In this document: positions 1 to 64,000 of the stretch, in pieces
Numbering within the stretch: position 1 is the stretch's first letter
Layout: every line of letters starts with the position of its first letter
From: an uncultured delta proteobacterium
GTDB taxonomy: Bacteria > Desulfobacterota > Binatia > Binatales > Binataceae
Assembly: GCA_963788205.1 (NCBI GenBank)
Contig: CAWBGG010000002.1
Coordinates: 449,988 to 513,987 of the forward strand
Direction of reading: 5' to 3'
Length of the DNA stretch: 64,000 nt
Notes under the pieces: generated by a model
The model's input: only the letters and a program-made list of their open reading frames with translations
What the model was told of the DNA's origin: nothing
The model's database searches: none
Made by a program: the position numbers and the translations under genes

Positions 1-1002
1 TCGCGGACGGCTCCAGCGCGGCGTCCTTGAGCGCGCGCCGGCAACAGTCGAGGGTCCGCTCCACCAGAGGGGCGGCCATCCGTTCGAACTCGTCGCGAGT
101 GAGCGTTTTGCGCACCGTATGGCCGGGAAGCGCGAGTTCAATGCCGGTGCGTGGCAGCGAGCTCGAGCTGCTTCTTGGCGTCCTCGGCCGCGCGGCGGGC
201 GCTGTTCCAGACGCGGCGATCGCGCTTGAGCTCGTCGGACTCGCCCTCGAGGATGAAATCGAGCAGCGCGCGATCGATGTCGTCGCCGCCCAGATGCGTA
301 TCGCCGTTGGTGGCCAGCACTTCGAAGATTCCGCCCTTGATGCTGAGAATCGAGATGTCGAAAGTGCCGCCGCCGAAATCGTAGACCGCTACGTTGCCGG
401 TCGCGCGCTGTTCGAGTCCGTAGGCCAGCGACGCCGCGGTCGGCTCGTTGACCAATCGCACCACCTCGAGGCCGGCCAGGCGTCCCGCGTCTTTGGTCGC
501 CTGCCGCTGCCCGTCGTTGAAGTAGGCCGGCACCGTGATAACGACGCGCCGGACTTCTTCCTTGAGCGCCGCTTCGGCGCGGGTTTTGAGCGCGCGCAGG
601 ATCTCGGCGGAGATCTGCGGCGGCGTGTAGACCCGCTTGCCAACCTGGAAACGCACGACCGGGCCGCTTAGGTCCGCGAAGGTGTAGCGCTGCCGATCTT
701 CCGCCGCCAGCTCGCCGCCGCCCAAGCCCATGTAGCGCTTGACAGAACGGACCACGGCGCCCTGCTCGCCACCGGGAAAGCCTGCCGGCGCTGATGGCTC
801 CGCCGCGCTCGGCCGACAGATGCGGTTCCATCTCGATCGCGGCTTCGCCGACTATCACGCGGCCGTCGGGCGCCAACGCAACTACCGAGGGCAGCAGCGC
901 ATCTTCCGTCACGGGATCGGAGATAACGCGCGGCGCCTTACCGTCGATGACGGCGATCAGGCTGTTGGTGGTGCCCAGGTCGATACCGAAAATACGCTCC
1001 AT
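1..1002 (-). CDS. hscA: Fe-S cluster chaperone HscA (Hsp70 family), 5' part; continues past the window start; reading frame broken twice (near 150-165 and near 780-830)
   Basis: Start [14 protein letters not shown] at 1002. Hsp70 motifs [44 protein letters not shown] and [17 protein letters not shown] lie in three different minus-strand frames. Last gene of the isc operon. Confidence 0.75.
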
Positions 1003-1017
1003 CTGGCTCCCGGATTT

Positions 1018-1226
1018 GGGTAGTGTCTCAGCTTGAGAGGGCTCGCGAGTGGGGTGAGCAGAAGAAGATCCGGGATTCCTCGCGCGGCAGCCACGCGCGG
1101 GAATGACAGAAAAAGCTTGTCCCGTTGTCATTCTCGCGCGTCTGTGTTGCCTGGCGCGCGAAGAATCCCGAATCCTTTCTTCCACCTGCCGACACTGTCT
1201 TCAAGGCCATACTGAGACACTACCCG
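1018..1226. mobile_element. MITE-like element, copy 1 (outer TIR GGGTAGTGTCTCAG / CTGAGACACTACCC; internal doublet of inverted hairpin units) in the hscB-hscA spacer
   Basis: Terminal inverted repeats are directly visible. About 95% identical to the copy at 12984-13190. The internal arms are the same unit that flanks the GIY-YIG gene at 14433-14858. Confidence 0.6.
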
Positions 1227-1310
1227 AATTTGGCTGCGCCGCGCTCTCAAAGCGCTGCACTTCGTCTCAGATTACGCTGCGATCAGTGATTCGTTTCACG
1301 GCGATCTGTT

Positions 1311-1949
1311 TCAAGCAGTGCGCCCCGCCTCCAGCCCGCGATCGACGTCGCGAATCAACGTGCGGAGATATGCGATACGGGAAAGGATGCTCTTGAGCTC
1401 GGTGAGCGTCGCGCATCGGTCTTCGTGTCCGTCAGAATTCTGATCCCAGCGCGCAAAGTTTTGCGCGAGCTCATCATTCGCATCCGTCATCAGGCCGTGC
1501 AGCTCCGCGCGCCGGCGGCCGATAGCCGCGGCGACGCCGTCGCCGGGCGCGCCGCGCAGCTCAGCGATTTGCTCCTGCACCTCAAAGACCAGTTCGGCGA
1601 TTTCGGGCGGCACGCGCTGGTTATTCTCCGCCAGCTTTTCGCCGTTCAATTCGAGCCAGTAAAGCCCACGGCTCACGGGATCGCGAAGCGTGCGGTAACT
1701 ACGCGTGAGCAGGGCGGTGGCCTGCAAGCTCGCCGCGCGCATGGGCCCGGGACTCGAAGCGAAGCGATCGGGATGGAGCCGGCGGCCCAGCTCATGATAG
1801 GCGTGCTCGAGCAGATTGAGATCGATCGTGAGCCGGCGCGGCAGGCCCAGCGCGGCGAAGCAGTCCAGATCAGCCGCGATCGGCGCGCCGCATTCGGGAC
1901 AGATTAGGCACGGCTCGCAGCGCCGTGCGCATGAGGGGCATTGCAGCAT
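1311..1949 (-). CDS. hscB: Co-chaperone HscB (J-domain, HPD motif) with an N-terminal CxxC-x-CxxC cysteine-rich extension
   Basis: LHPDRF J-domain motif; position between iscA and hscA; N-terminal CPSCARRCEPCLICPEC. Confidence 0.8.
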   Translation of the reverse strand: MLQCPSCARRCEPCLICPECGAPIAADLDCFAALGLPRRLTIDLNLLEHAYHELGRRLHPDRFASSPGPMRAASLQATALLTRSYRTLRDPVSRGLYWLELNGEKLAENNQRVPPEIAELVFEVQEQIAELRGAPGDGVAAAIGRRRAELHGLMTDANDELAQNFARWDQNSDGHEDRCATLTELKSILSRIAYLRTLIRDVDRGLEAGRTA

Positions 1950-1973
1950 GCGCTCGCTTCCACATCCGCTCGC

Positions 1974-2294
1974 TCACACGGTGAACGACTCACCGCATCC
2001 GCAAGCACGCTTCACGTTGGGGTTCACGAGCTTGAATCCCGACGCCATCAGCTCTTCGGCGTAATCGAGCTCCGAGCCGTTGAGGTACAAGAAGCTCTTC
2101 TTGTCCACGATCAGACGCGCGCCGTCACGCTCGAAAATCTTGTCGCGCTCCTTGGCCGCGTCGATTTCCATGCGGTACTGCAGGCCCGAGCATCCGCCGC
2201 CCACGACTTTTACGCGCAGGCCGGCGTCGGGCCGGTCGGCGACCAGTTGCTTGATCCGGCTGGCCGCCCGTTCAGATAGCGAAACGGTCGCCAC
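1974..2294 (-). CDS. iscA: Fe-S cluster insertion protein IscA (HesB family)
   Basis: C-terminal CGCGESF motif; size 106 aa; operon context. Confidence 0.85.
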   Translation of the reverse strand: MATVSLSERAASRIKQLVADRPDAGLRVKVVGGGCSGLQYRMEIDAAKERDKIFERDGARLIVDKKSFLYLNGSELDYAEELMASGFKLVNPNVKRACGCGESFTV

Positions 2295-2300
2295 GTTCGT

Positions 2301-2717
2301 TCACCCCTGCGCGGCTTTGTCGGCCGGACCGGTGTCGGCGCTCTTGCGCTTCTTCCAGTCCGTGATCGCAGCCTTGATCGCGTCTTCGGCGAGCACCGAG
2401 CAATGGATCTTGACCGGCGGCAGGTTCAGCTCCTTGACGATCGAGGTGTTCTTGATCGCCATCGCCTCGTTGATGCGCTTGCCCTTGACCAGCTCGGTTA
2501 CGTAGCTGGAGCTGGCGATAGCGCTGCCGCATCCGAAGGTCTTGAAGCGCGCATCCTCGATCACGCCGTCATCGCTGATCTTGAGCTGGAGCTTCATCAC
2601 GTCGCCGCATTCGGGCGCGCCCACCACGCCGGTGCCGACGTTGGCCTCGTCCTTGGCGAAGCTGCCCACGTTGCGAGGGTTGTTGTAGTGATCGAGCACC
2701 TTGTCTGAATAAGCCAT
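2301..2717 (-). CDS. iscU: Fe-S cluster scaffold IscU
   Basis: LDHYNNPRNVG, GAPECGDVM and HCSVLAEDAIKAAI motifs. Confidence 0.9.
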   Translation of the reverse strand: MAYSDKVLDHYNNPRNVGSFAKDEANVGTGVVGAPECGDVMKLQLKISDDGVIEDARFKTFGCGSAIASSSYVTELVKGKRINEAMAIKNTSIVKELNLPPVKIHCSVLAEDAIKAAITDWKKRKSADTGPADKAAQG

Positions 2718-2747
2718 CGTTACCCTCCGCCAGCCTGAATCTTTATC

Positions 2748-3971
2748 CTACTCGGCCTTCCATTGGACCGATTTGAGATCGATGCCTTCCTTGGCCATTT
2801 CGTACAGCGGCGACATCTCGCGCAGCCGCTTGACTTCCTTGGAGACCCGTTCGGTCACGAAATCGACTTCCTCTTCGGTGTTGAAGCGGCCCAAGCCGAA
2901 CCGGATTGAGCTGTGCGCCAACTCCTCATCGACACCGAGCGCGCGAATCACGTAAGACGGCTCCAGCGTGGCCGAAGTGCAGGCCGAGCCCGAGCTGACC
3001 GCGATGTCGTTGATGCCCATCAGGAGCGACTCACCCTCCACGTACGCGAAGCTCACGTTGAGATTGCCGGGCAAGCGTTCTGTTGGGTGGCCGTTCAAGT
3101 AGACCTCGTCGAGGCGCTCGAAAATCCCGGCTTGCAGCTTGTCGCGCAGCTCGATCAGGCGCCGGGTCTCGTCCGGCATTTCCCTGCCCGCGATTTCGCA
3201 GGCCGCTCCGAAGCCGACAATCCCGGTGACGTTGAGCGTGCCGGAGCGCATCCCGCGCTCGTGCCCACCGCCGTCCATCGTGGCCGTGAGCCGCACGCGC
3301 GGCCCTTTGGAGCGCACGTAGAGCGCGCCCACGCCCTTGGGACCATAAATCTTGTGCGCGCTCATCGACATCAGGTCGATTCCGGCCTTATCGACGTCAA
3401 TGGGGATCTTGCCGACGCCCTGGGTCGCGTCGCTGTGAAAGACGATTCCTTTCTCTTTGGCGATCTTGCCGATCTCCGCGATCCGATGGATCGTGCCGAT
3501 TTCGTTATTGGCGTACATGATCGAGATCAGCATGGTCTTGTCTGTGATCGCCTTGCGCACATCGTCGGGATCGACCATCCCGTACTTGTTGACCGGCAGA
3601 TAGGTGACGGTCGCCTTGCCCTGGCGCTCGAGCGCGCGGCAACTGTCGAGAATCGCCTTGTGCTCCGTGACGCAGGTGATGACGTGGTTGCCCTTGTCTT
3701 TGTAGAATTCGACCACGCCCTTGAGCGCCAGATTGTCCGACTCGGTCGCGCCGCTGGTGAAGACGACTTCCTTGGCCTTGGCGTGGATCAGAGCGGCGAT
3801 CTGCTCGCGCGCACGATCGACCGCCTCTTCCGCCGCCCATCCGAAGCTATGGTTGCGGCTGGCGGCATTGCCGAACTTCTCGGTGAAGTACGGCATCATC
3901 GCCTTGATCACCCGCGGATCGGCCGGGGTCGTGGCGTGATTGTCCATGTAAATCGGCAGCTTAACCATCAC
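2748..3971 (-). CDS. iscS: Cysteine desulfurase IscS
   Basis: 407 aa; SSGSACTS active-site loop; PLP-lysine region [10 protein letters not shown]; full-length class V aminotransferase fold. Confidence 0.9.
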
Positions 3972-4023
3972 AGGCTCTCCGGTTCCGTCCTCTTCGCCCG
4001 ATAATTGTGGACCTGCTAGGTAT

Positions 4024-4050
4024 ACTATAGCCGAGGGGTCAGGATGTCAA
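4024..4050 (-). promoter_or_regulatory. Sigma70-like promoter upstream of iscS (-35 TTGACA, -10 TATAGT/TAGTAT read on the minus strand)
   Basis: Reverse complement reads ttgacatcctgacccctcggctatagtat about 45-75 bp upstream of the iscS start. Confidence 0.4.
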
Positions 4051-4171
4051 CCAAATTGCGAGCTGCTCAGCCTCCCTCCAGCCATAGCAGACTTATTTAG
4101 TCAACTAAAGACATTCGCCTTGATTGTCAAGGGGAAAGTGGACCTGTCTCGGCGGTCAAGTGCGACCGCGG

Positions 4172-4681
4172 CTAGGGCTGCCGCCGCGGTTTTAACACCA
4201 GGCGGCGCTCCTCGTTCCAGTCCTCGAAACCCAGCTTGTGCCAAGCCGCGGAGCCGATCCAGTTGCGATGGAGCACACCCAGCGTGACCACCGTGATGCC
4301 CTGGCCGCGGAACCAATCGTAGGCGAGTTCGAGCATCGGCTGCATTAGCCCCTTTCCGCGCCACGCCTCTTCCATGAAAGCGTTGCTGATGTATCCGGTG
4401 ACCTTGGGCAGGTACCCCTGGCGCTGGCGATGGAGCCGCACCCAGAGGTAGCCGACGAGCTTGCCGTCACCCGCGCCATCTTGCAGATGCTCGGCGACCC
4501 AGATCGCATGATGGTCGCGATGGAGAATGAGCTTCATCCAGTTGGGCGCGTCGCGGATCTCGTCCCAATCGACCCGGATGCGATCGTCCACCGCCTCGTG
4601 ATAGGCGCCGATCGCGGCGAGTAATCGGGCCAGCTCGGGGATATCGCCGTCGCGTGCGGGCCTGATTTGGACGTCCAGCAT
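4172..4681 (-). CDS. GNAT family N-acetyltransferase
   Basis: 169 aa; typical acetyl-CoA binding segment QGYLPKVTGYISNAFMEEAWRGKGLMQPML. Confidence 0.7.
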   Translation of the reverse strand: MLDVQIRPARDGDIPELARLLAAIGAYHEAVDDRIRVDWDEIRDAPNWMKLILHRDHHAIWVAEHLQDGAGDGKLVGYLWVRLHRQRQGYLPKVTGYISNAFMEEAWRGKGLMQPMLELAYDWFRGQGITVVTLGVLHRNWIGSAAWHKLGFEDWNEERRLVLKPRRQP

Positions 4682-4691
4682 TGAGTATCGA

Positions 4692-4982
4692 CTATTGCTG
4701 GTCGAAGTTGACCTGCAGCAGCTTGCCTTCCGAGCGTATCGACTTCAGCGCCGCTTCGCGAAGCTGCTCGAATTGGCGTTCGATCCAGGGCGCGAGCCGT
4801 TTTTCAATGAAGCCTTCCGAGGTTAGCGCGCGATCAGCAACGACGCATCGAAAGGTGATCCGCTCGATACCGTCGGCGCGCTCGAGACTGAGCGTAATTA
4901 CTGCTCCGCTATCGGATCGCACGCGCTCGCCAATCGCGCTGAGCAGGTACACACCGCGCGGGGTTTGCAATCGCGCCGGCAA
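4692..4982 (-). CDS. Hypothetical protein (96 aa), 10 bp upstream of the GNAT gene
   Basis: ORF only; no recognisable motif; coding-like codon usage. Confidence 0.4.
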   Translation of the reverse strand: MPARLQTPRGVYLLSAIGERVRSDSGAVITLSLERADGIERITFRCVVADRALTSEGFIEKRLAPWIERQFEQLREAALKSIRSEGKLLQVNFDQQ

Positions 4983-5012
4983 GGTTTTTCCCCGGCGGGC
5001 CGCAACCGAGCG

Positions 5013-5966
5013 CTATGCCGCGCCGCGACTGGCCGACGCCGGGCGCGCGACCGGGCGCTTTGCGGTTCCGCGCCCCTCCCAGAACAGCACCACCGGACCC
5101 GCGATATAGATCGACGAGTAGGTGCCCGTGATTACGCCGATCAGGAGCGTGAAAGCCGACGGCCTCAGGATCGGTCCGCCGAGCGAGACCAGCGCGATCA
5201 GCACGGTCATCGCGGTGCCGGAGGTCAGCAAAGTGCGCGAGAGGGTCTCGTTGATGGCGCGATTCATGATCTCGCTGAGCGGCTCGCGGCGGCGCTTGGC
5301 GGCGTCTTCGCGAATCCGATCGGAGACGATAATCGTATCGTGCACCGAATAGCCGATCACGGTCAGCAGCGCGGCCAGCGTGGTGAGGTCGAACTGAAGC
5401 TGCGCGACCACCAGTGCGCCGATAACCACCAGCACGTCATGGATCAGCGCGATCACCGCGCCGGCGCCGAAACTCCAACTGACGCCGCGGAACTGAATCG
5501 CGATGAAAATCCCCATGAAGACGGTGGCAACCACAATGGCGAGGATCGCGTCGCGGCGCAGGTCCTTGCCGACCTTGGCGCCGACGGTCTCAACCCGCAT
5601 CACTTCGGCCACCTTGTTGCCGTAGGCCCGGTCGAGCGCGCCCTCCAGGTTGGTGGTGAGCCCCTTGCTGTCCTTGGCGGTTTCGAAGCGGATCAGGAAT
5701 TCGCGCTTGGCCTGGCCGAAGTCCTGGACCGTGACCTCGCCCAGCCCCAGCGGCGCCAGCGCGTTGCGGATCGCGCCGCCGTCGGTGTCGCGGCTGACGC
5801 GCACCTGCACCACGCTGCCGCCCACGAAATCAACGCCGTAGTTCAAGCCGACGAAGATCAGCAACAGCAGCGCAGCGATGTTGATCAGGGTCGAAAGCCC
5901 GACAAAAAAGTAGCGCTTGCCGACGAAATCGAGATTGATATCGGGACGGATGAACTGCATTGCCAT
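5013..5966 (-). CDS. secF: Protein translocase subunit SecF
   Basis: 317 aa; conserved SecF TM pattern INLDFVGKRYFF...GVDFVGG...FDLTTLAALLTVIGYSVHDTIIV. Confidence 0.85.
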   Translation of the reverse strand: MAMQFIRPDINLDFVGKRYFFVGLSTLINIAALLLLIFVGLNYGVDFVGGSVVQVRVSRDTDGGAIRNALAPLGLGEVTVQDFGQAKREFLIRFETAKDSKGLTTNLEGALDRAYGNKVAEVMRVETVGAKVGKDLRRDAILAIVVATVFMGIFIAIQFRGVSWSFGAGAVIALIHDVLVVIGALVVAQLQFDLTTLAALLTVIGYSVHDTIIVSDRIREDAAKRRREPLSEIMNRAINETLSRTLLTSGTAMTVLIALVSLGGPILRPSAFTLLIGVITGTYSSIYIAGPVVLFWEGRGTAKRPVARPASASRGAA

Positions 5967-6067
5967 CAGGGTTTCTCGATGCTGCGGCGGCGTCCGGAGC
6001 GCAACAGAACAGCATTAGCGGTTCGGAGGGTCAAATGAAAGAAGGTCGAAGACCCCCGCGATTCCCG

Positions 6068-7024
6068 CTAATCCGCAGCCGCACGTTTCGGTTGCCATTG
6101 CTCGAGAGTGCCTGGGAGGTCCTTGAGGTTTCGAAGAAGCGCCGTGTTCATTCGCTCGCCAAGGTGCGCCGCCCCCAGCGCATGGTGGCAAGCCTTCTCG
6201 GTAACCACGACGTCGCAGTATGGGACCGCCACCGACATGGCGTCGATGTCGTAGATATCGTTCGCGGTCCACCGCTTGTCCCGGTTGCGGTGCCACGCCG
6301 TCTTCAATTCGATCGAGACCTCGGTACTCGGCATTGCGCGAACGAACGCGTTAGCCGATTGTCGATTCGAGATCACGTCGGAGAGCACAAGACCCCGCTC
6401 TGCCAAGGCACGCGGGAGGATTTCCTGGAACTCGATAAGGAGTTCCCGCGCGGACATCACATCGCGCAGCCTCTCTCGCCGCCATGGACCTGCGCCGTCG
6501 AGTCGAAGGGTCTGCGCTCGCTCCTCAGCGGCTCGCCTCTCTGCTACCTGCGTGACAGCTTCAGGCCTCCAGCCTCGCACACGTAGGTCCTCGACCTCGT
6601 TGTCGGTCGGGCCTCGAAGTGCAAATCGCTCGAGAAGCCGGATCTCCCGAGCCTCGAAATCGTCGAACGCCCCTGCCCCCACACGCTCGCGCAGGCGGCC
6701 CGTCTCGTCCCCGGAAGGCCCCACGATTCTCAATCCTCTACGTATACCGATGGTGTGCTGGACCCCTTGTCCGATGAGGGCGGCCGTTGGCAGCGGGCTC
6801 GGCGTGCTCGCGAACCGGTCGAGCATTGCCGCGAGTTCGAAATCCATGACGACCGTGCGACTGACGAGCGTCGCGAAGTCAGTTAGTTCTTCCATCAAAT
6901 CGGCAAGTGCTCGACGCTGCGCCGGATTCTTTATCTTGAGCATCTCCATGTAGTGGGTGCCCGAGAGAACGAACACGGCGGTAGCCCCCGAGCGTGCCGC
7001 ACGGCAGGCCTCAAGTGCTCTCAC
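6068..7024 (-). CDS. Uncharacterised soluble protein (318 aa) occupying the position where secD is expected; GTG start; frame open upstream to about 7110
   Basis: Long ORF with coding-like codon usage; no recognisable family. Confidence 0.5.
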   Translation of the reverse strand: MRALEACRAARSGATAVFVLSGTHYMEMLKIKNPAQRRALADLMEELTDFATLVSRTVVMDFELAAMLDRFASTPSPLPTAALIGQGVQHTIGIRRGLRIVGPSGDETGRLRERVGAGAFDDFEAREIRLLERFALRGPTDNEVEDLRVRGWRPEAVTQVAERRAAEERAQTLRLDGAGPWRRERLRDVMSARELLIEFQEILPRALAERGLVLSDVISNRQSANAFVRAMPSTEVSIELKTAWHRNRDKRWTANDIYDIDAMSVAVPYCDVVVTEKACHHALGAAHLGERMNTALLRNLKDLPGTLEQWQPKRAAAD

Positions 7025-7280
7025 GAACGAACTGCCCTTTGAGTCACCGACGGACGCCTGCGCCAGATATATCCAGTGGTTAAGGTCAAGGTAGACGACA
7101 TTTGCGCTCCCCGATGGCAGGCTCTAGCAGGCGAGGCCACACAAGAGCAGGCGGTTCATCTCTCATACCGGATTGGGGAAGCGCCGAGCTTCAATGCAGC
7201 AATCTTCGCAGAGGTCGATAGCGGAAGGGAGGGCGCCTTCGCGCGTTCCCCAGAAAAGAGCGATCAAGCCGGGAGCCGGT

Positions 7281-7622
7281 TCACGCGGCGGCGGTCCGCG
7301 ACTTGGCGCACTTGCCGCATACGTTGCGCTCGTTGGTGGGATCTTCGGTCAAGCCGTCGTCGAGCGAATGGCACACGGTCAGGCACTTGGCGCAGATGAA
7401 GTAGATGCCCTCGATAGTCTTGTTGATCCGCTCGCGATTGAGGATCCGCCCGCGCAACTTCTCGATCCTGATGCCGAGCAGTTCCGCATACTGGCGCTTG
7501 ATCTTGCGGCGGCAGGCTTCGTCTTTGGGGAGATCGCTGTCGTCTTCGGCATCCTCGGGTGCGTCGCCGAAGCCAGCGTAAAGGTCCCGTTTGGATGACT
7601 TGCTCTTACGAGCTCTGGCCAT
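7281..7622 (-). CDS. DksA/TraR-family C4 zinc-finger protein
   Basis: C-terminal CAKCLTVCHS...NVCGKCAKS C4 finger; N-terminal acidic coiled-coil-like region. Confidence 0.6.
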   Translation of the reverse strand: MARARKSKSSKRDLYAGFGDAPEDAEDDSDLPKDEACRRKIKRQYAELLGIRIEKLRGRILNRERINKTIEGIYFICAKCLTVCHSLDDGLTEDPTNERNVCGKCAKSRTAAA

Positions 7623-7727
7623 CGCTGCGAACCTCCTGATGCGATTGCAACCTACCGGCCGTGAAGTCCGGCCACGCGTCGGGGGAATTATGCGTGAGCA
7701 TCACCGGCTGCGCTGAGGAAACGGCCA

Positions 7728-7898
7728 CTAGCGCGTGCGGGCCGTGTAGCCGCAATTCTTGTCGCAGACCCAGAAAAATCCGCGGCGCCCGAAACCCGCG
7801 TACATCATCACCTTGCTGTCGGCGCCGCAATTCGGGCACGAATGCTTGCGGACCGCGTCGCCGCCTTTTTCCGCCGTCTTGGCTTTCTTTTCCGCCAT
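7728..7898 (-). CDS. Small zinc-ribbon protein (56 aa; two CxxC pairs), below the 60-aa cut-off of the ORF track
   Basis: Manual translation: MAEKKAKTAEKGGDAVRKHSCPNCGADSKVMMYAGFGRRGFFWVCDKNCGYTARTR. Confidence 0.5.
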   Translation of the reverse strand: MAEKKAKTAEKGGDAVRKHSCPNCGADSKVMMYAGFGRRGFFWVCDKNCGYTARTR

Positions 7899-8017
7899 GG
7901 TTGAGTGTGCGGCAGATTATAACGATGCCGCTATAGAAATCCAGACCAGGGAATCACCGCCGGGAAATTTCAGCCCCACGTCCTCATCAGCCTCGACACC
8001 TTACAGCCTAAACGTCC

Positions 8018-8968
8018 ATGCGAAGGGTAGTCAATAGATCGGCGACGCGGTTGCGCCCGCTCAGTTCCGCACCTAGCCTTAATCGGCCGGCCACGGCGAC
8101 GAATTTGGACTCCAGACTCAAAGCGAACGACGCCGTCCTGTTCATCGATCGCAAGGGCCGACGCTACCTGAAAATTCTGCGCCCCGGCCATCGAATCGAG
8201 ATTCGCGGCGAGATCCTCGCCGATCGGCTGCTGGAAATCGAAGAGGGCTCGCGCGTCAAGCTCAGCTCCGGCGAGACCTTCATCGTGCTGCGGCCGACTT
8301 ACGCCGACCTGATTCCCCATCTGCCGCGCAACGCCCAGGTGATCTATCCCAAAGATGCGGGCCCGCTTCTGATCTGGGGCGATGTCTTTCCGGGCGCGAC
8401 TGTGATCGAGGGCGGCACCGGCGCTGGCGCGCTCACGATCGCGTTGCTGCGCGCGGTCGGAGCGTCGGGCCGGTTGATTTCATACGAGTTGCGCGAGGAG
8501 TTCGCGGCCGCGGCGCGCAGAAATGTCGCGGCGTTTTTCGGCGACGCGCCCAACTGGACGCTCAAGCTGCGCGATCTTTATGAGGGCTTCGACGAGACCG
8601 GCGTCGACCGGCTGTTTATCGACCTGGCCGAGCCGGCGCGCGCGCTGGACGCGATCGCGCACGCGTTGCGCCCCGGCGGCGTGGTGGTTTGCTGGGTGCC
8701 GACCGCGATGCAACTCAAAGAGACCGCCGAGGCGCTTCAGTCGCGCCCCGACTTCGGCGAGGTTGAGAGCTTCGAGACGCTGCAACGGCATTGGCAGGTC
8801 AAGGGCCTGAGCGTCCGGCCGGTGCATCGGATGGTCGCGCATTCGGGATTCGCGATCGTGGCGCGGCGGCTCGCGGATGCGACGCTTCAGGTGGAAAGTT
8901 CAGCTTCGAGAGAGCCTAGCGAGGACCTCGCGATGGACGCGCCGCCCGACGACGATCCGGGAGAATGA
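8018..8968 (+). CDS. trmI: tRNA (adenine-N1)-methyltransferase TrmI (Gcd14 family)
   Basis: SAM-binding motif VIEGGTGAGALTIAL; family-typical N-terminal domain. Confidence 0.75.
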   Translation: MRRVVNRSATRLRPLSSAPSLNRPATATNLDSRLKANDAVLFIDRKGRRYLKILRPGHRIEIRGEILADRLLEIEEGSRVKLSSGETFIVLRPTYADLIPHLPRNAQVIYPKDAGPLLIWGDVFPGATVIEGGTGAGALTIALLRAVGASGRLISYELREEFAAAARRNVAAFFGDAPNWTLKLRDLYEGFDETGVDRLFIDLAEPARALDAIAHALRPGGVVVCWVPTAMQLKETAEALQSRPDFGEVESFETLQRHWQVKGLSVRPVHRMVAHSGFAIVARRLADATLQVESSASREPSEDLAMDAPPDDDPGE

Positions 8969-9293
8969 ACCTGATATCCACGCGCGCGCCAAGCGCGCCC
9001 GCGGTTCGGACCAGAGTGCGAATGGTCATATTCTGAAAGCGGCCCGATTCAAGTTTGGCGATCATGGGCTGACTTACGCCAACCCTCGCAGCCAACTGCG
9101 ACTGGCTGATCCTGCGCCTTGTCCTTAGGTCCGCGATTTTTTGCTGGAGCCTCAATCGATTGACTTCCTGATCAACGCCTTGGCGGATACCCCATTCGTC
9201 AATCATGTCATCCAGCCACTCTGAAAACGATCGGTCAGCTTTCGTCGCTGCTCGCATGTCCCACCTCGTCGAGAACCTCTGGTTGCTAGACAA
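8916..9293 (-). CDS. XRE-family HTH antitoxin (HigA-like)
   Basis: HTH SQSQLAARVGVSQPMIAKLESG; immediately downstream of, and overlapping, the toxin gene. Confidence 0.6.
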   Translation of the reverse strand: MSSNQRFSTRWDMRAATKADRSFSEWLDDMIDEWGIRQGVDQEVNRLRLQQKIADLRTRRRISQSQLAARVGVSQPMIAKLESGRFQNMTIRTLVRTAGALGARVDIRFILPDRRRAARPSRGPR

Positions 9294-9615
9294 TCTGCCG
9301 TTTCAGATCCCTCACCCTCCTGAGGAACTCGGAGGGCAATTTGCCACGTTTCTTGACCATGCCGTCGAGTAGCACGATCCGCCTTCCTGGCTTGAACACG
9401 TAACAGATTCTCACCTGATCGCCTCGCAACTCGAAGAGCCCGTCTCCTAAAGCCTGCGAAACAGGCGCCCTCAACAGGTTGCCCCGCTCTTGCAAGATCT
9501 TGATGAGCGAGGCGGCTTCCTTCCGGTCCTGCATGCTCTCCAGCCGGTCGATAAATTCCCGAATGCAAGACCGCCCGGCGTCAGTCCGGTACTCATCGAG
9601 CGTCCATAGGGCCAC
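9286..9615 (-). CDS. RelE/ParE superfamily toxin (HigB / Gp49-like); probable GTG start at 9615
   Basis: WTLDEY...DGLFELRGDQVRICYVFKPGRRIVLLDGMVKKRGKLPSEFLRRV pattern; AT-rich patch at the 5' end. Confidence 0.6.
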   Translation of the reverse strand: MALWTLDEYRTDAGRSCIREFIDRLESMQDRKEAASLIKILQERGNLLRAPVSQALGDGLFELRGDQVRICYVFKPGRRIVLLDGMVKKRGKLPSEFLRRVRDLKRQIV

Positions 9616-9683
9616 GGCTTTTCTTATAACCTTCAGGTTATATACATCAAGCGCGTAGCCCTCAGATGTGCACGAACCCGGCT

Positions 9684-12119
9684 TCAGTGCCCGAGTATCC
9701 GGCCGAAGAGTTCGCCGAATGCGCGGAAGACCCCATGCGACGGCGGCGCGGGCGGCGCGGGCGATACGCCGGCCGCCGCGCCGGGTCCCATGGACGTGAC
9801 CGCCACGGTCTGCCCGCTGCCATGCAGCGGGCAGACCGTGGTCGGCTCGGTGCCGATGAGGAACGGCATCGCGACGCGGCGCAGACACGCGCCGGTCGCG
9901 AGGCCGCCGGAGGACGGGTCGATCACCGCCATCGTGATTCCCGCGGGGCGGGCGAAATCTTCCGCACCTGGCGGCGTCGCCGCGGTCATGAAGCTCGTCC
10001 AGGCTGGCAGCGCGGCCTGCGCGCCAGTCAGGCCGAGGCTTTGCGGATGGTCAAAGCCGACCCACACGCCGCATACGATCGCCGGCGTGTAGCCGATAAA
10101 GTAGGCGTCTTTGTAATCGTCGGTGGTACCGGTCTTGCCCGCGGCCGGAAACGCGAGGCCCATCCGCGCCGCGCCCGCGCCGGTCCCGTAGCGCAGCACG
10201 TTTTCGAGCGCGCCGGTAATCAGGTATGCGGCCCGCGCGCTGACGATCCGCTGCTCCATCTTCTCGTGATTGAAAATGAGATGGCCCTTGCTATCGACCA
10301 CCGACTCGATCGCGTAGGGCGGCGCGGCGATGCCGGCGTTCGCGAACACCTGGTAGGCCGAGGTGAGCTCGAGCAGCGTGGTCTCGTCCGCGCCGATCGC
10401 GATCGGCAGCACCGGCGCCAGAGCCTCGTTGATTCCCAGCTCGTGCGCGGTGCGGACGATCGCCGGCGGGCCGAGCAGGCTGCCCACGTAGGCGGCCGGA
10501 ACGTTGAGCGATTCCGCCAGCGCGTCGGCGACCGTGACCGTGCCACGATAAGTGCGCTCGTAGTTCACGGGCGTCCAGCGGCCAAACGACATCGGGCGGT
10601 CGGGGAGGATCGAGGCGAGCGTCAGTGGCGGCGAAAGCGGGCTGCGCTCCGGATCGAGCGCCGTCAGGTAAACGATAGGCTTGAAGGCCGAGCCGGGCTG
10701 GCGCTGGGCGGCAACCGCGCGATTGAACTGGCTTAGGCCGTAGTCGCGCCCGCCGACCATCGCGAGAATCGCGCCGCTGCGCACCTCCAGCGCGACGCCG
10801 GCGCTTTCGAGCTGGTCGTCCGGGGCGACGCGGCGCAATCCGCGATGCTCGCGTTCGAGCCGCTCCAGATTGCCCGCCACGCTCTGCTCGGCCTCGGCTT
10901 GAAGTTGGGGATCGAGCGTGGTGTAGGCTTTCACGCCCGCGAGATTACCGTCGAAACCGGGGATCGCCGTAACCAGCGCGGTGACGTAGTCGGTGAAATA
11001 GGGCGCATGACGGCTGCCGGCGTCCTTCACGATCGTGAGCGGCGACGCGCGCGCGGCCTCGTAGGTTTCGGGGTCAATAACCCCGGCCTGCTCGATCAGC
11101 GACAGCACAGTGTCGCGACGGGCCCGGCACGCCTCGGGATGGCGGCGCGGATCGTACAGGCTCGGGCCGCGAATCATCCCGATCAGCGTCGCTGCTTCGG
11201 CGGGGGTGACTTCACGCAAATCCTTGTTGAAGAAATAGCGCGCCGCGAGCGGCATCCCATAGAGCGGCGCGCCGTGATATTCGCCCAGCGGAACGTCGTT
11301 GACATAGCGCTCCAGGATCGCGTTCTTGCGGAGCTGGATTTCGAGCACGATAGCGATCGCAGCCTCGCGGAACTTGCGCTGGAAGCTGCGCCCCTGGGAT
11401 GGGATAAAAGTGCGCGCGAGCTGCTGCGTGATCGTGCTGGCGCCCTGCTTGAGGCGGCCGCTGCGCAGATCGATCAGCGTCGCCTCGATAATTCGAATCG
11501 GGTCGAAGCCGGGATGGTAGTAGAAAAAGCGGTCTTCGGTCGCGAGCAGCCCCTTGATCAGCCAGGGCTTCAACTCCGCAACCTGCACCTCGACGCGTTC
11601 GGCCGGCACGCCCGCCATCAGACGCCCGATCACTTCGGGCTCCAGCGTGGCGCTCTTCAGTTCCGCGCCGTTGGGCGAGCCGTGCAGATCGATTACGCGC
11701 TGGATTTGGTCGCCGTCGATCGCGAGCCGGACCATCGCGGCGGGATAGTCGCGCAGGCCGAGCCGAAAGGCGCGCAGGTAAACGGTGAAGTCGCTGGCCG
11801 CGGCCGAATACTCGCCGGGATTCGCGACCCTGTCGACGCGCGAGTAGCTAAGATGGTCCAGACGATCGGCGAGGCAGAGCTGCGCGAGGTTCTGGCCGGG
11901 CCGAAGCTCGAGCGGCGCCGAGTAGATCGCCGAGCTGAGCGCCGCGCGGCGCTGCTCGATCAGCGCAGAAATTTCGCTGTAGAGACCGGCGAGGTAAAAG
12001 CCGGCGGCGAAGCACAAGAGCAGAAAGACAATTGCAGTTGCGCGGCGCCATCCCACGGCCCGCCATATCCTGTGCGATATTCTGCGCGCGCGCCCACGCC
12101 TGCGCCTTCCACGCGCCAT
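9684..12119 (-). CDS. mrcA: Class A penicillin-binding protein 1A (transglycosylase + transpeptidase)
   Basis: GT51 motifs EDRFFYYHPGFD and QGASTITQQLAR; transpeptidase SAFKP; 811 aa. Confidence 0.85.
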   Translation of the reverse strand: MARGRRRRGRARRISHRIWRAVGWRRATAIVFLLLCFAAGFYLAGLYSEISALIEQRRAALSSAIYSAPLELRPGQNLAQLCLADRLDHLSYSRVDRVANPGEYSAAASDFTVYLRAFRLGLRDYPAAMVRLAIDGDQIQRVIDLHGSPNGAELKSATLEPEVIGRLMAGVPAERVEVQVAELKPWLIKGLLATEDRFFYYHPGFDPIRIIEATLIDLRSGRLKQGASTITQQLARTFIPSQGRSFQRKFREAAIAIVLEIQLRKNAILERYVNDVPLGEYHGAPLYGMPLAARYFFNKDLREVTPAEAATLIGMIRGPSLYDPRRHPEACRARRDTVLSLIEQAGVIDPETYEAARASPLTIVKDAGSRHAPYFTDYVTALVTAIPGFDGNLAGVKAYTTLDPQLQAEAEQSVAGNLERLEREHRGLRRVAPDDQLESAGVALEVRSGAILAMVGGRDYGLSQFNRAVAAQRQPGSAFKPIVYLTALDPERSPLSPPLTLASILPDRPMSFGRWTPVNYERTYRGTVTVADALAESLNVPAAYVGSLLGPPAIVRTAHELGINEALAPVLPIAIGADETTLLELTSAYQVFANAGIAAPPYAIESVVDSKGHLIFNHEKMEQRIVSARAAYLITGALENVLRYGTGAGAARMGLAFPAAGKTGTTDDYKDAYFIGYTPAIVCGVWVGFDHPQSLGLTGAQAALPAWTSFMTAATPPGAEDFARPAGITMAVIDPSSGGLATGACLRRVAMPFLIGTEPTTVCPLHGSGQTVAVTSMGPGAAAGVSPAPPAPPSHGVFRAFGELFGRILGH

Positions 12120-12278
12120 CCCAACCTCAGCCTCCGCCGGACAGTATAGCGCGTCGCGGGCGGCGCGCCGCGCGTTTTTCCTTCAACTGCCGAGCGCTGT
12201 GCCGTTCCCCATAAAACGCGACGGGCCGGCACAAGGCCAGCCCGTCATCCTGAACTGAAGCTGGGATCGCCGCCGCGG

Positions 12279-12887
12279 CTACTTCAACGCGCCGACCTTT
12301 TGCTGCGAAGGCCGGGTGACACATTTCTGGAACCACTTCTGCGCGGCCGGAGTGGCGGAAAGATCGAAGCCAATGAAAGACGAGAGGTTCAGCACCGCAG
12401 CGACGTTCAGATCGGCAATGGTGAAGTCCTTGCCGAGCAGATACTCCTGCGCCTTGGTGCGAGCGTCCAGCACCGCCAGCGGCGCCTGCAGGGCCGTGGT
12501 CGCGTTCTTGATCGCCGCCTCGCTGCGCTGTTCGGCCGGCAGGAACATCTTGTGCATCAAGAGCGCGATCAGATGCGGCTCCAACTCGGTCATCCCCCAG
12601 AAACTCCACTGGTAAGCGCCGGCGTGCCCCTCGACGGTCGAGGGCCAGAACGGAGCCTTGCCGTATTTCTCGGCCAGGTAGAGGTTGATCGCCATCGATT
12701 CCCAGACGATCAGCCCGTTATCGTCGATCGACGGGATATGCCCGTTGGGATTGATTTTCAGATACTCGGGCTTGCGCGTGTCTCCCGAGAACGAGATGGG
12801 CACGTGCTCGTACTTGAGCCCCAGCTCTTCGAGCGCCCACGCCACGCGTCCAGCCCGCGACATCACCGTACCGTACAGTTTGATCAT
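12279..12887 (-). CDS. Glutathione S-transferase
   Basis: GST N- and C-terminal domain pattern; 202 aa. Confidence 0.8.
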   Translation of the reverse strand: MIKLYGTVMSRAGRVAWALEELGLKYEHVPISFSGDTRKPEYLKINPNGHIPSIDDNGLIVWESMAINLYLAEKYGKAPFWPSTVEGHAGAYQWSFWGMTELEPHLIALLMHKMFLPAEQRSEAAIKNATTALQAPLAVLDARTKAQEYLLGKDFTIADLNVAAVLNLSSFIGFDLSATPAAQKWFQKCVTRPSQQKVGALK

Positions 12888-12983
12888 GACGTTATCCTCC
12901 CGGCCAGTTTGAGAATTGTCGAGAATCGTTGCGAGTTCACCCCTATCTAGACCAGCGCGGCGGGCGAGACAAACGCGTCACTG

Positions 12984-13190
12984 GACAGTGTCTCAGTTTG
13001 AGAGCGCTCGAGAGTGGGGGCGAGCAGCGGGAGATCCGGGATTCCTCGCGCGGCAGCCACGCGCGGGAATGACAGAAAAAGCTTGTCCTTGTCATTCTCG
13101 CGCGTCTGCGTTGCCTGGCGCGCGAAGAATCCCGAATCCTTTCTTCCACCTGCCGACACTGCCTCCGAGGCCAAACTGAGACACTACCCG
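12984..13190. mobile_element. MITE-like element, copy 2, flanked by direct TCACTG (possible target-site duplication)
   Basis: Near-identical to 1018-1226; tcactg present on both sides (12978-12983 and 13191-13196). Confidence 0.6.
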
Positions 13191-13673
13191 TCACTGCTTG
13201 TATCCAAATCTGCGCAACATCGCGTGGCGCTCGGCGCGGTCCTTTTCTCCCTCCACGCCTTTGGGCGAGTCACCATCGATAACGCCGATCACCCCGCGTC
13301 CGGTTCCCTCGCAGGCGACGATCACCCGCACCGGATTCGCGGTCGCGCAGAAGATCGTGCACACCTCCGCGACCGACTTGATCTGGTTGAGCACGTTGAC
13401 CGGAAACGCATTACCCAGCATCACGACGAACAGATGGCCGGCGGCGATCGCCTGGGCGCAATCGACCGCCGATTGCTCGAGCTGCGGCTCGGTGCCCGTA
13501 TGGCGGATAAGGCACGGCCCCGAGGCCTCGCAGAACGCCGCGCCGAACTTGATGTTCGGCACCGCCTGCACCAGCGCCTCGTAGAGGTCCTCGACCGTCT
13601 TGATAAAATGGGCCTGGCCGATGATCACGTTCACATCGGCCGGCTTGCGTACTTCGATTGCCTTGAGTTCCAT
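13191..13673 (-). CDS. Adenosine-specific kinase-like protein (PF04008-like), start MELKAIEV
   Basis: Family-like segment IIGQAHFIKTVEDL...FVVMLGNAFPVNVLN; the track ORF extends to 13841 but the upstream part is likely untranslated. Confidence 0.5.
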   Translation of the reverse strand: MELKAIEVRKPADVNVIIGQAHFIKTVEDLYEALVQAVPNIKFGAAFCEASGPCLIRHTGTEPQLEQSAVDCAQAIAAGHLFVVMLGNAFPVNVLNQIKSVAEVCTIFCATANPVRVIVACEGTGRGVIGVIDGDSPKGVEGEKDRAERHAMLRRFGYKQ

Positions 13674-13761
13674 CTCCAGTTTCTCCCTTCCGGTGCCGCT
13701 ACTCTCAGCATTAGCGCGAAAATGATATGAAAGAGGATAGGCGAGTGAAACCTCTGCGGCG

Positions 13762-14343
13762 GTGAGGTGGATGAGCATGGGCGGCCAGTTGAGTACTGTG
13801 GCGGGTACCGTGGGGGGCGCGGTGGCGGACGGGATCGACAAGCGGATGCCGGCGTATTTCTACCGGCTCTCGGCGGCGCGCCAGCGCGCATATCTCAAAA
13901 GCGACGCTATCGACCGGCTCCCGTTGACTGCCGACCCGGTCACCGTCGATGCGGCGCGCATCCTGATGCGCGCGCTCGAAGGCGGCAGGCTGGCGACGGT
14001 CAACGAAGCGGCGCGCGGCCTGCTCGCAGACATCTGCCGGCGATTGGCCGTCCCGATGGTGCGAATCGAGGTGCGCGAGGTGCGGCCGCACAATGCGCGC
14101 GGCGAGCTGCACGGAATCTTCTACCTGCGCCCGCCCGCGATCGTGCTCTGGATGCGCACCGCGCAGCGCCACGACGTGGTCAAGCCCAAGACCTTCATCC
14201 GCACCCTGGCGCACGAAGCCGGCCACTACCTGGACTATGCCCTGCTGAAGCTCGGCGACTCCTTCCACACCAGCGGCTTCTTCAAGCGGGAATCGTACCT
14301 GGTGCGCACGCTCTATCCCTCCGAACCGAGTCGTTCGGCGTAG
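13762..14343 (+). CDS. Hypothetical protein with an HExxH zinc-metallopeptidase-like motif (HEAGHYLD)
   Basis: Single HExxH motif near the C-terminus; start uncertain. Confidence 0.4.
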   Translation: MRWMSMGGQLSTVAGTVGGAVADGIDKRMPAYFYRLSAARQRAYLKSDAIDRLPLTADPVTVDAARILMRALEGGRLATVNEAARGLLADICRRLAVPMVRIEVREVRPHNARGELHGIFYLRPPAIVLWMRTAQRHDVVKPKTFIRTLAHEAGHYLDYALLKLGDSFHTSGFFKRESYLVRTLYPSEPSRSA

Positions 14344-14432
14344 GTTCCCCTGGAGAGACTCGGGACACGCTATCGCGGCGCTCGGACACGGGAAAGGAAA
14401 AAGGATCATCCGGTCGCAGACGCCCTCTTGGC

Positions 14433-14858
14433 GGCTGTCATTCTCGCGCGTCTGCTTTGCCTGGCGCGCGAAGAATCCCGGATCTCTGCTCCGTTGAGCC
14501 GTTTCCATGGGTGACCGGACCTACTCCGTATACATCATGAGCAGCATGTCCCGTACGCTCTACACCGGCGTCACCAACGACCTCGATCGCCGCGTTTTCG
14601 AGCACAAGGAAGGGCGGCCCGGTTCCTTCACGGCCCGATACCAGGTGAACCGCTTGGTCTATTTCGAGGAGTTCGGAGACATCGGCGAAGCGATCGCGCG
14701 CGAGAAGGAGATCAAGAAGATGACGCGGAGGGGGAAGGTCGAGCTGATCGAGTCGACGAACCCTGAGTGGCGGGACCTGAGCGAGGAGTAGAAAGGCAGC
14801 AGCCAGAGTCCGGGATTCTTCGCGCGCCAGGCAAAGCAGACGCGCGAGAATGACAGCC
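14433..14858. mobile_element. GIY-YIG cassette: a small GIY-YIG nuclease gene flanked by perfect 49-bp inverted hairpin repeats (14433-14485 and 14805-14858)
   Basis: GGCTGTCATTCTCGCGCGTCTGCTTTGCCTGGCGCGCGAAGAATCCCGGA and its exact reverse complement flank the ORF. The same units occur in the MITEs and at 29631-29690. Confidence 0.65.
14507..14791 (+). CDS. GIY-YIG nuclease family protein (UPF0213 / YhbQ-like, 94 aa)
   Basis: YSVYIM...LYTGVTNDLDRRVFEHKEG...LVYFEEF...REKEIKKMTRRGK. Confidence 0.75.
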   Translation: MGDRTYSVYIMSSMSRTLYTGVTNDLDRRVFEHKEGRPGSFTARYQVNRLVYFEEFGDIGEAIAREKEIKKMTRRGKVELIESTNPEWRDLSEE

Positions 14859-14950
14859 GTAAAAGAGGCGTGTTCTACCAGGAGCCTCAAATCCCGCCTT
14901 CTCGGCTTCGCGCGCGAGTTCGACCGTAAGGCACTCATCGATGAGGAACC

Positions 14951-15580
14951 TCACGTCGCTGCGGCGTCCCGCAAGCGGACGCGAACCGGACGGCCGCTAA
15001 GACGACCCCGCCAGAGTTGTTTGCGCGGCCGGCCGCGCAGCGGATGGGCGCCGGCATAGAGGGGCGCGAGGCGAATCATTTCATCAGTGAGCCGTGGATA
15101 TCCGCGACGCAATGTTTCCGGCGTCTCGCCCTGGCTCAGAAGCTCCGCGATCATGTGAATCGGGATGCGTGTGCCGCGAAAGACGGGAACGCCTCCAAGA
15201 ACCTCCGGGTCAGCGCTGGCCAGCCCTTCGGCCCGCCGCAGATCTTTAATACGCTGCGCCAGGTCCCGCCAGGACGGCCGCAGATCCAAAGTGAGCGCGC
15301 CGACCGCAACGCTCCGGACGCCTTCCGCCAACGCAGCGCTAATCGCTTTGAAAAGCTTTTGGCGGAACGAAGGAGTCGTGTCACTGACAAGCTCACGCTC
15401 AAGCGACAAATAAATCAGAGCGGGTTCGTCAACCAGACGAAGTGATTTCTCCCCGCGCGTGCGTCTGACATGAGCCGCGATGGTTTTCTTGTCTATTGCG
15501 TTATTGACCGCCTTAACGGGCAGGCGAGTAAGCACCGCCGCCTCGGCTGCGGTGAAAAGTGGCTGTTCTCGAGTCGTCAT
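14951..15580 (-). CDS. DUF433 domain protein (antitoxin-like C-terminal domain)
   Basis: C-terminal GGVPVFRGTRIPIHMIAELLSQGETPETLRRGYPRLTDEMI. Confidence 0.6.
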   Translation of the reverse strand: MTTREQPLFTAAEAAVLTRLPVKAVNNAIDKKTIAAHVRRTRGEKSLRLVDEPALIYLSLERELVSDTTPSFRQKLFKAISAALAEGVRSVAVGALTLDLRPSWRDLAQRIKDLRRAEGLASADPEVLGGVPVFRGTRIPIHMIAELLSQGETPETLRRGYPRLTDEMIRLAPLYAGAHPLRGRPRKQLWRGRLSGRPVRVRLRDAAAT

Positions 15581-15868
15581 GGTGGACCCTTATATATTCT
15601 CCAGTTGGAGAAGATATATGACATGTCAGCCACTTTCAAGGGCGAAAGCTGCAGGATGAATCCGGGGCTTGCCAGTCCGCGAAGTCTGCCCGACAATTAA
15701 ATGATGGGATATGCGAGACCTTCGGCAGATCAACATGATCGGGGCGAGTGTGACCGCTGACGCGGCGCGGGCTTTCTCGGCACATCCACACCAGAGGCCA
15801 GACCTGACGGTGTAGACTCTCCGCAGCGTAGAATTCGCTACCATGATTACGAACCGATAGAGACCCTC

Positions 15869-16732
15869 GTGTTAGGTACCATGTTGAACGCGGGAAACTT
15901 TGCCAATGGGAGATCTATGATTTCAGCGCTGACTGGCATCGAGAGCGAGGTGATTCTCCTGAAGGCCGTGACGGGGATCATCGATTCAATGGTGAATTCC
16001 GAAATACTCGAGCTGGCGGGTCACGATCCCGACAGCCACATCGGGTTCCCCACGTGTACTCAACAAAAGCTTTTTTATGTACTGCTCGCTGATTTCCTTT
16101 CCGTCACGGACCGGCGAGCGCCTATTTCTCAAACGACGTATCTTCGCGGCTTGAGGTCCATCACGGACCGCCCAGCGTTCAACGCTGGAAGCTCGATTGA
16201 GCCGCTAAGGCTTGCAACTGCGGAGTTTGTGGGTTGGCTCGAAGAGGAGGCCGAAGTCGCCACTTACCTTCGGCCAATTAGGGTCGAGGCGAATCTGAAG
16301 CTGTCGCGGCTGGCCGTCATTAAGATGTGCGGCGACATCTCGAAACACAACTTCTTGAGAGCGGTAGGAGTTGCTGGCAAATTGAGGGACGCTCTTGCTA
16401 GGAGCGGAGTATCGGTGTCGGAGGCGGACGCCTTAGCGGGTCTGCCTGACTTCTATGAGCGCTTCCATAATGACGTCCTGAATTACCACAGCAGCACAAT
16501 TGCCGAATTCCTCAACAACATCCGCTGGGCTATCTGCGAATACGTGCAACCCGAGCTTCACCGGAGTTTCATAAGAGAAGGCAGCGACCCGCCAACATAC
16601 AGGTACAGTTATCCCGATGGGGTAAGCGCGCCGTTTGCGAAGGAGTGCTATTGGAATCTTATGGATGAAATCAGGCAGTCTCCATACATGAGGAGGTTTC
16701 GCGTCACGAAATATTTGAAGTTGAGGTATTAG
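15869..16732 (+). CDS. Orphan hypothetical protein (287 aa) in a lower-GC islet
   Basis: Long ORF; AT-richer codon usage than neighbours; no recognisable motif. Confidence 0.45.
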   Translation: MLGTMLNAGNFANGRSMISALTGIESEVILLKAVTGIIDSMVNSEILELAGHDPDSHIGFPTCTQQKLFYVLLADFLSVTDRRAPISQTTYLRGLRSITDRPAFNAGSSIEPLRLATAEFVGWLEEEAEVATYLRPIRVEANLKLSRLAVIKMCGDISKHNFLRAVGVAGKLRDALARSGVSVSEADALAGLPDFYERFHNDVLNYHSSTIAEFLNNIRWAICEYVQPELHRSFIREGSDPPTYRYSYPDGVSAPFAKECYWNLMDEIRQSPYMRRFRVTKYLKLRY

Positions 16733-16970
16733 CTAAACCCCCTCCGCAGCGGAGAGCCGTCAGAACCGGGACTCCGCCATCCACCCAGCGGTCAATTTGC
16801 CTTTCTCGGAGAGGAATCGCTCCGTGTAGATTCCCTCGCTGCGCTCGGAATGACAGAGCTCCTTCTTTCCTGTTCCGGGCCATACGCGACGGATCGACGC
16901 TCAGCAATTTTCAAACCGGCCCCCGCGCTGGGGACTTTGACGCGGGTAGGCGCACCGATATCATCGGCAA

Positions 16971-18093
16971 ATGGCTTCTGCAGCGCCTTATGCGGCCGAT
17001 TTGAGTGCGCCACCGGCGCGCCGGATTCTGATTGTTCTGCTCGGTGCGATTGGCGACGTCGTCCGCGCGCTGCCGCTGCTGGGGCGGATTCGGCGGGCTT
17101 ATCCTGAGGCGCACATCGCGTGGGCGGTTGAGCCCAAGTCCGAGCCGATTTTGAGAGCCCACCCTTGGCTCGACGAAATTATTCTTCACGATCGCAGCCG
17201 CGCGCCTTGGGGATTCATCCCGTTTCTTATCAAGGTTCGTGGTGGGCGGTTCGATTTGGTGCTGGACCTCCAGCGCCATCTGAAGAGCGGCGTGACCGCG
17301 CTCGCTTCGGGAGCGGCCAATCGAATCGGTTTCGCTGCCGCCAATGCCAAGGAATTCAACGCGCGCTTCTCGACCCGCCAGATTCAGCCGCAGCCGCCGA
17401 TGACACTCAAGCTGATGCAGTACCAGGCGTTTGGAGAGGCGCTCGGAATCGCGCCGGCGCCGATCGAATTCGGGCTCCGGCTTGGCCCCGACGAGCTGGC
17501 CCGCGCCAAGTCGATGCTGTCCGAGGCGCCTGCGCCCCGGCTCGCCGTGGTCCTGGGATCTTCATGGCCAAGCCGGATTTACGCTCCCGAGTTGATCGCC
17601 GCCGCGATTGGGGCCGTGCAGGCGACCGCCAATGGCGGCCCGGCGCTGTTTCCGGTGCTGATCGGCGGACGCGATGACACGGGCCTGGCCACGCAGGTCG
17701 TGCGCCATCTCGGGGGCAAGCCGGTCCTCAATCTGGCCGGCCGCACGACGCTGCGCGATCTCATCGGTATCTTTCCCGAATGCGCCGCCGCTTTCGCGCC
17801 CGACTGCGGCCCGATGCATATCGCGGCGGCGATGGGCTGTCCGGTGGTCTCGTTGTGGGGCGCGACGGCGCCCGAGCGCTCGGCGCCGTGGGGATTCGCC
17901 GGACTCGCGCTGCGCGGCGAGATTCCGTGCCATCCCTGCTACCTGCGCAAATGTCCGATCGGGAACGAATGCATGCGGCGAATCGCTCCCGAAGACGTTG
18001 CTGCGTGCGGTGCGGCGCGCGCTGGACGCCTCTGCGGCGGCGCCGGCGCAAGGCGCCGGGTCAGCCTCGGCCGATCGCGAGGGGGCGCATTGA
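16971..18093 (+). CDS. ADP-heptose:LPS heptosyltransferase (GT9); frame break near 17975-17990, true stop TGA at 18091-18093
   Basis: GT9 motifs throughout. The C-terminus KTLLRAVRRALDAS...EGAH is found in the +1 frame. The track shows an artefactual 681-aa fusion. Confidence 0.7.
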
Positions 18094-19016
18094 TGACGGC
18101 GCCGGGCGAAGTGCAAGGCCAAATGACCGATCGCGGTGGCTGGCGGCTTCAGTTTGCCGCCGGGGCGGCGAAACTTTCAGACGCGATTCGCGACAAAGTG
18201 ATTACCGTAGCGATCGCAGCGGCGGCCGGTAAGCAAGGCCCGCCGGCGCGGCGCTCGCGGCATGCGACGACTTACCAGGTCAGGGCGGGCGTCCGTCCCG
18301 ACGCGCTGGACGCGTTCGTCAAGGTTTACGATCCGGCTCGCGGTCTCGGCGGCGTGCTCAGGCGTATCCTCGGCGATGGGCGCGCGGCGCACGCCGCGCG
18401 TATCAGTGCGACGCTTTTATCGCAGGACTTAGGCGTGCCGCGCGTGATCTTGTGGGGGCATGAGGCCGCGACCGGACGCACGATGATGGTGGCAGAGCGG
18501 GCACAGGGGACTTCACTCGCTGCCTTCCTGGCCGAGTCTGCCGGACCGCGAGCGGAGCGGAGGCACAGGATGCTGCACAAGCGCGAGGTGTTGCGCGCGC
18601 TTGGGACGGAAATCGCGCGGCTCCATCGCGCCGGCTTCATCCATGGCGACCTGACGCCGTATAATGTCTTTGTGGCTGATTCAGCGCCAATTCGTTTTAC
18701 CTTCATCGACCACGACCGCACCCGGCGGGCCTTCGCGATCGGACGGCGGCGCCGCCAGTTGCGGAACTTCGTGCAACTTCTGCGCTTCGATTTGCCGCGC
18801 CTGACGGCGAGCGATCGGCTGCGTATCCTCGACGCGTGGGCGGCCGGCCTTGAGTTGCAACGGCGCAAGTCCATGATGCATCGTGGATTTAGGATGCTTA
18901 AGCTGAGGATTGCGCGCGATTCGCGCAAGCGCGCGAAAGCGGAGCAGGGGACCGCCGGCCCGGCGATGGCCGGCAAGGCCGGGCCAGACGTGAGGGGCGC
19001 CGACGTGGCGGGTTGA
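18093..19016 (+). CDS. Lipopolysaccharide kinase (Kdo/WaaP family)
   Basis: ATG overlaps the upstream stop (TGATG); kinase motif FIHGDLTPYNVFV...FIDHDR. Confidence 0.65.
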   Translation: MTAPGEVQGQMTDRGGWRLQFAAGAAKLSDAIRDKVITVAIAAAAGKQGPPARRSRHATTYQVRAGVRPDALDAFVKVYDPARGLGGVLRRILGDGRAAHAARISATLLSQDLGVPRVILWGHEAATGRTMMVAERAQGTSLAAFLAESAGPRAERRHRMLHKREVLRALGTEIARLHRAGFIHGDLTPYNVFVADSAPIRFTFIDHDRTRRAFAIGRRRRQLRNFVQLLRFDLPRLTASDRLRILDAWAAGLELQRRKSMMHRGFRMLKLRIARDSRKRAKAEQGTAGPAMAGKAGPDVRGADVAG

Positions 19017-19028
19017 GCGGAGCGCATC

Positions 19029-19730
19029 ATGGAACAGACGCCAGCAGCGACCAGGATCTCGGTCGTGATCCCGGTATTCAACGAGGTCACCACGATCGGG
19101 ATGATGATCGATCGCACGCTCAAGTGCGGCTTCGATACCGAGGTGATCGTGGTGGACGACGCCTCGACCGACGGCACGCGCGAGTTCTTGAAAAAACTCG
19201 AACATCCGCAAGTGCGCCGTTTCTATCACGCGGAGAACAAAGGCAAAGGCGCCGCGCTCAGGCTGGGATTCGCCGCCGCGCAGAATCCGTTCGTGGTGGT
19301 GCAGGACGCCGACCTGGAGTACTCGCCCGAAGACTATCACGGCTTGCTGACGCCGCTGATCGACGGCCGCGCCGACATGGTGTATGGTTCGCGGTTCCTG
19401 GCCGGACCGCATCGCGTACTGCTGTTCTGGCATTACCTGGCCAACCGGCTGCTGACGCTGATCGCCAACGTGGTGAGCAACCTCAATTTGAGCGACATGG
19501 AAACCGGGATGAAGGCGTTTCGGCGTGAGAAGCTCACGGCGCTCACGCTCAGTGCCAACCGCTTTACCTTCGAGCCCGAGATTACGGTCAAGGCCGCGCG
19601 CGCTGGATGGCGAATCTACGAGGTGCCGATCTCGTATTCCGGCCGCGGCTACGCAGAGGGCAAGAAGATCGGATGGCGTGACGCGGTCACCGCGCTCACG
19701 GCGATCATCTATTACAGGTTCTTCGACTAA
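19029..19730 (+). CDS. Glycosyltransferase family 2
   Basis: ISVVIPVFNE...VVDDASTDGT...QDADLEYSPED. Confidence 0.8.
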   Translation: MEQTPAATRISVVIPVFNEVTTIGMMIDRTLKCGFDTEVIVVDDASTDGTREFLKKLEHPQVRRFYHAENKGKGAALRLGFAAAQNPFVVVQDADLEYSPEDYHGLLTPLIDGRADMVYGSRFLAGPHRVLLFWHYLANRLLTLIANVVSNLNLSDMETGMKAFRREKLTALTLSANRFTFEPEITVKAARAGWRIYEVPISYSGRGYAEGKKIGWRDAVTALTAIIYYRFFD

Positions 19731-20930
19731 TGCCCGCGACGACGCCGGGCCGCGCCGAGGCGGCCCCCTTATCGCCGGAGCCCGACACGGCCGGCGCCGA
19801 ATCACTGCGAATCGCCGGCGTCGATCCGGAGCTCGGCTTTGCCGGCGGCGAAAGCCAGGTGCTGGGATTGACGCTGGAGCTGGGGCGCGGCGGCCATCGC
19901 GCGGAGCTGCTTCTGCGATCCGCGCGGCGAGCTGTGGCAGCGCGCGATCGCCGCGGGAGTGGAATGCCATCCACTGCCGATTCGCAACGCGATCGATGTC
20001 GCGGCGGGGATGCGGCTGCGCCGGATGTTGCGCCAGGGGCGCTACGACGTGGCGCACTTTCATACTTCGCGAGCACACGCCCTGGCGCCGTTTGCGCGCG
20101 GCGCGGCGGGCGCGCTAATCGTCACCCGCCGGATGGACTACGCGCCAAACCGACTATTTGCTCCTTATCTCTACAATCGGGCGGTGGACGCGGTGGCGGC
20201 AATTTCCGGCGGCGTGGCCGACTCGCTGGCGGCGGCCGGTGTGGAGCGCGAGCGGATCACGATCATCCCGAGCGGAATCGACACCGCGCACTTTCGCCCG
20301 CCGTCGCCGCCGGAGCGCGCCGCGGCGCGGGCTGCGCTCGGAATCGGCGTGCACGAAGTGGCGGTGGGAACGGTCGGTGCGCTGGAAGCCCGCAAGGGCC
20401 ATCGATATCTGATCGAAGCGATCGCGAAGTGCGCGCCCGGCGTGAACACGCCGGGAACCTCGCTGCGCGGTTTCGTCGGGGGTGACGGATCGCTCAAGCT
20501 CGGCTTGGCCGCTGATATCCGCCGGCTGGGGCTTGACGGGCGGGCGCGAATATTGGGCGCGATCGCCGAGCCGCGTTCGTTGCTGTGGGCGCTCGACGTG
20601 TTCGCGTTTCCGTCGTTGCACGAAGGGCTGGGCGTGGCGCTGCTGGAGGCGATGGCCTGCCGGCTACCGGTGGTCGCGAGTCGCACCGGGGGAATCGTTG
20701 ATGCGGTCGAAGAGGGCCGCACCGGGCTACTGGTCGTGCCGGGCGATAGCGCGGAGCTCGCCGCCGCCCTGACGCGGCTGGCCGCCGAACCGCGAACCCG
20801 CGAAACTTTCGCGGCCGCCGCGCGGAGCAGGGCGGTCGAGAAATTCAGCATGGCGGCGATGGCGCGCGCGACCCTCGCGCTGTATCGGGCCGGTCTTGAG
20901 CGCAATGCCGCCGGCCATGGGAGGATCTGA
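19730..20930 (+). CDS. Glycosyltransferase family 4; frame break near 19905-19915
   Basis: N-terminal LRIAGVDPELGFAGGESQVLGL (frame of the 19730 ORF) continues as CDPRGELWQRAIAAGVECHPLP in the 19959 frame; C-terminal GT4 motif FAFPSLHEGLGVALLEAMA. Confidence 0.7.
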
Positions 20931-20935
20931 GTGCG

Positions 20936-21811
20936 ATGCGCAGCATGACCGGGTTCGGGCGGGCGACGCTCAAGAGCCAGCACCTTCAAATCGAGGCCGA
21001 GGTGCGGGCGCTCAATCAGCGCTTCATCGAGATTAAACTCGCGATACCGCGCGGATGGGGCGCGCATGAGGCCGAGATCCGCAAGCTGGTGCAAGGCGTG
21101 ATCGCGCGCGGCCGGGTCGAAGTTGCGATTCGGCATCTGGGACCCAAGCTGTCGCGAAACCGGCTGCAGGTGGACGAGCGGCTGGCGGCAGAGTACGTCG
21201 CCGAGCTGCGCCGGCTGGCGAAGCGGCTGCGGCTCTCGGGCAATCTGGGGGTCGAGGCGATCGTGTCGCGCCCGGAAATTTTCCAGTCGATAGAGGAGCC
21301 GGCCGACGCGAGCGCCGGGCTCGGTCTGGGACTCAGCGCGCTCAAGCGGGCGCTGGCCGCACTGGAGGCGGAGCGCGCGCGCGAAGGGCGGATTCTCCAG
21401 CGCGATCTGGCCGCCCATCTCAAGCGGATCGAGCAGGTGATTCCGAAAATCACGGCGCTGGCTGAAAAATCACGGGTTGAGATCATGGCCAATTTCGAGG
21501 AGCGGATGCGCCGCCTGCTTGCGGAGTTGCCGATCAACGAAAAACGGCTGCACGAAGAGGCGGCCGGCGCGGCCACTCGCGCCGACATCAGTGAGGAGCT
21601 CGCGCGGCTAGTTGCGCATACCGAGGCCCTGCACGGGCTCATCGGCAAGGACGGCCCGGTGGGCAAGGAGATCGAGTTCCTGCTTCAGGAGGTAAATCGC
21701 GAGGTGAATACGATCGGCGCAAAATCGCAGAACGCCGAGCTCTCGCGGCTGACTGTCGAAGTAAAGGGCCGGCTCGAAAAGATGCGCGAGCAAGTGCAGA
21801 ACGTGGAGTAG
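20936..21811 (+). CDS. yicC: YicC-family stress-induced protein
   Basis: Start MRSMTGFGR; 291 aa; typical yicC-gmk synteny. Confidence 0.85.
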   Translation: MRSMTGFGRATLKSQHLQIEAEVRALNQRFIEIKLAIPRGWGAHEAEIRKLVQGVIARGRVEVAIRHLGPKLSRNRLQVDERLAAEYVAELRRLAKRLRLSGNLGVEAIVSRPEIFQSIEEPADASAGLGLGLSALKRALAALEAERAREGRILQRDLAAHLKRIEQVIPKITALAEKSRVEIMANFEERMRRLLAELPINEKRLHEEAAGAATRADISEELARLVAHTEALHGLIGKDGPVGKEIEFLLQEVNREVNTIGAKSQNAELSRLTVEVKGRLEKMREQVQNVE

Positions 21812-21879
21812 GGCCGGGCGGCGCGGCCATTGGCAAGCGGCCATTTGCAAAATCGACGCCCGCCTGAATAGATAGCAAA

Positions 21880-22503
21880 ATGGGGTACTTTTCGCCCTCA
21901 CGGCGCGGTATCATATTCATACTTTCCGCTCCGTCGGGAGCGGGGAAGACCACGATCTCCCGGGCCGCGCTCAAAGCGATTGGAGGTCTTACGGCGTCAG
22001 TCTCTCTTACCACCCGCGCCCCGCGTGAGGGCGAAGTCGACGGAGTCGATTATTGTTTCGTCAGTGACGCCGAATTCGATCGGCGGCTCGATGCTCACGA
22101 GATGGCCGAATGGGCGCGGGTGTTCGACTCGCGTTACGGCACGCCACGCGGCCCGCTCGATCAAGCGGTGGCCGAGGGGCGCGACATCCTGCTCGATATC
22201 GATATCCAGGGCGCGCGCCAACTGCGCGCCAGTTATCCCGACGATTCGGTCACGATTTTCGTACTGCCCCCGGGCTTCCGCGAGCTGGAGGAGCGGCTGC
22301 GCAAGCGCGGCACTGAGAGCGAAAGTCAGATCCAGTTTCGTCTCAAGCGCGCGCGCGAAGAAGCGGAAACATACGTCAAATACGATTACCTGATCGTCAA
22401 CGCCGACGTGCGTGAATCGATCGCGGGGCTGGCCGCGGTGGTAGGAGCCGAGCGCCAAAGAGTGGCGCGATTGCGCGAGGAGTTTGCGCCGTGGAAGAAC
22501 TAG
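21880..22503 (+). CDS. gmk: Guanylate kinase
   Basis: P-loop SAPSGAGKTT; TTRAPREGEVDGVDYCFVS. Confidence 0.9.
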   Translation: MGYFSPSRRGIIFILSAPSGAGKTTISRAALKAIGGLTASVSLTTRAPREGEVDGVDYCFVSDAEFDRRLDAHEMAEWARVFDSRYGTPRGPLDQAVAEGRDILLDIDIQGARQLRASYPDDSVTIFVLPPGFRELEERLRKRGTESESQIQFRLKRAREEAETYVKYDYLIVNADVRESIAGLAAVVGAERQRVARLREEFAPWKN

Positions 22504-24713
22504 CGCAAATCTCCGGGGACTATTCGGATCAGCTCCACGAGCTGCTCACCGAGGTACATTCGTATAATCCGCAGGCCGACGACGCGCTGATCCGCCGCGC
22601 CTACGACTATTCGGCCCGGATGCACTCGCAGCAGAAGCGGAAGTCCGGCGAGCCCTACGTTATCCATCCACTCAACGTGGCGCTGATCGCCGCGCGGCTC
22701 AAGCTCGACGTTCCCTCCATCGCGACCGCGCTGCTGCACGACGTGGTCGAGGATACGCCCGCTTCGTTGGGCGAGGTGCAGTCCGCGTTCGGCGCGGAAA
22801 TCGCGCAGTTGGTCGACGGCGTCACCAAGGTTTCGAAGATTTCGTTCCAGAGCCGTGAGGAAAAGCAGGCCGACAACTTCCGCAAGATGATCATCGCGAT
22901 GGCGCGTGACATCCGGGTCGTACTGGTCAAGCTCGCCGACCGGCTGCATAACATGCGCACGCTGGACCATCTCAAGCCCGCCCGCCAACTTGAGATTTCG
23001 CGCGAGACGCTGGAGATCTACGCGCCGATCGCGCATCGCCTCGGAATCTACTGGCTCAAATCGGAGCTCGAAGACTACGCATTTCGCTACGTCAATCCGC
23101 AGAACTATCAGACGATCGCGGCCTTCGTCGCCAAGACCAGCGAAGAGCGCGAGGTATACATCGCAACGGTGACCGGAATTCTGACGCGGCGGCTGGAGAG
23201 CTCCGGTGTGCATTCCGAAGTCACCGGCCGGCACAAGCATTTCTACTCCATCTACACCAAGATGCAGGAGGAAGGGCTGACCTTCGACGAGATCTACGAC
23301 CTGGTCGCCTTCAGGATCATCGTCGACACTGTCCGCGAATGCTACGAGGCGCTGGGCGTGGTCCACGCCAACTGGAAGCCGGTGCCGGGGCGCTTCAAGG
23401 ACTATATCGCGCTGCCCAAGGTCAACATGTACCAGTCGCTGCACACCACGGTGATCGGGCCGCGCGCGCAGCGGATGGAAGTGCAGATTCGGACCCGCCA
23501 GATGCATCGCGTGGCCGAAGAAGGAATCGCGGCGCATTGGACCTACAAGGAGGGTCACGTGCAGGGCCTGCGCGATACCGAGCGCTTCGCGTGGCTGCGG
23601 CGGCTGATCGAATGGCAGCAGAACCTGAAAGACCCGCAAGAGTTCCTCTCGACCGTCAAGGACGATCTCTTTCCCGAAGAAGTCTTCGTATTTACGCCCA
23701 AGGGCGAGGTGCTCGATTTTCCGGCGGGCGCCACCGTGATCGATTTTGCTTACCGGATCCATTCGATGGTGGGGCAGCATCTGGCGGGCGCGCGGGTCAA
23801 CGGCCGGATGGTGCCGCTGCGCTACAAGCTCAAATCCGGCGACGCGATCGAAGTCATCACCGCCGAGCGCCAGAACCCGGGCAAGGACTGGCTGAACAAC
23901 GTGGTCACGGCCCGCGCCAAGAGCCGGATTCTCCAGTGGCTTCGCGTGCAGCAGGCCGAGCGATCGATCCAGGTCGGCAATTCGATTCTGGAGCATGAGC
24001 TCCAGCCGCTCGGGCTTACGGTCGGCCAGCTCCGGCGCGAAGGGCGCCTCGACGCGGCGCTCAAGGAGCTCTCGCAAAAGGACGCCGACAATCTGATCGC
24101 CGCGGTTGGCTATGGGATCGTCACCGCCGCGCAAGTGCTGAGCAAGGCGCTGACTCCCGACGAGCTCAAGCAGTATCGCGCGGGCAAGGCGCCGCAGCCA
24201 CCGGCCGTGGAGGGCGCCGACAAAGAGCGCCTCCGTGAGGTCCGCAAGGCGCTCGGCGGGGGCGTAGTCGTCTCGGGAATCAGCGACATGATGGTGCGGT
24301 TCGCGCGCTGCTGCAACCCGTTGCCGGGCGAGCCGATCACCGGATTCATCACGCGCGGCCGCGGCGTGACCGTGCATACCGCGGGATGCTCCCGCGCGTT
24401 GGAAGCCGACCCGCAGCGCCGCGTGCCAGTGATATGGAAAGATGGCGAGCAGACCGCGCGGCCGATTCGGCTCGAAGTGATGTGCGTCGACAAGCCGGGA
24501 CTGCTGGCTGCGATGTCCAAGGCGATCGCGGCGGCCGGCGTGAATATCAAGCACGCCAACGTCAAGAGCGTCGACGGGCGCGCGCTGTCGGTTTTCGAGC
24601 TGGACGTTTTCAACGCCGGCCAGCTCAACAACCTGATGCATTCGATAGCGGCGATCGACGGCGTCATGCGCGTCTCCAGGATGAGCCAGCAGAATGGCCA
24701 CAAGGCGGGATGA
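22491..24713 (+). CDS. spoT: Bifunctional (p)ppGpp synthetase/hydrolase (RelA/SpoT homologue)
   Basis: HD domain HDVVEDT; synthetase region RIIVDTVRECY...YQSLHTTV; TGS and ACT regions; 740 aa. Confidence 0.9.
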   Translation: MEELAQISGDYSDQLHELLTEVHSYNPQADDALIRRAYDYSARMHSQQKRKSGEPYVIHPLNVALIAARLKLDVPSIATALLHDVVEDTPASLGEVQSAFGAEIAQLVDGVTKVSKISFQSREEKQADNFRKMIIAMARDIRVVLVKLADRLHNMRTLDHLKPARQLEISRETLEIYAPIAHRLGIYWLKSELEDYAFRYVNPQNYQTIAAFVAKTSEEREVYIATVTGILTRRLESSGVHSEVTGRHKHFYSIYTKMQEEGLTFDEIYDLVAFRIIVDTVRECYEALGVVHANWKPVPGRFKDYIALPKVNMYQSLHTTVIGPRAQRMEVQIRTRQMHRVAEEGIAAHWTYKEGHVQGLRDTERFAWLRRLIEWQQNLKDPQEFLSTVKDDLFPEEVFVFTPKGEVLDFPAGATVIDFAYRIHSMVGQHLAGARVNGRMVPLRYKLKSGDAIEVITAERQNPGKDWLNNVVTARAKSRILQWLRVQQAERSIQVGNSILEHELQPLGLTVGQLRREGRLDAALKELSQKDADNLIAAVGYGIVTAAQVLSKALTPDELKQYRAGKAPQPPAVEGADKERLREVRKALGGGVVVSGISDMMVRFARCCNPLPGEPITGFITRGRGVTVHTAGCSRALEADPQRRVPVIWKDGEQTARPIRLEVMCVDKPGLLAAMSKAIAAAGVNIKHANVKSVDGRALSVFELDVFNAGQLNNLMHSIAAIDGVMRVSRMSQQNGHKAG

Positions 24714-24742
24714 GAATCGCAAACGATGAGCAATCGGACACC

Positions 24743-25126
24743 ATGAAGAAAGTAATTCACTCGCACGCGGCGCCGGCGGTGGCCGGTCCTTATTCGCAGG
24801 CGATAGAGATCGGCGAATGGGTCTTCTGCTCCGGTCAGATCGGCCTTGACCCCGCTTCTGGCAAACTGGTCGAGGGCGGCGTGGAAGCGCAGGCGCATCG
24901 CGCCCTGCAAAACCTAAGAGAAGTGCTGCACGCCGCGGGTCTGGTGGTTGAGGATGTGGTCAAGACCACGATCTTTCTGGCCGACATGGCGGATTTCGCG
25001 GCGGTCAACCGCATCTACGGCGAGGAGATGGTTTCGCCGTATCCGGCGCGATCCACCGTCCAGGTCGCGGCGCTGCCGCTCGGCGCGCGCGTCGAGATCG
25101 AGGCGATCTCGCGCCGCCATTCATAA
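24743..25126 (+). CDS. ridA: RidA/YjgF family protein (127 aa); real ATG at 24743
   Basis: APAVAGPYSQA...GQIGLDP...TTIFLADMADFAAVN. Confidence 0.8.
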   Translation: MKKVIHSHAAPAVAGPYSQAIEIGEWVFCSGQIGLDPASGKLVEGGVEAQAHRALQNLREVLHAAGLVVEDVVKTTIFLADMADFAAVNRIYGEEMVSPYPARSTVQVAALPLGARVEIEAISRRHS

Positions 25127-25178
25127 GGCGCGCAGACTCGACGCGGCCTCATTGCTTCGCAAGAGCTGTCACGCCGGA

Positions 25179-25309
25179 GGTAGTGGGCGGCTTTGGCAGC
25201 ACGGGCCGGCACGGCGGCCGGATAATCACCGGCGAGACGCCGGCGCTACTGCTTCCGGAAGTAGGACCGGCGGCCCGCCGGTCATCCGACCTCAAAACCG
25301 CCCACTACC
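25179..25309. repeat. Small inverted-repeat element (17-bp arms GGTAGTGGGCGGCTTTG / CAAAACCGCCCACTACC); its core is partly repeated at 48512-48542
   Basis: Arms seen directly; CCGAAGTAGGACCGGCG...CGCCGGTC recurs upstream of the S53 peptidase gene. Confidence 0.4.
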
Positions 25310-25323
25310 ACGTCGGGAGAGGT

Positions 25324-25992
25324 TCAGGGTGTGGGAGCGATCGCCCGAGGCCGCGAGACCCGATTCAGCGGCATCACGGCGCGCAGGTCGTCGAGCCCCT
25401 CGATCCGCGCGATTACGCCGGCGAAGCGTGCAGGGATCGTGGGATCGGAAGTGTTGCCATAGAGTCGGCCGTCGGCCGACGCGACGATCGCTACCCCGAA
25501 TAATCGCTCGACCTGCGCTACGGTGGCGGTAAGTCCTACCGAGCGTCCGTCTGCGTTATCCGTTACCGCGCTGAAGCCTTCCGACTTGAGCCATTCCACG
25601 ACCGCATCGACGTCGTTCGGGCTCGGACCGAATCTCGCGTGGAACTCGTCGGGCGTAAGCCAGCGATGATATTGCGGTGAATTCGGGTCCTGCTGTTCGG
25701 CGAGCAATTGGTCCAGCGTTGATTGGTTCCGCAGCGCGAGAACAACCTGGAGGCTAAGCTGCTTGTCGGCGGCCGCTGGTCCCCAGCCCGTGACACTGAC
25801 CGTCGGATGATTGCCCTGCAATGCCACGCTCGAGGCGCGGACATCGTGCGCTAACGCCGCGATGAGCAGCGTCGCGAACGTGACCTTGACCAGCGCCGGG
25901 GTTGCGAAGGCGCACGCGCTCGCTCTCTGCGCAATCGCTTCAGCTGCGGTCGCGATCGGCGCGTCGCCTTTCACATCAATGGGCTGCGCCAC
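25324..25992 (-). pseudogene. Truncated paralog of the S53 peptidase: signal peptide plus pro-kumamolisin activation domain only
   Basis: QQDPNSPQYHRWLTPDEFHARFGP and [12 protein letters not shown]...ARFAGVIARIEGLDDL are colinear with residues ~40-170 of the 48685-52821 protein; ends without a catalytic domain. Confidence 0.55.
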
Positions 25993-25997
25993 CGCGC

Positions 25998-28900
25998 CTA
26001 CTTGCCGCTGCCGCTCACCAGAATCCCGACCGAAGGATGCACCGGGTCATCGCTGGTGATCGTGAGCGTGGCGTTTTCCAGCTGGGTCGACAGCGGCGCG
26101 AACGTGACGCTGATCGAGGCCGAGTGTCCCGACCGTAGCGTGAAGGTCGAGCCGCCGCCGGCGGTCACCTGGAACGGTACGCTGAGCGTGCCCACCTGGC
26201 CGTGCAGTACGCCCGGTCCGAGATTGACCACGCTGAAGGTCCTGGTCGAGTGTTTTCCGATCTTGACCTTGCCGAAGTCGACCAGGTGTGGCGTCGCGAT
26301 CTTGCCCGGGTTGGCCGTGCCCTCGACCTGGACCTCGGCCAGCGGGTTCTTCGGATCGCTGCTCGTGAGCTCAATTTCCCCCGCAAACGAGCCCGCCGCA
26401 GTCGGTGCGAGCACCAGCTTTACCCGCTCGGCGTGACCTTTCGCCAGACTGAAGGAACCGCCCCCGCTCACCACGCTGATCGCCACGGGGAGAGAACTTG
26501 CGTTGACGCTGCCGGTCAGAGTGCCCTTGCCAACATTCCTGATCACGAAGGACAGTACCCGCGTGGTATCGGTCCCGACGGTTCCGAAGTTGAGGATTCG
26601 GCTCGATAGCTGGAGTTTGCCGCTGGGTTGCGGCGTCGGCGCAGGAGTTGGGCTCGGCGTAGGAGTCGGCGATGGCGTGGGCGACGGGGTCGGCGTTGGT
26701 GTCGGGGAGGCGGTCGGCACCGCCGATGGTGTCGGAGATGGGGTCGGCACCGGCGATGGTGTCGGAGAAGCGGTCAGCACCGCTGATGGGGTCGGACCTG
26801 GAATCGGCGCCAGCGGCTGGTCGAATTTCAGAAGGCGGTTATTGGGCAGGTCCGCGACAAACAGGTCGCCGGACGGGTCAACTGCGACACCAGTTGGATC
26901 GCAAAGCCCGTCGGCGCTCGGCACGGGATCGCCGCTGACGCCGTCGCTGCAAAGTTTGGCCGTATAGCTGCCGCCCTGTCCGAACACGTCGTCAGCGATC
27001 GTGTTACCCGAGCCAGCGATCGGAGTCGCGGTGAGCGGCGTGTTAAATTCGAGCACGCGATTGTTGCCGGTGTCAGCGATATAGACGTTGCTGGCCAGAT
27101 CGAGCGCGACCGCTCCGGGGCTGCAGAGGCCGGCAGAGCTGGTGGTGCACGTGTTGCCGTCGAGGCTTCCGCCCTGGCCAAACACGATCGCGGCGGTGGT
27201 ATTGGGCGCAGCGGGATTCGCGAGCGGCGCGGTGTATTCCAGCACGCGATTGTTCATTTGGTCGGCAACGTAGAGATTGTTCGCCGAGTCGACCGCGAGC
27301 CCTTGCGGGCCGCACAGGCTATCGGGACCCAACCCGTTCGCGTCGCCCGCGGCTACGCCGTCATTGCACGAATCGAGACTGAAACTGCCGTGCTGGCCGA
27401 ATACCGTGTCGGGCTTGGTATCGCCCGAGCCCGCCACGCTGGTCTTGGCCAGCGGGGTGTTGTATTCCAGCACGCGGTTGTTGATCTGATCGGCGGCATA
27501 CAGATCGCCCGCCAAATCGAGCGCGACACCAGTGGGCGCGCACAGGCCGGCGGAACTGGTCTTGGGCGCTTTAGAGATCGCGGAGCTCGTACAGGTGTTG
27601 GCAGTGAAGCTGCCGCCTTGGCCGAAGACGAGGGTGGCCGCTTGGCCGACGAGCAGGCCGCTGTTGAACGGCGAGCTGAATTCCAGCACGCGGTTGTTGC
27701 CGGTGTCGGCGACATAAAGGTTGCCGGCCGCATCGACCGCGACGCCGCCGCCGACCTTCTGGGCGTTCTTGCCGGTCCCCGAGCACAGACTGTTCAATCC
27801 CGCGCTGCAAAAGCAGAGGCCGGTCTGGGTGGTGGTGCAATACGATGAGTAGGCGTCGGGTTGCCCGATCACGATATCGGCGGACAGCGCATTGGTCACG
27901 GCCGCGGCGCTCTTCCATCCCAGCACGCGATTGTTCAGCACATCGGCGAGATAGAGATGGCCGCTTGAATCGACCGCTGCTCCGGCGAAAAGCGTGCCGT
28001 AAGCGGTCGTCAGCGCGATCGCCTGGGCGCCGCCGAAGTTGACGATATTGTGCGCCAAGTCTATCTGCCCCAGGGCGAGGTCGGCGGTCTGGTCGCCGGA
28101 GCCGGGCACGCCGCTCTTCATCAGCGGCGTGTAGAATTCCAGCGCGCGATTATTGGCCGTGTCCGCGACCAGGAGGTCGCCGCCGGGATCGGCCACAACA
28201 CCGGCAGGGGCACAAAGGCCGGCGGAGTTCGGCGCGGGATCGCCGTTCGCGCCGTCGCTACAAGCAGTCGCGCTGAAGCTGCCTTTCTGGCCGAACACGT
28301 TGTCGGCAATCGAGTCACCGGAGCCCGGCACATTGATGTTATTGGTCAGCGGCGTGTTGTATTCGAGCACGCGATTGTTGGCCGTATCCGCAACGTAGAG
28401 ATTGTCTGCGGCATCCAGCGCGACTCCCTGCGGCCCGCACAGGCCCGCATTCGAGGTGCCGCACACGGTGGCGAATGCGCCCTGCTGGCCGAACACCGCG
28501 TCGGCGTTGGTGTCGCCTGATCCGCTCACTGCGGTTTTGGCGAGCGGGGTGTCGTATTCCAGTACGCGATTGTTGCCGCTGTCGGAGATGTACAGGTTTC
28601 CCATCGAGTCGGCCGCGACGCCCGTGGGAGAGCACAGGCTGTCGGCGCCGACCCCATTGCCGTCACCCAGGTTCGTCCCGTCGTTGCATCCGGTGGTGCT
28701 GAAGCTGCCGTCCTGGCCAAACACCAGGTCGGCGATAGTATCGCCAGAGCCGGGCGCCATGGTCACGGACAGTGGCGTGTTGTATTCGAGCACCCGATTG
28801 TTCCCGCCGTCGGCGACGTAAAGGTTGTTCGCCGGGTCGACCGCGAGTCCGGCGATATTGAGGAACGGCGGAGAAGGCTGCACAAACGTAGTGTTGGGCT

Positions 28901-29408
28901 GTTGCCCGACGGTCAAGCCGCTGCCGAACGGCGCATTGTACTCGAATACCTGCACGCCGGTCGCGACGTAGAGGTTGCCCATCCCGTCGACCGCAACCGA
29001 ATTGGGCGCACAGAGACCGTTGCACGAGCTCGAGGACGCGTCGGCCTGGCCGATTACGATATTTCCGGCCGCGCCGTTAGCCAGCGCAGCGACGCTTTTC
29101 CATCCGATGACGCGATTGTTGGTGGTGTCCGCGACGAAAAGATGGCCCTGAGAGTCGATCGCCACGGCTTGGGGGTTTTGCAGCGCCCCCAAGCCGCCGA
29201 AGTTCAGCATGTTGTGGGAAAAATCGACCTGGCCCAGCACCACGTCAGCGGTGGTATCCCCGACGCTGCCCGGCGTGCCCGCGATCGCGACGATCGTAAT
29301 CAGCGCGATACTCGCGCCTCCGGCCACCAATCCCCCAAGTCGCGCACGACGACCGAATGACGCGGCGTACAGAGACATCATGCGTGCCACCTCCCACCCC
29401 CGTAACAA
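25998..29408 (-). CDS. Large secreted NHL-repeat beta-propeller protein (1136 aa) with a Pro/Thr/Ser linker and two C-terminal Ig-like (ASH / choice-of-anchor-D-like) domains
   Basis: At least 15 repeats of the L(Y/F)VAD..NNRVLE(F/Y) type; signal peptide; PTPSP linker; Ig-like tail similar to the tails of the Kelch and S53 proteins. Confidence 0.8.
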
Positions 29409-29479
29409 CCGTTAGCACGATTATACAGGCTGGGGCACGATTTTTTTCACGCTTGGCAGACGCGAGCAGGCCTGGCCGA

Positions 29480-29590
29480 AAACGAGACGAGCAGGGGGTC
29501 GGGCGTGGATGGTCAGGCCAGGATCGAAAGCGCGAGGGCGTCGAGAACGCGTCCGGCGGGGTCCAGCTTGTGGGCGGAACGACGTAGGCG
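29480..29590. repeat. Direct repeat A: copy of the last ~100 bp of kdkA (att-like), left boundary of an island
   Basis: About 90% identical to 33690-33800; would encode ...KLDPAGR.LDA.ALSILA. Confidence 0.6.
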
Positions 29591-29630
29591 ATCTGAGACC
29601 TGCATTTTGGCGGGAATCCTGAGCGCTGAC

Positions 29631-29690
29631 GTCATTCTCCTGCGTCTGTGTTGTCTGGCGCGCGAGGAATCCCGAGTCTTTTCTGCTCGC
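29631..29690. repeat. Solo hairpin unit of the MITE / GIY-YIG repeat family
   Basis: gtcattctcctgcgtctgtgttgtctggcgcgcgaggaatcccg. Confidence 0.5.
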
Positions 29691-29802
29691 TCGCGGCGAC
29701 GGACGCGTTTTGGGTGGCAGGTAGACCGCTTGTCCGGTCAAACTGTCGCGCCCCTGGCCGCTGGGATTGATCGGTGCGCTTCGATGTAGCTACTGTGGCC
29801 AC

Positions 29803-30096
29803 ATGCGGCCAGCGGCGGTCCGGGTCGGAGTGAGAGAACTCAAGAATTACCTGACATCTTATTTGAAGCTCGCCAAAAACGACCAGGAAGCCATCGTGAC
29901 CGAGCGCGGGAAGCCGATCGCCGTCATCCGGCCGGTGCGAGCGACCTCCGCGCTCAAGAGCCTGGAAGGCCGAATCGCGGCGTTGGCCGCCAGGGGAGAA
30001 ATCAGCGCTCCCGAGCGCGGGCTCGTTCGGCGCGTCAAGCGAGTGAGAATCGCCGGCCGTCCGATCTCCGAAGAGATCATCGCGGACAGGCGATGA
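29803..30096 (+). CDS. Phd/YefM family antitoxin
   Basis: VGVRELKNYLTSYLKLAKNDQEAIVTERGKPIAVIRPV. Confidence 0.7.
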   Translation: MRPAAVRVGVRELKNYLTSYLKLAKNDQEAIVTERGKPIAVIRPVRATSALKSLEGRIAALAARGEISAPERGLVRRVKRVRIAGRPISEEIIADRR

Positions 30097-30379
30097 ACTA
30101 CTTTTTTTGACAGCAGCGCGCTGATCAGGCGGTTTGTGGAAGAGGCCGGATCGAAGCGCGGCATTGATCGAAGCTGAGCCTCCGCCGGCGACGTCCAAGG
30201 TGGCTTATGCCGAGGTCCACGCCGGATTGGCGAGGAAGCTTCGAGAACGCGGCCTTACGCCGGCCGCCCATCGCAGCGCCTCGCGGACCTTCGACGCTCG
30301 CGGCGATGGGTCTTTCGTAACCAAGAAAAGCTGCCCTTCGTTCGGCGGGTGTCGCGCAAGAGCCTGTTTGCAAGCGTGA
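30093..30379 (+). pseudogene. Degraded VapC (PIN) toxin; ATG overlaps the phd stop (ATGA); at least two frame breaks (a T7 run at 30100-30107 and near 30150)
   Basis: MNYFF then stop. With one T removed it reads MNYFFDSSALIRRFVEEAGSKRGID, then continues in a third frame as ALIEAEPPPATSKVAYAEVHAGLARKL. Confidence 0.5.
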
Positions 30380-30638
30380 GCGGGTTGAACAGGTGGATCG
30401 CAAGCCGCACGTAAGTTAACAGGCGTAGTTTTCAGGACATTGCGAACCATCGGCGGCGTAGGGGAGCATCGTCCGAAGCCCGATCCTGCGGCTGTCGCGC
30501 CCGCGCGCCATCCCGCCCGCCCTCAATGAGAAGCAGCGGCGTTTCGCGTTACACGGTCCATCGCCTGATCCGGCGCTTCGGGCTCAAGCGCGAAGGCGGG
30601 GCGCGGTATACTTGACCCAAAGATCGGCCACTACCGGA

Positions 30639-31361
30639 TCAAGAACCGCCGTTAGGTACACCGTGCGAGAGGTCACGGAAGTCATTGTGGAAAATACACA
30701 CGATGGGTTTTGAGCCATAGAACAGCAAAACCCACATTGAGAACGCAGTACCAATCAAGTACGAAGACTCGAAAGTGTTTGGATAGCATAGCCCCGGCTT
30801 GCATGCTGCGAGCATTTTCTGTAACTCCGTATCGACTTTAGAAGGGTGGTCGAGAATCCCCCAACGGAACACCGTGTCGGCAGACAGGATGCGCCCGGTG
30901 TGGTGAAAGCAAAGGGCGCGGACAGTTTTTTTCAGGCCGGGGGAAAAGCGGCTTCGGTCAAATTGAATCGCTCCTGTAACATCCGGCGGTAAGTCTTCTT
31001 CAAGCTCTTCACGCAGAAGTATTCCCTTGGCGACGTGTTCTCGTAGAGGTTTGTTGCGGCGAAACGCGCGCGTGACCGCATCACCCGGAGCCGAACTGTT
31101 GACTGATCCATCGTCGGCCATGCCAGCGAGAATGTTTCGTACATAGTCCTCTGATTCGGAATACTGCGCCTGGCACTCGTAGTGCGCGGGCAAAGTAACC
31201 AGGTTGGATGGCAGGGGCGACTTGAAGAAAGCTTGCGCCACTGCGTGGTCCCGCGAATCAGCGCCGGGTAGCCCGCACAAGTAACAGATTCTGTCGATCT
31301 TCTCGACCCCCATAAAAACCTCACACCACTTTTCCTCTTCGGCGCGCCGAACCGGCAACAC
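30639..31361 (-). CDS. HNH-like endonuclease domain protein (240 aa) in a lower-GC islet
   Basis: CYLCGLPGADSRDHAVAQAFF resembles the CxxCG...DH core of HNH; AT-richer codon usage. Confidence 0.4.
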   Translation of the reverse strand: MLPVRRAEEEKWCEVFMGVEKIDRICYLCGLPGADSRDHAVAQAFFKSPLPSNLVTLPAHYECQAQYSESEDYVRNILAGMADDGSVNSSAPGDAVTRAFRRNKPLREHVAKGILLREELEEDLPPDVTGAIQFDRSRFSPGLKKTVRALCFHHTGRILSADTVFRWGILDHPSKVDTELQKMLAACKPGLCYPNTFESSYLIGTAFSMWVLLFYGSKPIVCIFHNDFRDLSHGVPNGGS

Positions 31362-31503
31362 CGGCGCTCCGCATTTCGAGCAGAACGTATACCGCGCCCC
31401 TGAAAGTATCTGAACCGCACTTCGGGCAAGTCATCGTCGCTGCGCGAGATTCTACGCCGCCGCTTGCCGCAAGTCGATCACGTCGCCGCGCGATTCTCGC
31501 CGG

Positions 31504-31875
31504 TCAATGGGTTGCGTGTCTAGCCAACGCTCGTATGTAGGCACGCGCGCACTCCGAGGACAGCTTTTCGCTTGCTTGGCTCGGATGCAGGACTTCCTTC
31601 TTGTCAGGTCCGGTCATCGCCCCAATGCACATCCAAGAATAAGGTGGTGTTGGCTCTTGCCCAATTAGGCTGTCTAGGGCGAACGCGAACCGAACGCCCG
31701 ACCCGTCGTAGTCAATGATCCGGCTGACGATGGGCGGGCGCGGATTATCGTAGAGGCTTGAATCGTCGTGATCTGGACGACCGCACGCCTTGATGATCTC
31801 GTCGAAATCGTCTGCGCATGCGAGTGTAACGGAAGCAACGAGGAACATGATCACGATACCTACGAGCTTGTTCAT
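31504..31875 (-). CDS. Small lipoprotein (signal peptide, lipobox LAC)
   Basis: MNKLVGIVIMFLVASVTLAC; overlaps the upstream gene by 4 bp (ATGA). Confidence 0.5.
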   Translation of the reverse strand: MNKLVGIVIMFLVASVTLACADDFDEIIKACGRPDHDDSSLYDNPRPPIVSRIIDYDGSGVRFAFALDSLIGQEPTPPYSWMCIGAMTGPDKKEVLHPSQASEKLSSECARAYIRALARHATH

Positions 31876-32882
31876 CGTTTTGGACCCGCCTTCTGAAAGG
31901 TGATCGTCATTCCGCCGAATGCGCCGTGAGGATTGTTGAGGCTGGCTAGGTCGGTGGAGTTACCGTAAACGGAATCAAACTGGAGCGTCAGGCCGCAGAA
32001 TTTAACATTTTTGGTCTGCTTGTCGTTCGCGGTCATAATGTCGTTGGGGTCATATGTTGTAGTCTCGCCAGTGAAGCGCGCCTTCGGTTTCGCGCGGTTC
32101 TCGATGAACCGCGCCAACTCCGCTTTGCCGAGATTCGGGCAGGCGTTGCGTGTCATCGCGGCGATTACCTCTTCGGCTCCGGTCTTGTCGTAATCATCTT
32201 GCGTTGTAGCCATGAATGGATCAGCCGGAAGCGCTGCCGCGACCGATTTCACGGTTCGATTATCGGCCAACCTAATGTCGAGGTGCACACCCGTGGTCAT
32301 TCCGGGGTCGCGCACTCCCGGCAGAAAGCCGGTAATGAAGATCGCGTGCTCGAAGAGCACGTTGCCGTTCACGTCTACTTTGTCTGGAGTGTAGAGGCTA
32401 TCCACATCCACGAGGTAATCGTCGGTGACAGCCAATGTTTGCGCTAGCGTGGCGACGCAAGTATGTGTGTCGCGTCCGACGCAACCTGACCGCATCTGGC
32501 CCGTTTTGATTTGCTGGATTTTGGCGAGAATGTCGTTGATGGCGGAGCGGTTAGTCTCGTACCACTGCCGATATGCGTCGCGTTTTATATCCTGCACTCC
32601 CATTCCAAAACCAGGGTAGTAGCCAGCAGGGGAGCCAGGCACCGGCTGGTCGCCCTCTATGCCTTGCATGTTTTGTCTTCCCTGCATCCCCTGCATCCAT
32701 TCCATTCCCTGCGCGACTTGCGGCCCCGGTGTCGCCACCGGCGGTTGCAAGTTTTCGACCTGCATTTCTTGGCTTCGCGGCACCGATTGCGTTGTCTGCA
32801 TGACTTGCGGCCCCGGCGTCGTCGCAGCGCAGGCCGCGAGAGCAAGCAACGTTGCGGACACAACGATATAGGTGATTTTCAT
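31872..32882 (-). CDS. Lipoprotein (336 aa; lipobox LAAC; Q/M-rich N-terminal repeats)
   Basis: MKITYIVVSATLLALAAC; MQGMQGRQNMQG repeats; no known domain. Confidence 0.5.
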   Translation of the reverse strand: MKITYIVVSATLLALAACAATTPGPQVMQTTQSVPRSQEMQVENLQPPVATPGPQVAQGMEWMQGMQGRQNMQGIEGDQPVPGSPAGYYPGFGMGVQDIKRDAYRQWYETNRSAINDILAKIQQIKTGQMRSGCVGRDTHTCVATLAQTLAVTDDYLVDVDSLYTPDKVDVNGNVLFEHAIFITGFLPGVRDPGMTTGVHLDIRLADNRTVKSVAAALPADPFMATTQDDYDKTGAEEVIAAMTRNACPNLGKAELARFIENRAKPKARFTGETTTYDPNDIMTANDKQTKNVKFCGLTLQFDSVYGNSTDLASLNNPHGAFGGMTITFQKAGPKR

Positions 32883-33382
32883 GCCCGGTTTTCCCCTCGC
32901 CCCGACGAACCTTCAGGATACGCCGCGAAGATACGCCGCGTTGTCCGCGCCGCGCAAGCGCAGCACGCTCAGCGCCGCCACGTCGCCGCAGGCCGCAGAT
33001 CGATCACGTCGCCGCGCGGTTTCTCGCCGGTCAAAATCTCGCGCAACCGAGCATCCCGCTTGACGAGCGCCGCGCGTTGCAAAAACTGTCACCAAACTGT
33101 CACCACTTCCGCCGACCACTATCGGTTTTTAGGGTCTCTATCGGTCTCTTCAAAACGCAGGAAACCCTCATTTGACGGCCTTTTCTGCATTTTAGCGACC
33201 GATGCCGGATCGGCTCAAAAGAATCCTAAGTCCGGCGCGTCTGCCATTCTGCCGATTACCCCGACGCGGCACGACTTTTTCCGCACTTGGCCGAAACGGG
33301 TAGTGGGTCAATTTAAGAATTCCGTTGTTGATCCCTGGCCTGCGGCTCGGAGTTTGTGAGTTGTTGACTCACGGTGGCAGCG

Positions 33383-33525
33383 GGCGACCCTCACCGCGAG
33401 CGCGCTTGACGCGCGCTCGCCGCCTCTCCCTGGTCAGGGAGAGGCAGTTAAGATCGCGTCGCGATTTCTGGTCTGCGCCTCTCCCTGAGCAGGGAGAGGC
33501 CGGCGCTGCGCCGGGTGAGGGTTGC
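33383..33525. repeat. Nested palindrome cluster (REP-like): outer IR CGACCCTCACCG / CGGGTGAGGGT enclosing three or four GC-rich hairpins (GCCTCTCCCTG-N-CAGGGAGAGGC, twice)
   Basis: Palindromes read directly; about 200 bp downstream of the kdkA stop, at the end of the lipid A operon. Confidence 0.5.
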
Positions 33526-33689
33526 CTGCTGCTGCCCAGAGCAATTCGCCAGCTCCGGGCCCTTGGGCTTCGCGCAGGGTAAACTCCCCGGGCGCCTGTC
33601 CCGAGTCTATCGAGGGCAATCTACGCGGAGTGATTCGTCTTCGCCACACGCCCGTCACTTCAAGCTGACCCACTACTCAGATGCGCGGA

Positions 33690-33800
33690 GGTTGGCCCAG
33701 ACGAGGGGAGCAGCTGGCCGGGCGACGATGGTCAGGCCAGAATCGAGAGCGCGCGGGCGTCGAGGAAGCGTCCGGCGGGGTCCAGCTTGCGGGCGGAACG
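33690..33800. repeat. Direct repeat B: authentic 3' end of kdkA, partner of 29480-29590
   Basis: Sequence identity to repeat A. Confidence 0.6.
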
Positions 33801-34490
33801 GCGTAGGCGATCCGAGTTCCGGCGGCAAAGTCCTGGCGCCAGTGGCGGGTCGAACAGTTGTGCCTTGTCTAGGTCTAGGATAATCACGGCGAAGCTTTCG
33901 CCGATCTTGGTGACGAACAGGTTGTGCAGATTCAAGTCGGCGTGAAACAGGCCGCGCGCCTGCATGGTCTGAATCGCTAGACGGGCCTGCTCCAGCACAT
34001 GGCTTCTTACCAGCGGGTCCTGGTCGGTGCGCAACAACTCCCACAGCGTCATGCCAGGAATCGCGCGGGTCAGAAAGAAGCCGCGGTACAGCATCGGCGC
34101 CACCCACTCGACCATCGCGCCCATCGGGTCGGCGACCGGGATGCCCCTCCGCCGCGCCTCGAGCGTTACTTTAAGTTCGCGCAGCGGCCTTGGATTGACG
34201 CCGACATAGAGGCCGGTGAAGACCATTCGCATCAGTCCGCCGCGGCGGGCCGCGCGCGCGACCATCTCGGGCGCGCCCGCTATCGCGAGGCGATAGGCGC
34301 TGGCGCGATTACCCTCGCCGGCGCGCGGCGAGGCGGTCAGGTCGCCGAGCGCGGCCACGATCGCAGGGGCGAGGGCCGCCAGCGATTTGCGCAGATACAG
34401 CACCCGCCTGCCGAACCTGAGTGTCGTCAGGTCGGGATCCGGAGCCGGGGCGGCGCGCGGGATCATCGCGGGCGAAATCGGGCGAGTCAC
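33732..34490 (-). CDS. kdkA: 3-deoxy-D-manno-octulosonic acid (Kdo) kinase-like protein (Kdo/WaaP kinase family)
   Basis: Family-typical FHADLNLHNLFV...ILDLD; location downstream of waaA-lpxK. Confidence 0.7.
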   Translation of the reverse strand: MTRPISPAMIPRAAPAPDPDLTTLRFGRRVLYLRKSLAALAPAIVAALGDLTASPRAGEGNRASAYRLAIAGAPEMVARAARRGGLMRMVFTGLYVGVNPRPLRELKVTLEARRRGIPVADPMGAMVEWVAPMLYRGFFLTRAIPGMTLWELLRTDQDPLVRSHVLEQARLAIQTMQARGLFHADLNLHNLFVTKIGESFAVIILDLDKAQLFDPPLAPGLCRRNSDRLRRSARKLDPAGRFLDARALSILA

Positions 34491-34657
34491 TTCAACGGCT
34501 GGGCTTCGTCGATCAGCATGATCGGAATGTCGTCTTTGATCTGATACAGCAGCTTGCAGGCGTCACAGATGAGTCCGTCCTGCTTGTCGGTTAAGCGCAA
34601 GTTCCCCTTGCACTTCGGGCAGGCCAGGATATCGAGCAGGTCTTGACTGACGGCCAT
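34487..34657 (-). CDS. ycaR: Trm112/YcaR-family zinc-ribbon protein (56 aa), missing from the ORF track
   Basis: Manual translation MAVSQDLLDILACPKCKGNLRLTDKQDGLICDACKLLYQIKDDIPIMLIDEAQPLK; classic lpxK-ycaR synteny. Confidence 0.6.
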   Translation of the reverse strand: MAVSQDLLDILACPKCKGNLRLTDKQDGLICDACKLLYQIKDDIPIMLIDEAQPLK

Positions 34658-34684
34658 TGTACGAACCTCCTTCTAAAGAGCGGA

Positions 34685-35824
34685 TCACGCGGGCACGGCT
34701 TTGCGGGCAAGATGCCCGCCGCCGACTATCATGGCGCCGGCGATCATGTCGATCAGCCGCGCGCTGGCTTTCTCGTCCATCGCGACTTCGAGCCGCAAAG
34801 CGTATAGCGAATCGCGCGGAAACGGAAATCGGTCGAGCTTGACCAGATCCTTTTCGGTAGTGAGCACCATCTCGGCGTGGCGCGCGGCGTCCGAAATCGT
34901 CTGCCAATCGGCGGCGGTGTACTGGTGATGGTCCGGATATTCGAGCACGCCGGCTAGCTCCGCGTCGTGCTCGCGGAGCATCGCATAGAAAGTATTGGCG
35001 TCGGCCAGGCCGCTGACTGCGAGCACGCGCCGCCCCACGATCGCGAGCGGGGTCTCATGCCAGCGTCCCATTTCGGCGTGCACGAGGCATCGCGGGCGAA
35101 GCGTGGCGTGAAACAGGTTCGGCTGCTCGAGCTTCGCGCGCTGCGCCGGGGTCAGCGAATCAGCGGCCTGATCGCGCCCGATCAGGACCACGGCGTTGGC
35201 CCGGCGCGCGGCGCTGAGCGGCTCGCGCATCGGTCCCGCCGGCAGCAGCCATCCGTTGCCCAGCCCGCGCTCGGTGTTCACCAACAGAATGTCGAAATCG
35301 CGGGTGAGGCGGATATGCTGAAAGGCGTCGTCGAGCACGATCGCGTCGACCGGCGCGCTCCGTTGGAGCAGCTTGATGCCATCGATCCGGCGGCGTGCGA
35401 CCGCGATCGGGCCGCCGAACTGGCGCGCCATCATCACCGGCTCGTCACCGGCGTGCGCGGGAGTGAGCAGGATCTGATGACCGTCGGAGACCAGCGCGGC
35501 GCGGCCGCTCGCCAGCCGTCCCCGGTAGCCCCGGCTCACGATTCCAACCCGCGCGCCACGCTCGGCGAGCTTTTGAGCCAGGAAGATCGTAAAAGGCGTC
35601 TTGCCGCTTCCGCCGACGGTGAGATTGCCCACGCTGATCGTCGGCAGGCCGGGACGCTGGTGCATCAACCTCCAGAACGCGGAGCGCATCTTAAGCGCGC
35701 CCGCATATAGCGCCGCCGCCGGCACGCTCGGCAGCCACAATCCGGTTTCGTACCATCGCAGGTGCTCGCGCCAGAGTCTTTCAACGAAGGGACGCTTGCG
35801 AACCGCCGAGCGACCGAGCATCAC
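34685..35824 (-). CDS. lpxK: Tetraacyldisaccharide 4'-kinase
   Basis: P-loop GNLTVGGSGKTP; full-length LpxK. Confidence 0.85.
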   Translation of the reverse strand: MMLGRSAVRKRPFVERLWREHLRWYETGLWLPSVPAAALYAGALKMRSAFWRLMHQRPGLPTISVGNLTVGGSGKTPFTIFLAQKLAERGARVGIVSRGYRGRLASGRAALVSDGHQILLTPAHAGDEPVMMARQFGGPIAVARRRIDGIKLLQRSAPVDAIVLDDAFQHIRLTRDFDILLVNTERGLGNGWLLPAGPMREPLSAARRANAVVLIGRDQAADSLTPAQRAKLEQPNLFHATLRPRCLVHAEMGRWHETPLAIVGRRVLAVSGLADANTFYAMLREHDAELAGVLEYPDHHQYTAADWQTISDAARHAEMVLTTEKDLVKLDRFPFPRDSLYALRLEVAMDEKASARLIDMIAGAMIVGGGHLARKAVPA

Positions 35825-37089
35825 GAAAGGCTAGCCAGCGCCCGCAGACGCATCAAGCTGAGCGCCGTGCTGCCCGCCATCCGGTCGAGCGCGGCGCGCG
35901 CGTTTTTTCCGGCGGCGCGACGCTTTGATTCATCGGCCAGCAGGGGCGAGCAGGCCGCGGCCAGCTCGTCGGCGTCGTTGATGATCCGAGCGCCGCCGCC
36001 GGCGACCAACGCCGAGACCAACTGCTGATGCGATTGGTGGAAGGGACCGACCAGCACCGGCACCGCGACTGCCGCCGGTTCCGCAACACTCTGACCGCCG
36101 CGTCCGGGCGCGATGCTGCCGCCGACGAACGCGACCGTCGCGTGGCGATAGAGCGCGCGCAGCTCGCCCATCGTGTCGAGAATCAGCACGCGCGGCGCCG
36201 TCGATCCGTCGATGCGGAGCGTGGTCGCGTTGACGTACTCGAGTCCGGCGCTCCGGAGCGTGGCTTCCACCGCGGGAACGCGGTCCAGATGACGCGGCGC
36301 GATCGCGAGGGCCAAATCGGGGCAGCTTCGCAACAGAATCGAGTAAGCCTCGATCACGATTTGCTCTTCGCCCGGCGCGGTCGATCCCGCAACCAGCAGC
36401 GGTCTCCGCGCGGCGAAGGCGTCGAGCTCGGGCCGCAATGCAGCGCGGGCGGAGCAGCTTTCGAGGTCATACTTGGAATTGCCAGCTACGACGATTCGAT
36501 CGCCCGGCGCGCCAAGCTGCCGGTAGCGCGCAGCGTCGTCCTTGGTCTGGGCGAGGATCAGATCAACGTCGCCCAGCGCCTGGGCGAAAAGCGGCTGCAC
36601 CCATTGATAGCGAGTGAGCGATCGCGCCGAGATATGGCCGTTCAAGATCGCGACCTTGGCGCCCGAGCGATGCGCCTCGAAAAAGTAGTTGGGCCACAGC
36701 TCGGTTTCTGCGATCAGCACGGTCGTCGGCCGAATCGAGTCGAGAAATCGCCTGACCACGCGCGGCGAATCCAGCGGCGCGAGCGCATAGCGATGCGCTG
36801 CGGGAATCCGCCGGCGCGCTGCGTCGCGCCCGGCCTCGGTCATCGTGGTGACGGCCAGGAACGAATTGGGCAACTCGCGCATCAGTCCCAGGACCACCGG
36901 CCGCGCGCCTTCGATTTCACCGACCGAGGATGCATGCAGCCAGATTCGCGGACCGCTGGCTGCAGGCTCCGCGGGAGGCTCAACTCGGCCCAGCCGCTCG
37001 CGCCGATTATCGCCGCGATTGCCGCCCGAGAAGTAAAGCGCGATCGGCAGCGCCGGATACCATAGCGCGTTGTAGAGCTGTCTGAGCAC
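35821..37089 (-). CDS. waaA: Kdo transferase WaaA (KdtA)
   Basis: WLHASSVGE...ETELWPN motifs; 422 aa. Confidence 0.85.
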   Translation of the reverse strand: MLRQLYNALWYPALPIALYFSGGNRGDNRRERLGRVEPPAEPAASGPRIWLHASSVGEIEGARPVVLGLMRELPNSFLAVTTMTEAGRDAARRRIPAAHRYALAPLDSPRVVRRFLDSIRPTTVLIAETELWPNYFFEAHRSGAKVAILNGHISARSLTRYQWVQPLFAQALGDVDLILAQTKDDAARYRQLGAPGDRIVVAGNSKYDLESCSARAALRPELDAFAARRPLLVAGSTAPGEEQIVIEAYSILLRSCPDLALAIAPRHLDRVPAVEATLRSAGLEYVNATTLRIDGSTAPRVLILDTMGELRALYRHATVAFVGGSIAPGRGGQSVAEPAAVAVPVLVGPFHQSHQQLVSALVAGGGARIINDADELAAACSPLLADESKRRAAGKNARAALDRMAGSTALSLMRLRALASLS

Positions 37090-37116
37090 CCGGCAGGTTC
37101 GCGCCGCCGCGCGCCG

Positions 37117-38886
37117 CTAACTGAGCAACTCCGCGTTGGCGGCGAGTTCGGCGGGCGCCATGAACTGCAAATCGTGAAGCTTGCGATACTCCTGCCCCAA
37201 CGCGATCAGCTCGTCGTGGGTGCCTTCCTCCACGATTCGGCCGTGAACTATTACGGCGATACGATCGGCGCGGCGCACGGTGGACAAGCGATGGGCGATC
37301 ACCAGCGTGGTGCGGTTCTCGATCAGATGCTCGAGCGCCTCCTGGACCTGGCGTTCGGCCTCCGAGTCGAGCGACGAAGTGGCTTCATCGAGAATCAGGA
37401 TCGGCGCGTTCTTGAGCAGCGCGCGCGCGATCGCGATCCGCTGGCGCTCGCCGCCCGACATCCGCACGCCGAGCTCGCCGACCACCGTGTCATAGCCCTC
37501 CGGCAGCCGCGAAATAAAGTCGTGCGCGTTGGCCAGCTTCGCCGCGGCGACGATCTGGTCGAGCCCCTTCTCGATGCTGCCGTAGGCGATATTGGCGCGG
37601 ACCGTGTCGTTGAAGAGGAACGTATGCTGCGTCACCAGGCCCACGCTTGCGCGCAGCGAGGCGAGCGTGAAGCGCCGGATATCGATGGCATCAATCGTGA
37701 TGCGCCCTTCGTTCACGTCGTAGAAGCGCGGGATTAGATCGGCGAGCGTCGACTTGCCGCCGCCGCTCATCCCGACCAGCGCGACGACCTCGCCCGCGCC
37801 GATCTTGAGATTGATATCGCGCAGCACCGGCGGATTGCTGCCGTAGCGGAAGCTCACCCGCTCGAACTCCACGCTATGCCGCCCCGGCGGCAACTCGATC
37901 GCGCCGGGCGCGTCGGGAACGTCGGTGGGCTCGTCCATCATTTCGAACACGCGCTCGGCCGCGACCAGTCCCTGCTGGACCTTGTTGTTGGTACTGCTCA
38001 GGCTCTTGAACGGCCGGTATACGATCAGCATCGCCGCGATGAACGCACCGAAGGTGCCGAGGCTGCGCGTGCCGGCCGCGACCGAGGAGGCGCCGAGCCA
38101 CAAGATGCCGACCGTCGCCGCGGCGCCGAGCACTTCGATCATCGGGCTGGTAAGCGCTTTAATCCGCGCAACGCGCATCCCGATTCGGAACAGCCGGCGC
38201 AACTCGGCGTTGAAGCGACGCCGCTCGTACTCTTCCATCCCGAAGGCCTTGACCACTCGATTACCCTGGAAAGTTTCCTGGAGCACGACCGTCAGGCCGC
38301 CGATCTGGGTTTGCTGGCGCTTGGTCATCTTGCGCATCTGCTTGGAGAAGCGCACCACCGGCAGCACCGCGACGGGAAACACCACGAACGCGATCAGCGC
38401 CAGTTGCCAATCGAGGTAGAACGCGCCGGCCAGCAGCGCCAGCAGCGTCGCGCCGTCGCCGATGATCGAGAAAATTCCGTCGGTGGTCGCGACCGAGATC
38501 ATGCCGACATCGTTGATCACGCGCGAGAGGATCACTCCGGTGGGAGTGCGATTGAAGAACGACAGCGGCATCCGCTGCAGATGGTCGTTGAGGTCCGCCC
38601 GGATATCGAGCGTGAGCTTGCCGCCTACGTAAGCGGTCAAGTAATCGCACACGAAGTTCATCACCGCCCGCATCACGAACAGCGCCAGCACTTCGAGCGA
38701 GAGCACCTTCAGCGTCGCGAGCTTTGCGCCTTGCATCTCGTTGACGAAGCCCTTGACCAGAAACGGAATTGCGCCGTTGGTCGCACTCAATACCAGCATC
38801 GCGGCGGAAAGCAGCGCGACGTAGGGAAACAGATAGCGCCGCAGGTAGCCGAGCATGCGCCGGTAGAGCGGGGGTACGATCGTCAT
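37117..38886 (-). CDS. msbA: Lipid A export ABC transporter MsbA
   Basis: Six-TM domain plus NBD with Walker A GMSGGGKST, signature LSGGERQR, Walker B ILILDEATS. Confidence 0.9.
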   Translation of the reverse strand: MTIVPPLYRRMLGYLRRYLFPYVALLSAAMLVLSATNGAIPFLVKGFVNEMQGAKLATLKVLSLEVLALFVMRAVMNFVCDYLTAYVGGKLTLDIRADLNDHLQRMPLSFFNRTPTGVILSRVINDVGMISVATTDGIFSIIGDGATLLALLAGAFYLDWQLALIAFVVFPVAVLPVVRFSKQMRKMTKRQQTQIGGLTVVLQETFQGNRVVKAFGMEEYERRRFNAELRRLFRIGMRVARIKALTSPMIEVLGAAATVGILWLGASSVAAGTRSLGTFGAFIAAMLIVYRPFKSLSSTNNKVQQGLVAAERVFEMMDEPTDVPDAPGAIELPPGRHSVEFERVSFRYGSNPPVLRDINLKIGAGEVVALVGMSGGGKSTLADLIPRFYDVNEGRITIDAIDIRRFTLASLRASVGLVTQHTFLFNDTVRANIAYGSIEKGLDQIVAAAKLANAHDFISRLPEGYDTVVGELGVRMSGGERQRIAIARALLKNAPILILDEATSSLDSEAERQVQEALEHLIENRTTLVIAHRLSTVRRADRIAVIVHGRIVEEGTHDELIALGQEYRKLHDLQFMAPAELAANAELLS

Positions 38887-40118
38887 GCGGTTGCTTGCAC
38901 CTTCATCATCTCGAGTGCGATAGCGGCCACCCGCGCCGCGGCGCCCGGCGCGCCAAGCTGCTCGCGCAGCGCGCGCAACTGGGCGACCGTTTCGGCGCGG
39001 ATACGCCCGCTCAGCAGCGGTTCCGCCGCCCGCACCAGGTTTTGTTCGGTGACTTGCCGCTGCATCAGCTCGGGCACGATCGACCGGCCCGCCAGGATAT
39101 TCGGCATCCCGATGTAATCGACTCCGCTGACCAGCATCCGCCCCAGCGCCCAGGTGAGTCGCGCCGCCTTGTAGGCTATCACCATCGGACAGCCGAGCAA
39201 GGCGGTCTCCAGCGTCGCAGTGCCCGAGGCCACCAGCGCGGCTTCGCTGGCCGCAACGATACTATATGTGTCGCCCTCGATTATACGGATACCGTCCAGC
39301 GCCGTCCGGCCCTCGCGTTCGAGCTCGGCCGGGGTGAGCGTCGGCGCCAGCGCGATCACCGGCACGAGATTGTGATCGCCGCACAGCACCCGCGCCGCAG
39401 CGACCATCGGTCGCAGCAGATAGCGGATTTCGGCGCGGCGGCTGCCGGGCAGAATCGCGAGCAGGCGGGAGTCGGGCGTCAAGCCGTGACGGGTCAGGGT
39501 CTCGGCGCGCGGGCGCGCCGCGGTCACGCGATCGAGCAGGGGATGGCCCACGAAGGCGACCCGCTCGCCGGCGCGGGCGAACAGATGCTGCTCGAACGGG
39601 AGCACCACCGCCAGCCGGTCGGCGCGCTCGATCAGTTTGGAGATCCGGCCCCGCCGCCACGCCCAGACCTGCGGCGTGATGTAGTACAAAACCGGCACGC
39701 CGGCCCGCTTCGCCATCCCGGCCAGCACCATGTTGAACTCGGCGAAATCGATCAGGATCAGCAGGTCGGGGGCGTCCTCGCTGCACAGGATCGCGCGCAG
39801 CGCGAACAGCTTGCGGATAGTCGCGGTGATCGTCGTGGCCAGTTCGGCGATACCCATCCCATGGATGTCCTCGGTCCGAAAGAGCGCCTGCACGCCCGCC
39901 GCGCGCATCCTGGATCCCGCAATGCCGAAGATTTCAGCCGCCGGCGCACGCGCCAGAATCTGCGCTGCAAGGTCGGACCCGTGCAGGTCGCCCGAAGCCT
40001 CGCCCGCGACAATCATGATCCGCCGCCGCGCCACGGCCTCGGCCGCAGGCGCAGCCTGCTCGTGTCCCACCGCTCGCACAATCTTCCAATTCTGATTGAA
40101 AATCCCGCCCCGCACCAC
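38883..40118 (-). CDS. lpxB: Lipid-A-disaccharide synthase
   Basis: GEASGDLHGSDL N-terminus and YITPQVWAWR motif. Confidence 0.85.
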   Translation of the reverse strand: MVRGGIFNQNWKIVRAVGHEQAAPAAEAVARRRIMIVAGEASGDLHGSDLAAQILARAPAAEIFGIAGSRMRAAGVQALFRTEDIHGMGIAELATTITATIRKLFALRAILCSEDAPDLLILIDFAEFNMVLAGMAKRAGVPVLYYITPQVWAWRRGRISKLIERADRLAVVLPFEQHLFARAGERVAFVGHPLLDRVTAARPRAETLTRHGLTPDSRLLAILPGSRRAEIRYLLRPMVAAARVLCGDHNLVPVIALAPTLTPAELEREGRTALDGIRIIEGDTYSIVAASEAALVASGTATLETALLGCPMVIAYKAARLTWALGRMLVSGVDYIGMPNILAGRSIVPELMQRQVTEQNLVRAAEPLLSGRIRAETVAQLRALREQLGAPGAAARVAAIALEMMKVQATA

Positions 40119-40198
40119 CGGGGGGATGCGGCCGGGTACTGGCTTAATTCGCGGCTGAGTGTCTGAATTTCAGGAAGCGAGTGGCTTACTTTGCGACG

Positions 40199-40471
40199 CT
40201 AACGGCTGGGAAACGGGTCATCATCAATAACGATATCTAGAATGATTGCTGCAAGCCCCGCAATCCCTGCGAGCAAAAAATACCACGCATGCGCTACGAC
40301 GGTCCAATAATCCCATGGCCCCTCGACGAGACACCAAGGGAAGTCGAGGCTACTTCCACGAAGCACACTGATCGAGCAGAACAACCACAAGAGAGAAGCG
40401 GTCACAAACACAAGATAATCCGGTGAATGTTGCACCCTCTCCCGCCAATCCGATATGGGCCTTAGCCGCAT
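40199..40471 (-). CDS. Small membrane protein (90 aa, 2 TM) in a lower-GC islet
   Basis: Hydrophobic segments; AT-richer composition. Confidence 0.4.
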   Translation of the reverse strand: MRLRPISDWRERVQHSPDYLVFVTASLLWLFCSISVLRGSSLDFPWCLVEGPWDYWTVVAHAWYFLLAGIAGLAAIILDIVIDDDPFPSR

Positions 40472-40656
40472 GGTCTCAAATATCCACCAAGCTTTCGCGT
40501 AGTGTCAAACGCCGGATACTGTCTAAGTTAAGAAACCGCGCTCCGCAAATTAAGACACTCGCGTCGGCGGATGGCGACGAACCGCCATTAATTCGCCGGC
40601 GCCCAGCGGGCTTCATCGCGTGGTCGCTGACGTTGATACCCGTTATTGTGAGCGGC

Positions 40657-41463
40657 CTAGTTAGCGTCGTTCCCGACCGGGGCCATCATGAATATCTGAT
40701 TACCCAGATGAAAGAATGCGAAGTTCGTGTATCGCCAAGCGCCAAGTGTACGGTAGGTAACGGTGCCATAAATGAACAGACGCCCATCGTGGGCCTCTAT
40801 TTCGTCGAAATGTTCCTGCGTAAGGGGCTTCGAGGCGACTACCGGATTCCCATAATCAATTTGCGGCGTGATGGTCATCTCTCGCGACTTGAGGCCGCGC
40901 AGTTTCGGCAACGTGTAGTCATCCGACATAGGATAGACCGCGAAACTGATCTGGCTTTGATGCTGCAAGCGATAGGCTGGGGTCTTGCCAAAATTCTTCA
41001 GAACTATAACTGCACGCGGTTTATCGCCAACCGCAATTCCTGCTGCGTTTTCGCATTTTACCATAATGTAAGCACGCTCAGAGGCTCTAGAGATAATAAG
41101 GGTGCTTCGCAAAACCCACGCTTGAATGAAGCCGACTATCACGAGAGCGGCGGTGAAGTAGTCCAAGGTCGTGTCGGGCTCCGTGACAAATTTTATGGCG
41201 TGATTTGTCTGGTATGTGGTCTTGGTCTCTTGGGGCTCGGCTGTAATCTTTGGCTGGATCGGGAGCGGCGATTCAGCGTTTTTTGCGTGAATGTCTGCGG
41301 GGCGGGTTTCGTGCAAATGGCTATATGCATCCTGAATCATGGCTGGGGTTGGACTTTGGAGCGACTCGCTCTTTTGGGCATCGGGCGATAGCGCGCCAGC
41401 ATTTCTTGCGGCGCTTAGAGCCAATACCAACGCAATCGGGATCAAGAAACGCGCACGTCTCAT
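40657..41463 (-). CDS. Secreted/membrane protein of unknown function (268 aa; signal peptide plus one internal TM)
   Basis: MRRARFLIPIALVLALSAARNAGA signal peptide; TM helix YFTAALVIVGFIQAWVL; lower GC. Confidence 0.5.
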   Translation of the reverse strand: MRRARFLIPIALVLALSAARNAGALSPDAQKSESLQSPTPAMIQDAYSHLHETRPADIHAKNAESPLPIQPKITAEPQETKTTYQTNHAIKFVTEPDTTLDYFTAALVIVGFIQAWVLRSTLIISRASERAYIMVKCENAAGIAVGDKPRAVIVLKNFGKTPAYRLQHQSQISFAVYPMSDDYTLPKLRGLKSREMTITPQIDYGNPVVASKPLTQEHFDEIEAHDGRLFIYGTVTYRTLGAWRYTNFAFFHLGNQIFMMAPVGNDAN

Positions 41464-41757
41464 CCGGTTTTATGTACATCAAAATCGGCCTTGGCTGTTA
41501 GCGTTTCGGTCGCAGTTTCCCGTTCCCGCCCAATATCACGTGGGGCTTGAACGGCATGTGTCCGGGCCTGAGCGTCGTTGGCTGCGTCGGACGCGGCAAC
41601 GGCGGCACGTCTGACGGCTCCAGAGCGGCGCTCACAAGCTCCGCGACGCTCCAAATGTGGTCGGTCACGCCCAACGCCATCGCAGGCGCGCAGCGTTTCG
41701 TGAGGGGGGCGGCTCTTTGACATTTTCCGCCGACCCTGCTAGCGGTCAGTTGAGAGG

Positions 41758-42270
41758 TGCCCTGAAATCAAGGCACTATTTTCGTCCGCATTTGTCGTCG
41801 CGTTTCTTCTGGTCGGACGCGTCGCTCTCGCGGCCAAGCTCTCGGCTACCTTTTCAGTCACCTCCACCAGCGTTTCGTCCTACGTACCGTGCGGAGACGA
41901 CGCCTTCGATAGCCAATGTGCCAGCGGCATTTGCAATTGCGTGGCGTTCAGCGGCACCGTCTTCGAGCGCCACTATGGAAAAGGGGAGATTGTAGTCAAC
42001 GCGACGGAGGATATTGACGATACCCTCGGTGGCTGTTTGCCGATTTTTGCTTCTGTGCAAGCCAACATCATGAACGGCACTTATATTCAAACCGGCGATG
42101 CGATTATGCTTCAGTGCGGATCCAAGGTGACTGGCGGCTTTAGCATCACCGACCAGAACAGCGGGGTTGGGGCTGTAATAAGCGGCCTCATCTCCGGAAA
42201 AGCCGGTACAAACGCGAGCGGCAATCTCACGCTGCGGGGCTCTTACTCGGGCGACCCACCAGCGCAATAA
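41758..42270 (+). CDS. Secreted Cys-containing protein (~170 aa); GTG start at 41758. The track lists only the 3' part from 41941.
   Basis: In-frame extension carries the signal peptide ...ALFSSAFVVAFLLVGRVALAAK. Confidence 0.45.
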   Translation, partial: CPEIKALFSSAFVVAFLLVGRVALAAKLSATFSVTSTSVSSYVPCGDDAFDSQCASGICNCVAFSGTVFERHYGKGEIVVNATEDIDDTLGGCLPIFASVQANIMNGTYIQTGDAIMLQCGSKVTGGFSITDQNSGVGAVISGLISGKAGTNASGNLTLRGSYSGDPPAQ

Positions 42271-42976
42271 GCGCGGCTTCTTATCCGTCGTCACAGCCTG
42301 CTGAATCCCGCACACAACGGGCCTCCCGAACCCTCGCTGACGACCGGTGTGCTTCGTTGGTTATATGCGCGCTTGGATATTACGCGCTCTGATTTCTGCC
42401 TCACCTTGGATTGGGCACTGCCCGAATTAGGGCAACCGAGGCGGGAAATTAGGACAATCGCATGATTTTCGGGAGGTGGGGCGAGAGCGCTCTCGCCCAC
42501 CTCCTTCGGTTGGACCACTTTGGCAGGAGGAACATGGCCAACGTTGGTAGCATGTCTCGTCGCGATGGCCCTCGGCAATCCCGCTGAAAGCCGGAAATCC
42601 ACAGGCAGTTCAAGGGTGCTGTCCATAAGTCAGCGCTGTAAATCCCATGCAGCCCAGCGCGGCATTATTCGTTCCCTTCCTGCCGCGCCCGACGATCAGT
42701 CTGAACCGCCGCGTGCCGGGCCGGCAGCGGCCCGTCGAACTACGACAATCGTCCCCGAATCAGGACAGCACCTGGCATTGACCGGTCTTTCGCTTTCTCG
42801 GCCTCGCGCTACAGCGCCGGCACGAGGCGCCTGCCGGCTGCTCTCGGCGGTGCTGCAAGCCAAAAAACCGGGCTAAAATTAAGATAGTCTTCACGATCTC
42901 GCTGCGGTATAGATGAGCGCGGCGGTGCCGTGCGGAGCTGCGGCAAAGCCGGACACTGCAACCATGGAGGTGCGCC

Positions 42977-44031
42977 ATGCCCCTTGACGAATCGAAGCTC
43001 AACGAACTCGTTCAGAAGATGGTCGGTGACGTAGGCGCCATGATCGGGGGCGCGCTGGTAATCGTTGGCGACAAGCTCGGGCTTTACAAGGCGCTTGCCG
43101 AGCACGGCGCAATGACCTCCACGGAACTTGCCGGCAAGACCGGAACCGCCGAGCGCTACGTGCGAGAGTGGCTGGCCGCTCAGGCCGCGGCCGGGTATAT
43201 CACGCTGGAGGCAGGCACCGCGCGTTACTCGCTGACGCCCGAGCAGCGGATGGTGTTCGCGGACGAGGGCGGGCCGGCGTTTTTCCCCGGAGCTTTCGAA
43301 GTCGCAAGTTCCGCTTTCCTCGACGAGCCCAAGGTCAGCGCGGCGTTCAAAAGCGGAGCCGGAATTGGATGGCATGAGCGAAACGCCTGCCTGTTCCGCG
43401 GCACCGAGCGCTTCTTCCGTCCCGGATACGCCGCCCGTCTGGTCCAGAATGGATCCCCGCCCTCGAGGGCGTGAAGGACAAGCTGGAGCGCGGCGCGCGG
43501 GTTGCGGACGTGGGATGCGGTCACGGCGCCTCGACGATTCTGATGGCCCAGGCGTTTCCCAAATCGTCCCTCAGCGGGTTCGACTATCACGGGCCGTCGA
43601 TCGAGCGTGCCCGTGAAGCGGCGCGCGAGGCGGGCGTTGGCGAACGCGTGAGCTTCCAGCAGGCGAGGGCCAAGGACTATCCGGGGCGTTACGATCTGGT
43701 CGCATTCTTTGACTGCCTGCACGACATGGGCGATCCGGTCGGAGCTTCCGCCCACGTGCTCGAAACGCTGGATCGCGATGGGACCTGGATGATCGTCGAG
43801 CCGTTCGCAGGCGATCGCGTCGAGGACAACCTTAATCCGGTGGGCCGGATCTTCTACGCTGCGTCGACGATGATCTGTACGCCCGCATCGCTGGCACAGG
43901 AGGTGGGCCTTGCGCTCGGCACGCAGGCGGGGGAAGCGCGGCTTCGCGAGGTCGTCACGGCGGGGGGATTCCGCCGCTTCCGGCGCGCCACCCAAACGCC
44001 ATTCAACCTGATTCTGGAAGCGAGACCGTAA
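42977..44031 (+). CDS. Class I SAM-dependent (O-)methyltransferase with an N-terminal dimerisation/wHTH domain; frame break near 43440-43450
   Basis: Track ORFs 42977-43474 and 43471-44031 join as ...YAARLV|PEWIPALEGVKDKLERGARVADVGCGHG. Confidence 0.65.
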
Positions 44032-44264
44032 AAGCTGTGGGTCGATTCAGGCGACTTTGGCCGCGACCGTAATCCTGACCGTGATCTTGGATTGATGGCG
44101 TGCGCCGCCGCCTGCTCCTGGACCTCAACCCGGATCGTTTCGTTCCATTATACCGATGCCGAGCGATCCGTCGATCCCGGCGAAAGGGAACTGAGCCGAC
44201 TTTGAAAGGGGCCGGCCAAAAGCTCGGCCTTTCGTTTCTCTCGGCCTCGCGCTACAACGCCGGC

Positions 44265-44609
44265 ATGAAGCTCCGCCATGCCGGCGCGCTGGTGACCGCG
44301 GGTTGGTATTTGCTGCTCGCGCCGTATCGCGGCGGCGTGCTTAACCACCCCGTCGCGTCCAAATCGCCGTCGGGCCTGTACGATTTCAGCGCGCCGCTGT
44401 CGAGCTGGACCAGGCAGGGAAGTTTCAATTCGCAGCCCGACTGCGAACGCGAAAAAGATTCGCTCTATCGCCAGCAATTGGACGAGCACCAGCGGGCCAA
44501 GTCGGGAACCTCGCCGCTCCTTGAGAAGCGGACTGCGTTCAATCAGATGACTCGCTTCTATCGTGCCCATTGCATCGCGACCGACGATCCGCGCCTCAAG
44601 GGAAAATAG
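44265..44609 (+). CDS. Small secreted protein (114 aa)
   Basis: Signal peptide MKLRHAGALVTAGWYLLLAP. Confidence 0.4.
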   Translation: MKLRHAGALVTAGWYLLLAPYRGGVLNHPVASKSPSGLYDFSAPLSSWTRQGSFNSQPDCEREKDSLYRQQLDEHQRAKSGTSPLLEKRTAFNQMTRFYRAHCIATDDPRLKGK

Positions 44610-44777
44610 GACACCCGGCCCGTCAAATTCGGTCAAGTCTATTGACGTGAAAAGATTGCGTTGCGGCGCTGGCAGTGAAACCCGAGGCTACACGCCCCGC
44701 ACAGTCCGCCTGCCAAAGTACGTCTAAACCTCTTTACCCCGGACAGAATTTTCGCGATGCACAACCGAGATCTCGGT

Positions 44778-45456
44778 TTACGGCCACCCTTGGGCTAAGG
44801 TTTCGATGATCTCCTTTGAGAATGCAGTCCAGCCGATGATGCCCCCCTGAGACGCAACCTGCTCGAGCACTGAGTCTCTGTAGGGCGGGAAGTAGCTTCC
44901 CGTGCCATCCGCCACTAACAGGCAGTCGTAACCCCGGTCGTTAGCAGCGCGCATAGTGGTCTGCACGCACACCTCGGTCGTGCACCCCGTGATGATCAGG
45001 TTGGTGATGCCCCGGCGGTGGAGATAGTCATTCAACGGGGTGGCGTAGAAGGCGTCCTTGCCTGGTTTGGCGATCACCAGCTCGCCGGGCAACGGCATGC
45101 ACTGGTCGATGAATCCCGAGCTCTTTGACCCGTCGATAAGAAGCCGCCCCATCGGCCCTTCCATTCCGATCTTCCATGGCGGGTTCCCGCGCTCACGCTT
45201 CGTAGCGGGACAATCGGAAAGGTCCGGCTGGTGGCACTCCTTCGTATGGATAAGGGGAAGCTGTGCCTTATCTGAAGGCGGCTTGCAATGCGGCAATGAC
45301 AGGAATGCAACCCTTGTGGAGTTGACTGATATCGAGTTTCAGCAGATCGGCGTAGCCGCCTTTTTCGCAGAAGTCGCGCTGCATGTCGATGCAGATCAGC
45401 GCGATATGATCCCTATCGAAAGTGTATGGGAACGGCTTCGCCTTCATGATCGGCAT
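44778..45456 (-). CDS. Isochorismatase-family hydrolase; frame break near 45275-45290
   Basis: N-terminal HIALICIDMQRDFC (45268-45456 ORF) continues as LPLIHTKE...ITGCTTEVCVQTTMRAANDRGYD in the 44778-45296 ORF. Confidence 0.65.
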
Positions 45457-45703
45457 TTGGATCTCTCCTTGCGTCGCTTGGGCGGGATTTTCTATGTGGA
45501 CCCCTTTCAGCGCTCGTCATAGTCGCACCGACACCAGGCGGTTTGCAAACGGAAAATAGGACGCCCGACCCGTCAAATTGGAAATTAGGCCGCGGAGGGA
45601 AAGCGGCCTAAAGCTTGCGCAGGGAGGCTGTCGTGTCTATAAGAGGAGCCGCAATCGGGGACTCAAAACGGGAATTCCGGCGAAATCATCTCTAAACCTG
45701 GGC

Positions 45704-47080
45704 GTGCAGTCTGGGCACCCTAAACTTGCAGGCACAGTGTCGCTCGTCGTTAGCCTCCTGCTGTTTGGGACGGCCCTGGCAGGCTCGAGCGCTTCGGACG
45801 CTCCTGATAAAGCCGCGCAAGGCAAACTGACCGTCGCGCCGAGATCGCTCGCCTTCCCCGTAACCCAAGTGGGCACGTCCAGCCAAATGTCGGCGAGTCT
45901 CAGCAATGCCAGCGCGGTCGCAATCGACATAACCAAAATCACCGCCGCCCCCACCGGAGCCGGATTCTCGGCCGCCCAAACTTGCTTGGGTACTCTGGCC
46001 AGCGGCGATGCTTGCGACGTCGCGGTGACTTTCAGCCCCACCGCTGCCAAGGGGGCCAAGGTTACCGGCACGCTGACAATCAAGGATAACGCGTCGAACA
46101 GCCCTCAGACTGTACGCCTTTCCGGGACGAAGTTGGAACCTTTCACGGCTCTCACCGCCAGGATGAGAACCGCTCGTGCCGGTCACACGGCGACGCTTCT
46201 CCCTGACGGCCAGGTCCTCTTGACCGGTGGGTTCGATAATATCTTCGGCGCTGCTCTCAACACCGCGGAGCTGTACGACCCCACGGCCAATACCTTCACG
46301 GCCCTCAGCGCAAGGATGAGGGCCGCGCGTAATTTCCACACGGCGACCCTGCTCCTCAGCGGCCAGGTCCTCATTACTGGCGGGTCGCCTGATCCCAACG
46401 GCAACGGTCTCCGGACTGCGGAGTTCTACGACCCCGAGACCCAGACCTTCACCGCCCTCACCGCCAAATTGACGACTGGTCGTGGTGGTCACACGGCGAC
46501 CCTGCTCGCCGACGGCCAAGTCCTCTTGACCGGAGGGTTTGATAACGACGGCTCTCTCAACAGCGCAGAGTTGTACGACCCCGAGGCCAACACCTTCACG
46601 GCCCTCAGCGCCACGATGACGACTGCTCGTGAGGACCACACAGCGACCCTGCTCCCCAACGGCCTGGTCCTCCTGACCGGGGGCGCGGACCGTGTCCACA
46701 AGCAAAACACTATACTCAAAAGTGCAGAAGTGTATGACCCCGTTGAACAGACCTTCACGGCCCTGACTGCCAGGATGACAACAGCTCGTGACGGCCACAC
46801 CGCGACCCTACTCCCCAGCGGCCAGGTCCTCTTGACCGGCGGGGGGCGAGTAGTCTCCCCGAGCGCCCTCACCGTTCTCAACACTGCGGAATTGTACGAC
46901 CCCGAGGCGCAGGCCTTCACGGCCCTGACCGCCACGATGACAACTCCTCGCGTTTTGCACGCGGCGACCCTGCTCCCGAACGGCCAGGTCCTCTTGACCG
47001 GCGGGGGGTATGGCCCCGCCGAGACCTCCTTCACCGTTCTCAACACCGCAGAGTTGTACGATCCGTCGGCAGGCGAATAA
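45704..47080 (+). CDS. Secreted Kelch-repeat beta-propeller protein with an N-terminal Ig-like (ASH-like) domain; GTG start at 45704
   Basis: Signal peptide VSLVVSLLLFGTALAGSSA; six or seven repeats of AELYDP...FTAL...AR..HTATLL.GQVLLTGG. Confidence 0.7.
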   Translation: MQSGHPKLAGTVSLVVSLLLFGTALAGSSASDAPDKAAQGKLTVAPRSLAFPVTQVGTSSQMSASLSNASAVAIDITKITAAPTGAGFSAAQTCLGTLASGDACDVAVTFSPTAAKGAKVTGTLTIKDNASNSPQTVRLSGTKLEPFTALTARMRTARAGHTATLLPDGQVLLTGGFDNIFGAALNTAELYDPTANTFTALSARMRAARNFHTATLLLSGQVLITGGSPDPNGNGLRTAEFYDPETQTFTALTAKLTTGRGGHTATLLADGQVLLTGGFDNDGSLNSAELYDPEANTFTALSATMTTAREDHTATLLPNGLVLLTGGADRVHKQNTILKSAEVYDPVEQTFTALTARMTTARDGHTATLLPSGQVLLTGGGRVVSPSALTVLNTAELYDPEAQAFTALTATMTTPRVLHAATLLPNGQVLLTGGGYGPAETSFTVLNTAELYDPSAGE

Positions 47081-47219
47081 GTCGTTTCAAATCCCGCGAG
47101 AAGCTAGGGGCCTGAACAATTTCAATCAACGGGCTCGACCAAAACCGGGCTTGCCGAGGGAGGCCGTTCGGTCTACAACAGCGCCTTAGATTCGGAAGCA
47201 TCTGGTCATCGCCGGGAGC

Positions 47220-48369
47220 ATGTCGGAGTTGGGACGCGCGGAGCAGGCGGAGCGTTTTTATCTTCCCGAGCTGGACGTCATCCGATGTTTCGCATTCCTG
47301 AGCGTTTTCGTCTTTCATCTTTCCCGGTCGTTCCCGCGATCACCAGCCGCTCCCGAGAGTCCGGCCACAGCCGCATACTTTCTTGCGGGATCGTTCGGGG
47401 TCGATCTCTTCTTCGTGCTCAGCTCGTACCTGATCACCGAGCTGTTGCTCAGAGAGCGGGCAAGAACCGGAACGATCGACGTGAAGGCTTTCTACGTCCG
47501 GCGAATGCTGAGAATCTGGCCGCTGTATTTCTTCTTTCTGATCTTCGCGCTCGTGCTGTCGATCGTCTTGCCGAGGCTCTTCCCGGTCCGGGCCGTCTAT
47601 TTGGCCGCCTGCTTTCTACTGGTTGGAAACCTCGCGATGGCGGTGCTGGGACCGCCGCTTTCAGTCATCGACCCGCTCTGGAGCATCTCGGTCGAAGAGC
47701 AATTCTACCTGTTCTGGCCGTTGGTCGTGCGGCGTGCATCGAGGCGAGGGTTGGTGCGGGCCGCGATAGGGTTGCTCGCGCTGGCCACGCTGGCGCGAAT
47801 CGTGTCGTGGCGGATGGGCCTTCCCCCCATGGCGAGCTGGTACAACACGCTGACCCGGCTGGACCCAATCGCGATCGGAATCCTGCTCGCGGCCATACCG
47901 CGCGACGTTCCTGGCAAATCTGGGCCGGATGACGCGTGCCGGCCTGTTTGCCGCCGGCGTAGCGAGCTGGCTGCTTACCTGCCGCTTCGGTTTTCCGTGG
48001 GGCGCCTCAACTCTCATCCAGGTTCTGATCAGCTACCCCGCGGGGGTGTTGGGATGTGGCGCTATTCTGATTTCCGCTCTGGGCGTCCGGCAAAGCGGTC
48101 CGGCCATCCTGTTGAACCGGCCGATGATGTATATGGGCAAGATTTCTTACGGCCTGTATGTCTATCACCCGTTTGCGATCGCAATCGGCAGGTTGCTGGG
48201 CCTGATTTGTTTCCACCGGGGCTGGGATCAGCTCTCATTGGAGCTTCTATACTTCGCGGTGAGCATCGCGCTGACGCTCGGCCTCGCCGCGGCTTCGTAT
48301 CGATGGCTGGAGACGCCGTTCCTGAGGCTCAAACGCCGCTTCACGCGTGTGCCCTCGCGGCTGGTCTAG
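47220..48369 (+). CDS. Acyltransferase family 3 (OafA-like) membrane protein; frame break near 47895-47905
   Basis: N-terminal half in the 47220 frame; C-terminal half (KISYGLYVYHPF) in the 47929 frame. Confidence 0.7.
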
Positions 48370-48684
48370 GAAGCCGCCGCCGGGCTTCGGAGCAATAGTC
48401 TCGGCGGCGACGGGACGGGCTCGGCCGGCATTCCGAGAATCGGCGAATGCTTTGATCGATCATCGGTAGAGGCAGACACCTCATCCGCTCGCGGATTCGG
48501 CATCTTCTCCTGATCCGAAGTAGGACCGGCGTCTCGCCGGTCGCGGCCGGCGGGCCGCCCCCCGGCGGCCGGCGCTATTTCGGATCGGCAGGGGATGCTG
48601 TGCCGTCCCGCCCAAACACCCTCTAGCCTAAGTGTTATATTTTCCATACATTTAGTTAAAGACCTGGGCTGAGGGGATGATCGT

Positions 48685-51600
48685 GTGCGCTGCGATTCGA
48701 TTACCGCGCGAGCGCTGAGGAGCGCCCGGCTGTGCGCCTCCGCGGCGGCCTTGATCTGTCTGCTGGCGGACGCGGCGAGCGGGCAAACCGTCAGGCTGCG
48801 CGGGAATGCGCCGCACGCAGTCGGCAGCCTGGCTTCGACCCTCGAAGCTCCGGCGGCAAACCGCTCGATTTGCAAGTGATCCTTGCGCCGCGCGATCGCG
48901 CCGGCCTCGCCACGCTGCTGCACGAGCAGCAGGATCCGGGCTCGCCGCGGTATCATAGATGGCTCACGCCGGCGGAGTTCGCCGCCCGCTTCGGGCCCCG
49001 CGAGGCCGACTTCAAGGCGGTCGAGGCCTGGCTGCTAGGGCAGGGGCTCACCATCACTTCCGCCGATTTGCCGCGCCGCTACATCCGCGCCGCCGGCTCG
49101 GTGTTGCAGGCCGAGCGCGCTTTTCAGGTCACGATCGTGGCGTCTGCCGACGGACGATCGTTCGGTAATCTGCAGGAGCCGTTGATTCCCGCCCGCTTCG
49201 ACGGAGTTATCGCGCACGTCGAAGGACTGGACAATCTAAGCGCCAGCATTGCCGCCTTCCAGACGCGTCCGGACCGGGCGCATCTTGAGCCCGTCGCAGG
49301 TGCCGGCCACGCGCCCGTGATGCCGTCGTTCGAGCTGGCCGCGCTGTTCGAGGATGCGGGAGAAATCGCTCGCCCCGCCAAAACGCAGCCCGAGGTTCTC
49401 TTCGGCGGTGTCGCCGCCTTCGGACCGTCTGACCTGTACACGTTTTACGACGAATCGCCGGTGCTGAGCGGCGGAATCACCGGCAAGAACTCGGATTGCA
49501 TCGCGCTGGTCGAGGACTCCAACTACCTGACCAGCTCGGTCGCGCTGTTCGACAGCACGTTCCTTTCCAGCGACGCCGCCCCGAGCATCACCAACCGTTT
49601 TCCGACCGCCGATCCCGGCCAGACCGGCGACGAGGCCGAGGCGCTGCTGGATATCGAATGGGCCCATGCGGTCGCGCCCGCGACGCCGATTCGCGTCTAC
49701 ATCGGCAATCCGTCCGACTACATAGTCGATCCCCTTTCCGACGCGATCGGGCAGGCGGTCGGCGACAATGCCTGCTCGGCAATCAGTATCAGCTTTTCCA
49801 TTTGCGGCGCATCCGACAGCTATTTCACCGGGGTGCTCGATCCGCTCTTCGCGCGGGCCGCTGCGCAGGGACAATCGGTGTTCGTCTCCGCCGGCGACTC
49901 CGGCGCGGCCGGCGTGGTTTTCGATCCGAGCACCTATTCGTGCGCGGTGGGCACGAGCCAGAACGTAAACGAGATGTCGGCCGACCCGTGGGTGACCTCG
50001 GTCGGCGGCACCGAGTTCACTCCCGACTACAATTCATCTCACAACGACGTAGGCTCGGTCGCCGAGCAGGTCTGGGACGAGGCCGGCTACGCGACCGGCG
50101 GCGGCTCCAGCAAGGTTTTCTCCAAGCCCGGCTTTCAGAGCGGCGTTGACCCTTCCGTCACTCAACGCGAGGTCCCCGATGTCGCGATGATGGCGTCGCC
50201 CGACCTGCCGGGCGTCTTCATGGGGATGGACTCCGATGGCGCGGCGGCGATCGGATGCTGTTACGGGGGAACGAGCCTCTCGGCACCGATGTGGGCGGGA
50301 ATTACTGAGCTGATCCAGCAGGCGGCGAGCGAGCGGCAGGGCACGCTCAACGCGCGCATCTACCAACTCGGCGCGGCGGGCAGTCCCGCGCTGCGCGACG
50401 TCACCTCGGGCTCGAACTCTTTCAACGGCGTGACGGGTTTCACGGCCGTAACCGGCTACGATCAGGCCACCGGATGGGGCTCGCCTGATATCGCGCGGTT
50501 GATCGCGGCCCTGCCGACCGTCACGCCGACGCCGTCACCAACTCCGAGCGCGACTCCGACGGCGACCCCCACCAATACGCCGACACCCACGCCGTCACCA
50601 TCGCCCTCGGCAACTCCTCCGCCGACGCCTACGAATACGCCGACGCCGAGTCAGACTCCGAGCCCGACGCCATCGCCAACGCCTTCGCCTTCGCCAACGC
50701 CGACTCCGACCGCGACTGCGGCGCCGACATTTACGCCGGCTCCGACCGCGACGCCGACACCCACACCGACCGCCACGACGGCTCCTACCGCAACCCCGAC
50801 GCCTACGCCGGCGCCGACCGCGACCGCTTCGCCGACTGCGACTGCGCCGGCGACTTTCACGCCGGTTCCTACAGCCACTCCAAGCGCAGCGCCGACCGCC
50901 AGCGCAGCGCCGACCCCGACGCCCACCGCCACGCTCGCAGCGACGCCGACCCCCACGCCGACTGCGATTGCGGCTCCGACCGTGAGTCCGACGCCGACCG
51001 CGACTCCGATCGCGACGGCGTCTTCAACCCCGTCACCCGCGCCAACCCCGTCGCCCACGCCCATACCGAGCAGGACTGCGACCCAAACCCCAATATCGAC
51101 CCCGACCCCGAGCCCAACGCCGACCGCGGCCGTTGCTCCCTCGGCAACCCCAACGCTTTCACCAAGCCCGACCGCCAGTCCGACCCCGATTCCCGCGCCG
51201 ACGCCCAGTCGAATTCCAACGCCGACCCCGAGCCCAACGCCGACCACGGCCGTCGCTCCCACATCGACACCAACGCTTTCGTCAACCCCGACTGCCAGTC
51301 CGACCCCGATTCCCGCGCCGACACCCAGTCGAACTCCGACGCCGACCCCCAGCCCAACGCCGACCGCGGCCGTTGCTCCCACCTCGACCCCAACGCTTTC
51401 ACCAACCCCGACCGCCAGTCCGACCCCGATTCCTGCGTCGACACCCAGCCGAGCTCCAACCCCGACCCCGATTCGCGCCCCGACGCCGAGTCAGACTCCG
51501 AGCCCGACTCCGACACCGACGGCGGCTCCTACGGCGACCGCTATGCCCACAACCGTCGTGACGCCTACGCCGACCGTCACGCCGACTCCAACCGCGACCG

Positions 51601-52821
51601 CAGCTCCTACCGCGACCGCGACGGCCACGCTCGCAGCGACACCCACAGCAGCGCCGACTCAAAGCGCAACGCCGACGCCGACTCCCAGTCCCGTTCCGAC
51701 CGTGACTCCATCGCCAACCGCCAGCCAGGCTCCGACCGCCAGCTTGACGGCGACTGCCACGCCGAGCGCAGCGCCAACCGCGTCATCGACTCCCACTCCG
51801 ACGCTCGCGCCGACGCCGACGCCCACGGCGATACCCACTCAGACCGCGACACCCGCGCCAACTTTCACGCCAGTGGCGACCGCGACACCCGCGCCGACGG
51901 CGACGATCGCGGTCGAGTCCACGCCGACTATCGCGCCGCCGGCCGCGACGGCGACTACGCTCCCGACGGCGACGCCGACGCCGGTGCCGCCGCTGGTCAT
52001 CAGGGTCAATTCGCCTACCGACACCGACTACGGCCTCGATGAGCCCGTGACGGCGAACTACTCATGCTCGGGCGGGAACGGCACGGTGACGGCTTGCGCC
52101 GGTCCGGTTACCAGTGGCGGCGCGATTGATACTTCCGCGGTCGGCGCCAAGAGTTTCACCGTGACCGCCAAGGACAGTCTGGGCGACGTCGCGGTTGAGG
52201 CGGTGGACTACTCGATCCTCCCGATCTCGACGATCAGCCTTTCCTTTGCCCCGCAACTGCTCGGTACCACCAGCGCGGCCCAGGACGTGGCATTGATCAA
52301 CACACAAGCCAGCGCGATGGAGCTGTCGCGTATCAGCGCCGGTGGCGATTTCATCCAAACCAACACATGTCCGCGGGCGTTGGTGGCGGGCGGCCGATGC
52401 GACATCGCGGTCAGGTTCGCGCCGAAAGCCGCCGGAGCCCGATCCGGCGATCTGACGATCGTCGAGGGCGGCAACTCGATGGTCGTCAGCTTAAACGGCG
52501 TCGGCGCCGGGGCGCAGCTTTCGCCGTCGAGCCTGAGCTTCAAGTCGCGGACGGTTGGCGCCGCCAGCGCCGCGAAGATCGTGACGCTGGCCAACAAGCA
52601 GGGCACGCAGCTTGATATCGCCGGGATCGCGGTCAGCGGCGATTTCGTCGAGACCAACAACTGCGGCGCCGCGCTGCGGCCGGATTCGAGCTGTCACATT
52701 TCGGTGAGTTTCGCGCCTGGCCGTGGCCGGAAAAAAGCTTTCCGGCGCGCTGACCGTCAGCGCCGATTCGGCGATCGCGCCCCCGAGCGTCAGCCTCATC
52801 GGCACGGCCACGCAGAACTGA
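48685..52821 (+). CDS. Secreted S53 (sedolisin/kumamolisin-like) peptidase with a ~500-aa Pro/Thr/Ala/Ser linker and C-terminal Ig-like domains; frame breaks near 48850-48858 (A-run) and 52727-52736 (A6 run); true stop at 52819-52821
   Basis: Signal peptide in the 48685 frame; pro-domain [18 protein letters not shown]; catalytic region [12 protein letters not shown]. The corrected C-terminus [33 protein letters not shown] resembles the NHL protein tail. Confidence 0.75.
50500..52000. repeat. Low-complexity PT(S/A)-codon repeat DNA (linker of the S53 protein)
   Basis: Reiterated ccgac(g/c)cc / ccgag(c/t)cc units. It generates spurious ORFs in every frame on both strands (50651-51382, 50869-51516, 51133-51561). 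Confidence 0.8.
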
Positions 52822-52828
52822 GCCGCGC

Positions 52829-53452
52829 TCAGCCCGTGCTGGCTGCCTTTCTCAGGTCGGCGGCGATGTCCTGCGGCTTGGCGATCGACCCGCTGTATTC
52901 CTTGAGCTCGTGGCCGTCCGGTCCGATCAGGAACATATCCGCTACGTGCGCGACCGAGCCGTCGGGCTCGATTTCGCGCCGCAGCTTGAGCAGGTTCATC
53001 ACGTGGTCGATCTCGGACGGCGCGCCGGTAAGAAAGGTCCAGCCCTGGTCCTCGGCTCCCTGCTCCTTGGAATACTTGAGCAGCGCCTGCGGATTATCGT
53101 GCTCGGGATCGATCGTGATCGAGATCATCGCGACCTTGCTGCCGAGATCGGGTCCCAAACGCAGCGCGACGTTGGCGAGCTTGGCCGTCAGCATCAGGCA
53201 CGGGCCGGGGCAGCTGGTGTAGATGAAATCGACCAGCACCGGCAGGCCTTTCAGCGAGTCAAGCGAAAAACTGTTGCCGTGCTGATCGAGCAGGGCGGTC
53301 TTCGGCAAGCAATCGCCCTTGCTCGCGACGTCGTATCCGCCTGATTCCGACACGGGCTGGTCGCTGCCACTGATGCTAGCCGATTTGCATCCGCATGCGA
53401 TCGCGGCGACGATTGCGATCGACCCGGCGATCGTCAGCCATTCACGCCGCAT
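52829..53452 (-). CDS. SCO1/SenC copper chaperone (lipoprotein), paralog 1
   Basis: [11 protein letters not shown]...TIDPEHD...HV; start [22 protein letters not shown]. Confidence 0.75.
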
Positions 53453-53903
53453 GTGATTCGCTCCTAACAGCGACGCGCGACGGCAACGACCATCGGTACA
53501 CGGCCAGCGCCGCCGCCAGCATCGCGAGGTCTCGGCCCAAGTCCCACCACATATCGCCGCGCGTGGCGGGGCCGCCGACACCGAAGCATCCGCAATCGAT
53601 CGTGATCCCGCGCGCGAGCGCAGAGGCGATCGCGGTGGTATAGGCGCCGAGCGTGATCAGCAACGCCAGCGCGGCCACACGCCGGAACCATCCGAGGAAG
53701 AGCATCACGCCCGTGGCAATCTCGAACACCGGCACCGCCAGCGCGAAAGAGTTGATCAACGCCAGCGGCACGATTCCGAACGCAGCGATCGTGTCCGCCA
53801 TCGCCAGCGGGTTGCTGATCTTGATCGCGCCCGCATAGACGAACAGCCCGCCGAGCACCACCGAGATGGCGACCGTTTTGTACTTCATCGCAAACGCTTT
53901 CAT
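53442..53903 (-). CDS. DoxX/MauE-family membrane protein
   Basis: Four TM segments; CGCFG motif. Confidence 0.65.
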   Translation of the reverse strand: MKAFAMKYKTVAISVVLGGLFVYAGAIKISNPLAMADTIAAFGIVPLALINSFALAVPVFEIATGVMLFLGWFRRVAALALLITLGAYTTAIASALARGITIDCGCFGVGGPATRGDMWWDLGRDLAMLAAALAVYRWSLPSRVAVRSESHAA

Positions 53904-53907
53904 GCGA

Positions 53908-54501
53908 TCAGTCCTTCGCCACCGGAAGATTCGCCTGCGACCATTCCTCCCATCCGCCGGTGAATACCCTGACGTTGGAAAAGCCCAGACTGAGCAGCGC
54001 GCTGGCTACCAGCTTGCTGTCGTGGCACTCCCCGCCCGAGCAGTAGACAATCACCGGCCGATCGTGGCTCGCGTCGAGCTTTTTCGACAGCGCTTGGTAA
54101 TCGTGCGCGAAGTCGTCGCGCGCGAGATTGAGCGCACCCGGAACGTGGCCCATCGCATAGAACGGCGCCGAGCGGGCATCGAGGATCAATGCGCTCCCGC
54201 CGTTGACGATCGGTTTGAATTCGCCCAGTTCCAGGGTCTGCAGGTCGGAGGGCTGGAAGGGTGGGGCGTTCACGAGCGTAGTCAGCTCGGCGGCCAGCCG
54301 TTGCTCGGGCGAGCGGTAAACCAGCGGCAGGTGAGGGCTGTGAAACCGATTGAGGATTTGCCCCGCTGCCACGGCGAGCAGACCCACCAGCACTACGCCG
54401 CCAAGGTCGCGGAGCAAGACGGACGTTGTACGCGCGGTCTCGTGCCGGGTGAGATCGCGCGCGGGCGCCACTGACATATTGGGCGAGGTGGTACTCATCA
54501 A
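53908..54501 (-). CDS. Rhodanese-domain sulfurtransferase, membrane anchored
   Basis: YCSGGECHDS active-site Cys loop. Confidence 0.7.
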   Translation of the reverse strand: MMSTTSPNMSVAPARDLTRHETARTTSVLLRDLGGVVLVGLLAVAAGQILNRFHSPHLPLVYRSPEQRLAAELTTLVNAPPFQPSDLQTLELGEFKPIVNGGSALILDARSAPFYAMGHVPGALNLARDDFAHDYQALSKKLDASHDRPVIVYCSGGECHDSKLVASALLSLGFSNVRVFTGGWEEWSQANLPVAKD

Positions 54502-54509
54502 GGCCTATT

Positions 54510-54923
54510 CTACTGCGCCGCCCCGTGTGAGGGCGACGCTTGATGGTCGCGGCAAAAGTGGCGTACGTAAGCGACCAGCGCGTGGATTTGGCCGTCGTCG
54601 AGCGCGCCGCCCCACGCGGGCATTTCGGCGCTCATCCCGGCGGCCAGCCCGCCCTGCTTGATGACCTTGAAGAATTGGTCGTCCGAAACCTTGCCGGTTG
54701 CACCGCAATCAGAAAGATCGTCGGGCGGCGCTTCAAGCTGATGCGACTGCGGCCCGTCGCCGCGTCCCTTGGCGCCGTGACAGTTCGTGCAATAGCGCGA
54801 GTAGTCACGCGCGGTCGGCGCGCTGTCGGCGGCGCGCACGATCGCGGTTGAAGCCACGACGATCGCGGCGGCGAGCGCCGTTTGTTGCGCGACGATGAAC
54901 CGCCGCTGGCGCATCGATCTCAT
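54510..54923 (-). CDS. c-type cytochrome
   Basis: Signal peptide; CTNCHG haem-binding motif; Met ligand region. Confidence 0.7.
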   Translation of the reverse strand: MRSMRQRRFIVAQQTALAAAIVVASTAIVRAADSAPTARDYSRYCTNCHGAKGRGDGPQSHQLEAPPDDLSDCGATGKVSDDQFFKVIKQGGLAAGMSAEMPAWGGALDDGQIHALVAYVRHFCRDHQASPSHGAAQ

Positions 54924-54926
54924 CGC

Positions 54927-55544
54927 TCAGCCGCGCGCCAGGAGCTTCTGGACGTCCTGGGCCACGTCGTCAACCTTCACGTCGCTGGGATTGTACTCGC
55001 GGCGCTGCAGGCCGTCGGGCCCGAGCAGGAAGAACGCGATGATGTGCTCCACGGTGCCGTCGGAATCGCGGATTCGCTCTAGCTTGTAGTCCTTGAGGAG
55101 CCCCTCTATTTGCTCGGGTTTTCCGGTCAGGAAAATCCATCCACTGCGATCGGCGCCCTGCCGTTTGGCGTAGTCCGCGAGCTGTTGCGGCCCGTCGTGC
55201 TCGGGATCGATCGTCACCGATACCACCTCGACTTTGCCGCCGAGCTCGGCGCCCAACCGGTCGGCCACGCGCGACATCTTGGCCGTCATCATCTGACACG
55301 GCCCCGGGCAGCTGGTGTAGATGAAATCCACCAGCGTGGGATGGCCCTTCAGCGATGCGAGATCAACCGGATGGCCGTGCTGATCGGTGAGCACCAGATG
55401 CGGCAAGCAATCGGTGTCGTTGATCGCCTTCATCGCGTCGTCCGATCCGGAGTCGCACGCCGCGACGGTCAGCATCAATGCGAATGTCGCCAGCAACGCG
55501 GCGATCGCGGATCGCGCGATCGCCGACTGATGAGCGCGCGTCAT
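54927..55544 (-). CDS. SCO1/SenC copper chaperone, paralog 2
   Basis: [11 protein letters not shown] motif; lipoprotein signal. Confidence 0.75.
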   Translation of the reverse strand: MTRAHQSAIARSAIAALLATFALMLTVAACDSGSDDAMKAINDTDCLPHLVLTDQHGHPVDLASLKGHPTLVDFIYTSCPGPCQMMTAKMSRVADRLGAELGGKVEVVSVTIDPEHDGPQQLADYAKRQGADRSGWIFLTGKPEQIEGLLKDYKLERIRDSDGTVEHIIAFFLLGPDGLQRREYNPSDVKVDDVAQDVQKLLARG

Positions 55545-55858
55545 TTCGTCGCCGCCTTATGCAGGTACATCTCGGGATGCTCCACGAACGCGTCGCGCTC
55601 CGAGCCGTCGCAGAAGTAGTAGTCCTTGCCCTGATACTCGGCGCCGGGCGTGTCGCTCTTGACGTGCAGGTTCATGCCGCAGACCGCGCACTTGGTGGCT
55701 TTGCCGACGTCCGCGGCATTCGGTGCGGCGAGCGCTTTGGCTATCGCGGGTGAATCGGCGCACCACGCCGGTGTTGATAGCGGCGCAATCACCAGTAGCG
55801 AAAGCGCGAACAGGATCGCCACTACAATTGGCAGGTTTGAACGTTTTACCGCTTTCAT
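55541..55858 (-). CDS. YHS/TRASH-domain metal-binding protein
   Basis: CAVCGM...YYFC motif; N-terminal TM segment. Confidence 0.6.
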   Translation of the reverse strand: MKAVKRSNLPIVVAILFALSLLVIAPLSTPAWCADSPAIAKALAAPNAADVGKATKCAVCGMNLHVKSDTPGAEYQGKDYYFCDGSERDAFVEHPEMYLHKAATK

Positions 55859-55935
55859 TTTATCCCTCGTACCATTTGGGTTTTTGGTCTTGTGATTTTG
55901 TAAACTTCGGTCCATCGCCATCAGTTCCTTGCGGC

Positions 55936-56556
55936 TTAGCCGCGGCTGATCGCCTTTTGAAGATCGGCCGCGACCGCCTGATATTTCAGGTTCTCGCCGT
56001 TGTATTCGTGAAGTTTGCGGCCGTCAGGTCCGACCAGGATGACTCCCACGATATGTGAAACCGAGCCGTCGGATTCACGCTCCCGGCTCAACCCGAAGGC
56101 TGCGAGCGCGGCGTCGATCTCGCCCGGACCGCCGGTCAGGAACAGCCATCCCTCTTGGCTCGCGCCCTGTGCCTTCGCGTAGTCGAGCATCTGTTGCGGC
56201 CCGTCATGCTCGGGATCGATCGAGATCGAGACCATCGTCAGCTCTGATCCGACCGCCGGCCCCAGGCGGTGGGCCACGTCGATCATCCTCTGGGTCAGCG
56301 TCCGGCACGGACCCGGACAGGATGTATAGATAAAATCTACCAGGACGGGTTTACCCTTCAACGCCGACAAGCTCACGCTCCGGCCGTTCTGATCGACCAG
56401 GCTAATCGCGGGCAGGCAGTCCGAATTGGCCTCCGTGCCGGACCGATTGCAGGCCACGATGGTAAAGAGCATCAACCCGGCAAGAGCGGCGGCGGCAAGC
56501 CTGCCGGCCCGGCTCGCAAACGCTGTAGTCGCATTCATCTTCGACTCCTTATCCAC
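55936..56556 (-). CDS. SCO1/SenC copper chaperone, paralog 3
   Basis: [11 protein letters not shown] motif. Confidence 0.75.
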   Translation of the reverse strand: MDKESKMNATTAFASRAGRLAAAALAGLMLFTIVACNRSGTEANSDCLPAISLVDQNGRSVSLSALKGKPVLVDFIYTSCPGPCRTLTQRMIDVAHRLGPAVGSELTMVSISIDPEHDGPQQMLDYAKAQGASQEGWLFLTGGPGEIDAALAAFGLSRERESDGSVSHIVGVILVGPDGRKLHEYNGENLKYQAVAADLQKAISRG

Positions 56557-57070
56557 CCTGATGCGGCAGCAATGGCAGCACCGCTGCGGCGAGCGTTTTC
56601 TCGGTCAGCGGAGTCCCGTCGGCGGTAAATCGCGCGCGCACGATACCGTTGCCATCGATCACCAGCGTGAACGGCAGCGTGACCGGAGCGCCGAAGCCGT
56701 TCACCGTGGCCTGATCCAGAATCGCCGCCGGATAGCTGAACGATTGCATCACCTTGGGCACCTCGGCTTGATCGTGCGAGCGGTCGGCGCTGAGCCCGAT
56801 CGCTTCGACCCCCAGCCGATGATAACTCCGATAGAACGCGTCCAGCGCGGGCATCTCGCGCCGGCACGGCGGGCACCAGGTGGCCCAGAAATTCACGATT
56901 ACCACCCGCCCGCGCATCGCGGCCAAATCGAACACTTGACCGTTCAACTCCGCGACCACCAGCGGCGGCGCCGCCTCGCCGACATTGGCGGATGCCAGCG
57001 CCGGGCGTGCGATTCCGATCGTCGCGAGCACTCCGGCCGCGATCGCGAACTGGCAAATCGTTCTACGCAT
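56549..57070 (-). CDS. TlpA/ResA-like thiol-disulfide oxidoreductase
   Basis: WATWCPPC thioredoxin motif; signal peptide. Confidence 0.75.
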   Translation of the reverse strand: MRRTICQFAIAAGVLATIGIARPALASANVGEAAPPLVVAELNGQVFDLAAMRGRVVIVNFWATWCPPCRREMPALDAFYRSYHRLGVEAIGLSADRSHDQAEVPKVMQSFSYPAAILDQATVNGFGAPVTLPFTLVIDGNGIVRARFTADGTPLTEKTLAAAVLPLLPHQGG

Positions 57071-57167
57071 TGGATGGGCACTCGCTACAAATTATAGCTC
57101 AAGATGGTCTTGAACAGGACCGGCGCGGTCAGTCGGTTGTCGACCTTCACGATTGCTTCCCCTCGCT

Positions 57168-58139
57168 TCAGAAGTTGTAACTCACGACCAGCTTGGTCGC
57201 CCAGGGCGCGGTCAGCTGATAGCCGGTCATGTTTTGGTAAATGGGGTGTTCGATATCGGCGTAGACTCGCAGGGATTGAAACGCCGTTTCAACCCCTGCA
57301 GCAATTTGTACTTTGTCGTAACCGCTGTCATTCGGGTCCGCATTGCTGCCGCGGTCGTTCTGGCGGTCGCTGCCCAGCAACGACAGGATGGGGGCAAATT
57401 CCGTTAGAGGACCGATAACGCCGAAGTCGTAGAAGAGCCCCAGAGCTGAATCAAACTCCCGGCCGGGCTTGTAGTGGTCCTGAAACGCGAATGGCACGTC
57501 GTACAAGGCTTGCACATACCAGCCGAACGGGCGATCCCTGAAGGTCAGCGGCAGGCTCCCAAGCTGCGACGGGAGCGTTCCGAGATGATACGCCCCAAGC
57601 AGAAGGTCGGTGCTGCCCGTCCCGATCTGGGTGTCACGGTCGAACGGCGGATAGTGCCAGTCGCCGGACGGCACCTTGAGGCCGCCCAAAAAACCGGTTG
57701 ACATGTCCTCGGACAAGCCGGTCCACATACCCATAATGCGGATGTCGCCTATGGAGTTCAGGTCGTAGGATATGATGTCCGCATTGTTGCCCTGGTAGGC
57801 GCCCCGGTAGTTCCGCTCCCAGTAGGGCACTTCCAGCATCACGCCCCAGCTATGATTGAACATGTATTGGCCGCCGACGGTGACGAAGTCGGTCTTCAGC
57901 CGCTTGTCGTTATTTTGGGTGCCGGAGGCAGGCGTGGTTGCGTGCCAATCGATGTATTGGTTCATGTAGTCGTAGTCGGTCCACACTATTCCCCCGGCGG
58001 TAGTCGGAATCAGCGAGGGCGTCGCGACTTCGAACACGCCACATCCGCAGGCGCACGCCCAACCGATACCGGGGCTCAGGCTAATCAGAAAAATTGCTGC
58101 CGCCAGCATCCAGGCCGGCGTTTTCAGCATCGCTCGCAT
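57168..58139 (-). CDS. Outer-membrane beta-barrel protein (C-terminal ...VSYNF); Cys-rich N-terminus after the signal peptide
   Basis: Signal peptide MLAAAIFLISLSPGIGWA; alternating amphipathic strands; aromatic terminus. Confidence 0.5.
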   Translation of the reverse strand: MRAMLKTPAWMLAAAIFLISLSPGIGWACACGCGVFEVATPSLIPTTAGGIVWTDYDYMNQYIDWHATTPASGTQNNDKRLKTDFVTVGGQYMFNHSWGVMLEVPYWERNYRGAYQGNNADIISYDLNSIGDIRIMGMWTGLSEDMSTGFLGGLKVPSGDWHYPPFDRDTQIGTGSTDLLLGAYHLGTLPSQLGSLPLTFRDRPFGWYVQALYDVPFAFQDHYKPGREFDSALGLFYDFGVIGPLTEFAPILSLLGSDRQNDRGSNADPNDSGYDKVQIAAGVETAFQSLRVYADIEHPIYQNMTGYQLTAPWATKLVVSYNF

Positions 58140-58283
58140 AGTCACCGGCCAGGCCGGGACAGTGGATCTTCTCATCACGCATAAACTCCCGTCAGCGCGC
58201 GCAGCACTGCGCGATACTCCCTTCGCCCGCAAACCATCGCGGACGTGGGCATTCAATCAACTCGGTCGAAACAGGGAGCGTGC

Positions 58284-58604
58284 CTACGGAAGAAGTTCGG
58301 GCGGGGGCGGGTCCGGCGCTTCGCGCAGCGGAGCCACCGAAGATACAATCGCATCCGGCGCGTCGCCGCGCGCGGCAAGTGCATGAGTAAATCCGCGGGC
58401 GGGAAGCATCGGCGCCAGCGAGGGCGTCGAGGCGTTGGCGGCTGATTGCAGCGGATGGCACATATCGACCGTCAGCGCCGGTCCGGAGTTCGGGGTCGGC
58501 GCCGCGATCACGATCGGGATGCTGGCGAACAGCATCGCCAGCGCAAGCACGGCGCGAAGCATACCGCATCCGCGGGAGAGCCTGATTAGTGCGGTCGGTC
58601 TCAT
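58284..58604 (-). CDS. Small secreted Pro-rich protein (106 aa)
   Basis: Signal peptide only. Confidence 0.3.
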   Translation of the reverse strand: MRPTALIRLSRGCGMLRAVLALAMLFASIPIVIAAPTPNSGPALTVDMCHPLQSAANASTPSLAPMLPARGFTHALAARGDAPDAIVSSVAPLREAPDPPPPELLP

Positions 58605-58605
58605 C

Positions 58606-59116
58606 TCAAAAGAACGAGCGGCCGGCCACTACGTCGGCCACCTTGATCTTGGCCGTGCCGCGATCCTCTTGATGCGCGAGCGCGACCGGCACGCACGAGG
58701 CCACGCCCGCCGTCATCTGGTCGATCTTGTAACGGTTGCCGCACACCCGGCAGATCAGGCTCGTTGCCGGAGATCGCGTAACCCTTGTGATACGAGTAGC
58801 AGCGGCGGCAGACGTCGAACACCGAACGCACCTGTCCGTCACTGCCGCGCGCCAGCAGAAAGCGCAGCCGGTTTCCCGCCGCGTCGTCGTAGCCGTACTT
58901 GCGGGCGCTGCCAGGTGCGAGCGTGCTCAGGTCGATACTCAACACGTCGCGGCCGGTGACCATCGTGTATCGTTCGCCCGAAATGCTGAACGCGAGCGCG
59001 GCCGCGGCGATGAGCGCGCCGGCGAACAGCTTTCCTCTGACGTGCTTCATGTCTTCCAGTCGATACTCCGCGCGCGGCGGCGGATCAATCTCGATGTGAG
59101 AGCTACCCCTGACCAA
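58606..59116 (-). CDS. DUF2318-like Fe-S/membrane protein (FtrD-like); frame break near 58750-58760
   Basis: VFDVCRRCYSYHKGYAISGNEP in one frame continues as ICRVCGNRYKIDQMTAGVASCVPVALAH in the next. Confidence 0.45.
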
Positions 59117-59180
59117 CGAGGGCGTCGGCGAGGCGCCGATACCTTCGCGAGGCGATCAGCCATGCGCTTAAAACGGTCAG
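59075..59180. repeat. ~100-bp repeat shared by the 3' ends of the multicopper oxidase and nicO genes (copy 1)
   Basis: About 88% identical to 61090-61195; encodes the shared tail LIA(S/W)R(R/K)YRRLADA(L/I)VGQ and about 30 bp past the stop. Confidence 0.6.
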
Positions 59181-60992
59181 GACGATTAGGCCGCCGAGGG
59201 CAGCCGCCTGATTCCGTACCGCGCGGTCCAATCCGGTTTCGCCCCCGCGTTCAACGATTCTTCCATTCACGCACCAGAGCGAGGGTTTTGCTCCGCCAAT
59301 CAATCCGGCCGAAGCGAGAAGGGAACGCATCGTGCGCAGGGCTCGTGCGCCTGTCGAGTCGGGAAGTACCTGGATGATCGCCATCATGCCGGCGTCTTCA
59401 TGCCCCAGGATGTGGCAATGGTAGACGAAATCGCCGGTGTCCGGCCCACGGAAATCGAGGCGGATTTTGACGCTGGGATAGGGACCGGAGCCCTTCCAGA
59501 ACGGAACTTGGACCATGTCGAACATCTGTTGCTGTGCGGCGGGAACGGGCGCGCCATTGCGCTCCAGTAACAGGAAGTGAATCTGATGGATGTGGAATTC
59601 GTGATTTTCCATCGCCCGGTTCTGGATGGTCCAGTCCTCGACTGATCCCTGCGTGGTGGTGATCGCCGGAGGGTTGTCAGGGCTGAAGAGCGTGGGCGTC
59701 TGGCCAGCCACGGTGATGAAGAAATTCGTCGGGCTGTTCGGGTTGCTGGGATCGAGCAGCACCTCGGAAAAGTACAGAGTGCGCTTTGCGGTCGGCGTGG
59801 CCGCAGCGAGTCCCTCAAAACGCTGCGCTCCGGGGGAACGCAAGACCGTCGGCAGCACGGGAGGCTCGGGCGCGTCGTCGCTGGTCTGGATACTCGCGAG
59901 AGGCCGGGTCGGATCGTCGTCTCCATCGGGTCCCGTGTCGATGTTCGCGGTCAGCAGGGTCGCGTGCTTTACTCTTTTGCCGGGGCCCGTGACGATAAAT
60001 TCCGCCCGTGCCGCCGGGGGCAGCAGAATGTTGTCCTCGGTGACGACCTTGCCCTTGCGCGTGCCGTCCTGGGACCCGGTCGGAACGCCGTCCAGTTCGA
60101 CGACGCCGAGCGGTTGCGCCACTCCATCATATTCCAGCTTTAGATTGAGGATGCTGTCGGCGCTCGCGTTCAAAACGCGCCATAGTTGGCGTTCTTTGGG
60201 CTTCATCGGAATGATGGCTGGCGTGTAGTCGGGATACGGAACCGGGATGAAATTGACCGAGAGGTCCCACGATGGCGCCTTCCCGCCCGGGGTTGGGTTG
60301 CCCGGCACCGGATTGTCTCTGATGATCAGGAGCCGCGCGGGCAATCCCGCAACCTTGGGCTGCAGATTCTGAATCCCTTCTACGATGATCGCACCGGAAG
60401 CGCCGCCCTGCACCGCCGCTTCAGCTATGCCGTGAACATGGGGATGGTACCAGTAGAGCCCCGGCGGTTCGTCGGATGGAAATTGCACGGTGTAGGTGAA
60501 CGAATTGCCGGAGTTGATCAGCGTATGGATCACTTCGTCCTGTCCGCAGCTGGGCGAGGTGTTCGTGCCGTGGAAATGTACGTTGGTCGAAGAGCTATCC
60601 ATGGTCGGATCGCCGCACGGCGCCGAATCCGTCATCTGGAGCGGCACCGCGGTCGAAGAGGTGGGCGCCGGCGTATCGTTGGTCAGGGTCAAGACCAATT
60701 GATCGCCTGGACTCACGTGCAGCGTGGGCGACTCTGTCCCGTCCGCCATCATGTAGCAGAATAGAGTGTTGCCGTTTTGATCCACCGTCGTCTGGTACGA
60801 CAAATTCACGGTCAGCACTCCACCCTGGCTGAACAGATCTTCGGGCGGCGTGACGCTGCTGCCAACCGCGAAACGGGGGCAGGGACCCACTCCCTGGGCA
60901 AAGGCGCATACCTGCAGGAATAGCTCTGTGAGCGCGAGGACGGTTGCGCCCAACAGGGCGCCTGCGAGAGGACGCCCGGCAGCTTTCATCAT
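59103..60992 (-). CDS. Multicopper oxidase (CopA/CueO-like) with a C-terminal TM anchor
   Basis: HPHVHG and HCHILGHEDAGMM copper sites; signal peptide; 629 aa. Confidence 0.8.
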   Translation of the reverse strand: MMKAAGRPLAGALLGATVLALTELFLQVCAFAQGVGPCPRFAVGSSVTPPEDLFSQGGVLTVNLSYQTTVDQNGNTLFCYMMADGTESPTLHVSPGDQLVLTLTNDTPAPTSSTAVPLQMTDSAPCGDPTMDSSSTNVHFHGTNTSPSCGQDEVIHTLINSGNSFTYTVQFPSDEPPGLYWYHPHVHGIAEAAVQGGASGAIIVEGIQNLQPKVAGLPARLLIIRDNPVPGNPTPGGKAPSWDLSVNFIPVPYPDYTPAIIPMKPKERQLWRVLNASADSILNLKLEYDGVAQPLGVVELDGVPTGSQDGTRKGKVVTEDNILLPPAARAEFIVTGPGKRVKHATLLTANIDTGPDGDDDPTRPLASIQTSDDAPEPPVLPTVLRSPGAQRFEGLAAATPTAKRTLYFSEVLLDPSNPNSPTNFFITVAGQTPTLFSPDNPPAITTTQGSVEDWTIQNRAMENHEFHIHQIHFLLLERNGAPVPAAQQQMFDMVQVPFWKGSGPYPSVKIRLDFRGPDTGDFVYHCHILGHEDAGMMAIIQVLPDSTGARALRTMRSLLASAGLIGGAKPSLWCVNGRIVERGGETGLDRAVRNQAAALGGLIVLTVLSAWLIASRRYRRLADALVGQG

Positions 60993-61089
60993 AAAGCCAC
61001 ATTGTAATGATAATGAAAATGCTTCTCAATTTCAAGTCGTGGCGGAAACGGCGGCTATCCCTACGCGAGCTCACGCGCGCGCCTCGGCG

Positions 61090-61195
61090 GATCAATATCA
61101 ATCTCGATGTGACAGCTACTCCTGACCAACAATCGCGTCGGCGAGGCGCCGATACTTTCGCCAGGCGATCAGCCATGCGAACGTTATCAGGGCCA
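61090..61195. repeat. ~100-bp repeat (copy 2)
   Basis: See 59075-59180. Confidence 0.6.
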
Positions 61196-62148
61196 CGACG
61201 ATCACGCCCATCTGCGCAAAGTCCAGATTGTTGATCGCGATCCAGAACCGGCCACTGAGCTGAAGCTCGGCGCTCAGCACTTGCAGCCACTCGATTCCGC
61301 CGACCACAAACGCGACCATCACGGTCAGGCCGGTAATCGCGGTATTGAAGAACAGTCGCTTGAGGCCGTCGGCGAACGCCCAGTCGTAAAGTTGCATCAT
61401 GAAGGCGCCGTCGAGCGCGTCCATCAGGGTCATCCCGGCCGTGAACATCAGCGGAAAGACCATGATTCCCCATAGCGGCAGCGTATGGCTGGCCGCGGCG
61501 GTGGCCGAGATACCGAGCAGGGCGACCTCGGTCGCGGTGTCGAAGCCCAGGCCGAAGAGCAGGCCGATGAAATACATCTTCCAGCCCGCGTCAATCCGGC
61601 GGTAGAGAAAACGGAACAGCCGGGCGGCCAGGCCGCGCCGATTGAGCAGCGCGGCGATTTCGTGATCGATCTCTTCGCCGCTGCGGCCGCCACTCTTGTA
61701 CGAATCGAAGGCGCCCCACAATTGCACGAAGATTACCAGGTTGACGATTCCGATCAGGGTCAGAAAGCCGGCTGAAATCAGTGTGCCGGCCAGGCCGCCC
61801 CAGAATTGCGGCCGACCGTGGCCGCCCGCGTGCATCGAGACTCCGAGCGCGATCGCGAACGAGAGCAGAATCACGATCGTCGAGTGGCCCAGCGCGAAGA
61901 ACAGGCCGGTCGCGATCGAGCGTGTGCCGTCCTGGCGGAGTTTGCGCGTGACGTTGTCGATCGCGGCGATATGATCGGCGTCAAAAGCGTGTCGCAGGCC
62001 GAGGAACCAGGCCAGCGCGCCGACTTCCAGCACTGCGGCGCCGGAGGCTGCCGACAGCCCCCACAGCGCCAGCCACGCGCACAGATTGAGCAGGCCGAGC
62101 CCCGCGAACAGCAGCACCAGCCGCTGCGTAACGCGATCGGTTGTCATC
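61116..62148 (-). CDS. NicO/HoxN-family nickel/cobalt transporter; real start MTTDRVTQRL at 62148
   Basis: HAFDADHIAAIDNVTRKL signature; eight TM segments. The D/R-rich N-terminal extension in the track is antisense to a His-codon run. Confidence 0.7.
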
Positions 62149-62218
62149 GTCGTGTGCCGCCAGCGGTCATCATACATTTTCGCGCTGCCGCCGACAGGTG
62201 TAATGTGCCTGCGGAGTC

Positions 62219-62548
62219 GTGAGCACGATCTATCATCACCATCGCGGCGGCAACCATCCGCACGTCCATGACCATCATGATCATGGTCATTACGATCATC
62301 ACGAACACCATCACGATCATCACGGCCACAGCCATCACGCCTATGACGCGCGTGGACATCAACCGGCGATCGTCGAAGCAAATTCCCACGAGCTGGGACA
62401 CTGGCACTTCGACGATCGTTTCGAGCAGATCGCGATCGCTGCGGCCCATCCGCCGGCCGAAAATTTTGCCTCGCCGGCGGTTCCCTCGACCGATTGCGAG
62501 TTGAGCCGCCGCCCCTGGGCTGCGCGGTCGCCGCCCAGCGTCTTTTAA
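62219..62548 (+). CDS. Histidine-rich metal-binding protein (109 aa, ~35% His in the first 60 residues), divergent from nicO
   Basis: HHHRGGNHPHVHDHHDHGHYDHHEHHHDHHGHSHH. Confidence 0.5.
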   Translation: MSTIYHHHRGGNHPHVHDHHDHGHYDHHEHHHDHHGHSHHAYDARGHQPAIVEANSHELGHWHFDDRFEQIAIAAAHPPAENFASPAVPSTDCELSRRPWAARSPPSVF

Positions 62549-62706
62549 CTCTCCCTAGATCTTTCGTTCGATTTTTTCGACTTGGGCGCGCCGGTAGCCG
62601 TACGCGGGCGCATTGATGCGTGCTGCGTTCGCGCTCCGTTCTCAAATCGGGAGCGCGCTGGTGTGTGCGCCATGCGCGTGCGCGCCGGTCTGTGCGGAGG
62701 TCTGCC

Positions 62707-63984
62707 ATGAGCCGGTCGAGGCTTGGGTTTGCGATATCGATAGTGTTGTTGATTCCGCTGGTGAGTCAGAGCGCGGCCGCGGCGCAGAAGCTTTCGCAGT
62801 CAGAATCCGCCATTAGGACGGTAAAGGGGACGGTGAGAGACGCGCTGGGCCGCGCCGTCGCGGATGTAACGGTGAGCCTGCAGGTGCCGGGCGGAAAAAC
62901 GATCGCACGCGCATTGACCGACGATCGCGGCCGCTTCAGGATCGCCGTCACAAAGGCGGGCACTTACGCGCTCGTGACCGAGCGCAAAGGCTTCAAGCCT
63001 GCGACGCAAATCATCGTCGTTCCGCTCCCTGCGGGGCGCGCGATCGCAATCGTGATCGAAGCCGAGCGGGCGCTCACCATTGCCGTCAGCGCGAGCCGGC
63101 TTGGCGCGCAGAATCGGCTCTCCGACACCGGCGCCAGCAAGTACACGCTCACGCGGCAGGACATCGCGAATCTTCCCGCAGGCGAGGCGACCCCGCTCAA
63201 TGAGGTGATGTTGCAGATGCCCGGTGTCGCACTCGATCAGAACCAGGAGATTCATGTCCGTGGCGAGCACATGGGAATCCAGTACCAAATGAACGGCATC
63301 ATGCTGCCGCTCGATCTCAACAGCGATCCTACTTTCACCCAGCTCCTTAATTCCTGGTTCGTGAGCAGCGTAAGCCTGGCCGACGGGATTTTGCCCGCGC
63401 AGTACGGCTACCGCACCGCGGGGGTGATCGACATTCAGACCCGCGACGGATGCGACGGCGGCGGGAGCAACCTCACGCTCTACGGCGGGATGCGCAACAC
63501 GGCGCAACCGAGCTTCGAGCTTTCGGGATGCCGCAACAAGCTAAGCTACTACCTGACCGGGCTCTATTTGCATTCCGCTCTCGGCTTCAGTTCGGCCACG
63601 CGCAGCCCGAACCCGATCCACGACACGACCGACCAGGGACAGGGCTTCGCCTACGTTACATACACGCCTGATTCGGAGACGAAGCTGAGCCTGATCTCCG
63701 GGATGACCGTGGCCGGCACGCAATTTCCCGATCGGCCGGGACCGATGCCGCTATATCAGCTCGAAGGCGTGAATCCCGCCGGCTATCCTTCGACCGCGAT
63801 CGACTCGTCGCTCGATCAACAGGACTACTATGCCGTGCTGGCGCTCAACCGGGCCGTTGGAGCCGATCTCGATTATCAGGCCGCGTATTCGGTTCACTAC
63901 AATACGCAGACTTTTCATCCCGATCCGATCGGCGATCTGATCTACCAGGGCGTCGCTTCGCGGGTCTTCGACAGCGACCTCTAG
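62707..63984 (+). CDS. TonB-dependent receptor, N-terminal part (carboxypeptidase-regulatory-like and plug domains); stops at 63984, well short of a full barrel
   Basis: Signal peptide; GTVRDALGRAVADVTVSL; plug-region DTGASKYTLTRQDI...PGVALDQNQEIHVRG. Confidence 0.7.
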   Translation: MSRSRLGFAISIVLLIPLVSQSAAAAQKLSQSESAIRTVKGTVRDALGRAVADVTVSLQVPGGKTIARALTDDRGRFRIAVTKAGTYALVTERKGFKPATQIIVVPLPAGRAIAIVIEAERALTIAVSASRLGAQNRLSDTGASKYTLTRQDIANLPAGEATPLNEVMLQMPGVALDQNQEIHVRGEHMGIQYQMNGIMLPLDLNSDPTFTQLLNSWFVSSVSLADGILPAQYGYRTAGVIDIQTRDGCDGGGSNLTLYGGMRNTAQPSFELSGCRNKLSYYLTGLYLHSALGFSSATRSPNPIHDTTDQGQGFAYVTYTPDSETKLSLISGMTVAGTQFPDRPGPMPLYQLEGVNPAGYPSTAIDSSLDQQDYYAVLALNRAVGADLDYQAAYSVHYNTQTFHPDPIGDLIYQGVASRVFDSDL

Positions 63985-64000
63985 AACGCGCTCCAGGGCG

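Follow-up and report, generated by a model that had tools for sequence, protein, structure and literature searches.

A probable Ssn-SRM module in an uncultured Binatia-type bacterium: a small GIY-YIG nuclease gene between perfect inverted hairpins

Introduction

The Ssn family (Chenal et al., Nat Commun 2025) comprises single-domain GIY-YIG nucleases which cut only single-stranded DNA (ssDNA) and whose genes have the hairpins that they target, termed NTS or SRM, on either side (PMC11893778). Four Ssn homologues cleave only ssDNA, in a strand-specific manner and 5′ of the hairpin, and SsnA needs GTC directly 5′ of the palindrome for cleavage and C directly 3′ of it for binding (PMC11893778). 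SsnA of Neisseria meningitidis is 94 aa long and lowers transformation by NTS-flanked DNA (PMC11893778). The same authors likened the NTS-ssnA-NTS arrangement to insertion sequences, to IS200/IS605 and to REP/BIME-associated transposases and raised the hypothesis that the nuclease is itself the mobilising enzyme; their classification places UPF0213-type proteins in a separate CDD family (PMC11893778).

Other systems also combine a nuclease with short palindromes. In REP/REPIN-RAYT systems a single-copy gene for an HUH tyrosine transposase, which forms a covalent intermediate, lies between inverted short palindromic repeats that are also dispersed, often as inverted doublets, and the enzyme recognises hairpins on ssDNA. 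IS200/IS605 elements move by the single-strand “peel and paste” of TnpA, with hairpin-guided ssDNA cleavage beside, not within, the hairpin; the subterminal hairpins at their two ends share one strand, and those ends do not form inverted repeats. GIY-YIG nucleases work by hydrolysis, with no covalent DNA intermediate, and free-standing GIY-YIG homing endonucleases exist.

We analysed a 64 kb stretch of DNA (the window) from an uncultured Binatia-type bacterium. A preliminary description had reported a REP/RAYT-like arrangement around a GIY-YIG nuclease gene and knew of no described GIY-YIG equivalent, a statement overtaken by the Ssn/NTS-SRM system published in 2025 (PMC11893778). On comparative sequence evidence we judge, with a probability of about 0.85, that the locus is an Ssn-SRM module, in other words a small Ssn-family (CDD cd10448, GIY-YIG_unchar_3) endonuclease gene between inverted cognate hairpins. 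As such it is a real yet ordinary new member of the known family, and it extends this recently defined system to the uncultured soil lineage Binatia.

Results and discussion

The ssn gene (14507..14791, + strand) encodes a 94-aa single-domain GIY-YIG nuclease, identified by Pfam PF01541 and by alignment with SsnA. The Pfam match (E 1.7e−13, residues 6-75) confirms the reading frame and domain given in the preliminary description. No other Pfam domain was found in the product, including the Y1_Tnp domain expected of a RAYT or IS200/IS605 enzyme, and an NCBIfam search with the protein gave no match. The published homology threshold for Ssn proteins is E < 1e−10 to Neisseria SsnA (PMC11893778), which we applied with the gonococcal orthologue. 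The window protein passed this threshold both by tblastn (E 4e−16; 7.3 Gb searched) and by pairwise blastp against the 94-aa N. gonorrhoeae SsnA orthologue (45% identity over 86 aa, E 3e−25), and its length falls within the Ssn size limit of < 150 aa. The gonococcal sequence was taken from an N. gonorrhoeae chromosome record mislabelled as a plasmid, in which 9 canonical NTS copies lie around the gene in 3.2 kb. Residues Y9, Y19 and E66 of the window protein align with the catalytic Y6, Y17 and E64 of SsnA, as required of an Ssn protein; among 25 relatives Y19 was invariant and Y9 and E66 were nearly so. The original label “UPF0213/YhbQ-like” was imprecise. Proteins of that type are likewise stand-alone GIY-YIG domains of about 95-107 aa, and BH0048 (PDB 1zg2, E 1.7e−8) and EF2693 (1ywl, E 2e−5) are the closest solved structures by sequence, but they are more distant from the window protein than SsnA is, which speaks indirectly for a place in cd10448.

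The gene lies between a left arm (14432..14482, + strand) and a right arm (14809..14859, − strand), which are exact reverse complements of each other over 51 nt. The perfect inverted repeat had been noticed before, as had the ability of each arm to fold; the arm coordinates then given were 1-4 nt off, and the length of 49 bp compares with the 51 nt measured for the maximal arms. Each arm contains an NTS-like unit of the form GTC-ATTCTCGCGCG-(14-nt loop)-CGCGCGAAGAAT-C, at 14437-14477 (+) with its GTCAT end outward to the left and at 14814-14854 (−) with its GTCAT end outward to the right. Folded as DNA, each arm forms a stem of 11-12 bp, in which one A is bulged, and a loop of 14 nt (−12 kcal/mol). 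The units keep GTC on the 5′ side of the palindrome and C on its 3′ side, which are the positions critical for SsnA, and have GTCATTC(C/T)CGCG...CGCG(A/G)GGAATCC(C)GG in common with the NTS consensus CGTCATTCCCGCGMAVGCGGGAATCYRG. Flanking of the gene by SRM units both 5′ and 3′, a defining feature of Ssn loci, was found here and in relatives. With ≤ 3 mismatches, the 43-nt unit had 4 matches in the window and none in any of 100 shuffles.

A weaker outer extension of the inverted repeat (14412..14431, partner 14860-14879) would lengthen the arms to 71 nt (89%). The extension parts alone were not significant, their observed score being reached in 58/500 shuffles; they show partial similarity to the flanks of one related locus (L005) and may belong to the cassette, as we call the gene with its two arms. 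We also considered whether the cassette boundary coincides with the Ssn cut site, since the perfect repeat reaches 5 nt past GTCAT, to near the predicted cut. This was rejected: weak similarity runs on for about 20 nt beyond the perfect repeat, so the boundary cannot be fixed.

The strict published SRM pattern, HGTCWYN(0-2)YYVSBRHN(0-5)WNVSBRGN(0-2)RNCYNB, had 0 matches in the window, and with the loop relaxed to 20 nt it matched only units with a 7-nt loop (1064-1108 and 13030-13074). The units escape it because their loops of 7 or 14 nt exceed N(0-5) and their stem is bulged. It is loop length and the bulged stem which cause the miss, not a different motif, and the pattern serves as a practical search string and does not define the motif biologically. 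As a long-stemmed variant whose loop varies is missed in this way, SRM censuses based on the published pattern undercount. The bulged A also affected our own searches, as a first hairpin detector restricted to perfect stems missed true units because of it. A second detector, based on ViennaRNA folding, gave about 9 background hits per 64 kb of this GC-rich DNA and was therefore used only for a narrow test of gene flanks against the background of the loci’s own far flanks.

For this test we compared 75 homologous loci, which come from Binatia, Acidobacteriota, Chloroflexota, Bacteroidota and further phyla. In 54/75 loci, one or more GTC-hairpin-C units lay within 200 bp of the gene; an outward-facing unit was present upstream in 35/75, downstream in 32/75 and on both sides in 22/75, against a background of about 0.018 per flank per strand. 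The adjacency of the nuclease family to these hairpins in related genomes, proposed as a check in the preliminary description, is thus family-wide and non-random. The stems co-vary across lineages (ATTCT/AGAAT, ATCC/GGAT, ACCC/GGGT, ATGC/GCAT), the loop reaches about 36 nt in the units of locus L008, and the flanking units of a 61%-identical homologue (L063) match the strict published pattern. Concerted evolution of the two arms was rejected as a rule for the family: it looked convincing in four Binatia cassettes and fails across 25, with arm identity within a cassette exceeding the best identity between cassettes in only 6/25.

The locus shares with Ssn and NTS/SRM a 94-aa single-domain GIY-YIG protein that keeps the catalytic Tyr, Tyr and Glu, a gene flanked on both sides by directional hairpins with GTCATTC...GAATCC in common with NTS, the retained GTC and C, and further copies dispersed in intergenic DNA, inverted pairs included. 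It differs in its host, in its longer, GC-rich stem with a bulged A, in its loops of 7 or 14 nt, and in having only about 8 units in 64 kb rather than dense arrays. The arms here are perfect over 51 nt and face outward, whereas the NTS nearest to gonococcal ssnA face inward in an alternating array, so the geometry of the units is not uniform in the family.

By homology, the flanking hairpin is very probably the DNA motif recognised by the encoded nuclease, and it would represent a variant of the Neisseria NTS or “Ssn-related motif” with a long stem and a long loop. The protein would bind this motif only as a hairpin extruded on ssDNA, recognising the palindrome along with the directly adjacent GTC (5′) and C (3′), and would hydrolyse the motif strand a few nt 5′ of GTC, leaving double-stranded DNA, RNA and the complementary strand uncut. 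As the arms face outward, the predicted nicks would fall on opposite strands at the outer limits of the perfect repeat, at about 14432/14433 (+ strand) and 14858/14859 (− strand). Each new pair of Ssn and hairpin offers a candidate restriction reagent for ssDNA only, with a specificity of its own, which may be of interest for biotechnology.

Four further units of the window lie in two copies of a MITE. Copy 1 (1018..1226, 209 nt) has the terminal inverted repeats (TIRs) GGTAGTGTCTCAG and CTGAGACACTACC, is flanked by GGATTTG and GAATTTG, and contains units at 1074-1107 (−, 7-nt loop) and 1127-1167 (+, 14-nt loop), with their GTCAT ends inward. Copy 2 (12984..13190, 207 nt) has a 7-bp target-site duplication, GTCACTG, an empty site in L085, and units at 13040-13073 (−) and 13091-13131 (+). 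The copies are identical at 192/210 positions and each carries its two units in inverted orientation. Elements of about 208 bp with two inverted hairpins had been described correctly, with a spacer of 18 bp which, measured between GAATGAC and GTCATTC, is 19 and 17 nt; it had been overlooked that the GTCAT ends point inward in the MITE and outward at the ssn gene. The TIRs of 13-18 nt and the 7-bp target-site duplication, with the empty site verified in L085, are the signature of a conventional transposase and not of a hairpin-directed REPIN mechanism. The MITE TIR GTAGTGTCTCAG was absent from all 168 loci searched. We also considered whether the MITE could represent the join between two cassettes, or a cassette end folded back, and rejected this since its sequence outside the units resembles the cassette flanks no more than shuffles do.

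The four units ride inside a conventional MITE, and a spread of non-cassette units by Ssn is an unsupported reading for this window. In at least one genome, then, an ordinary MITE has also spread such hairpins as passengers, and this calls for caution before every SRM doublet is read as a product of the nuclease. The doublets of the window, called REPIN-like in the preliminary description, are not demonstrably so, both being MITE copies with TIRs and a target-site duplication; plain “− +” doublets without TIRs do occur in the relatives L131 and L152. Neisserial intergenic mosaic elements, dRS3 arrays and BIMEs are similar in that hairpin repeats of alternating orientation enclose variable segments and occur at points of rearrangement. 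They are dissimilar in that only isolated pairs were found here, one pair type being packaged in a TIR-bearing MITE.

Relatives have the cassette at other sites and also have sites without it. It was present in a different context, with a gene of 90% aa identity, in L001-L005, and ssn was absent from 80/80 loci with the adk-n193 neighbourhood. In L165-L167 the genes for Pro-kumamolisin and RidA adjoin without a cassette, and L167 has an internally deleted mini-cassette and two more cassette fragments at another site. Between cassettes, homology hardly extends beyond TGTCAT...ATGACA. Of the comparison of empty and filled sites suggested in the preliminary description, one part succeeded, as cassette-free orthologous sites were found in two contexts, and the exact junction was not recovered: no insertion junction or target-site duplication was readable, the empty sites of L165-L167 being too diverged and the synteny of L085 breaking off at the stop codon of n193. 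The position of the cassette in the window coincides exactly with a synteny breakpoint, which is a larger break rather than a simple insertion; insertion or rearrangement is inferred from the relatives. Together, cassette-free orthologous sites and decayed or miniature cassettes suggest that the cassette is mobile, and the comparative data give modest, indirect support to Ssn cassettes being, or having been, mobile. The hairpin-gene-hairpin cassette appears to be gained, to be lost and to decay as one unit, and the perfect arms point to a young or recently homogenised copy in the window.

What such a module does may be explained in several ways. A purely domesticated host function is possible, if doubtful. 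The enzyme would restrict or shape incoming or replicative ssDNA at SRM sites, as proposed for Neisseria, in the course of transformation, conjugation or recombination control, and the flanking hairpins would be relics or autoregulatory sites of a cassette which is no longer mobile. The effect of SsnA on transformation by NTS-flanked DNA (PMC11893778) is in keeping with this, and the breakpoint position of the cassette is consistent with SRMs as recombination sites. The units at 14437(+) and 16854(−) also face outward and bracket, together with the ssn cassette, a variable segment of lower GC with a DUF433 gene and an uncharacterised ORF (orf287). However, the perfect 51-nt arms, the differing insertion sites in close relatives and the decayed copies in L167 point to recent duplication or movement, and we found no promoter-like or terminator-like signal associated with the arms.

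We regard as unlikely, but deserving of attention, the proposal that the cassette is an autonomous mobile element, with the GIY-YIG enzyme itself excising and re-inserting units, doublets and its own cassette and so producing the dispersed copies, as in RAYT systems. The authors of the Ssn study raised the same hypothesis (PMC11893778). The mechanism would be a new one, in which a hydrolytic, hairpin-guided single-strand nickase acts with host replication or repair. The element would insert at new sites, of which at least three different ones occur in related Binatia genomes, and would decay into miniature cassettes, solo units and “− +” doublets with the geometry of abutted cassette ends. The bracket architecture is family-wide, the presence/absence polymorphism and the decay products, including the internally deleted miniature, fit such a life cycle, and the “− +” doublets without other TIRs in L131 and L152 have the topology which abutted cassette ends, GAATGACA...TGTCATTC, would be expected to give.

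Resemblance to RAYT systems covers the single-copy nuclease gene between inverted short palindromes, their dispersed and often doublet copies, and recognition of hairpins on ssDNA. It does not cover the enzyme, a GIY-YIG hydrolase whose fold is unrelated to that of HUH transposases and which, lacking a covalent intermediate, cannot alone carry out HUH-type strand transfer. Nor does it cover the doublets of the window: they are part of a MITE whose TIRs are unrelated and which has a 7-bp target-site duplication, and outside the hairpins the MITE shows no relation to the cassette; REPIN doublets have no TIRs or target-site duplication of their own. IS200/IS605 is similar in its cleavage beside a hairpin and differs in its catalytic domain, and since the window arms are exact inverted repeats the two predicted cuts fall on opposite strands, unlike in peel-and-paste transposition. 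Nuclease activity is the only activity demonstrated for Ssn by experiment (PMC11893778). The empty sites, decayed copies and perfect arms are compatible with an autonomous mobile element and no proof of one. If it were true, Ssn would be the GIY-YIG counterpart of RAYT and SRM repeats its non-autonomous progeny.

A homing-endonuclease-like element, in which SRM-bearing sites are nicked and repair copies the cassette in by gene conversion, is highly improbable. It has a precedent in the free-standing GIY-YIG homing endonucleases, and the 51-nt arms could provide the homology for conversion, which their identity also suggests. Against this, no SRM lies at the matching position of the empty sites examined (the RidA side in L165-L167; after n193 in L085), and the orientation of the units in the doublets is opposite to that in the cassette. 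In addition, Ssn does not cut double-stranded DNA (PMC11893778).

Chance palindromes, transcription terminators or an assembly duplication are ruled out for practical purposes: the fold z-scores of the arms are modest for GC-rich DNA (−1.2 to −2.0), but no shuffle reproduced the repeat, the bracket recurs across phyla and, with a 90%-identical gene and in another context, on four independently assembled contigs, and we found no T-tract or terminator call at either arm and no Rfam match at the gathering threshold over 1-34000.

Two more unit-like sequences were found in the window. The “solo unit” of the preliminary description (29631..29671, + strand) is a degenerate copy, 89% identical to the MITE unit, with a disrupted stem; it folds no better than shuffles (z −0.3). 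An extra SRM-type unit, GTCATTCCGAGCGCAGCGAGGGAATC (16829..16854, − strand), is of the GCGNAGC mini-hairpin type, which is common in other phyla according to the unit lists of the homologous loci.

Immediately to the right of the cassette, an ORF on the − strand (14861..14954) reads into the hairpin. It is probably the 5′ remnant, 31 codons long, of a toxin gene of the DUF5615 type, with the DUF433 gene at 14951-15580 as its partner; its match to DUF5615 (positions 1-24 of 110, E 0.098) is weak and below threshold. The remnant is cut short at the start of the cassette's right arm.

The ssn gene and its inverted arms

The 94-aa ORF at 14507-14791 on the forward strand (ssn) encodes a GIY-YIG protein (Pfam PF01541, E = 1.7e-13, residues 6-75) and lies, as the preliminary description had proposed, between exact inverted hairpin arms. 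The perfect repeat, which had been put at 49 bp, was corrected to a maximal 51 nt per arm (14432-14482 and 14809-14859), with a weaker inverted repeat running out to 14412 and 14879 (89% over 71 nt). The arms had also been expected to fold as hairpins and were found to do so, each with an 11-12-bp GC-rich stem, one bulged A and a 14-nt loop, at approximately -12 kcal/mol as DNA and a z-score of only -1.2 to -2.0. The unit reads GTC-ATTC(T/C)CGCGCG...CGCGCGA(A/G)GAAT-C-CCGG in the window, and at the ssn gene its GTCAT ends point outward. Its 43-nt pattern, at ≤ 3 mismatches, occurred 4 times in the window vs 0 times in 100 shuffles. On the left are an adenosine-specific kinase gene (adk; 13191-13841, reverse strand) and the ORF n193 (13762-14343, forward strand, 193 aa), which is without a Pfam match; on the right is a gene for a DUF433 protein (14951-15580, reverse strand).

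Membership of the Ssn/SRM system

The locus had been read as a REP/RAYT-like arrangement for which no described GIY-YIG equivalent was known, but the Ssn/SRM system has already been published, that analogy included (Chenal et al., Nat Commun 2025, PMC11893778). Ssn proteins belong to CDD family cd10448 and consist of a single GIY-YIG domain, SsnA of N. meningitidis being 94 aa long, and ≥ 1 hairpin repeat is found in 71% of SsnA-homologue gene regions, with 42% flanked on both sides (PMC11893778). The hairpin repeat of Neisseria is the NTS (CGTCATTCCCGCGMAVGCGGGAATCYRG), and outside Neisseria a degenerate “Ssn-related motif” (SRM) is used (PMC11893778). SsnA binds the NTS on single-stranded DNA only, and its cut falls a few nucleotides to the 5' side, with dsDNA, RNA and the opposite strand left uncut; cleavage is governed by the 3 nucleotides 5' of the palindrome and binding by the C just 3', the loop is dispensable, and cutting is lost in Y6A, Y17A and E64A (PMC11893778). 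Three further Ssn homologues cut their own SRM, and SsnA modulates natural transformation (PMC11893778). The authors liken the arrangement to IS200/IS605 and REP/BIME-associated transposases, with mobility as their hypothesis (PMC11893778); our literature search found no later papers testing Ssn cassette mobility.

When the window protein was compared to PLSDB by tblastn, a complete N. gonorrhoeae chromosome was matched (E = 4e-16), with a 94-aa ORF carrying Y6, Y17 and E64 as published, in a 3.2-kb region that has 9 canonical NTS copies. The two proteins are 45% identical over 86 aa (E = 3e-25), and in the alignment Y9, Y19 and E66 of the window protein occupy the catalytic positions. The best solved structures were the UPF0213 proteins BH0048 (E = 1.7e-8) and EF2693 (E = 2e-5), which puts the protein closer to SsnA than to YhbQ/UPF0213, the group in which it had been placed; NCBIfam has no model for it. 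The gonococcal record (NZ_CP119140.1, 1880784-1884041) is part of a 2.17-Mb chromosome that PLSDB lists among its plasmids and in which ssnA is unannotated. Around ssnA the NTS copies run in alternating directions; those closest to the gene point inward, the reverse of the arrangement at the cassette in the window.

The units in the window have the two halves of the NTS as well as the two positions shown by experiment to be critical. A search with the strict SRM string as published gave 0 matches in the 64-kb window, since that string tolerates neither a loop > 5 nt nor a bulge; with a relaxed loop it matched only the 7-nt-loop units there. We ascribe this miss to the string itself, because at a locus encoding a protein 61% identical to that of the window (L063; three tandem units upstream, one inverted unit downstream) all of the units match the strict string and, except for the first base, the NTS consensus too. 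Homology and motif conservation show the window protein to be a putative Ssn-type nuclease, with the arms as its probable cognate sites. The original observation is confirmed, its interpretation is partly supported, and the locus belongs to an already described system; what is added is incremental, namely an SRM variant which escapes the published pattern, outward-facing perfect arms, hints from the comparisons that cassettes move and decay, and a MITE carrying SRM pairs.

Hairpin units across the family

Homologues of the ssn protein were abundant (3267 matches), and the few with organism names came mostly from Candidatus Binatia/Binataceae MAGs. One of them, P0002, is 90% identical to the window protein; four contigs from independent assemblies encode it, with RidA on one side and a pro-kumamolisin gene on the other. 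This context differs from that in the window, and the same inverted hairpins are there. Scanning one genome per species gave 80 loci (53-90% identity), spread over Binatia, Acidobacteriota, Chloroflexota, Gemmatimonadota, Bacteroidota and others. When the upstream flank was aligned locally to the reverse complement of the downstream flank, arms built as TGTCA(T/C)-stem-loop-stem-ATC turned up repeatedly.

We applied a unit detector (GTC, a thermodynamically folded hairpin, then C) to the 75 loci with full flanks. At least one unit was found ≤ 200 bp from the gene in 54 of these. An outward-facing unit was present upstream in 35/75 loci and downstream in 32/75, and both units faced outward in 22 loci vs inward in 5; the background was 0.018 per flank per strand (same loci, > 1 kb from the gene). 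The nuclease-between-hairpins arrangement is thus reproducible and family-wide. Stem sequences co-vary from lineage to lineage (ATTCT/AGAAT, ATCC/GGAT, ACCC/GGGT, ATGC/GCAT), which supports selection acting on the hairpin. Arm identity held in only 6 of 25 cassettes, so the perfect 51-nt arms in the window indicate a young or recently homogenised cassette copy.

Dispersed units and the MITE

Four of the approximately eight units in the window ride in a conventional MITE. Its two copies (each ~ 208 bp, 192/210 identical) lie at 1018-1226, with flanks GGATTTG and GAATTTG, and at 12984-13190, with a 7-bp target-site duplication, GTCACTG. The termini are 13-18-nt terminal inverted repeats of the element's own (GGTAGTGTCTCAG), unrelated to the hairpins. 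A comparison of empty and filled sites, which had been suggested as a check, was possible for the second copy: the related contig L085 (1640-1670) has a clean empty site, ...GACAAAC-CGC-GTTATTG-CTTGTATCC..., and the window reads ...GCGTCACTG-[element]-GTCACTG-CTTGTATCC..., giving the 7-bp duplication. Own terminal repeats, target-site duplication and empty site together make this a bona fide conventional MITE in which the four units travel. The terminal repeat was found in none of the 168 comparison loci, nor was a transposase with such ends observed. Outside the hairpins the MITE and the cassette have no sequence in common.

Each copy does contain two inverted units, as described, with spacers of 19 and 17 nt rather than 18 bp and with GTCAT ends facing each other, vs outward at the ssn gene. 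Dispersed doublets of the kind called REPIN-like therefore exist, but those in the window sit in a MITE with terminal repeats and a 7-bp duplication. Plain “- +” doublets with unrelated flanks were found in two relatives (L131 and L152) and NTS units of Neisseria form alternating arrays, so doublet geometry is a recurrent property of SRMs. The “solo” unit reported at 29631 is present (29631-29671), but is degenerate and folds no better than shuffles. A further unit (16829-16854, reverse strand) belongs to the GCGNAGC mini-hairpin type, which is widespread; this unit and the left arm enclose the cassette and a lower-GC segment with DUF433 and orf287.

Probable gain, loss and decay of the cassette

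Five Binatia cassettes in different contexts are conserved essentially only from TGTCATTC through GAATGACA. Loop length differs by cassette: the window has 14 nt, L005 and L007 have 7 nt, and L008 has ~ 36 nt, including a nested hairpin. This second, GC-rich hairpin lies in the loop of both L008 arms (1995-2060 and the downstream arm), so the loop can accept insertions while the basal stem stays.

The gene order adk-n193-p150-p404 is kept in at least 54 of the 80 metagenomic loci sharing the adk-n193 neighbourhood (L085-L164), and ssn is absent from all 80. With L085, the closest relative at this context (n193 95% identical), synteny ends at the n193 stop codon (14343), and the p150 and p404 ORFs are absent from the whole 64-kb window; what the window shows is therefore a larger breakpoint with the cassette as the next feature, rather than a simple and clean insertion. 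A 31-codon DUF5615-like fragment (14861-14954, reverse strand; weak N-terminal match, E = 0.098) reads into the right arm, which suggests a truncated toxin partner of DUF433, cut off by that arm; the two would be a toxin-antitoxin-like pair.

At the other context, the pro-kumamolisin and RidA genes of L165-L167 are direct neighbours separated by 30-122 bp, with no ssn between them, and in L001 a 519-bp gap contains the cassette; the empty sites are too diverged for the junctions to be read. At yet another site, a single intergenic region of L167 holds three cassette remnants (1152-1390, 2291-2381 and 2780-2848): an internally deleted mini-cassette with both arms and ~ 8 initial and ~ 15 terminal codons, a 5' gene fragment joined to half an arm, and an inverted left end. 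An ORF with an Mrr_N domain (1964-2323) lies between these fragments. Several loci other than L167 contained two ssn genes within 10 kb. The comparisons support cassettes having been gained, lost, duplicated and decayed as a unit. That Ssn cassettes are autonomous elements with SRMs as their progeny seems to us rather unlikely.

GIY-YIG enzymes are hydrolases without covalent intermediates, so any mobility would have to rely on host replication, repair or recombination, not on transposase-type strand transfer. By analogy with the Neisseria enzymology, the Ssn protein would bind the hairpin on single-stranded DNA and hydrolyse it ~ 3-4 nt 5' of GTCAT. The predicted cuts would lie at the two edges of the perfect repeat, one per strand: ~ 14432/14433 on the forward strand and ~ 14858/14859 on the reverse strand.

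Other repeats in the window

The stretch at 15400-16900 has a GC content of 0.53-0.56 vs 0.62-0.70 around it, includes orf287 (15869-16732, 287 aa, without a Pfam match) and has the SRM-type unit at 16829-16854 (-) as its right-hand boundary. It may form a small island with hairpin units on either side. Degenerate relatives of the 16829-16854 unit occur at 14327-14370 (-) and 33594-33637 (+) and in L085 at ~ 3340-3409 (-); they have the 3' extension (G)AATCTACRCGGAGCGATTC in common, and one overlaps the 3' end of n193. Another possible degenerate unit, GTCATCCTGAACTGAAGCTGGGATC, lies at 12244-12268 (+) between a PBP1-type gene and a GST gene. An unrelated hairpin repeat, GCCTCTCCCTG-NNN-CAGGGAGAGGC, is present at 33425-33450 and 33478-33503 and also, at 85-91%, in L085 (3472-3559), and is probably another REP-like family. 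Dispersed direct repeats were found at 29482-29597 and 33701-33816 (116 nt, 87% identical) and at 59084-59166 and 61097-61179 (83 nt, 92% identical). Three long, internally repetitive coding stretches, at 26800-29250 (period ~ 190-240 nt), 46100-47070 (~ 150-160 nt) and 50500-51970 (~ 120 nt, rich in Pro/Thr/Ala-type codons), probably encode repeat-domain surface proteins.

Follow-up and report, generated by a model that had tools for sequence, protein, structure and literature searches.

In E. coli K-12, the element e14 is integrated at the 3' end of the protein-coding gene icd, as is phage 21, with an element-borne surrogate tail there, an intact target gene and a diverged 3' fragment (icdC) at the far end. 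As measured here, the icd/icdC repeat covers 165 coding nucleotides with an identity of about 93 % and runs about 55-60 nt past the stop codon, at 93 % or lower in all. e14 is a discrete 15-kb prophage with intE and xisE, and loss of an insert of this type would leave a single hybrid copy of the repeat (PMC13626634). In T6SS effector-immunity arrays and in Rhs and CDI loci, new DNA enters via homology in the conserved upstream gene, whereby the previous 3' end comes to lie further downstream and persists as a fragment; no dedicated recombinase takes part, the population harbours alternative versions of such a locus, and homology-facilitated illegitimate recombination has been proposed as the mechanism (PMC5361080). 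For these loci, it has been described that this recombination can leave orphaned 3' fragments behind through additive displacement (PMC5361080). Small variable segments, or hot spots, between core genes have a fixed position, genome-specific cargo and mosaic flanks, and they accumulate small selfish elements (MITE-like, GIY-YIG and TA).

The window, i.e., the whole 64,000-nucleotide stretch of DNA from an uncultured delta proteobacterium that was analysed, contains the Kdo kinase gene kdkA at the end of the gene cluster lpxB ... waaA-lpxK-trm112-kdkA, for which matches to LpxK, Trm112, and LpxB were obtained. Between kdkA and the next chromosomal gene, which encodes an NHL-repeat protein, lies an accessory islet of an ordinary kind in a long-lived hypervariable slot (Table 1). 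The islet shares with e14 the intact target gene, the diverged 3' fragment at the far end, and the continuation of the repeat past the stop codon, but it differs in that no recombinase and no phage genes were found in it, that it spans 4.2 kb only, and that the flanks of the insert recur at the same locus in relatives that lack the orphan copy. It is like the orphan 3' modules of T6SS, Rhs, and CDI loci in its retained displaced tail, its alternative versions, and what would be an entry through upstream homology; unlike these, kdkA is a housekeeping LPS-core kinase gene and not a polymorphic toxin gene, there is no toxin-immunity logic, and the displaced piece also carries a putative promoter that would still serve the next gene. 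The fixed position, the genome-specific cargo, the mosaic flanks, and the accumulated selfish elements are those of a core-gene hot spot, whereas the conserved putative promoter and 350-nt leader ahead of the variable cargo, as well as a 180-nt bounding repeat present in this genome only, are not.

The initial annotation had described the 3' end of kdkA (33690-33800) as duplicated at 29480-29590 with about 90 % identity. The duplication is genuine: the gap-free direct repeat 29482-29597/33701-33816 measures 116 nt at 87 % identity, and the best match of a 60-nt window is 55 in the repeat pair versus 33-38 in shuffled sequences, which is far beyond chance. The real length of the repeated unit is about 180 nt and thus longer than had been given. 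Its full extent was recovered with positions 33292-33679, which hold a palindromic element, taken out in silico; the repeat then continues via the spacer and a promoter-like module to the TATAATCG box on the left and the GGTAATCG box on the right. The unit thus consists of the last 85 nt of kdkA, a spacer of 50-55 nt, and the module up to the TATAATCG box. Identity between left and right copies amounts to 91 % (91.4 %) for coding, 72.5 % for spacer, and 72 % for module sequence. The reading frame is kept in the left copy (27 aa, 89 % identity). This copy had been placed next to the end of the NHL gene, but it adjoins the 5' end of that gene (probable ATG 29381), where the putative promoter module B leads into leader B, an RBS, and the NHL start and would drive the NHL gene. 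The right copy completes kdkA, and its module A leads into the conserved 350-nt leader, followed by the cargo. At the joint on the left side, hairpin-element DNA sits upstream of GATCGCC, and a microhomology check yielded only CTC(A/G)GATCGCC-level similarity. Bases that are missing from all relatives are common to both kdkA-tail copies, which are 91.4 % identical to each other versus 87.7 % to the relative L007; judged by these bases, the second copy would have its origin in the lineage of the window itself or in a close relative. The longest identical run between the copies has 21 nt (29549-29569/33768-33788), and five of six informative sites around it fit reciprocal hybrids, which is not significant (P about 0.11).

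Table 1. Features of the region between the NHL gene and kdkA, with positions counted from the first nucleotide of the window.
Feature	Position	Strand	Remarks
NHL-repeat secreted protein gene	25998..29381	-	PF01436; chromosomal context, outside the islet
Left unit of the direct repeat	29418-29597	-	right unit = 33253-33291 plus 33680-33816
Promoter-like module B	GCCAAG 29450-29457; GAAAAAAATCGTGCC 29434-29448; TATAATCG 29418-29425	-	
Left copy spacer	29458-29512	-	
Left (orphan) copy, dead kdkA tail	coding 29516-29597; stop 29513-29515	-	left copy as a whole collinear with the only kdkA-NHL junction in L001 and L009
Non-homologous joint, islet left end / position -85 of orphan kdkA tail	29597..29598	.	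similarity between the copies and to relatives begins at GATCGCC
Solo hairpin unit	29631..29687	.	dispersed repeat family flanking 94-aa GIY-YIG genes
phd/yefM-type antitoxin gene	29767..30096	+	PF02604, E 1.5e-7; TIGR01552; probable start ATG 29803
vapC (PIN) remnant	30093..30410	+	N-terminal half only; ends where the lower-GC segment begins
Conserved non-coding 87-nt segment	30537..30623	.	left edge of the cargo slot; 81 % identical to L010 4162-4251
HNH-motif protein gene	30639..31361	-	database start 31313, giving 224 aa
Internal 55-nt direct repeat, copy 1	31454..31507	-	family D4/D19; 86-87 % identical to 32980-33034
Small lipoprotein gene, 123 aa	31504..31875	-	signal peptide and TLAC lipobox
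Lipoprotein gene, 336 aa	31872..32882	-	LAAC lipobox
Leader A	32883..33252	-	conserved, non-coding; between module A and cargo; contains copy 2 of the 55-nt repeat
55-nt repeat, copy 2	32980-33034		within leader A
Right copy, distal part (promoter-like module A)	33253..33291	-	GGTAATCG 33253-33260; GGAAAAAGTCGTGCC 33268-33282; GCCAAG 33284-33291
Palindromic element, 388 nt	33292..33679	.	inside the right repeat copy; nested hairpins 33368-33541
Right copy, proximal part	33680..33816	-	spacer 33680-33731 and functional last 85 nt of kdkA 33732-33816
kdkA (Kdo kinase gene)	33732..34490	-	Pfam Kdo PF06293, NF002475

The gene content read earlier from the sequence was borne out, whereas the idea of one old, decaying island was not, the islet being a composite of separate small pieces. 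GC content is 52-61 % over 30.5-33.3 kb versus 63-72 % in the flanks, in line with the lower-GC segment reported at 30.4-33.3 kb. The proposed phd gene has a Phd-family match and the frameshifted vapC is half a gene that requires at least three frame changes, one of them at a T7 run (30102-30108). A first reconstruction of the latter gave a PIN match with E 0.035 and a second, corrected one a match with E 8.1e-5 and 23.7 bits against a cutoff of 23.6; an intact PIN toxin was not found directly downstream of phd, where the frame-corrected match covers just profile positions 1-59 of 120. The HNH-like ORF encodes a protein of a rare family with 17 database relatives; relatives lie beside methylase, polB, and HTH_17 genes. 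A metal/catalytic motif C-x2-C/D-x3-H/H-x2-C (C10, C13, D19, H23, H44, and C47) is invariant among 14 family members, and residues 7-50 match PHROG 7785 (HNH, E 3.8e-4); an AF2 model (pLDDT 80.5) yielded no Foldseek match against the PDB. The two lipoprotein genes do overlap, namely by ATGA, and their signal peptides with the lipobox cysteine were read from the translations (MKITYIVVSATLLALAAC and MNKLVGIVIMFLVASVTLAC).

Leader A contains no ORF (mismatches by codon phase 22/19/22) and carries a tandem TGGTGACAG-TT-TGGTGACAG; it is 84 % identical to its counterpart in L010 and 67 % to that in L008, and it is split in two pieces in L002, whereby support for a conserved structure is weak with three sequences. 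Copy 1 of the 55-nt repeat lies about 95 nt upstream of the start of the longest HNH-like ORF (31361) and is overlapped by promoter-like matches. The counterpart of the 87-nt segment in L010 occupies an equivalent relative position beside other cargo. The solo hairpin unit that had been noted is present; further units occur at 1056-1180, 13037-13144, 14437-14491, and 14811-14854, a GIY-YIG gene (14507-14785) lies between two of these units, and at the position equivalent to that of the solo unit, which is probably a remnant of such an element, an intact GIY-YIG gene is present in L010. Likewise, the nested palindrome cluster reported at 33383-33525 was found again as part of the 388-nt palindromic element. 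This element, a candidate MITE-like non-autonomous one, has 11-nt perfect inverted repeats at its termini (33300-33310 and 33666-33676) and a DNA fold z of -8.4. It is missing from the left copy and from L002; its termini are common to same-site elements in L010 and L008, while the interiors differ. No second copy was found within the window, and no clear target-site duplication is present.

For comparison, only ten relatives were at hand. In L001 and L009, kdkA runs straight into the spacer, the promoter-like module, and the NHL gene, collinear with the left copy of the window, and the NHL gene thus directly follows kdkA. Because these two relatives show a clean empty site, the insert-free kdkA locus that had been looked for does exist. 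The whole interval between the repeats, described before as accessory, is missing from them, and the comparison supports its being a genuine insertion relative to the relatives. By contrast, counterparts of the small inverted-repeat element, module A, the 350-nt leader, the 87-nt segment, and the GIY-YIG/hairpin end occupy the same place in L010, L008, and L002, in each case with different cargo. No orphan kdkA tail was present in L010 and L002 across the sequenced interval, and the contig of L008 ends inside the region. L001, L008, L009, and L010 are mutually 92-95 % identical, two of them being empty and two occupied. The kdkA genes of L010 and L008 are 91.6 % identical and their promoter A plus leader A 63 %, versus 78 % for the latter region between the window and L010; the window kdkA is L007-like as far as the repeat. 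Judged by these identities, the locus is mosaic across lineages. The closest relative, L007 (93 %), does not show the locus because its contig ends 34 nt past the kdkA stop.

The absence of an integrase, claimed initially, holds for the ORFs of the islet, in which no recombinase was found with Pfam, NCBIfam, PHROGs, and PADLOC. A partial screen of the window, covering 20 other ORFs, and another partial screen, of cargo situated downstream of kdkA in L010, L002, and L004, yielded none either, and there is no tRNA gene within the window. On IMG/VR contigs, neither an attP-like mimic of the kdkA 3' end nor relatives of leader A and of the lipoproteins were found. The same element with the same repeats was not found in other genomes, L010 and L002 of this small sample sharing the flanks without the orphan tail. 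Nothing marks the repeats as the attL/attR pair that they had been taken for. What stands of the earlier site-specific integration reading is the genuine insertion, the accessory content, the lack of an integrase match, and the e14-like anatomy of the repeats; what lacks support is their att identity, and the flanks recur without an orphan copy.

Our preferred explanation, which we put forward tentatively and which falls a little short of being probable, is that two alternative versions of one hypervariable locus were stacked in tandem by a single additive crossover, without a dedicated integrase. Version A, seen in L010, L008, and L002, would start with kdkA and the small inverted-repeat element and continue with promoter A, leader A, cargo that can be swapped, and the GIY-YIG/hairpin element; version B, seen in L001 and L009, would consist of kdkA, the spacer, promoter B, and the NHL gene, and would begin here 85 nt before the kdkA stop. 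The crossover may have been of the Campbell type or a homology-facilitated illegitimate recombination. The incoming DNA, of the same lineage as the window or of a close relative, would have been joined at one side by way of the shared unit and at the other by the illegitimate joint 29597/29598. The palindromic element, the decayed TA pair, the HNH-motif gene, the lipoprotein pair, and the hairpin remnant are separate selfish or accessory pieces of the interval. In keeping with an additive displacement, one side is homologous over the 180-nt unit, the other ends in an abrupt joint, and the orphan tail is kept; in keeping with alternative versions, both halves have positional homologues in relatives and the copies share lineage-specific bases. 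However, RecA exchange needs a minimal homology; as the longest identical run is 21 nt at 87 % identity, the copies in their present state would be exchanged by RecA with low efficiency. It also counts against tandem stacking that illegitimate recombination facilitated by homology is rare (PMC5361080). Moreover, the architecture is equally that of e14 at icd/icdC, including the repeat past the stop codon. The main rival is accordingly built on this likeness: an integrative element with a surrogate kdkA 3' end (attP) would have entered the kdkA 3' end site-specifically, its integrase being lost and its cargo turned over later, so that the repeats would be attL/attR, L001 and L009 unoccupied or excised sites, and the orphan copy secondarily deleted in L010 and L002 beside GIY-YIG insertions. 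We consider this quite conceivable but rather doubt it. Integrases are commonly lost from old islands. The repeat is built like that of e14 (85 nt plus about 95 nt here, with identities of 91 % and 72 %), relatives of 92-95 % identity differ in whether the site is occupied and include clean empty sites, the site pattern is compatible with reciprocal hybrids, the cargo is of a mobile-DNA type (TA pair, HNH-motif gene with relatives beside methylase, polB, and HTH_17 genes, lower GC), and a GIY-YIG element adjoins the expected orphan position in L010 and L002. Against it stand the failed searches for an integrase or excisionase in the islet, the 20 other window ORFs, and the cargo covered in L010, L002, and L004, and for a kdkA mimic on IMG/VR contigs, and the fact that in clade X the occupied L010 and the empty L001 share the kdkA tail and the first 22 nt of the spacer, with no sign of a surrogate 3' end. 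Furthermore, the copies share lineage-specific bases, and a surrogate would therefore need a same-lineage source.

The same shared bases, together with the coding parts of the copies being each other's closest relatives, would also follow if the kdkA tail had been duplicated in situ, in tandem and together with spacer and promoter, through replication slippage or unequal crossing-over, after which leader A with its cargo, the TA pair, the GIY-YIG element, and the palindromic element would have been inserted stepwise between the copies. The interval is visibly composite of independent small elements, and in L010 and L002 the accessory region is flanked by a short promoter repeat, A/B', made up of GGTATAATCG and about 16 nt more. 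Such a duplication is nevertheless unlikely: many independent insertions into one short interval would be required, leader A and its flanks in genomes without a kdkA-tail duplication would be left unexplained, and with about 72 % identity in spacer and promoter versus 91 % in the coding part, a pair of diverged alleles is a better fit than decay in situ. Quite unlikely, too, is that the slot downstream of kdkA is an integrase-free platform for cargo exchange. A fixed promoter and leader A, the latter bearing the concerted tandem TGGTGACAG motif, would then form a pad for landing and expression; the stretch from leader A to the conserved 87-nt segment would be where cargo is exchanged, driven by breaks that come from the GIY-YIG/hairpin elements on the flanks, and the duplication would have arisen as a side effect or else offer a handle for recombination. 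Finally, co-occurring strains with versions A and B might have been joined artificially during assembly, creating the orphan copy. The retrieved relatives are metagenome-derived, so the window probably is as well. Two independent short-read contigs of the same strain, L013 (30579-33013) and L017 (30220-33252), both at least 99.93 % identical, confirm the interior only and stop short of both repeat copies, neither spanning a repeat junction. The Logan contig L017 stops one base after the GGTAATCG box, and an end at precisely this promoter box is a hint of strain variation at that point. A chimera is nonetheless very improbable: there is no shared sequence at the joint 29597/29598 for an assembler jump, the copies differ by 9-28 %, above the expectation for strains of one species, window-specific bases occur in both copies, and the source contig is listed in the database with 1.34 Mb.

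Apart from the question of origin, the exact 123-aa lipoprotein was found again in two independent read sets. The arrangement of a large-lipoprotein gene followed by a small adjacent gene is also found elsewhere, as in L014, where the context is that of the core chromosome and a 55 % relative precedes the small neighbouring gene.

A repeat search across 28.5-35 kb revealed a single outstanding repeat family, in which 29482-29597 aligns with 33701-33816 over 116 nt without gaps and with 87% identity; the best 60-nt diagonal window holds 55 matches, compared to 33-38 in shuffled sequence. Thus, the direct repeat reported in the initial annotation to bracket an accessory islet is real and far above shuffled expectation. 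The right copy consists of the last 85 nt of kdkA, the closing gene of the lpxB ... waaA-lpxK-trm112-kdkA cluster, together with downstream sequence, and the left copy is an orphan kdkA tail encoding, in frame, 27 residues with 89% identity to the KdkA C-terminus. After deletion of 33292-33679 in silico, the alignment of the two copies extends through a spacer of 50-55 nt and a promoter-like module and ends exactly at the TATAATCG box. The duplication of the kdkA 3' end therefore stands as described, whereas its extent of about 100 bp does not, since the unit runs on through spacer and promoter-like module.

Coordinates of the repeat units and associated features in the window
Feature	Position	Strand	Remarks
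kdkA (Kdo kinase)	33732-34490	minus	Pfam Kdo, NF002475
Left repeat unit	29418-29597		
Right repeat unit	33253-33291 + 33680-33816		
Solo hairpin unit	29631-29687		dispersed family, six other copies in the window

Over the 81 coding nt the copies are 91.4% identical; the spacer reaches 72.5% and the promoter module 72%. Two bases, the A in CCTACG and the A in GGACGC, are common to both copies and occur in no relative, and the copies differ from each other at 7 of 81 nt, compared to 10 of 81 between copy and L007, the closest relative. These unique bases and the mutual closeness of the copies point to an origin of the second one in the lineage of the window itself or in one closely related to it, or else to homogenisation by gene conversion. 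At five of the six informative sites, the bases agree with the copies being reciprocal hybrids about a 21-nt identical run (29549-29569 / 33768-33788). A single crossover would be expected to leave such a pattern, which is not significant (P of about 0.11). The functional kdkA tail may itself be a hybrid. A long foreign tract within kdkA was ruled out by sliding identity, which is closest to L007 right up to the repeat; any exchange point would thus lie within the repeat.

The promoter-like module presents the order GCCAAG, GAAAAA..TCGTGCC and TATAATCG, with the last box at 29418 in the left unit and as GGTAATCG at 33253 in the right unit. The left copy does not lie at the 3' end of the NHL gene, where it had been placed, but adjoins its 5' end (RBS GGGAGG, ATG 29381). 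It probably carries the promoter of this gene, as judged from the TATAAT box and its conservation; a sigma-70 scan did not flag the module of the left copy. Locally, the consequence would be that an orphan gene fragment holds the predicted promoter serving the NHL gene. In the window (25998-29425), L001 and L009, the NHL gene is preceded by a -10 box, leader B, RBS and first codons that stand before a pro-kumamolisin-domain gene in L010 (4875-4960) and L002 (12790-12860), both of which are without NHL. The 3.4-kb NHL gene is thus itself a presence/absence polymorphism, situated exactly at a start codon. A 52% (amino acid) paralogue (48831-49250) of the pro-kumamolisin activation-domain protein at 25324-25992 opens a 1496-aa ORF at 48732-53222.

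Ten kdkA loci were recovered from relatives, and all four that came from the genome collection are delta-proteobacterial MAGs. In the upstream shared genes L007 is closest to the window (93%), whereas L001, L008, L009 and L010 form a tight group with 92-95% identity among themselves and about 84% to the window; L002 shows 88% to this group. The region 3' of kdkA differs in every lineage, and its occupancy varies among genomes that are 92-95% identical. In L001 and L009 kdkA is followed by spacer, promoter module and NHL gene, collinear with the window from 29592 downwards. These two loci are a clean empty site, so that the alignment to relatives yielded the single-copy kdkA locus lacking the insert that an integrated island would predict. 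The window's islet proteins are present in none of the recovered loci. L003 and L012, the most distant relatives, are without NHL and pro-kumamolisin-domain genes, and in both an additional segment of about 1.3-1.4 kb, absent from the window, separates trm112 from kdkA (L003 8778-10073, L012 4207-5656); this interval is a second variable spot in the gene cluster. The 30-nt tail 3' of kdkA in L007 matches nothing.

A different arrangement (version A) follows kdkA in L010, L008 and L002, namely promoter module A and then a non-coding leader of about 350 nt (leader A). In L010 and L008 the small element after kdkA has the same termini as the palindromic element of the window and a different interior. 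The L010 cargo behind the leader encodes 246-aa and 290-aa proteins without known domains, unlike the window cargo; beyond it come a segment homologous to window 30537-30623, a GIY-YIG gene that is intact and accompanied by hairpins, the short remnant of a promoter (GGTATAATCG and about 16 nt more) and the pro-kumamolisin-domain gene. By word-7 BLAST no orphan kdkA tail was found across the sequenced interval of L010 and L002, nor in L008, the contig of which ends inside the region. For a sequence upstream of promoter B' in L010 and L002, assignment to the GIY-YIG element was rejected, and as a decayed orphan copy it is not recognisable beyond about 17 nt. L010 and L008 are 91.6% identical in kdkA and only 63% in promoter A and leader A, where L010 and the window share 78%; on these identities, the locus is a mosaic.

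The gene content described for the islet could be confirmed throughout, with refinements. Phd is matched in both Pfam and TIGRFAM. The vapC remnant requires at least three frame changes, one of them at a T7 run (30102-30108), and once corrected covers only positions 1-59 of the 120 of the PIN profile with 23.7 bits (cutoff 23.6); searches against plasmids and PDB gave nothing useful. The 240-aa HNH-like ORF has no Pfam or NCBIfam match, and its AlphaFold model (pLDDT 80.5) has no significant PDB neighbour. A C-x2-C, D-x3-H, H-x2-C pattern is invariant among 14 aligned relatives, and PHROG 7785 (HNH endonuclease) matches residues 7-50 with an E value of 3.8e-4. The family is rare (17 hits), with methylase, polB-like, HTH_17 and NB-ARC genes as neighbours, and its match to IMG/VR viral proteins is restricted to the motif-bearing N-terminal 25-90 residues. 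The two lipoprotein genes, with LAAC and TLAC lipoboxes, share an ATGA overlap; a large lipoprotein gene followed by a small adjacent gene is found elsewhere too, once in a core chromosomal context. The pair is flanked on both sides by a 55-nt direct repeat (31454-31507 / 32980-33034, 86-87%). About 95-100 nt downstream of the two copies are the starts of the longest HNH-like ORF (31361) and of lipo336, respectively, and a third homologue lies beside a collagen-repeat gene in L002 (12244-12332); this repeat may be a portable promoter or regulatory segment. The lower GC content also holds, with 52-61% over 30.5-33.3 kb versus 63-72% outside. The window contains no tRNA gene.

The islet interior is independently supported by two short-read contigs assembled from other runs, both with at least 99.93% identity (L013 over 30579-33013, L017 over 30220-33252), and their coverage stops short of both repeat junctions; exact-protein look-ups with kdkA, P0001 and Phd yielded no junction-spanning contigs. 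In L013, which comes from an independent read set of essentially the same strain, a single-base indel breaks the HNH-motif gene (1653-2374, corresponding to window 30639-31361) into ORFs of 142 aa and 58 aa, whereas the gene is intact with 240 aa in L017, from another run; some members of the population may carry the gene in decay, or the indel may be a read error. L017 terminates one base past the GGTAATCG box (equivalent to window 33252) and its third base differs from the window, which suggests strain-level branching at this end point in the sampled population.

Two inverted hairpin units of the same family as the solo unit (14437-14854) enclose a 94-aa GIY-YIG gene (14507-14785). Its product shares 90% amino acid identity with one in L002, which in turn shares 86% with one in L010. 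Two more hairpin pairs, at 1056-1180 and 13037-13144, have no gene between them, and these units look like a small selfish element family spreading in these genomes. The palindrome cluster belongs to a 388-nt element with perfect 11-nt inverted termini and a fold z of -8.4 compared to shuffles. Among Rfam families only sub-threshold whalefall-1 matches were obtained, all on hairpins; the paired hairpins GCCTCTCCCTG..CAGGGAGAGGC (33387-33501) score 25.9 and 19.3 bits on both strands, where the gathering score is 37; most likely these GC-rich hairpins resemble the family by chance.

The locus is a genomic islet bounded by repeats and situated in a recombination hot spot, which is a known kind of structure. 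Each kdkA tail of the window precedes DNA that follows the single kdkA of some relative: the functional tail leads into version A, and the orphan tail into the arrangement of L001 and L009 (version B). The window therefore resembles a tandem stack of both versions of a single hypervariable locus. Version B would set in 85 nt ahead of the stop codon; the joint there (29597/29598) is abrupt and 34 nt away from the remnant of a hairpin element. A single additive crossover that joined the chromosome to DNA with its own copy of the unit would account for the arrangement, whichever enzyme was at work. In one reading, alternative versions of the locus recombined through homology at one end and an illegitimate joint at the other, as has been proposed to explain orphaned 3' fragments in T6SS, Rhs and CDI arrays (PMC5361080). 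Because of the positional homologues and the mosaicism, we tentatively favour recombination between alternative locus versions without a site-specific integrase, although such events are rare and the identical run of the present copies is only 21 nt. An in-situ tandem duplication followed by serial insertions appears unlikely. That the joint is an assembly chimera is highly improbable, since it lacks shared sequence, the copies are 9-28% diverged, window-specific bases occur in both and the source contig has 1.34 Mb in the database.

The initial annotation had read the repeats as attL/attR of an old island whose integrase has been lost, which we regard as a genuine, if somewhat doubtful, possibility. 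It has a strong precedent in e14 of E. coli K-12 (PMC13626634), for which we measured 165 nt in common between icd and icdC with about 93% identity, the similarity continuing about 55-60 nt past the stop codon through the terminator. Extension of the kdkA repeat past the stop codon, at one stage considered as evidence against integration, was therefore dropped. As in e14/icd, the gene is whole, its displaced tail is found at the opposite end of the insert, and a single hybrid copy would remain if the insert were lost; this outcome and the empty site agree with integration. However, the intE/xisE of e14 have no counterpart at the kdkA locus, and two defining features tested fail, namely a recombinase inside and the same element with its repeats in other genomes. 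In line with the initial annotation, no recombinase was found in the islet, nor in 20 further window ORFs or the checked cargo 3' of kdkA in L010, L002 and L004. Likewise, IMG/VR contigs contained no kdkA-tail mimic and no relative of leader A or lipo336, and in the L001/L010 group occupied and empty genomes do not differ in the kdkA tail or the initial 22 nt of spacer, without sign of a surrogate tail. Accessory genes between two copies of a gene's 3' end are usually taken to lie between attL and attR, but the same layout can also be the scar of two alternative versions of a variable locus stacked in tandem. In annotation, a repeat with cargo should therefore not by itself be counted as the work of an integrase.

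The least ordinary feature of the locus is leader A, which lies outside the claims of the initial annotation. It is conserved, ORF-free and 350 nt long, and stands behind a fixed promoter and before different cargo in four lineages, with 84% identity between window and L010; its conservation was noted at window 33010-33252 (minus strand), L010 2130-2375 and L008 7415-7650. A small ORF was ruled out by stops in all frames and the lack of codon periodicity, and the leader is not in Rfam. A tandem motif changes in concert between lineages, being TGGTGACAG twice in the window and L010 and TGATCACA twice in L008. Leader A could be an operator or a structured 5' leader. That leader A and the flanking GIY-YIG/hairpin elements form an integrase-free platform for cargo exchange is decidedly unlikely; if true, the locus would gain interest. 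With three sequences compared, support for a structured RNA was weak. The tandem takes the lineage forms TGGTGACAG-TT-TGGTGACAG and TGATCACAA-CT-TGATCACAC, and leader A also contains a candidate long-range helix, TCGGTCGCTA / ATAGTGGTCGG.
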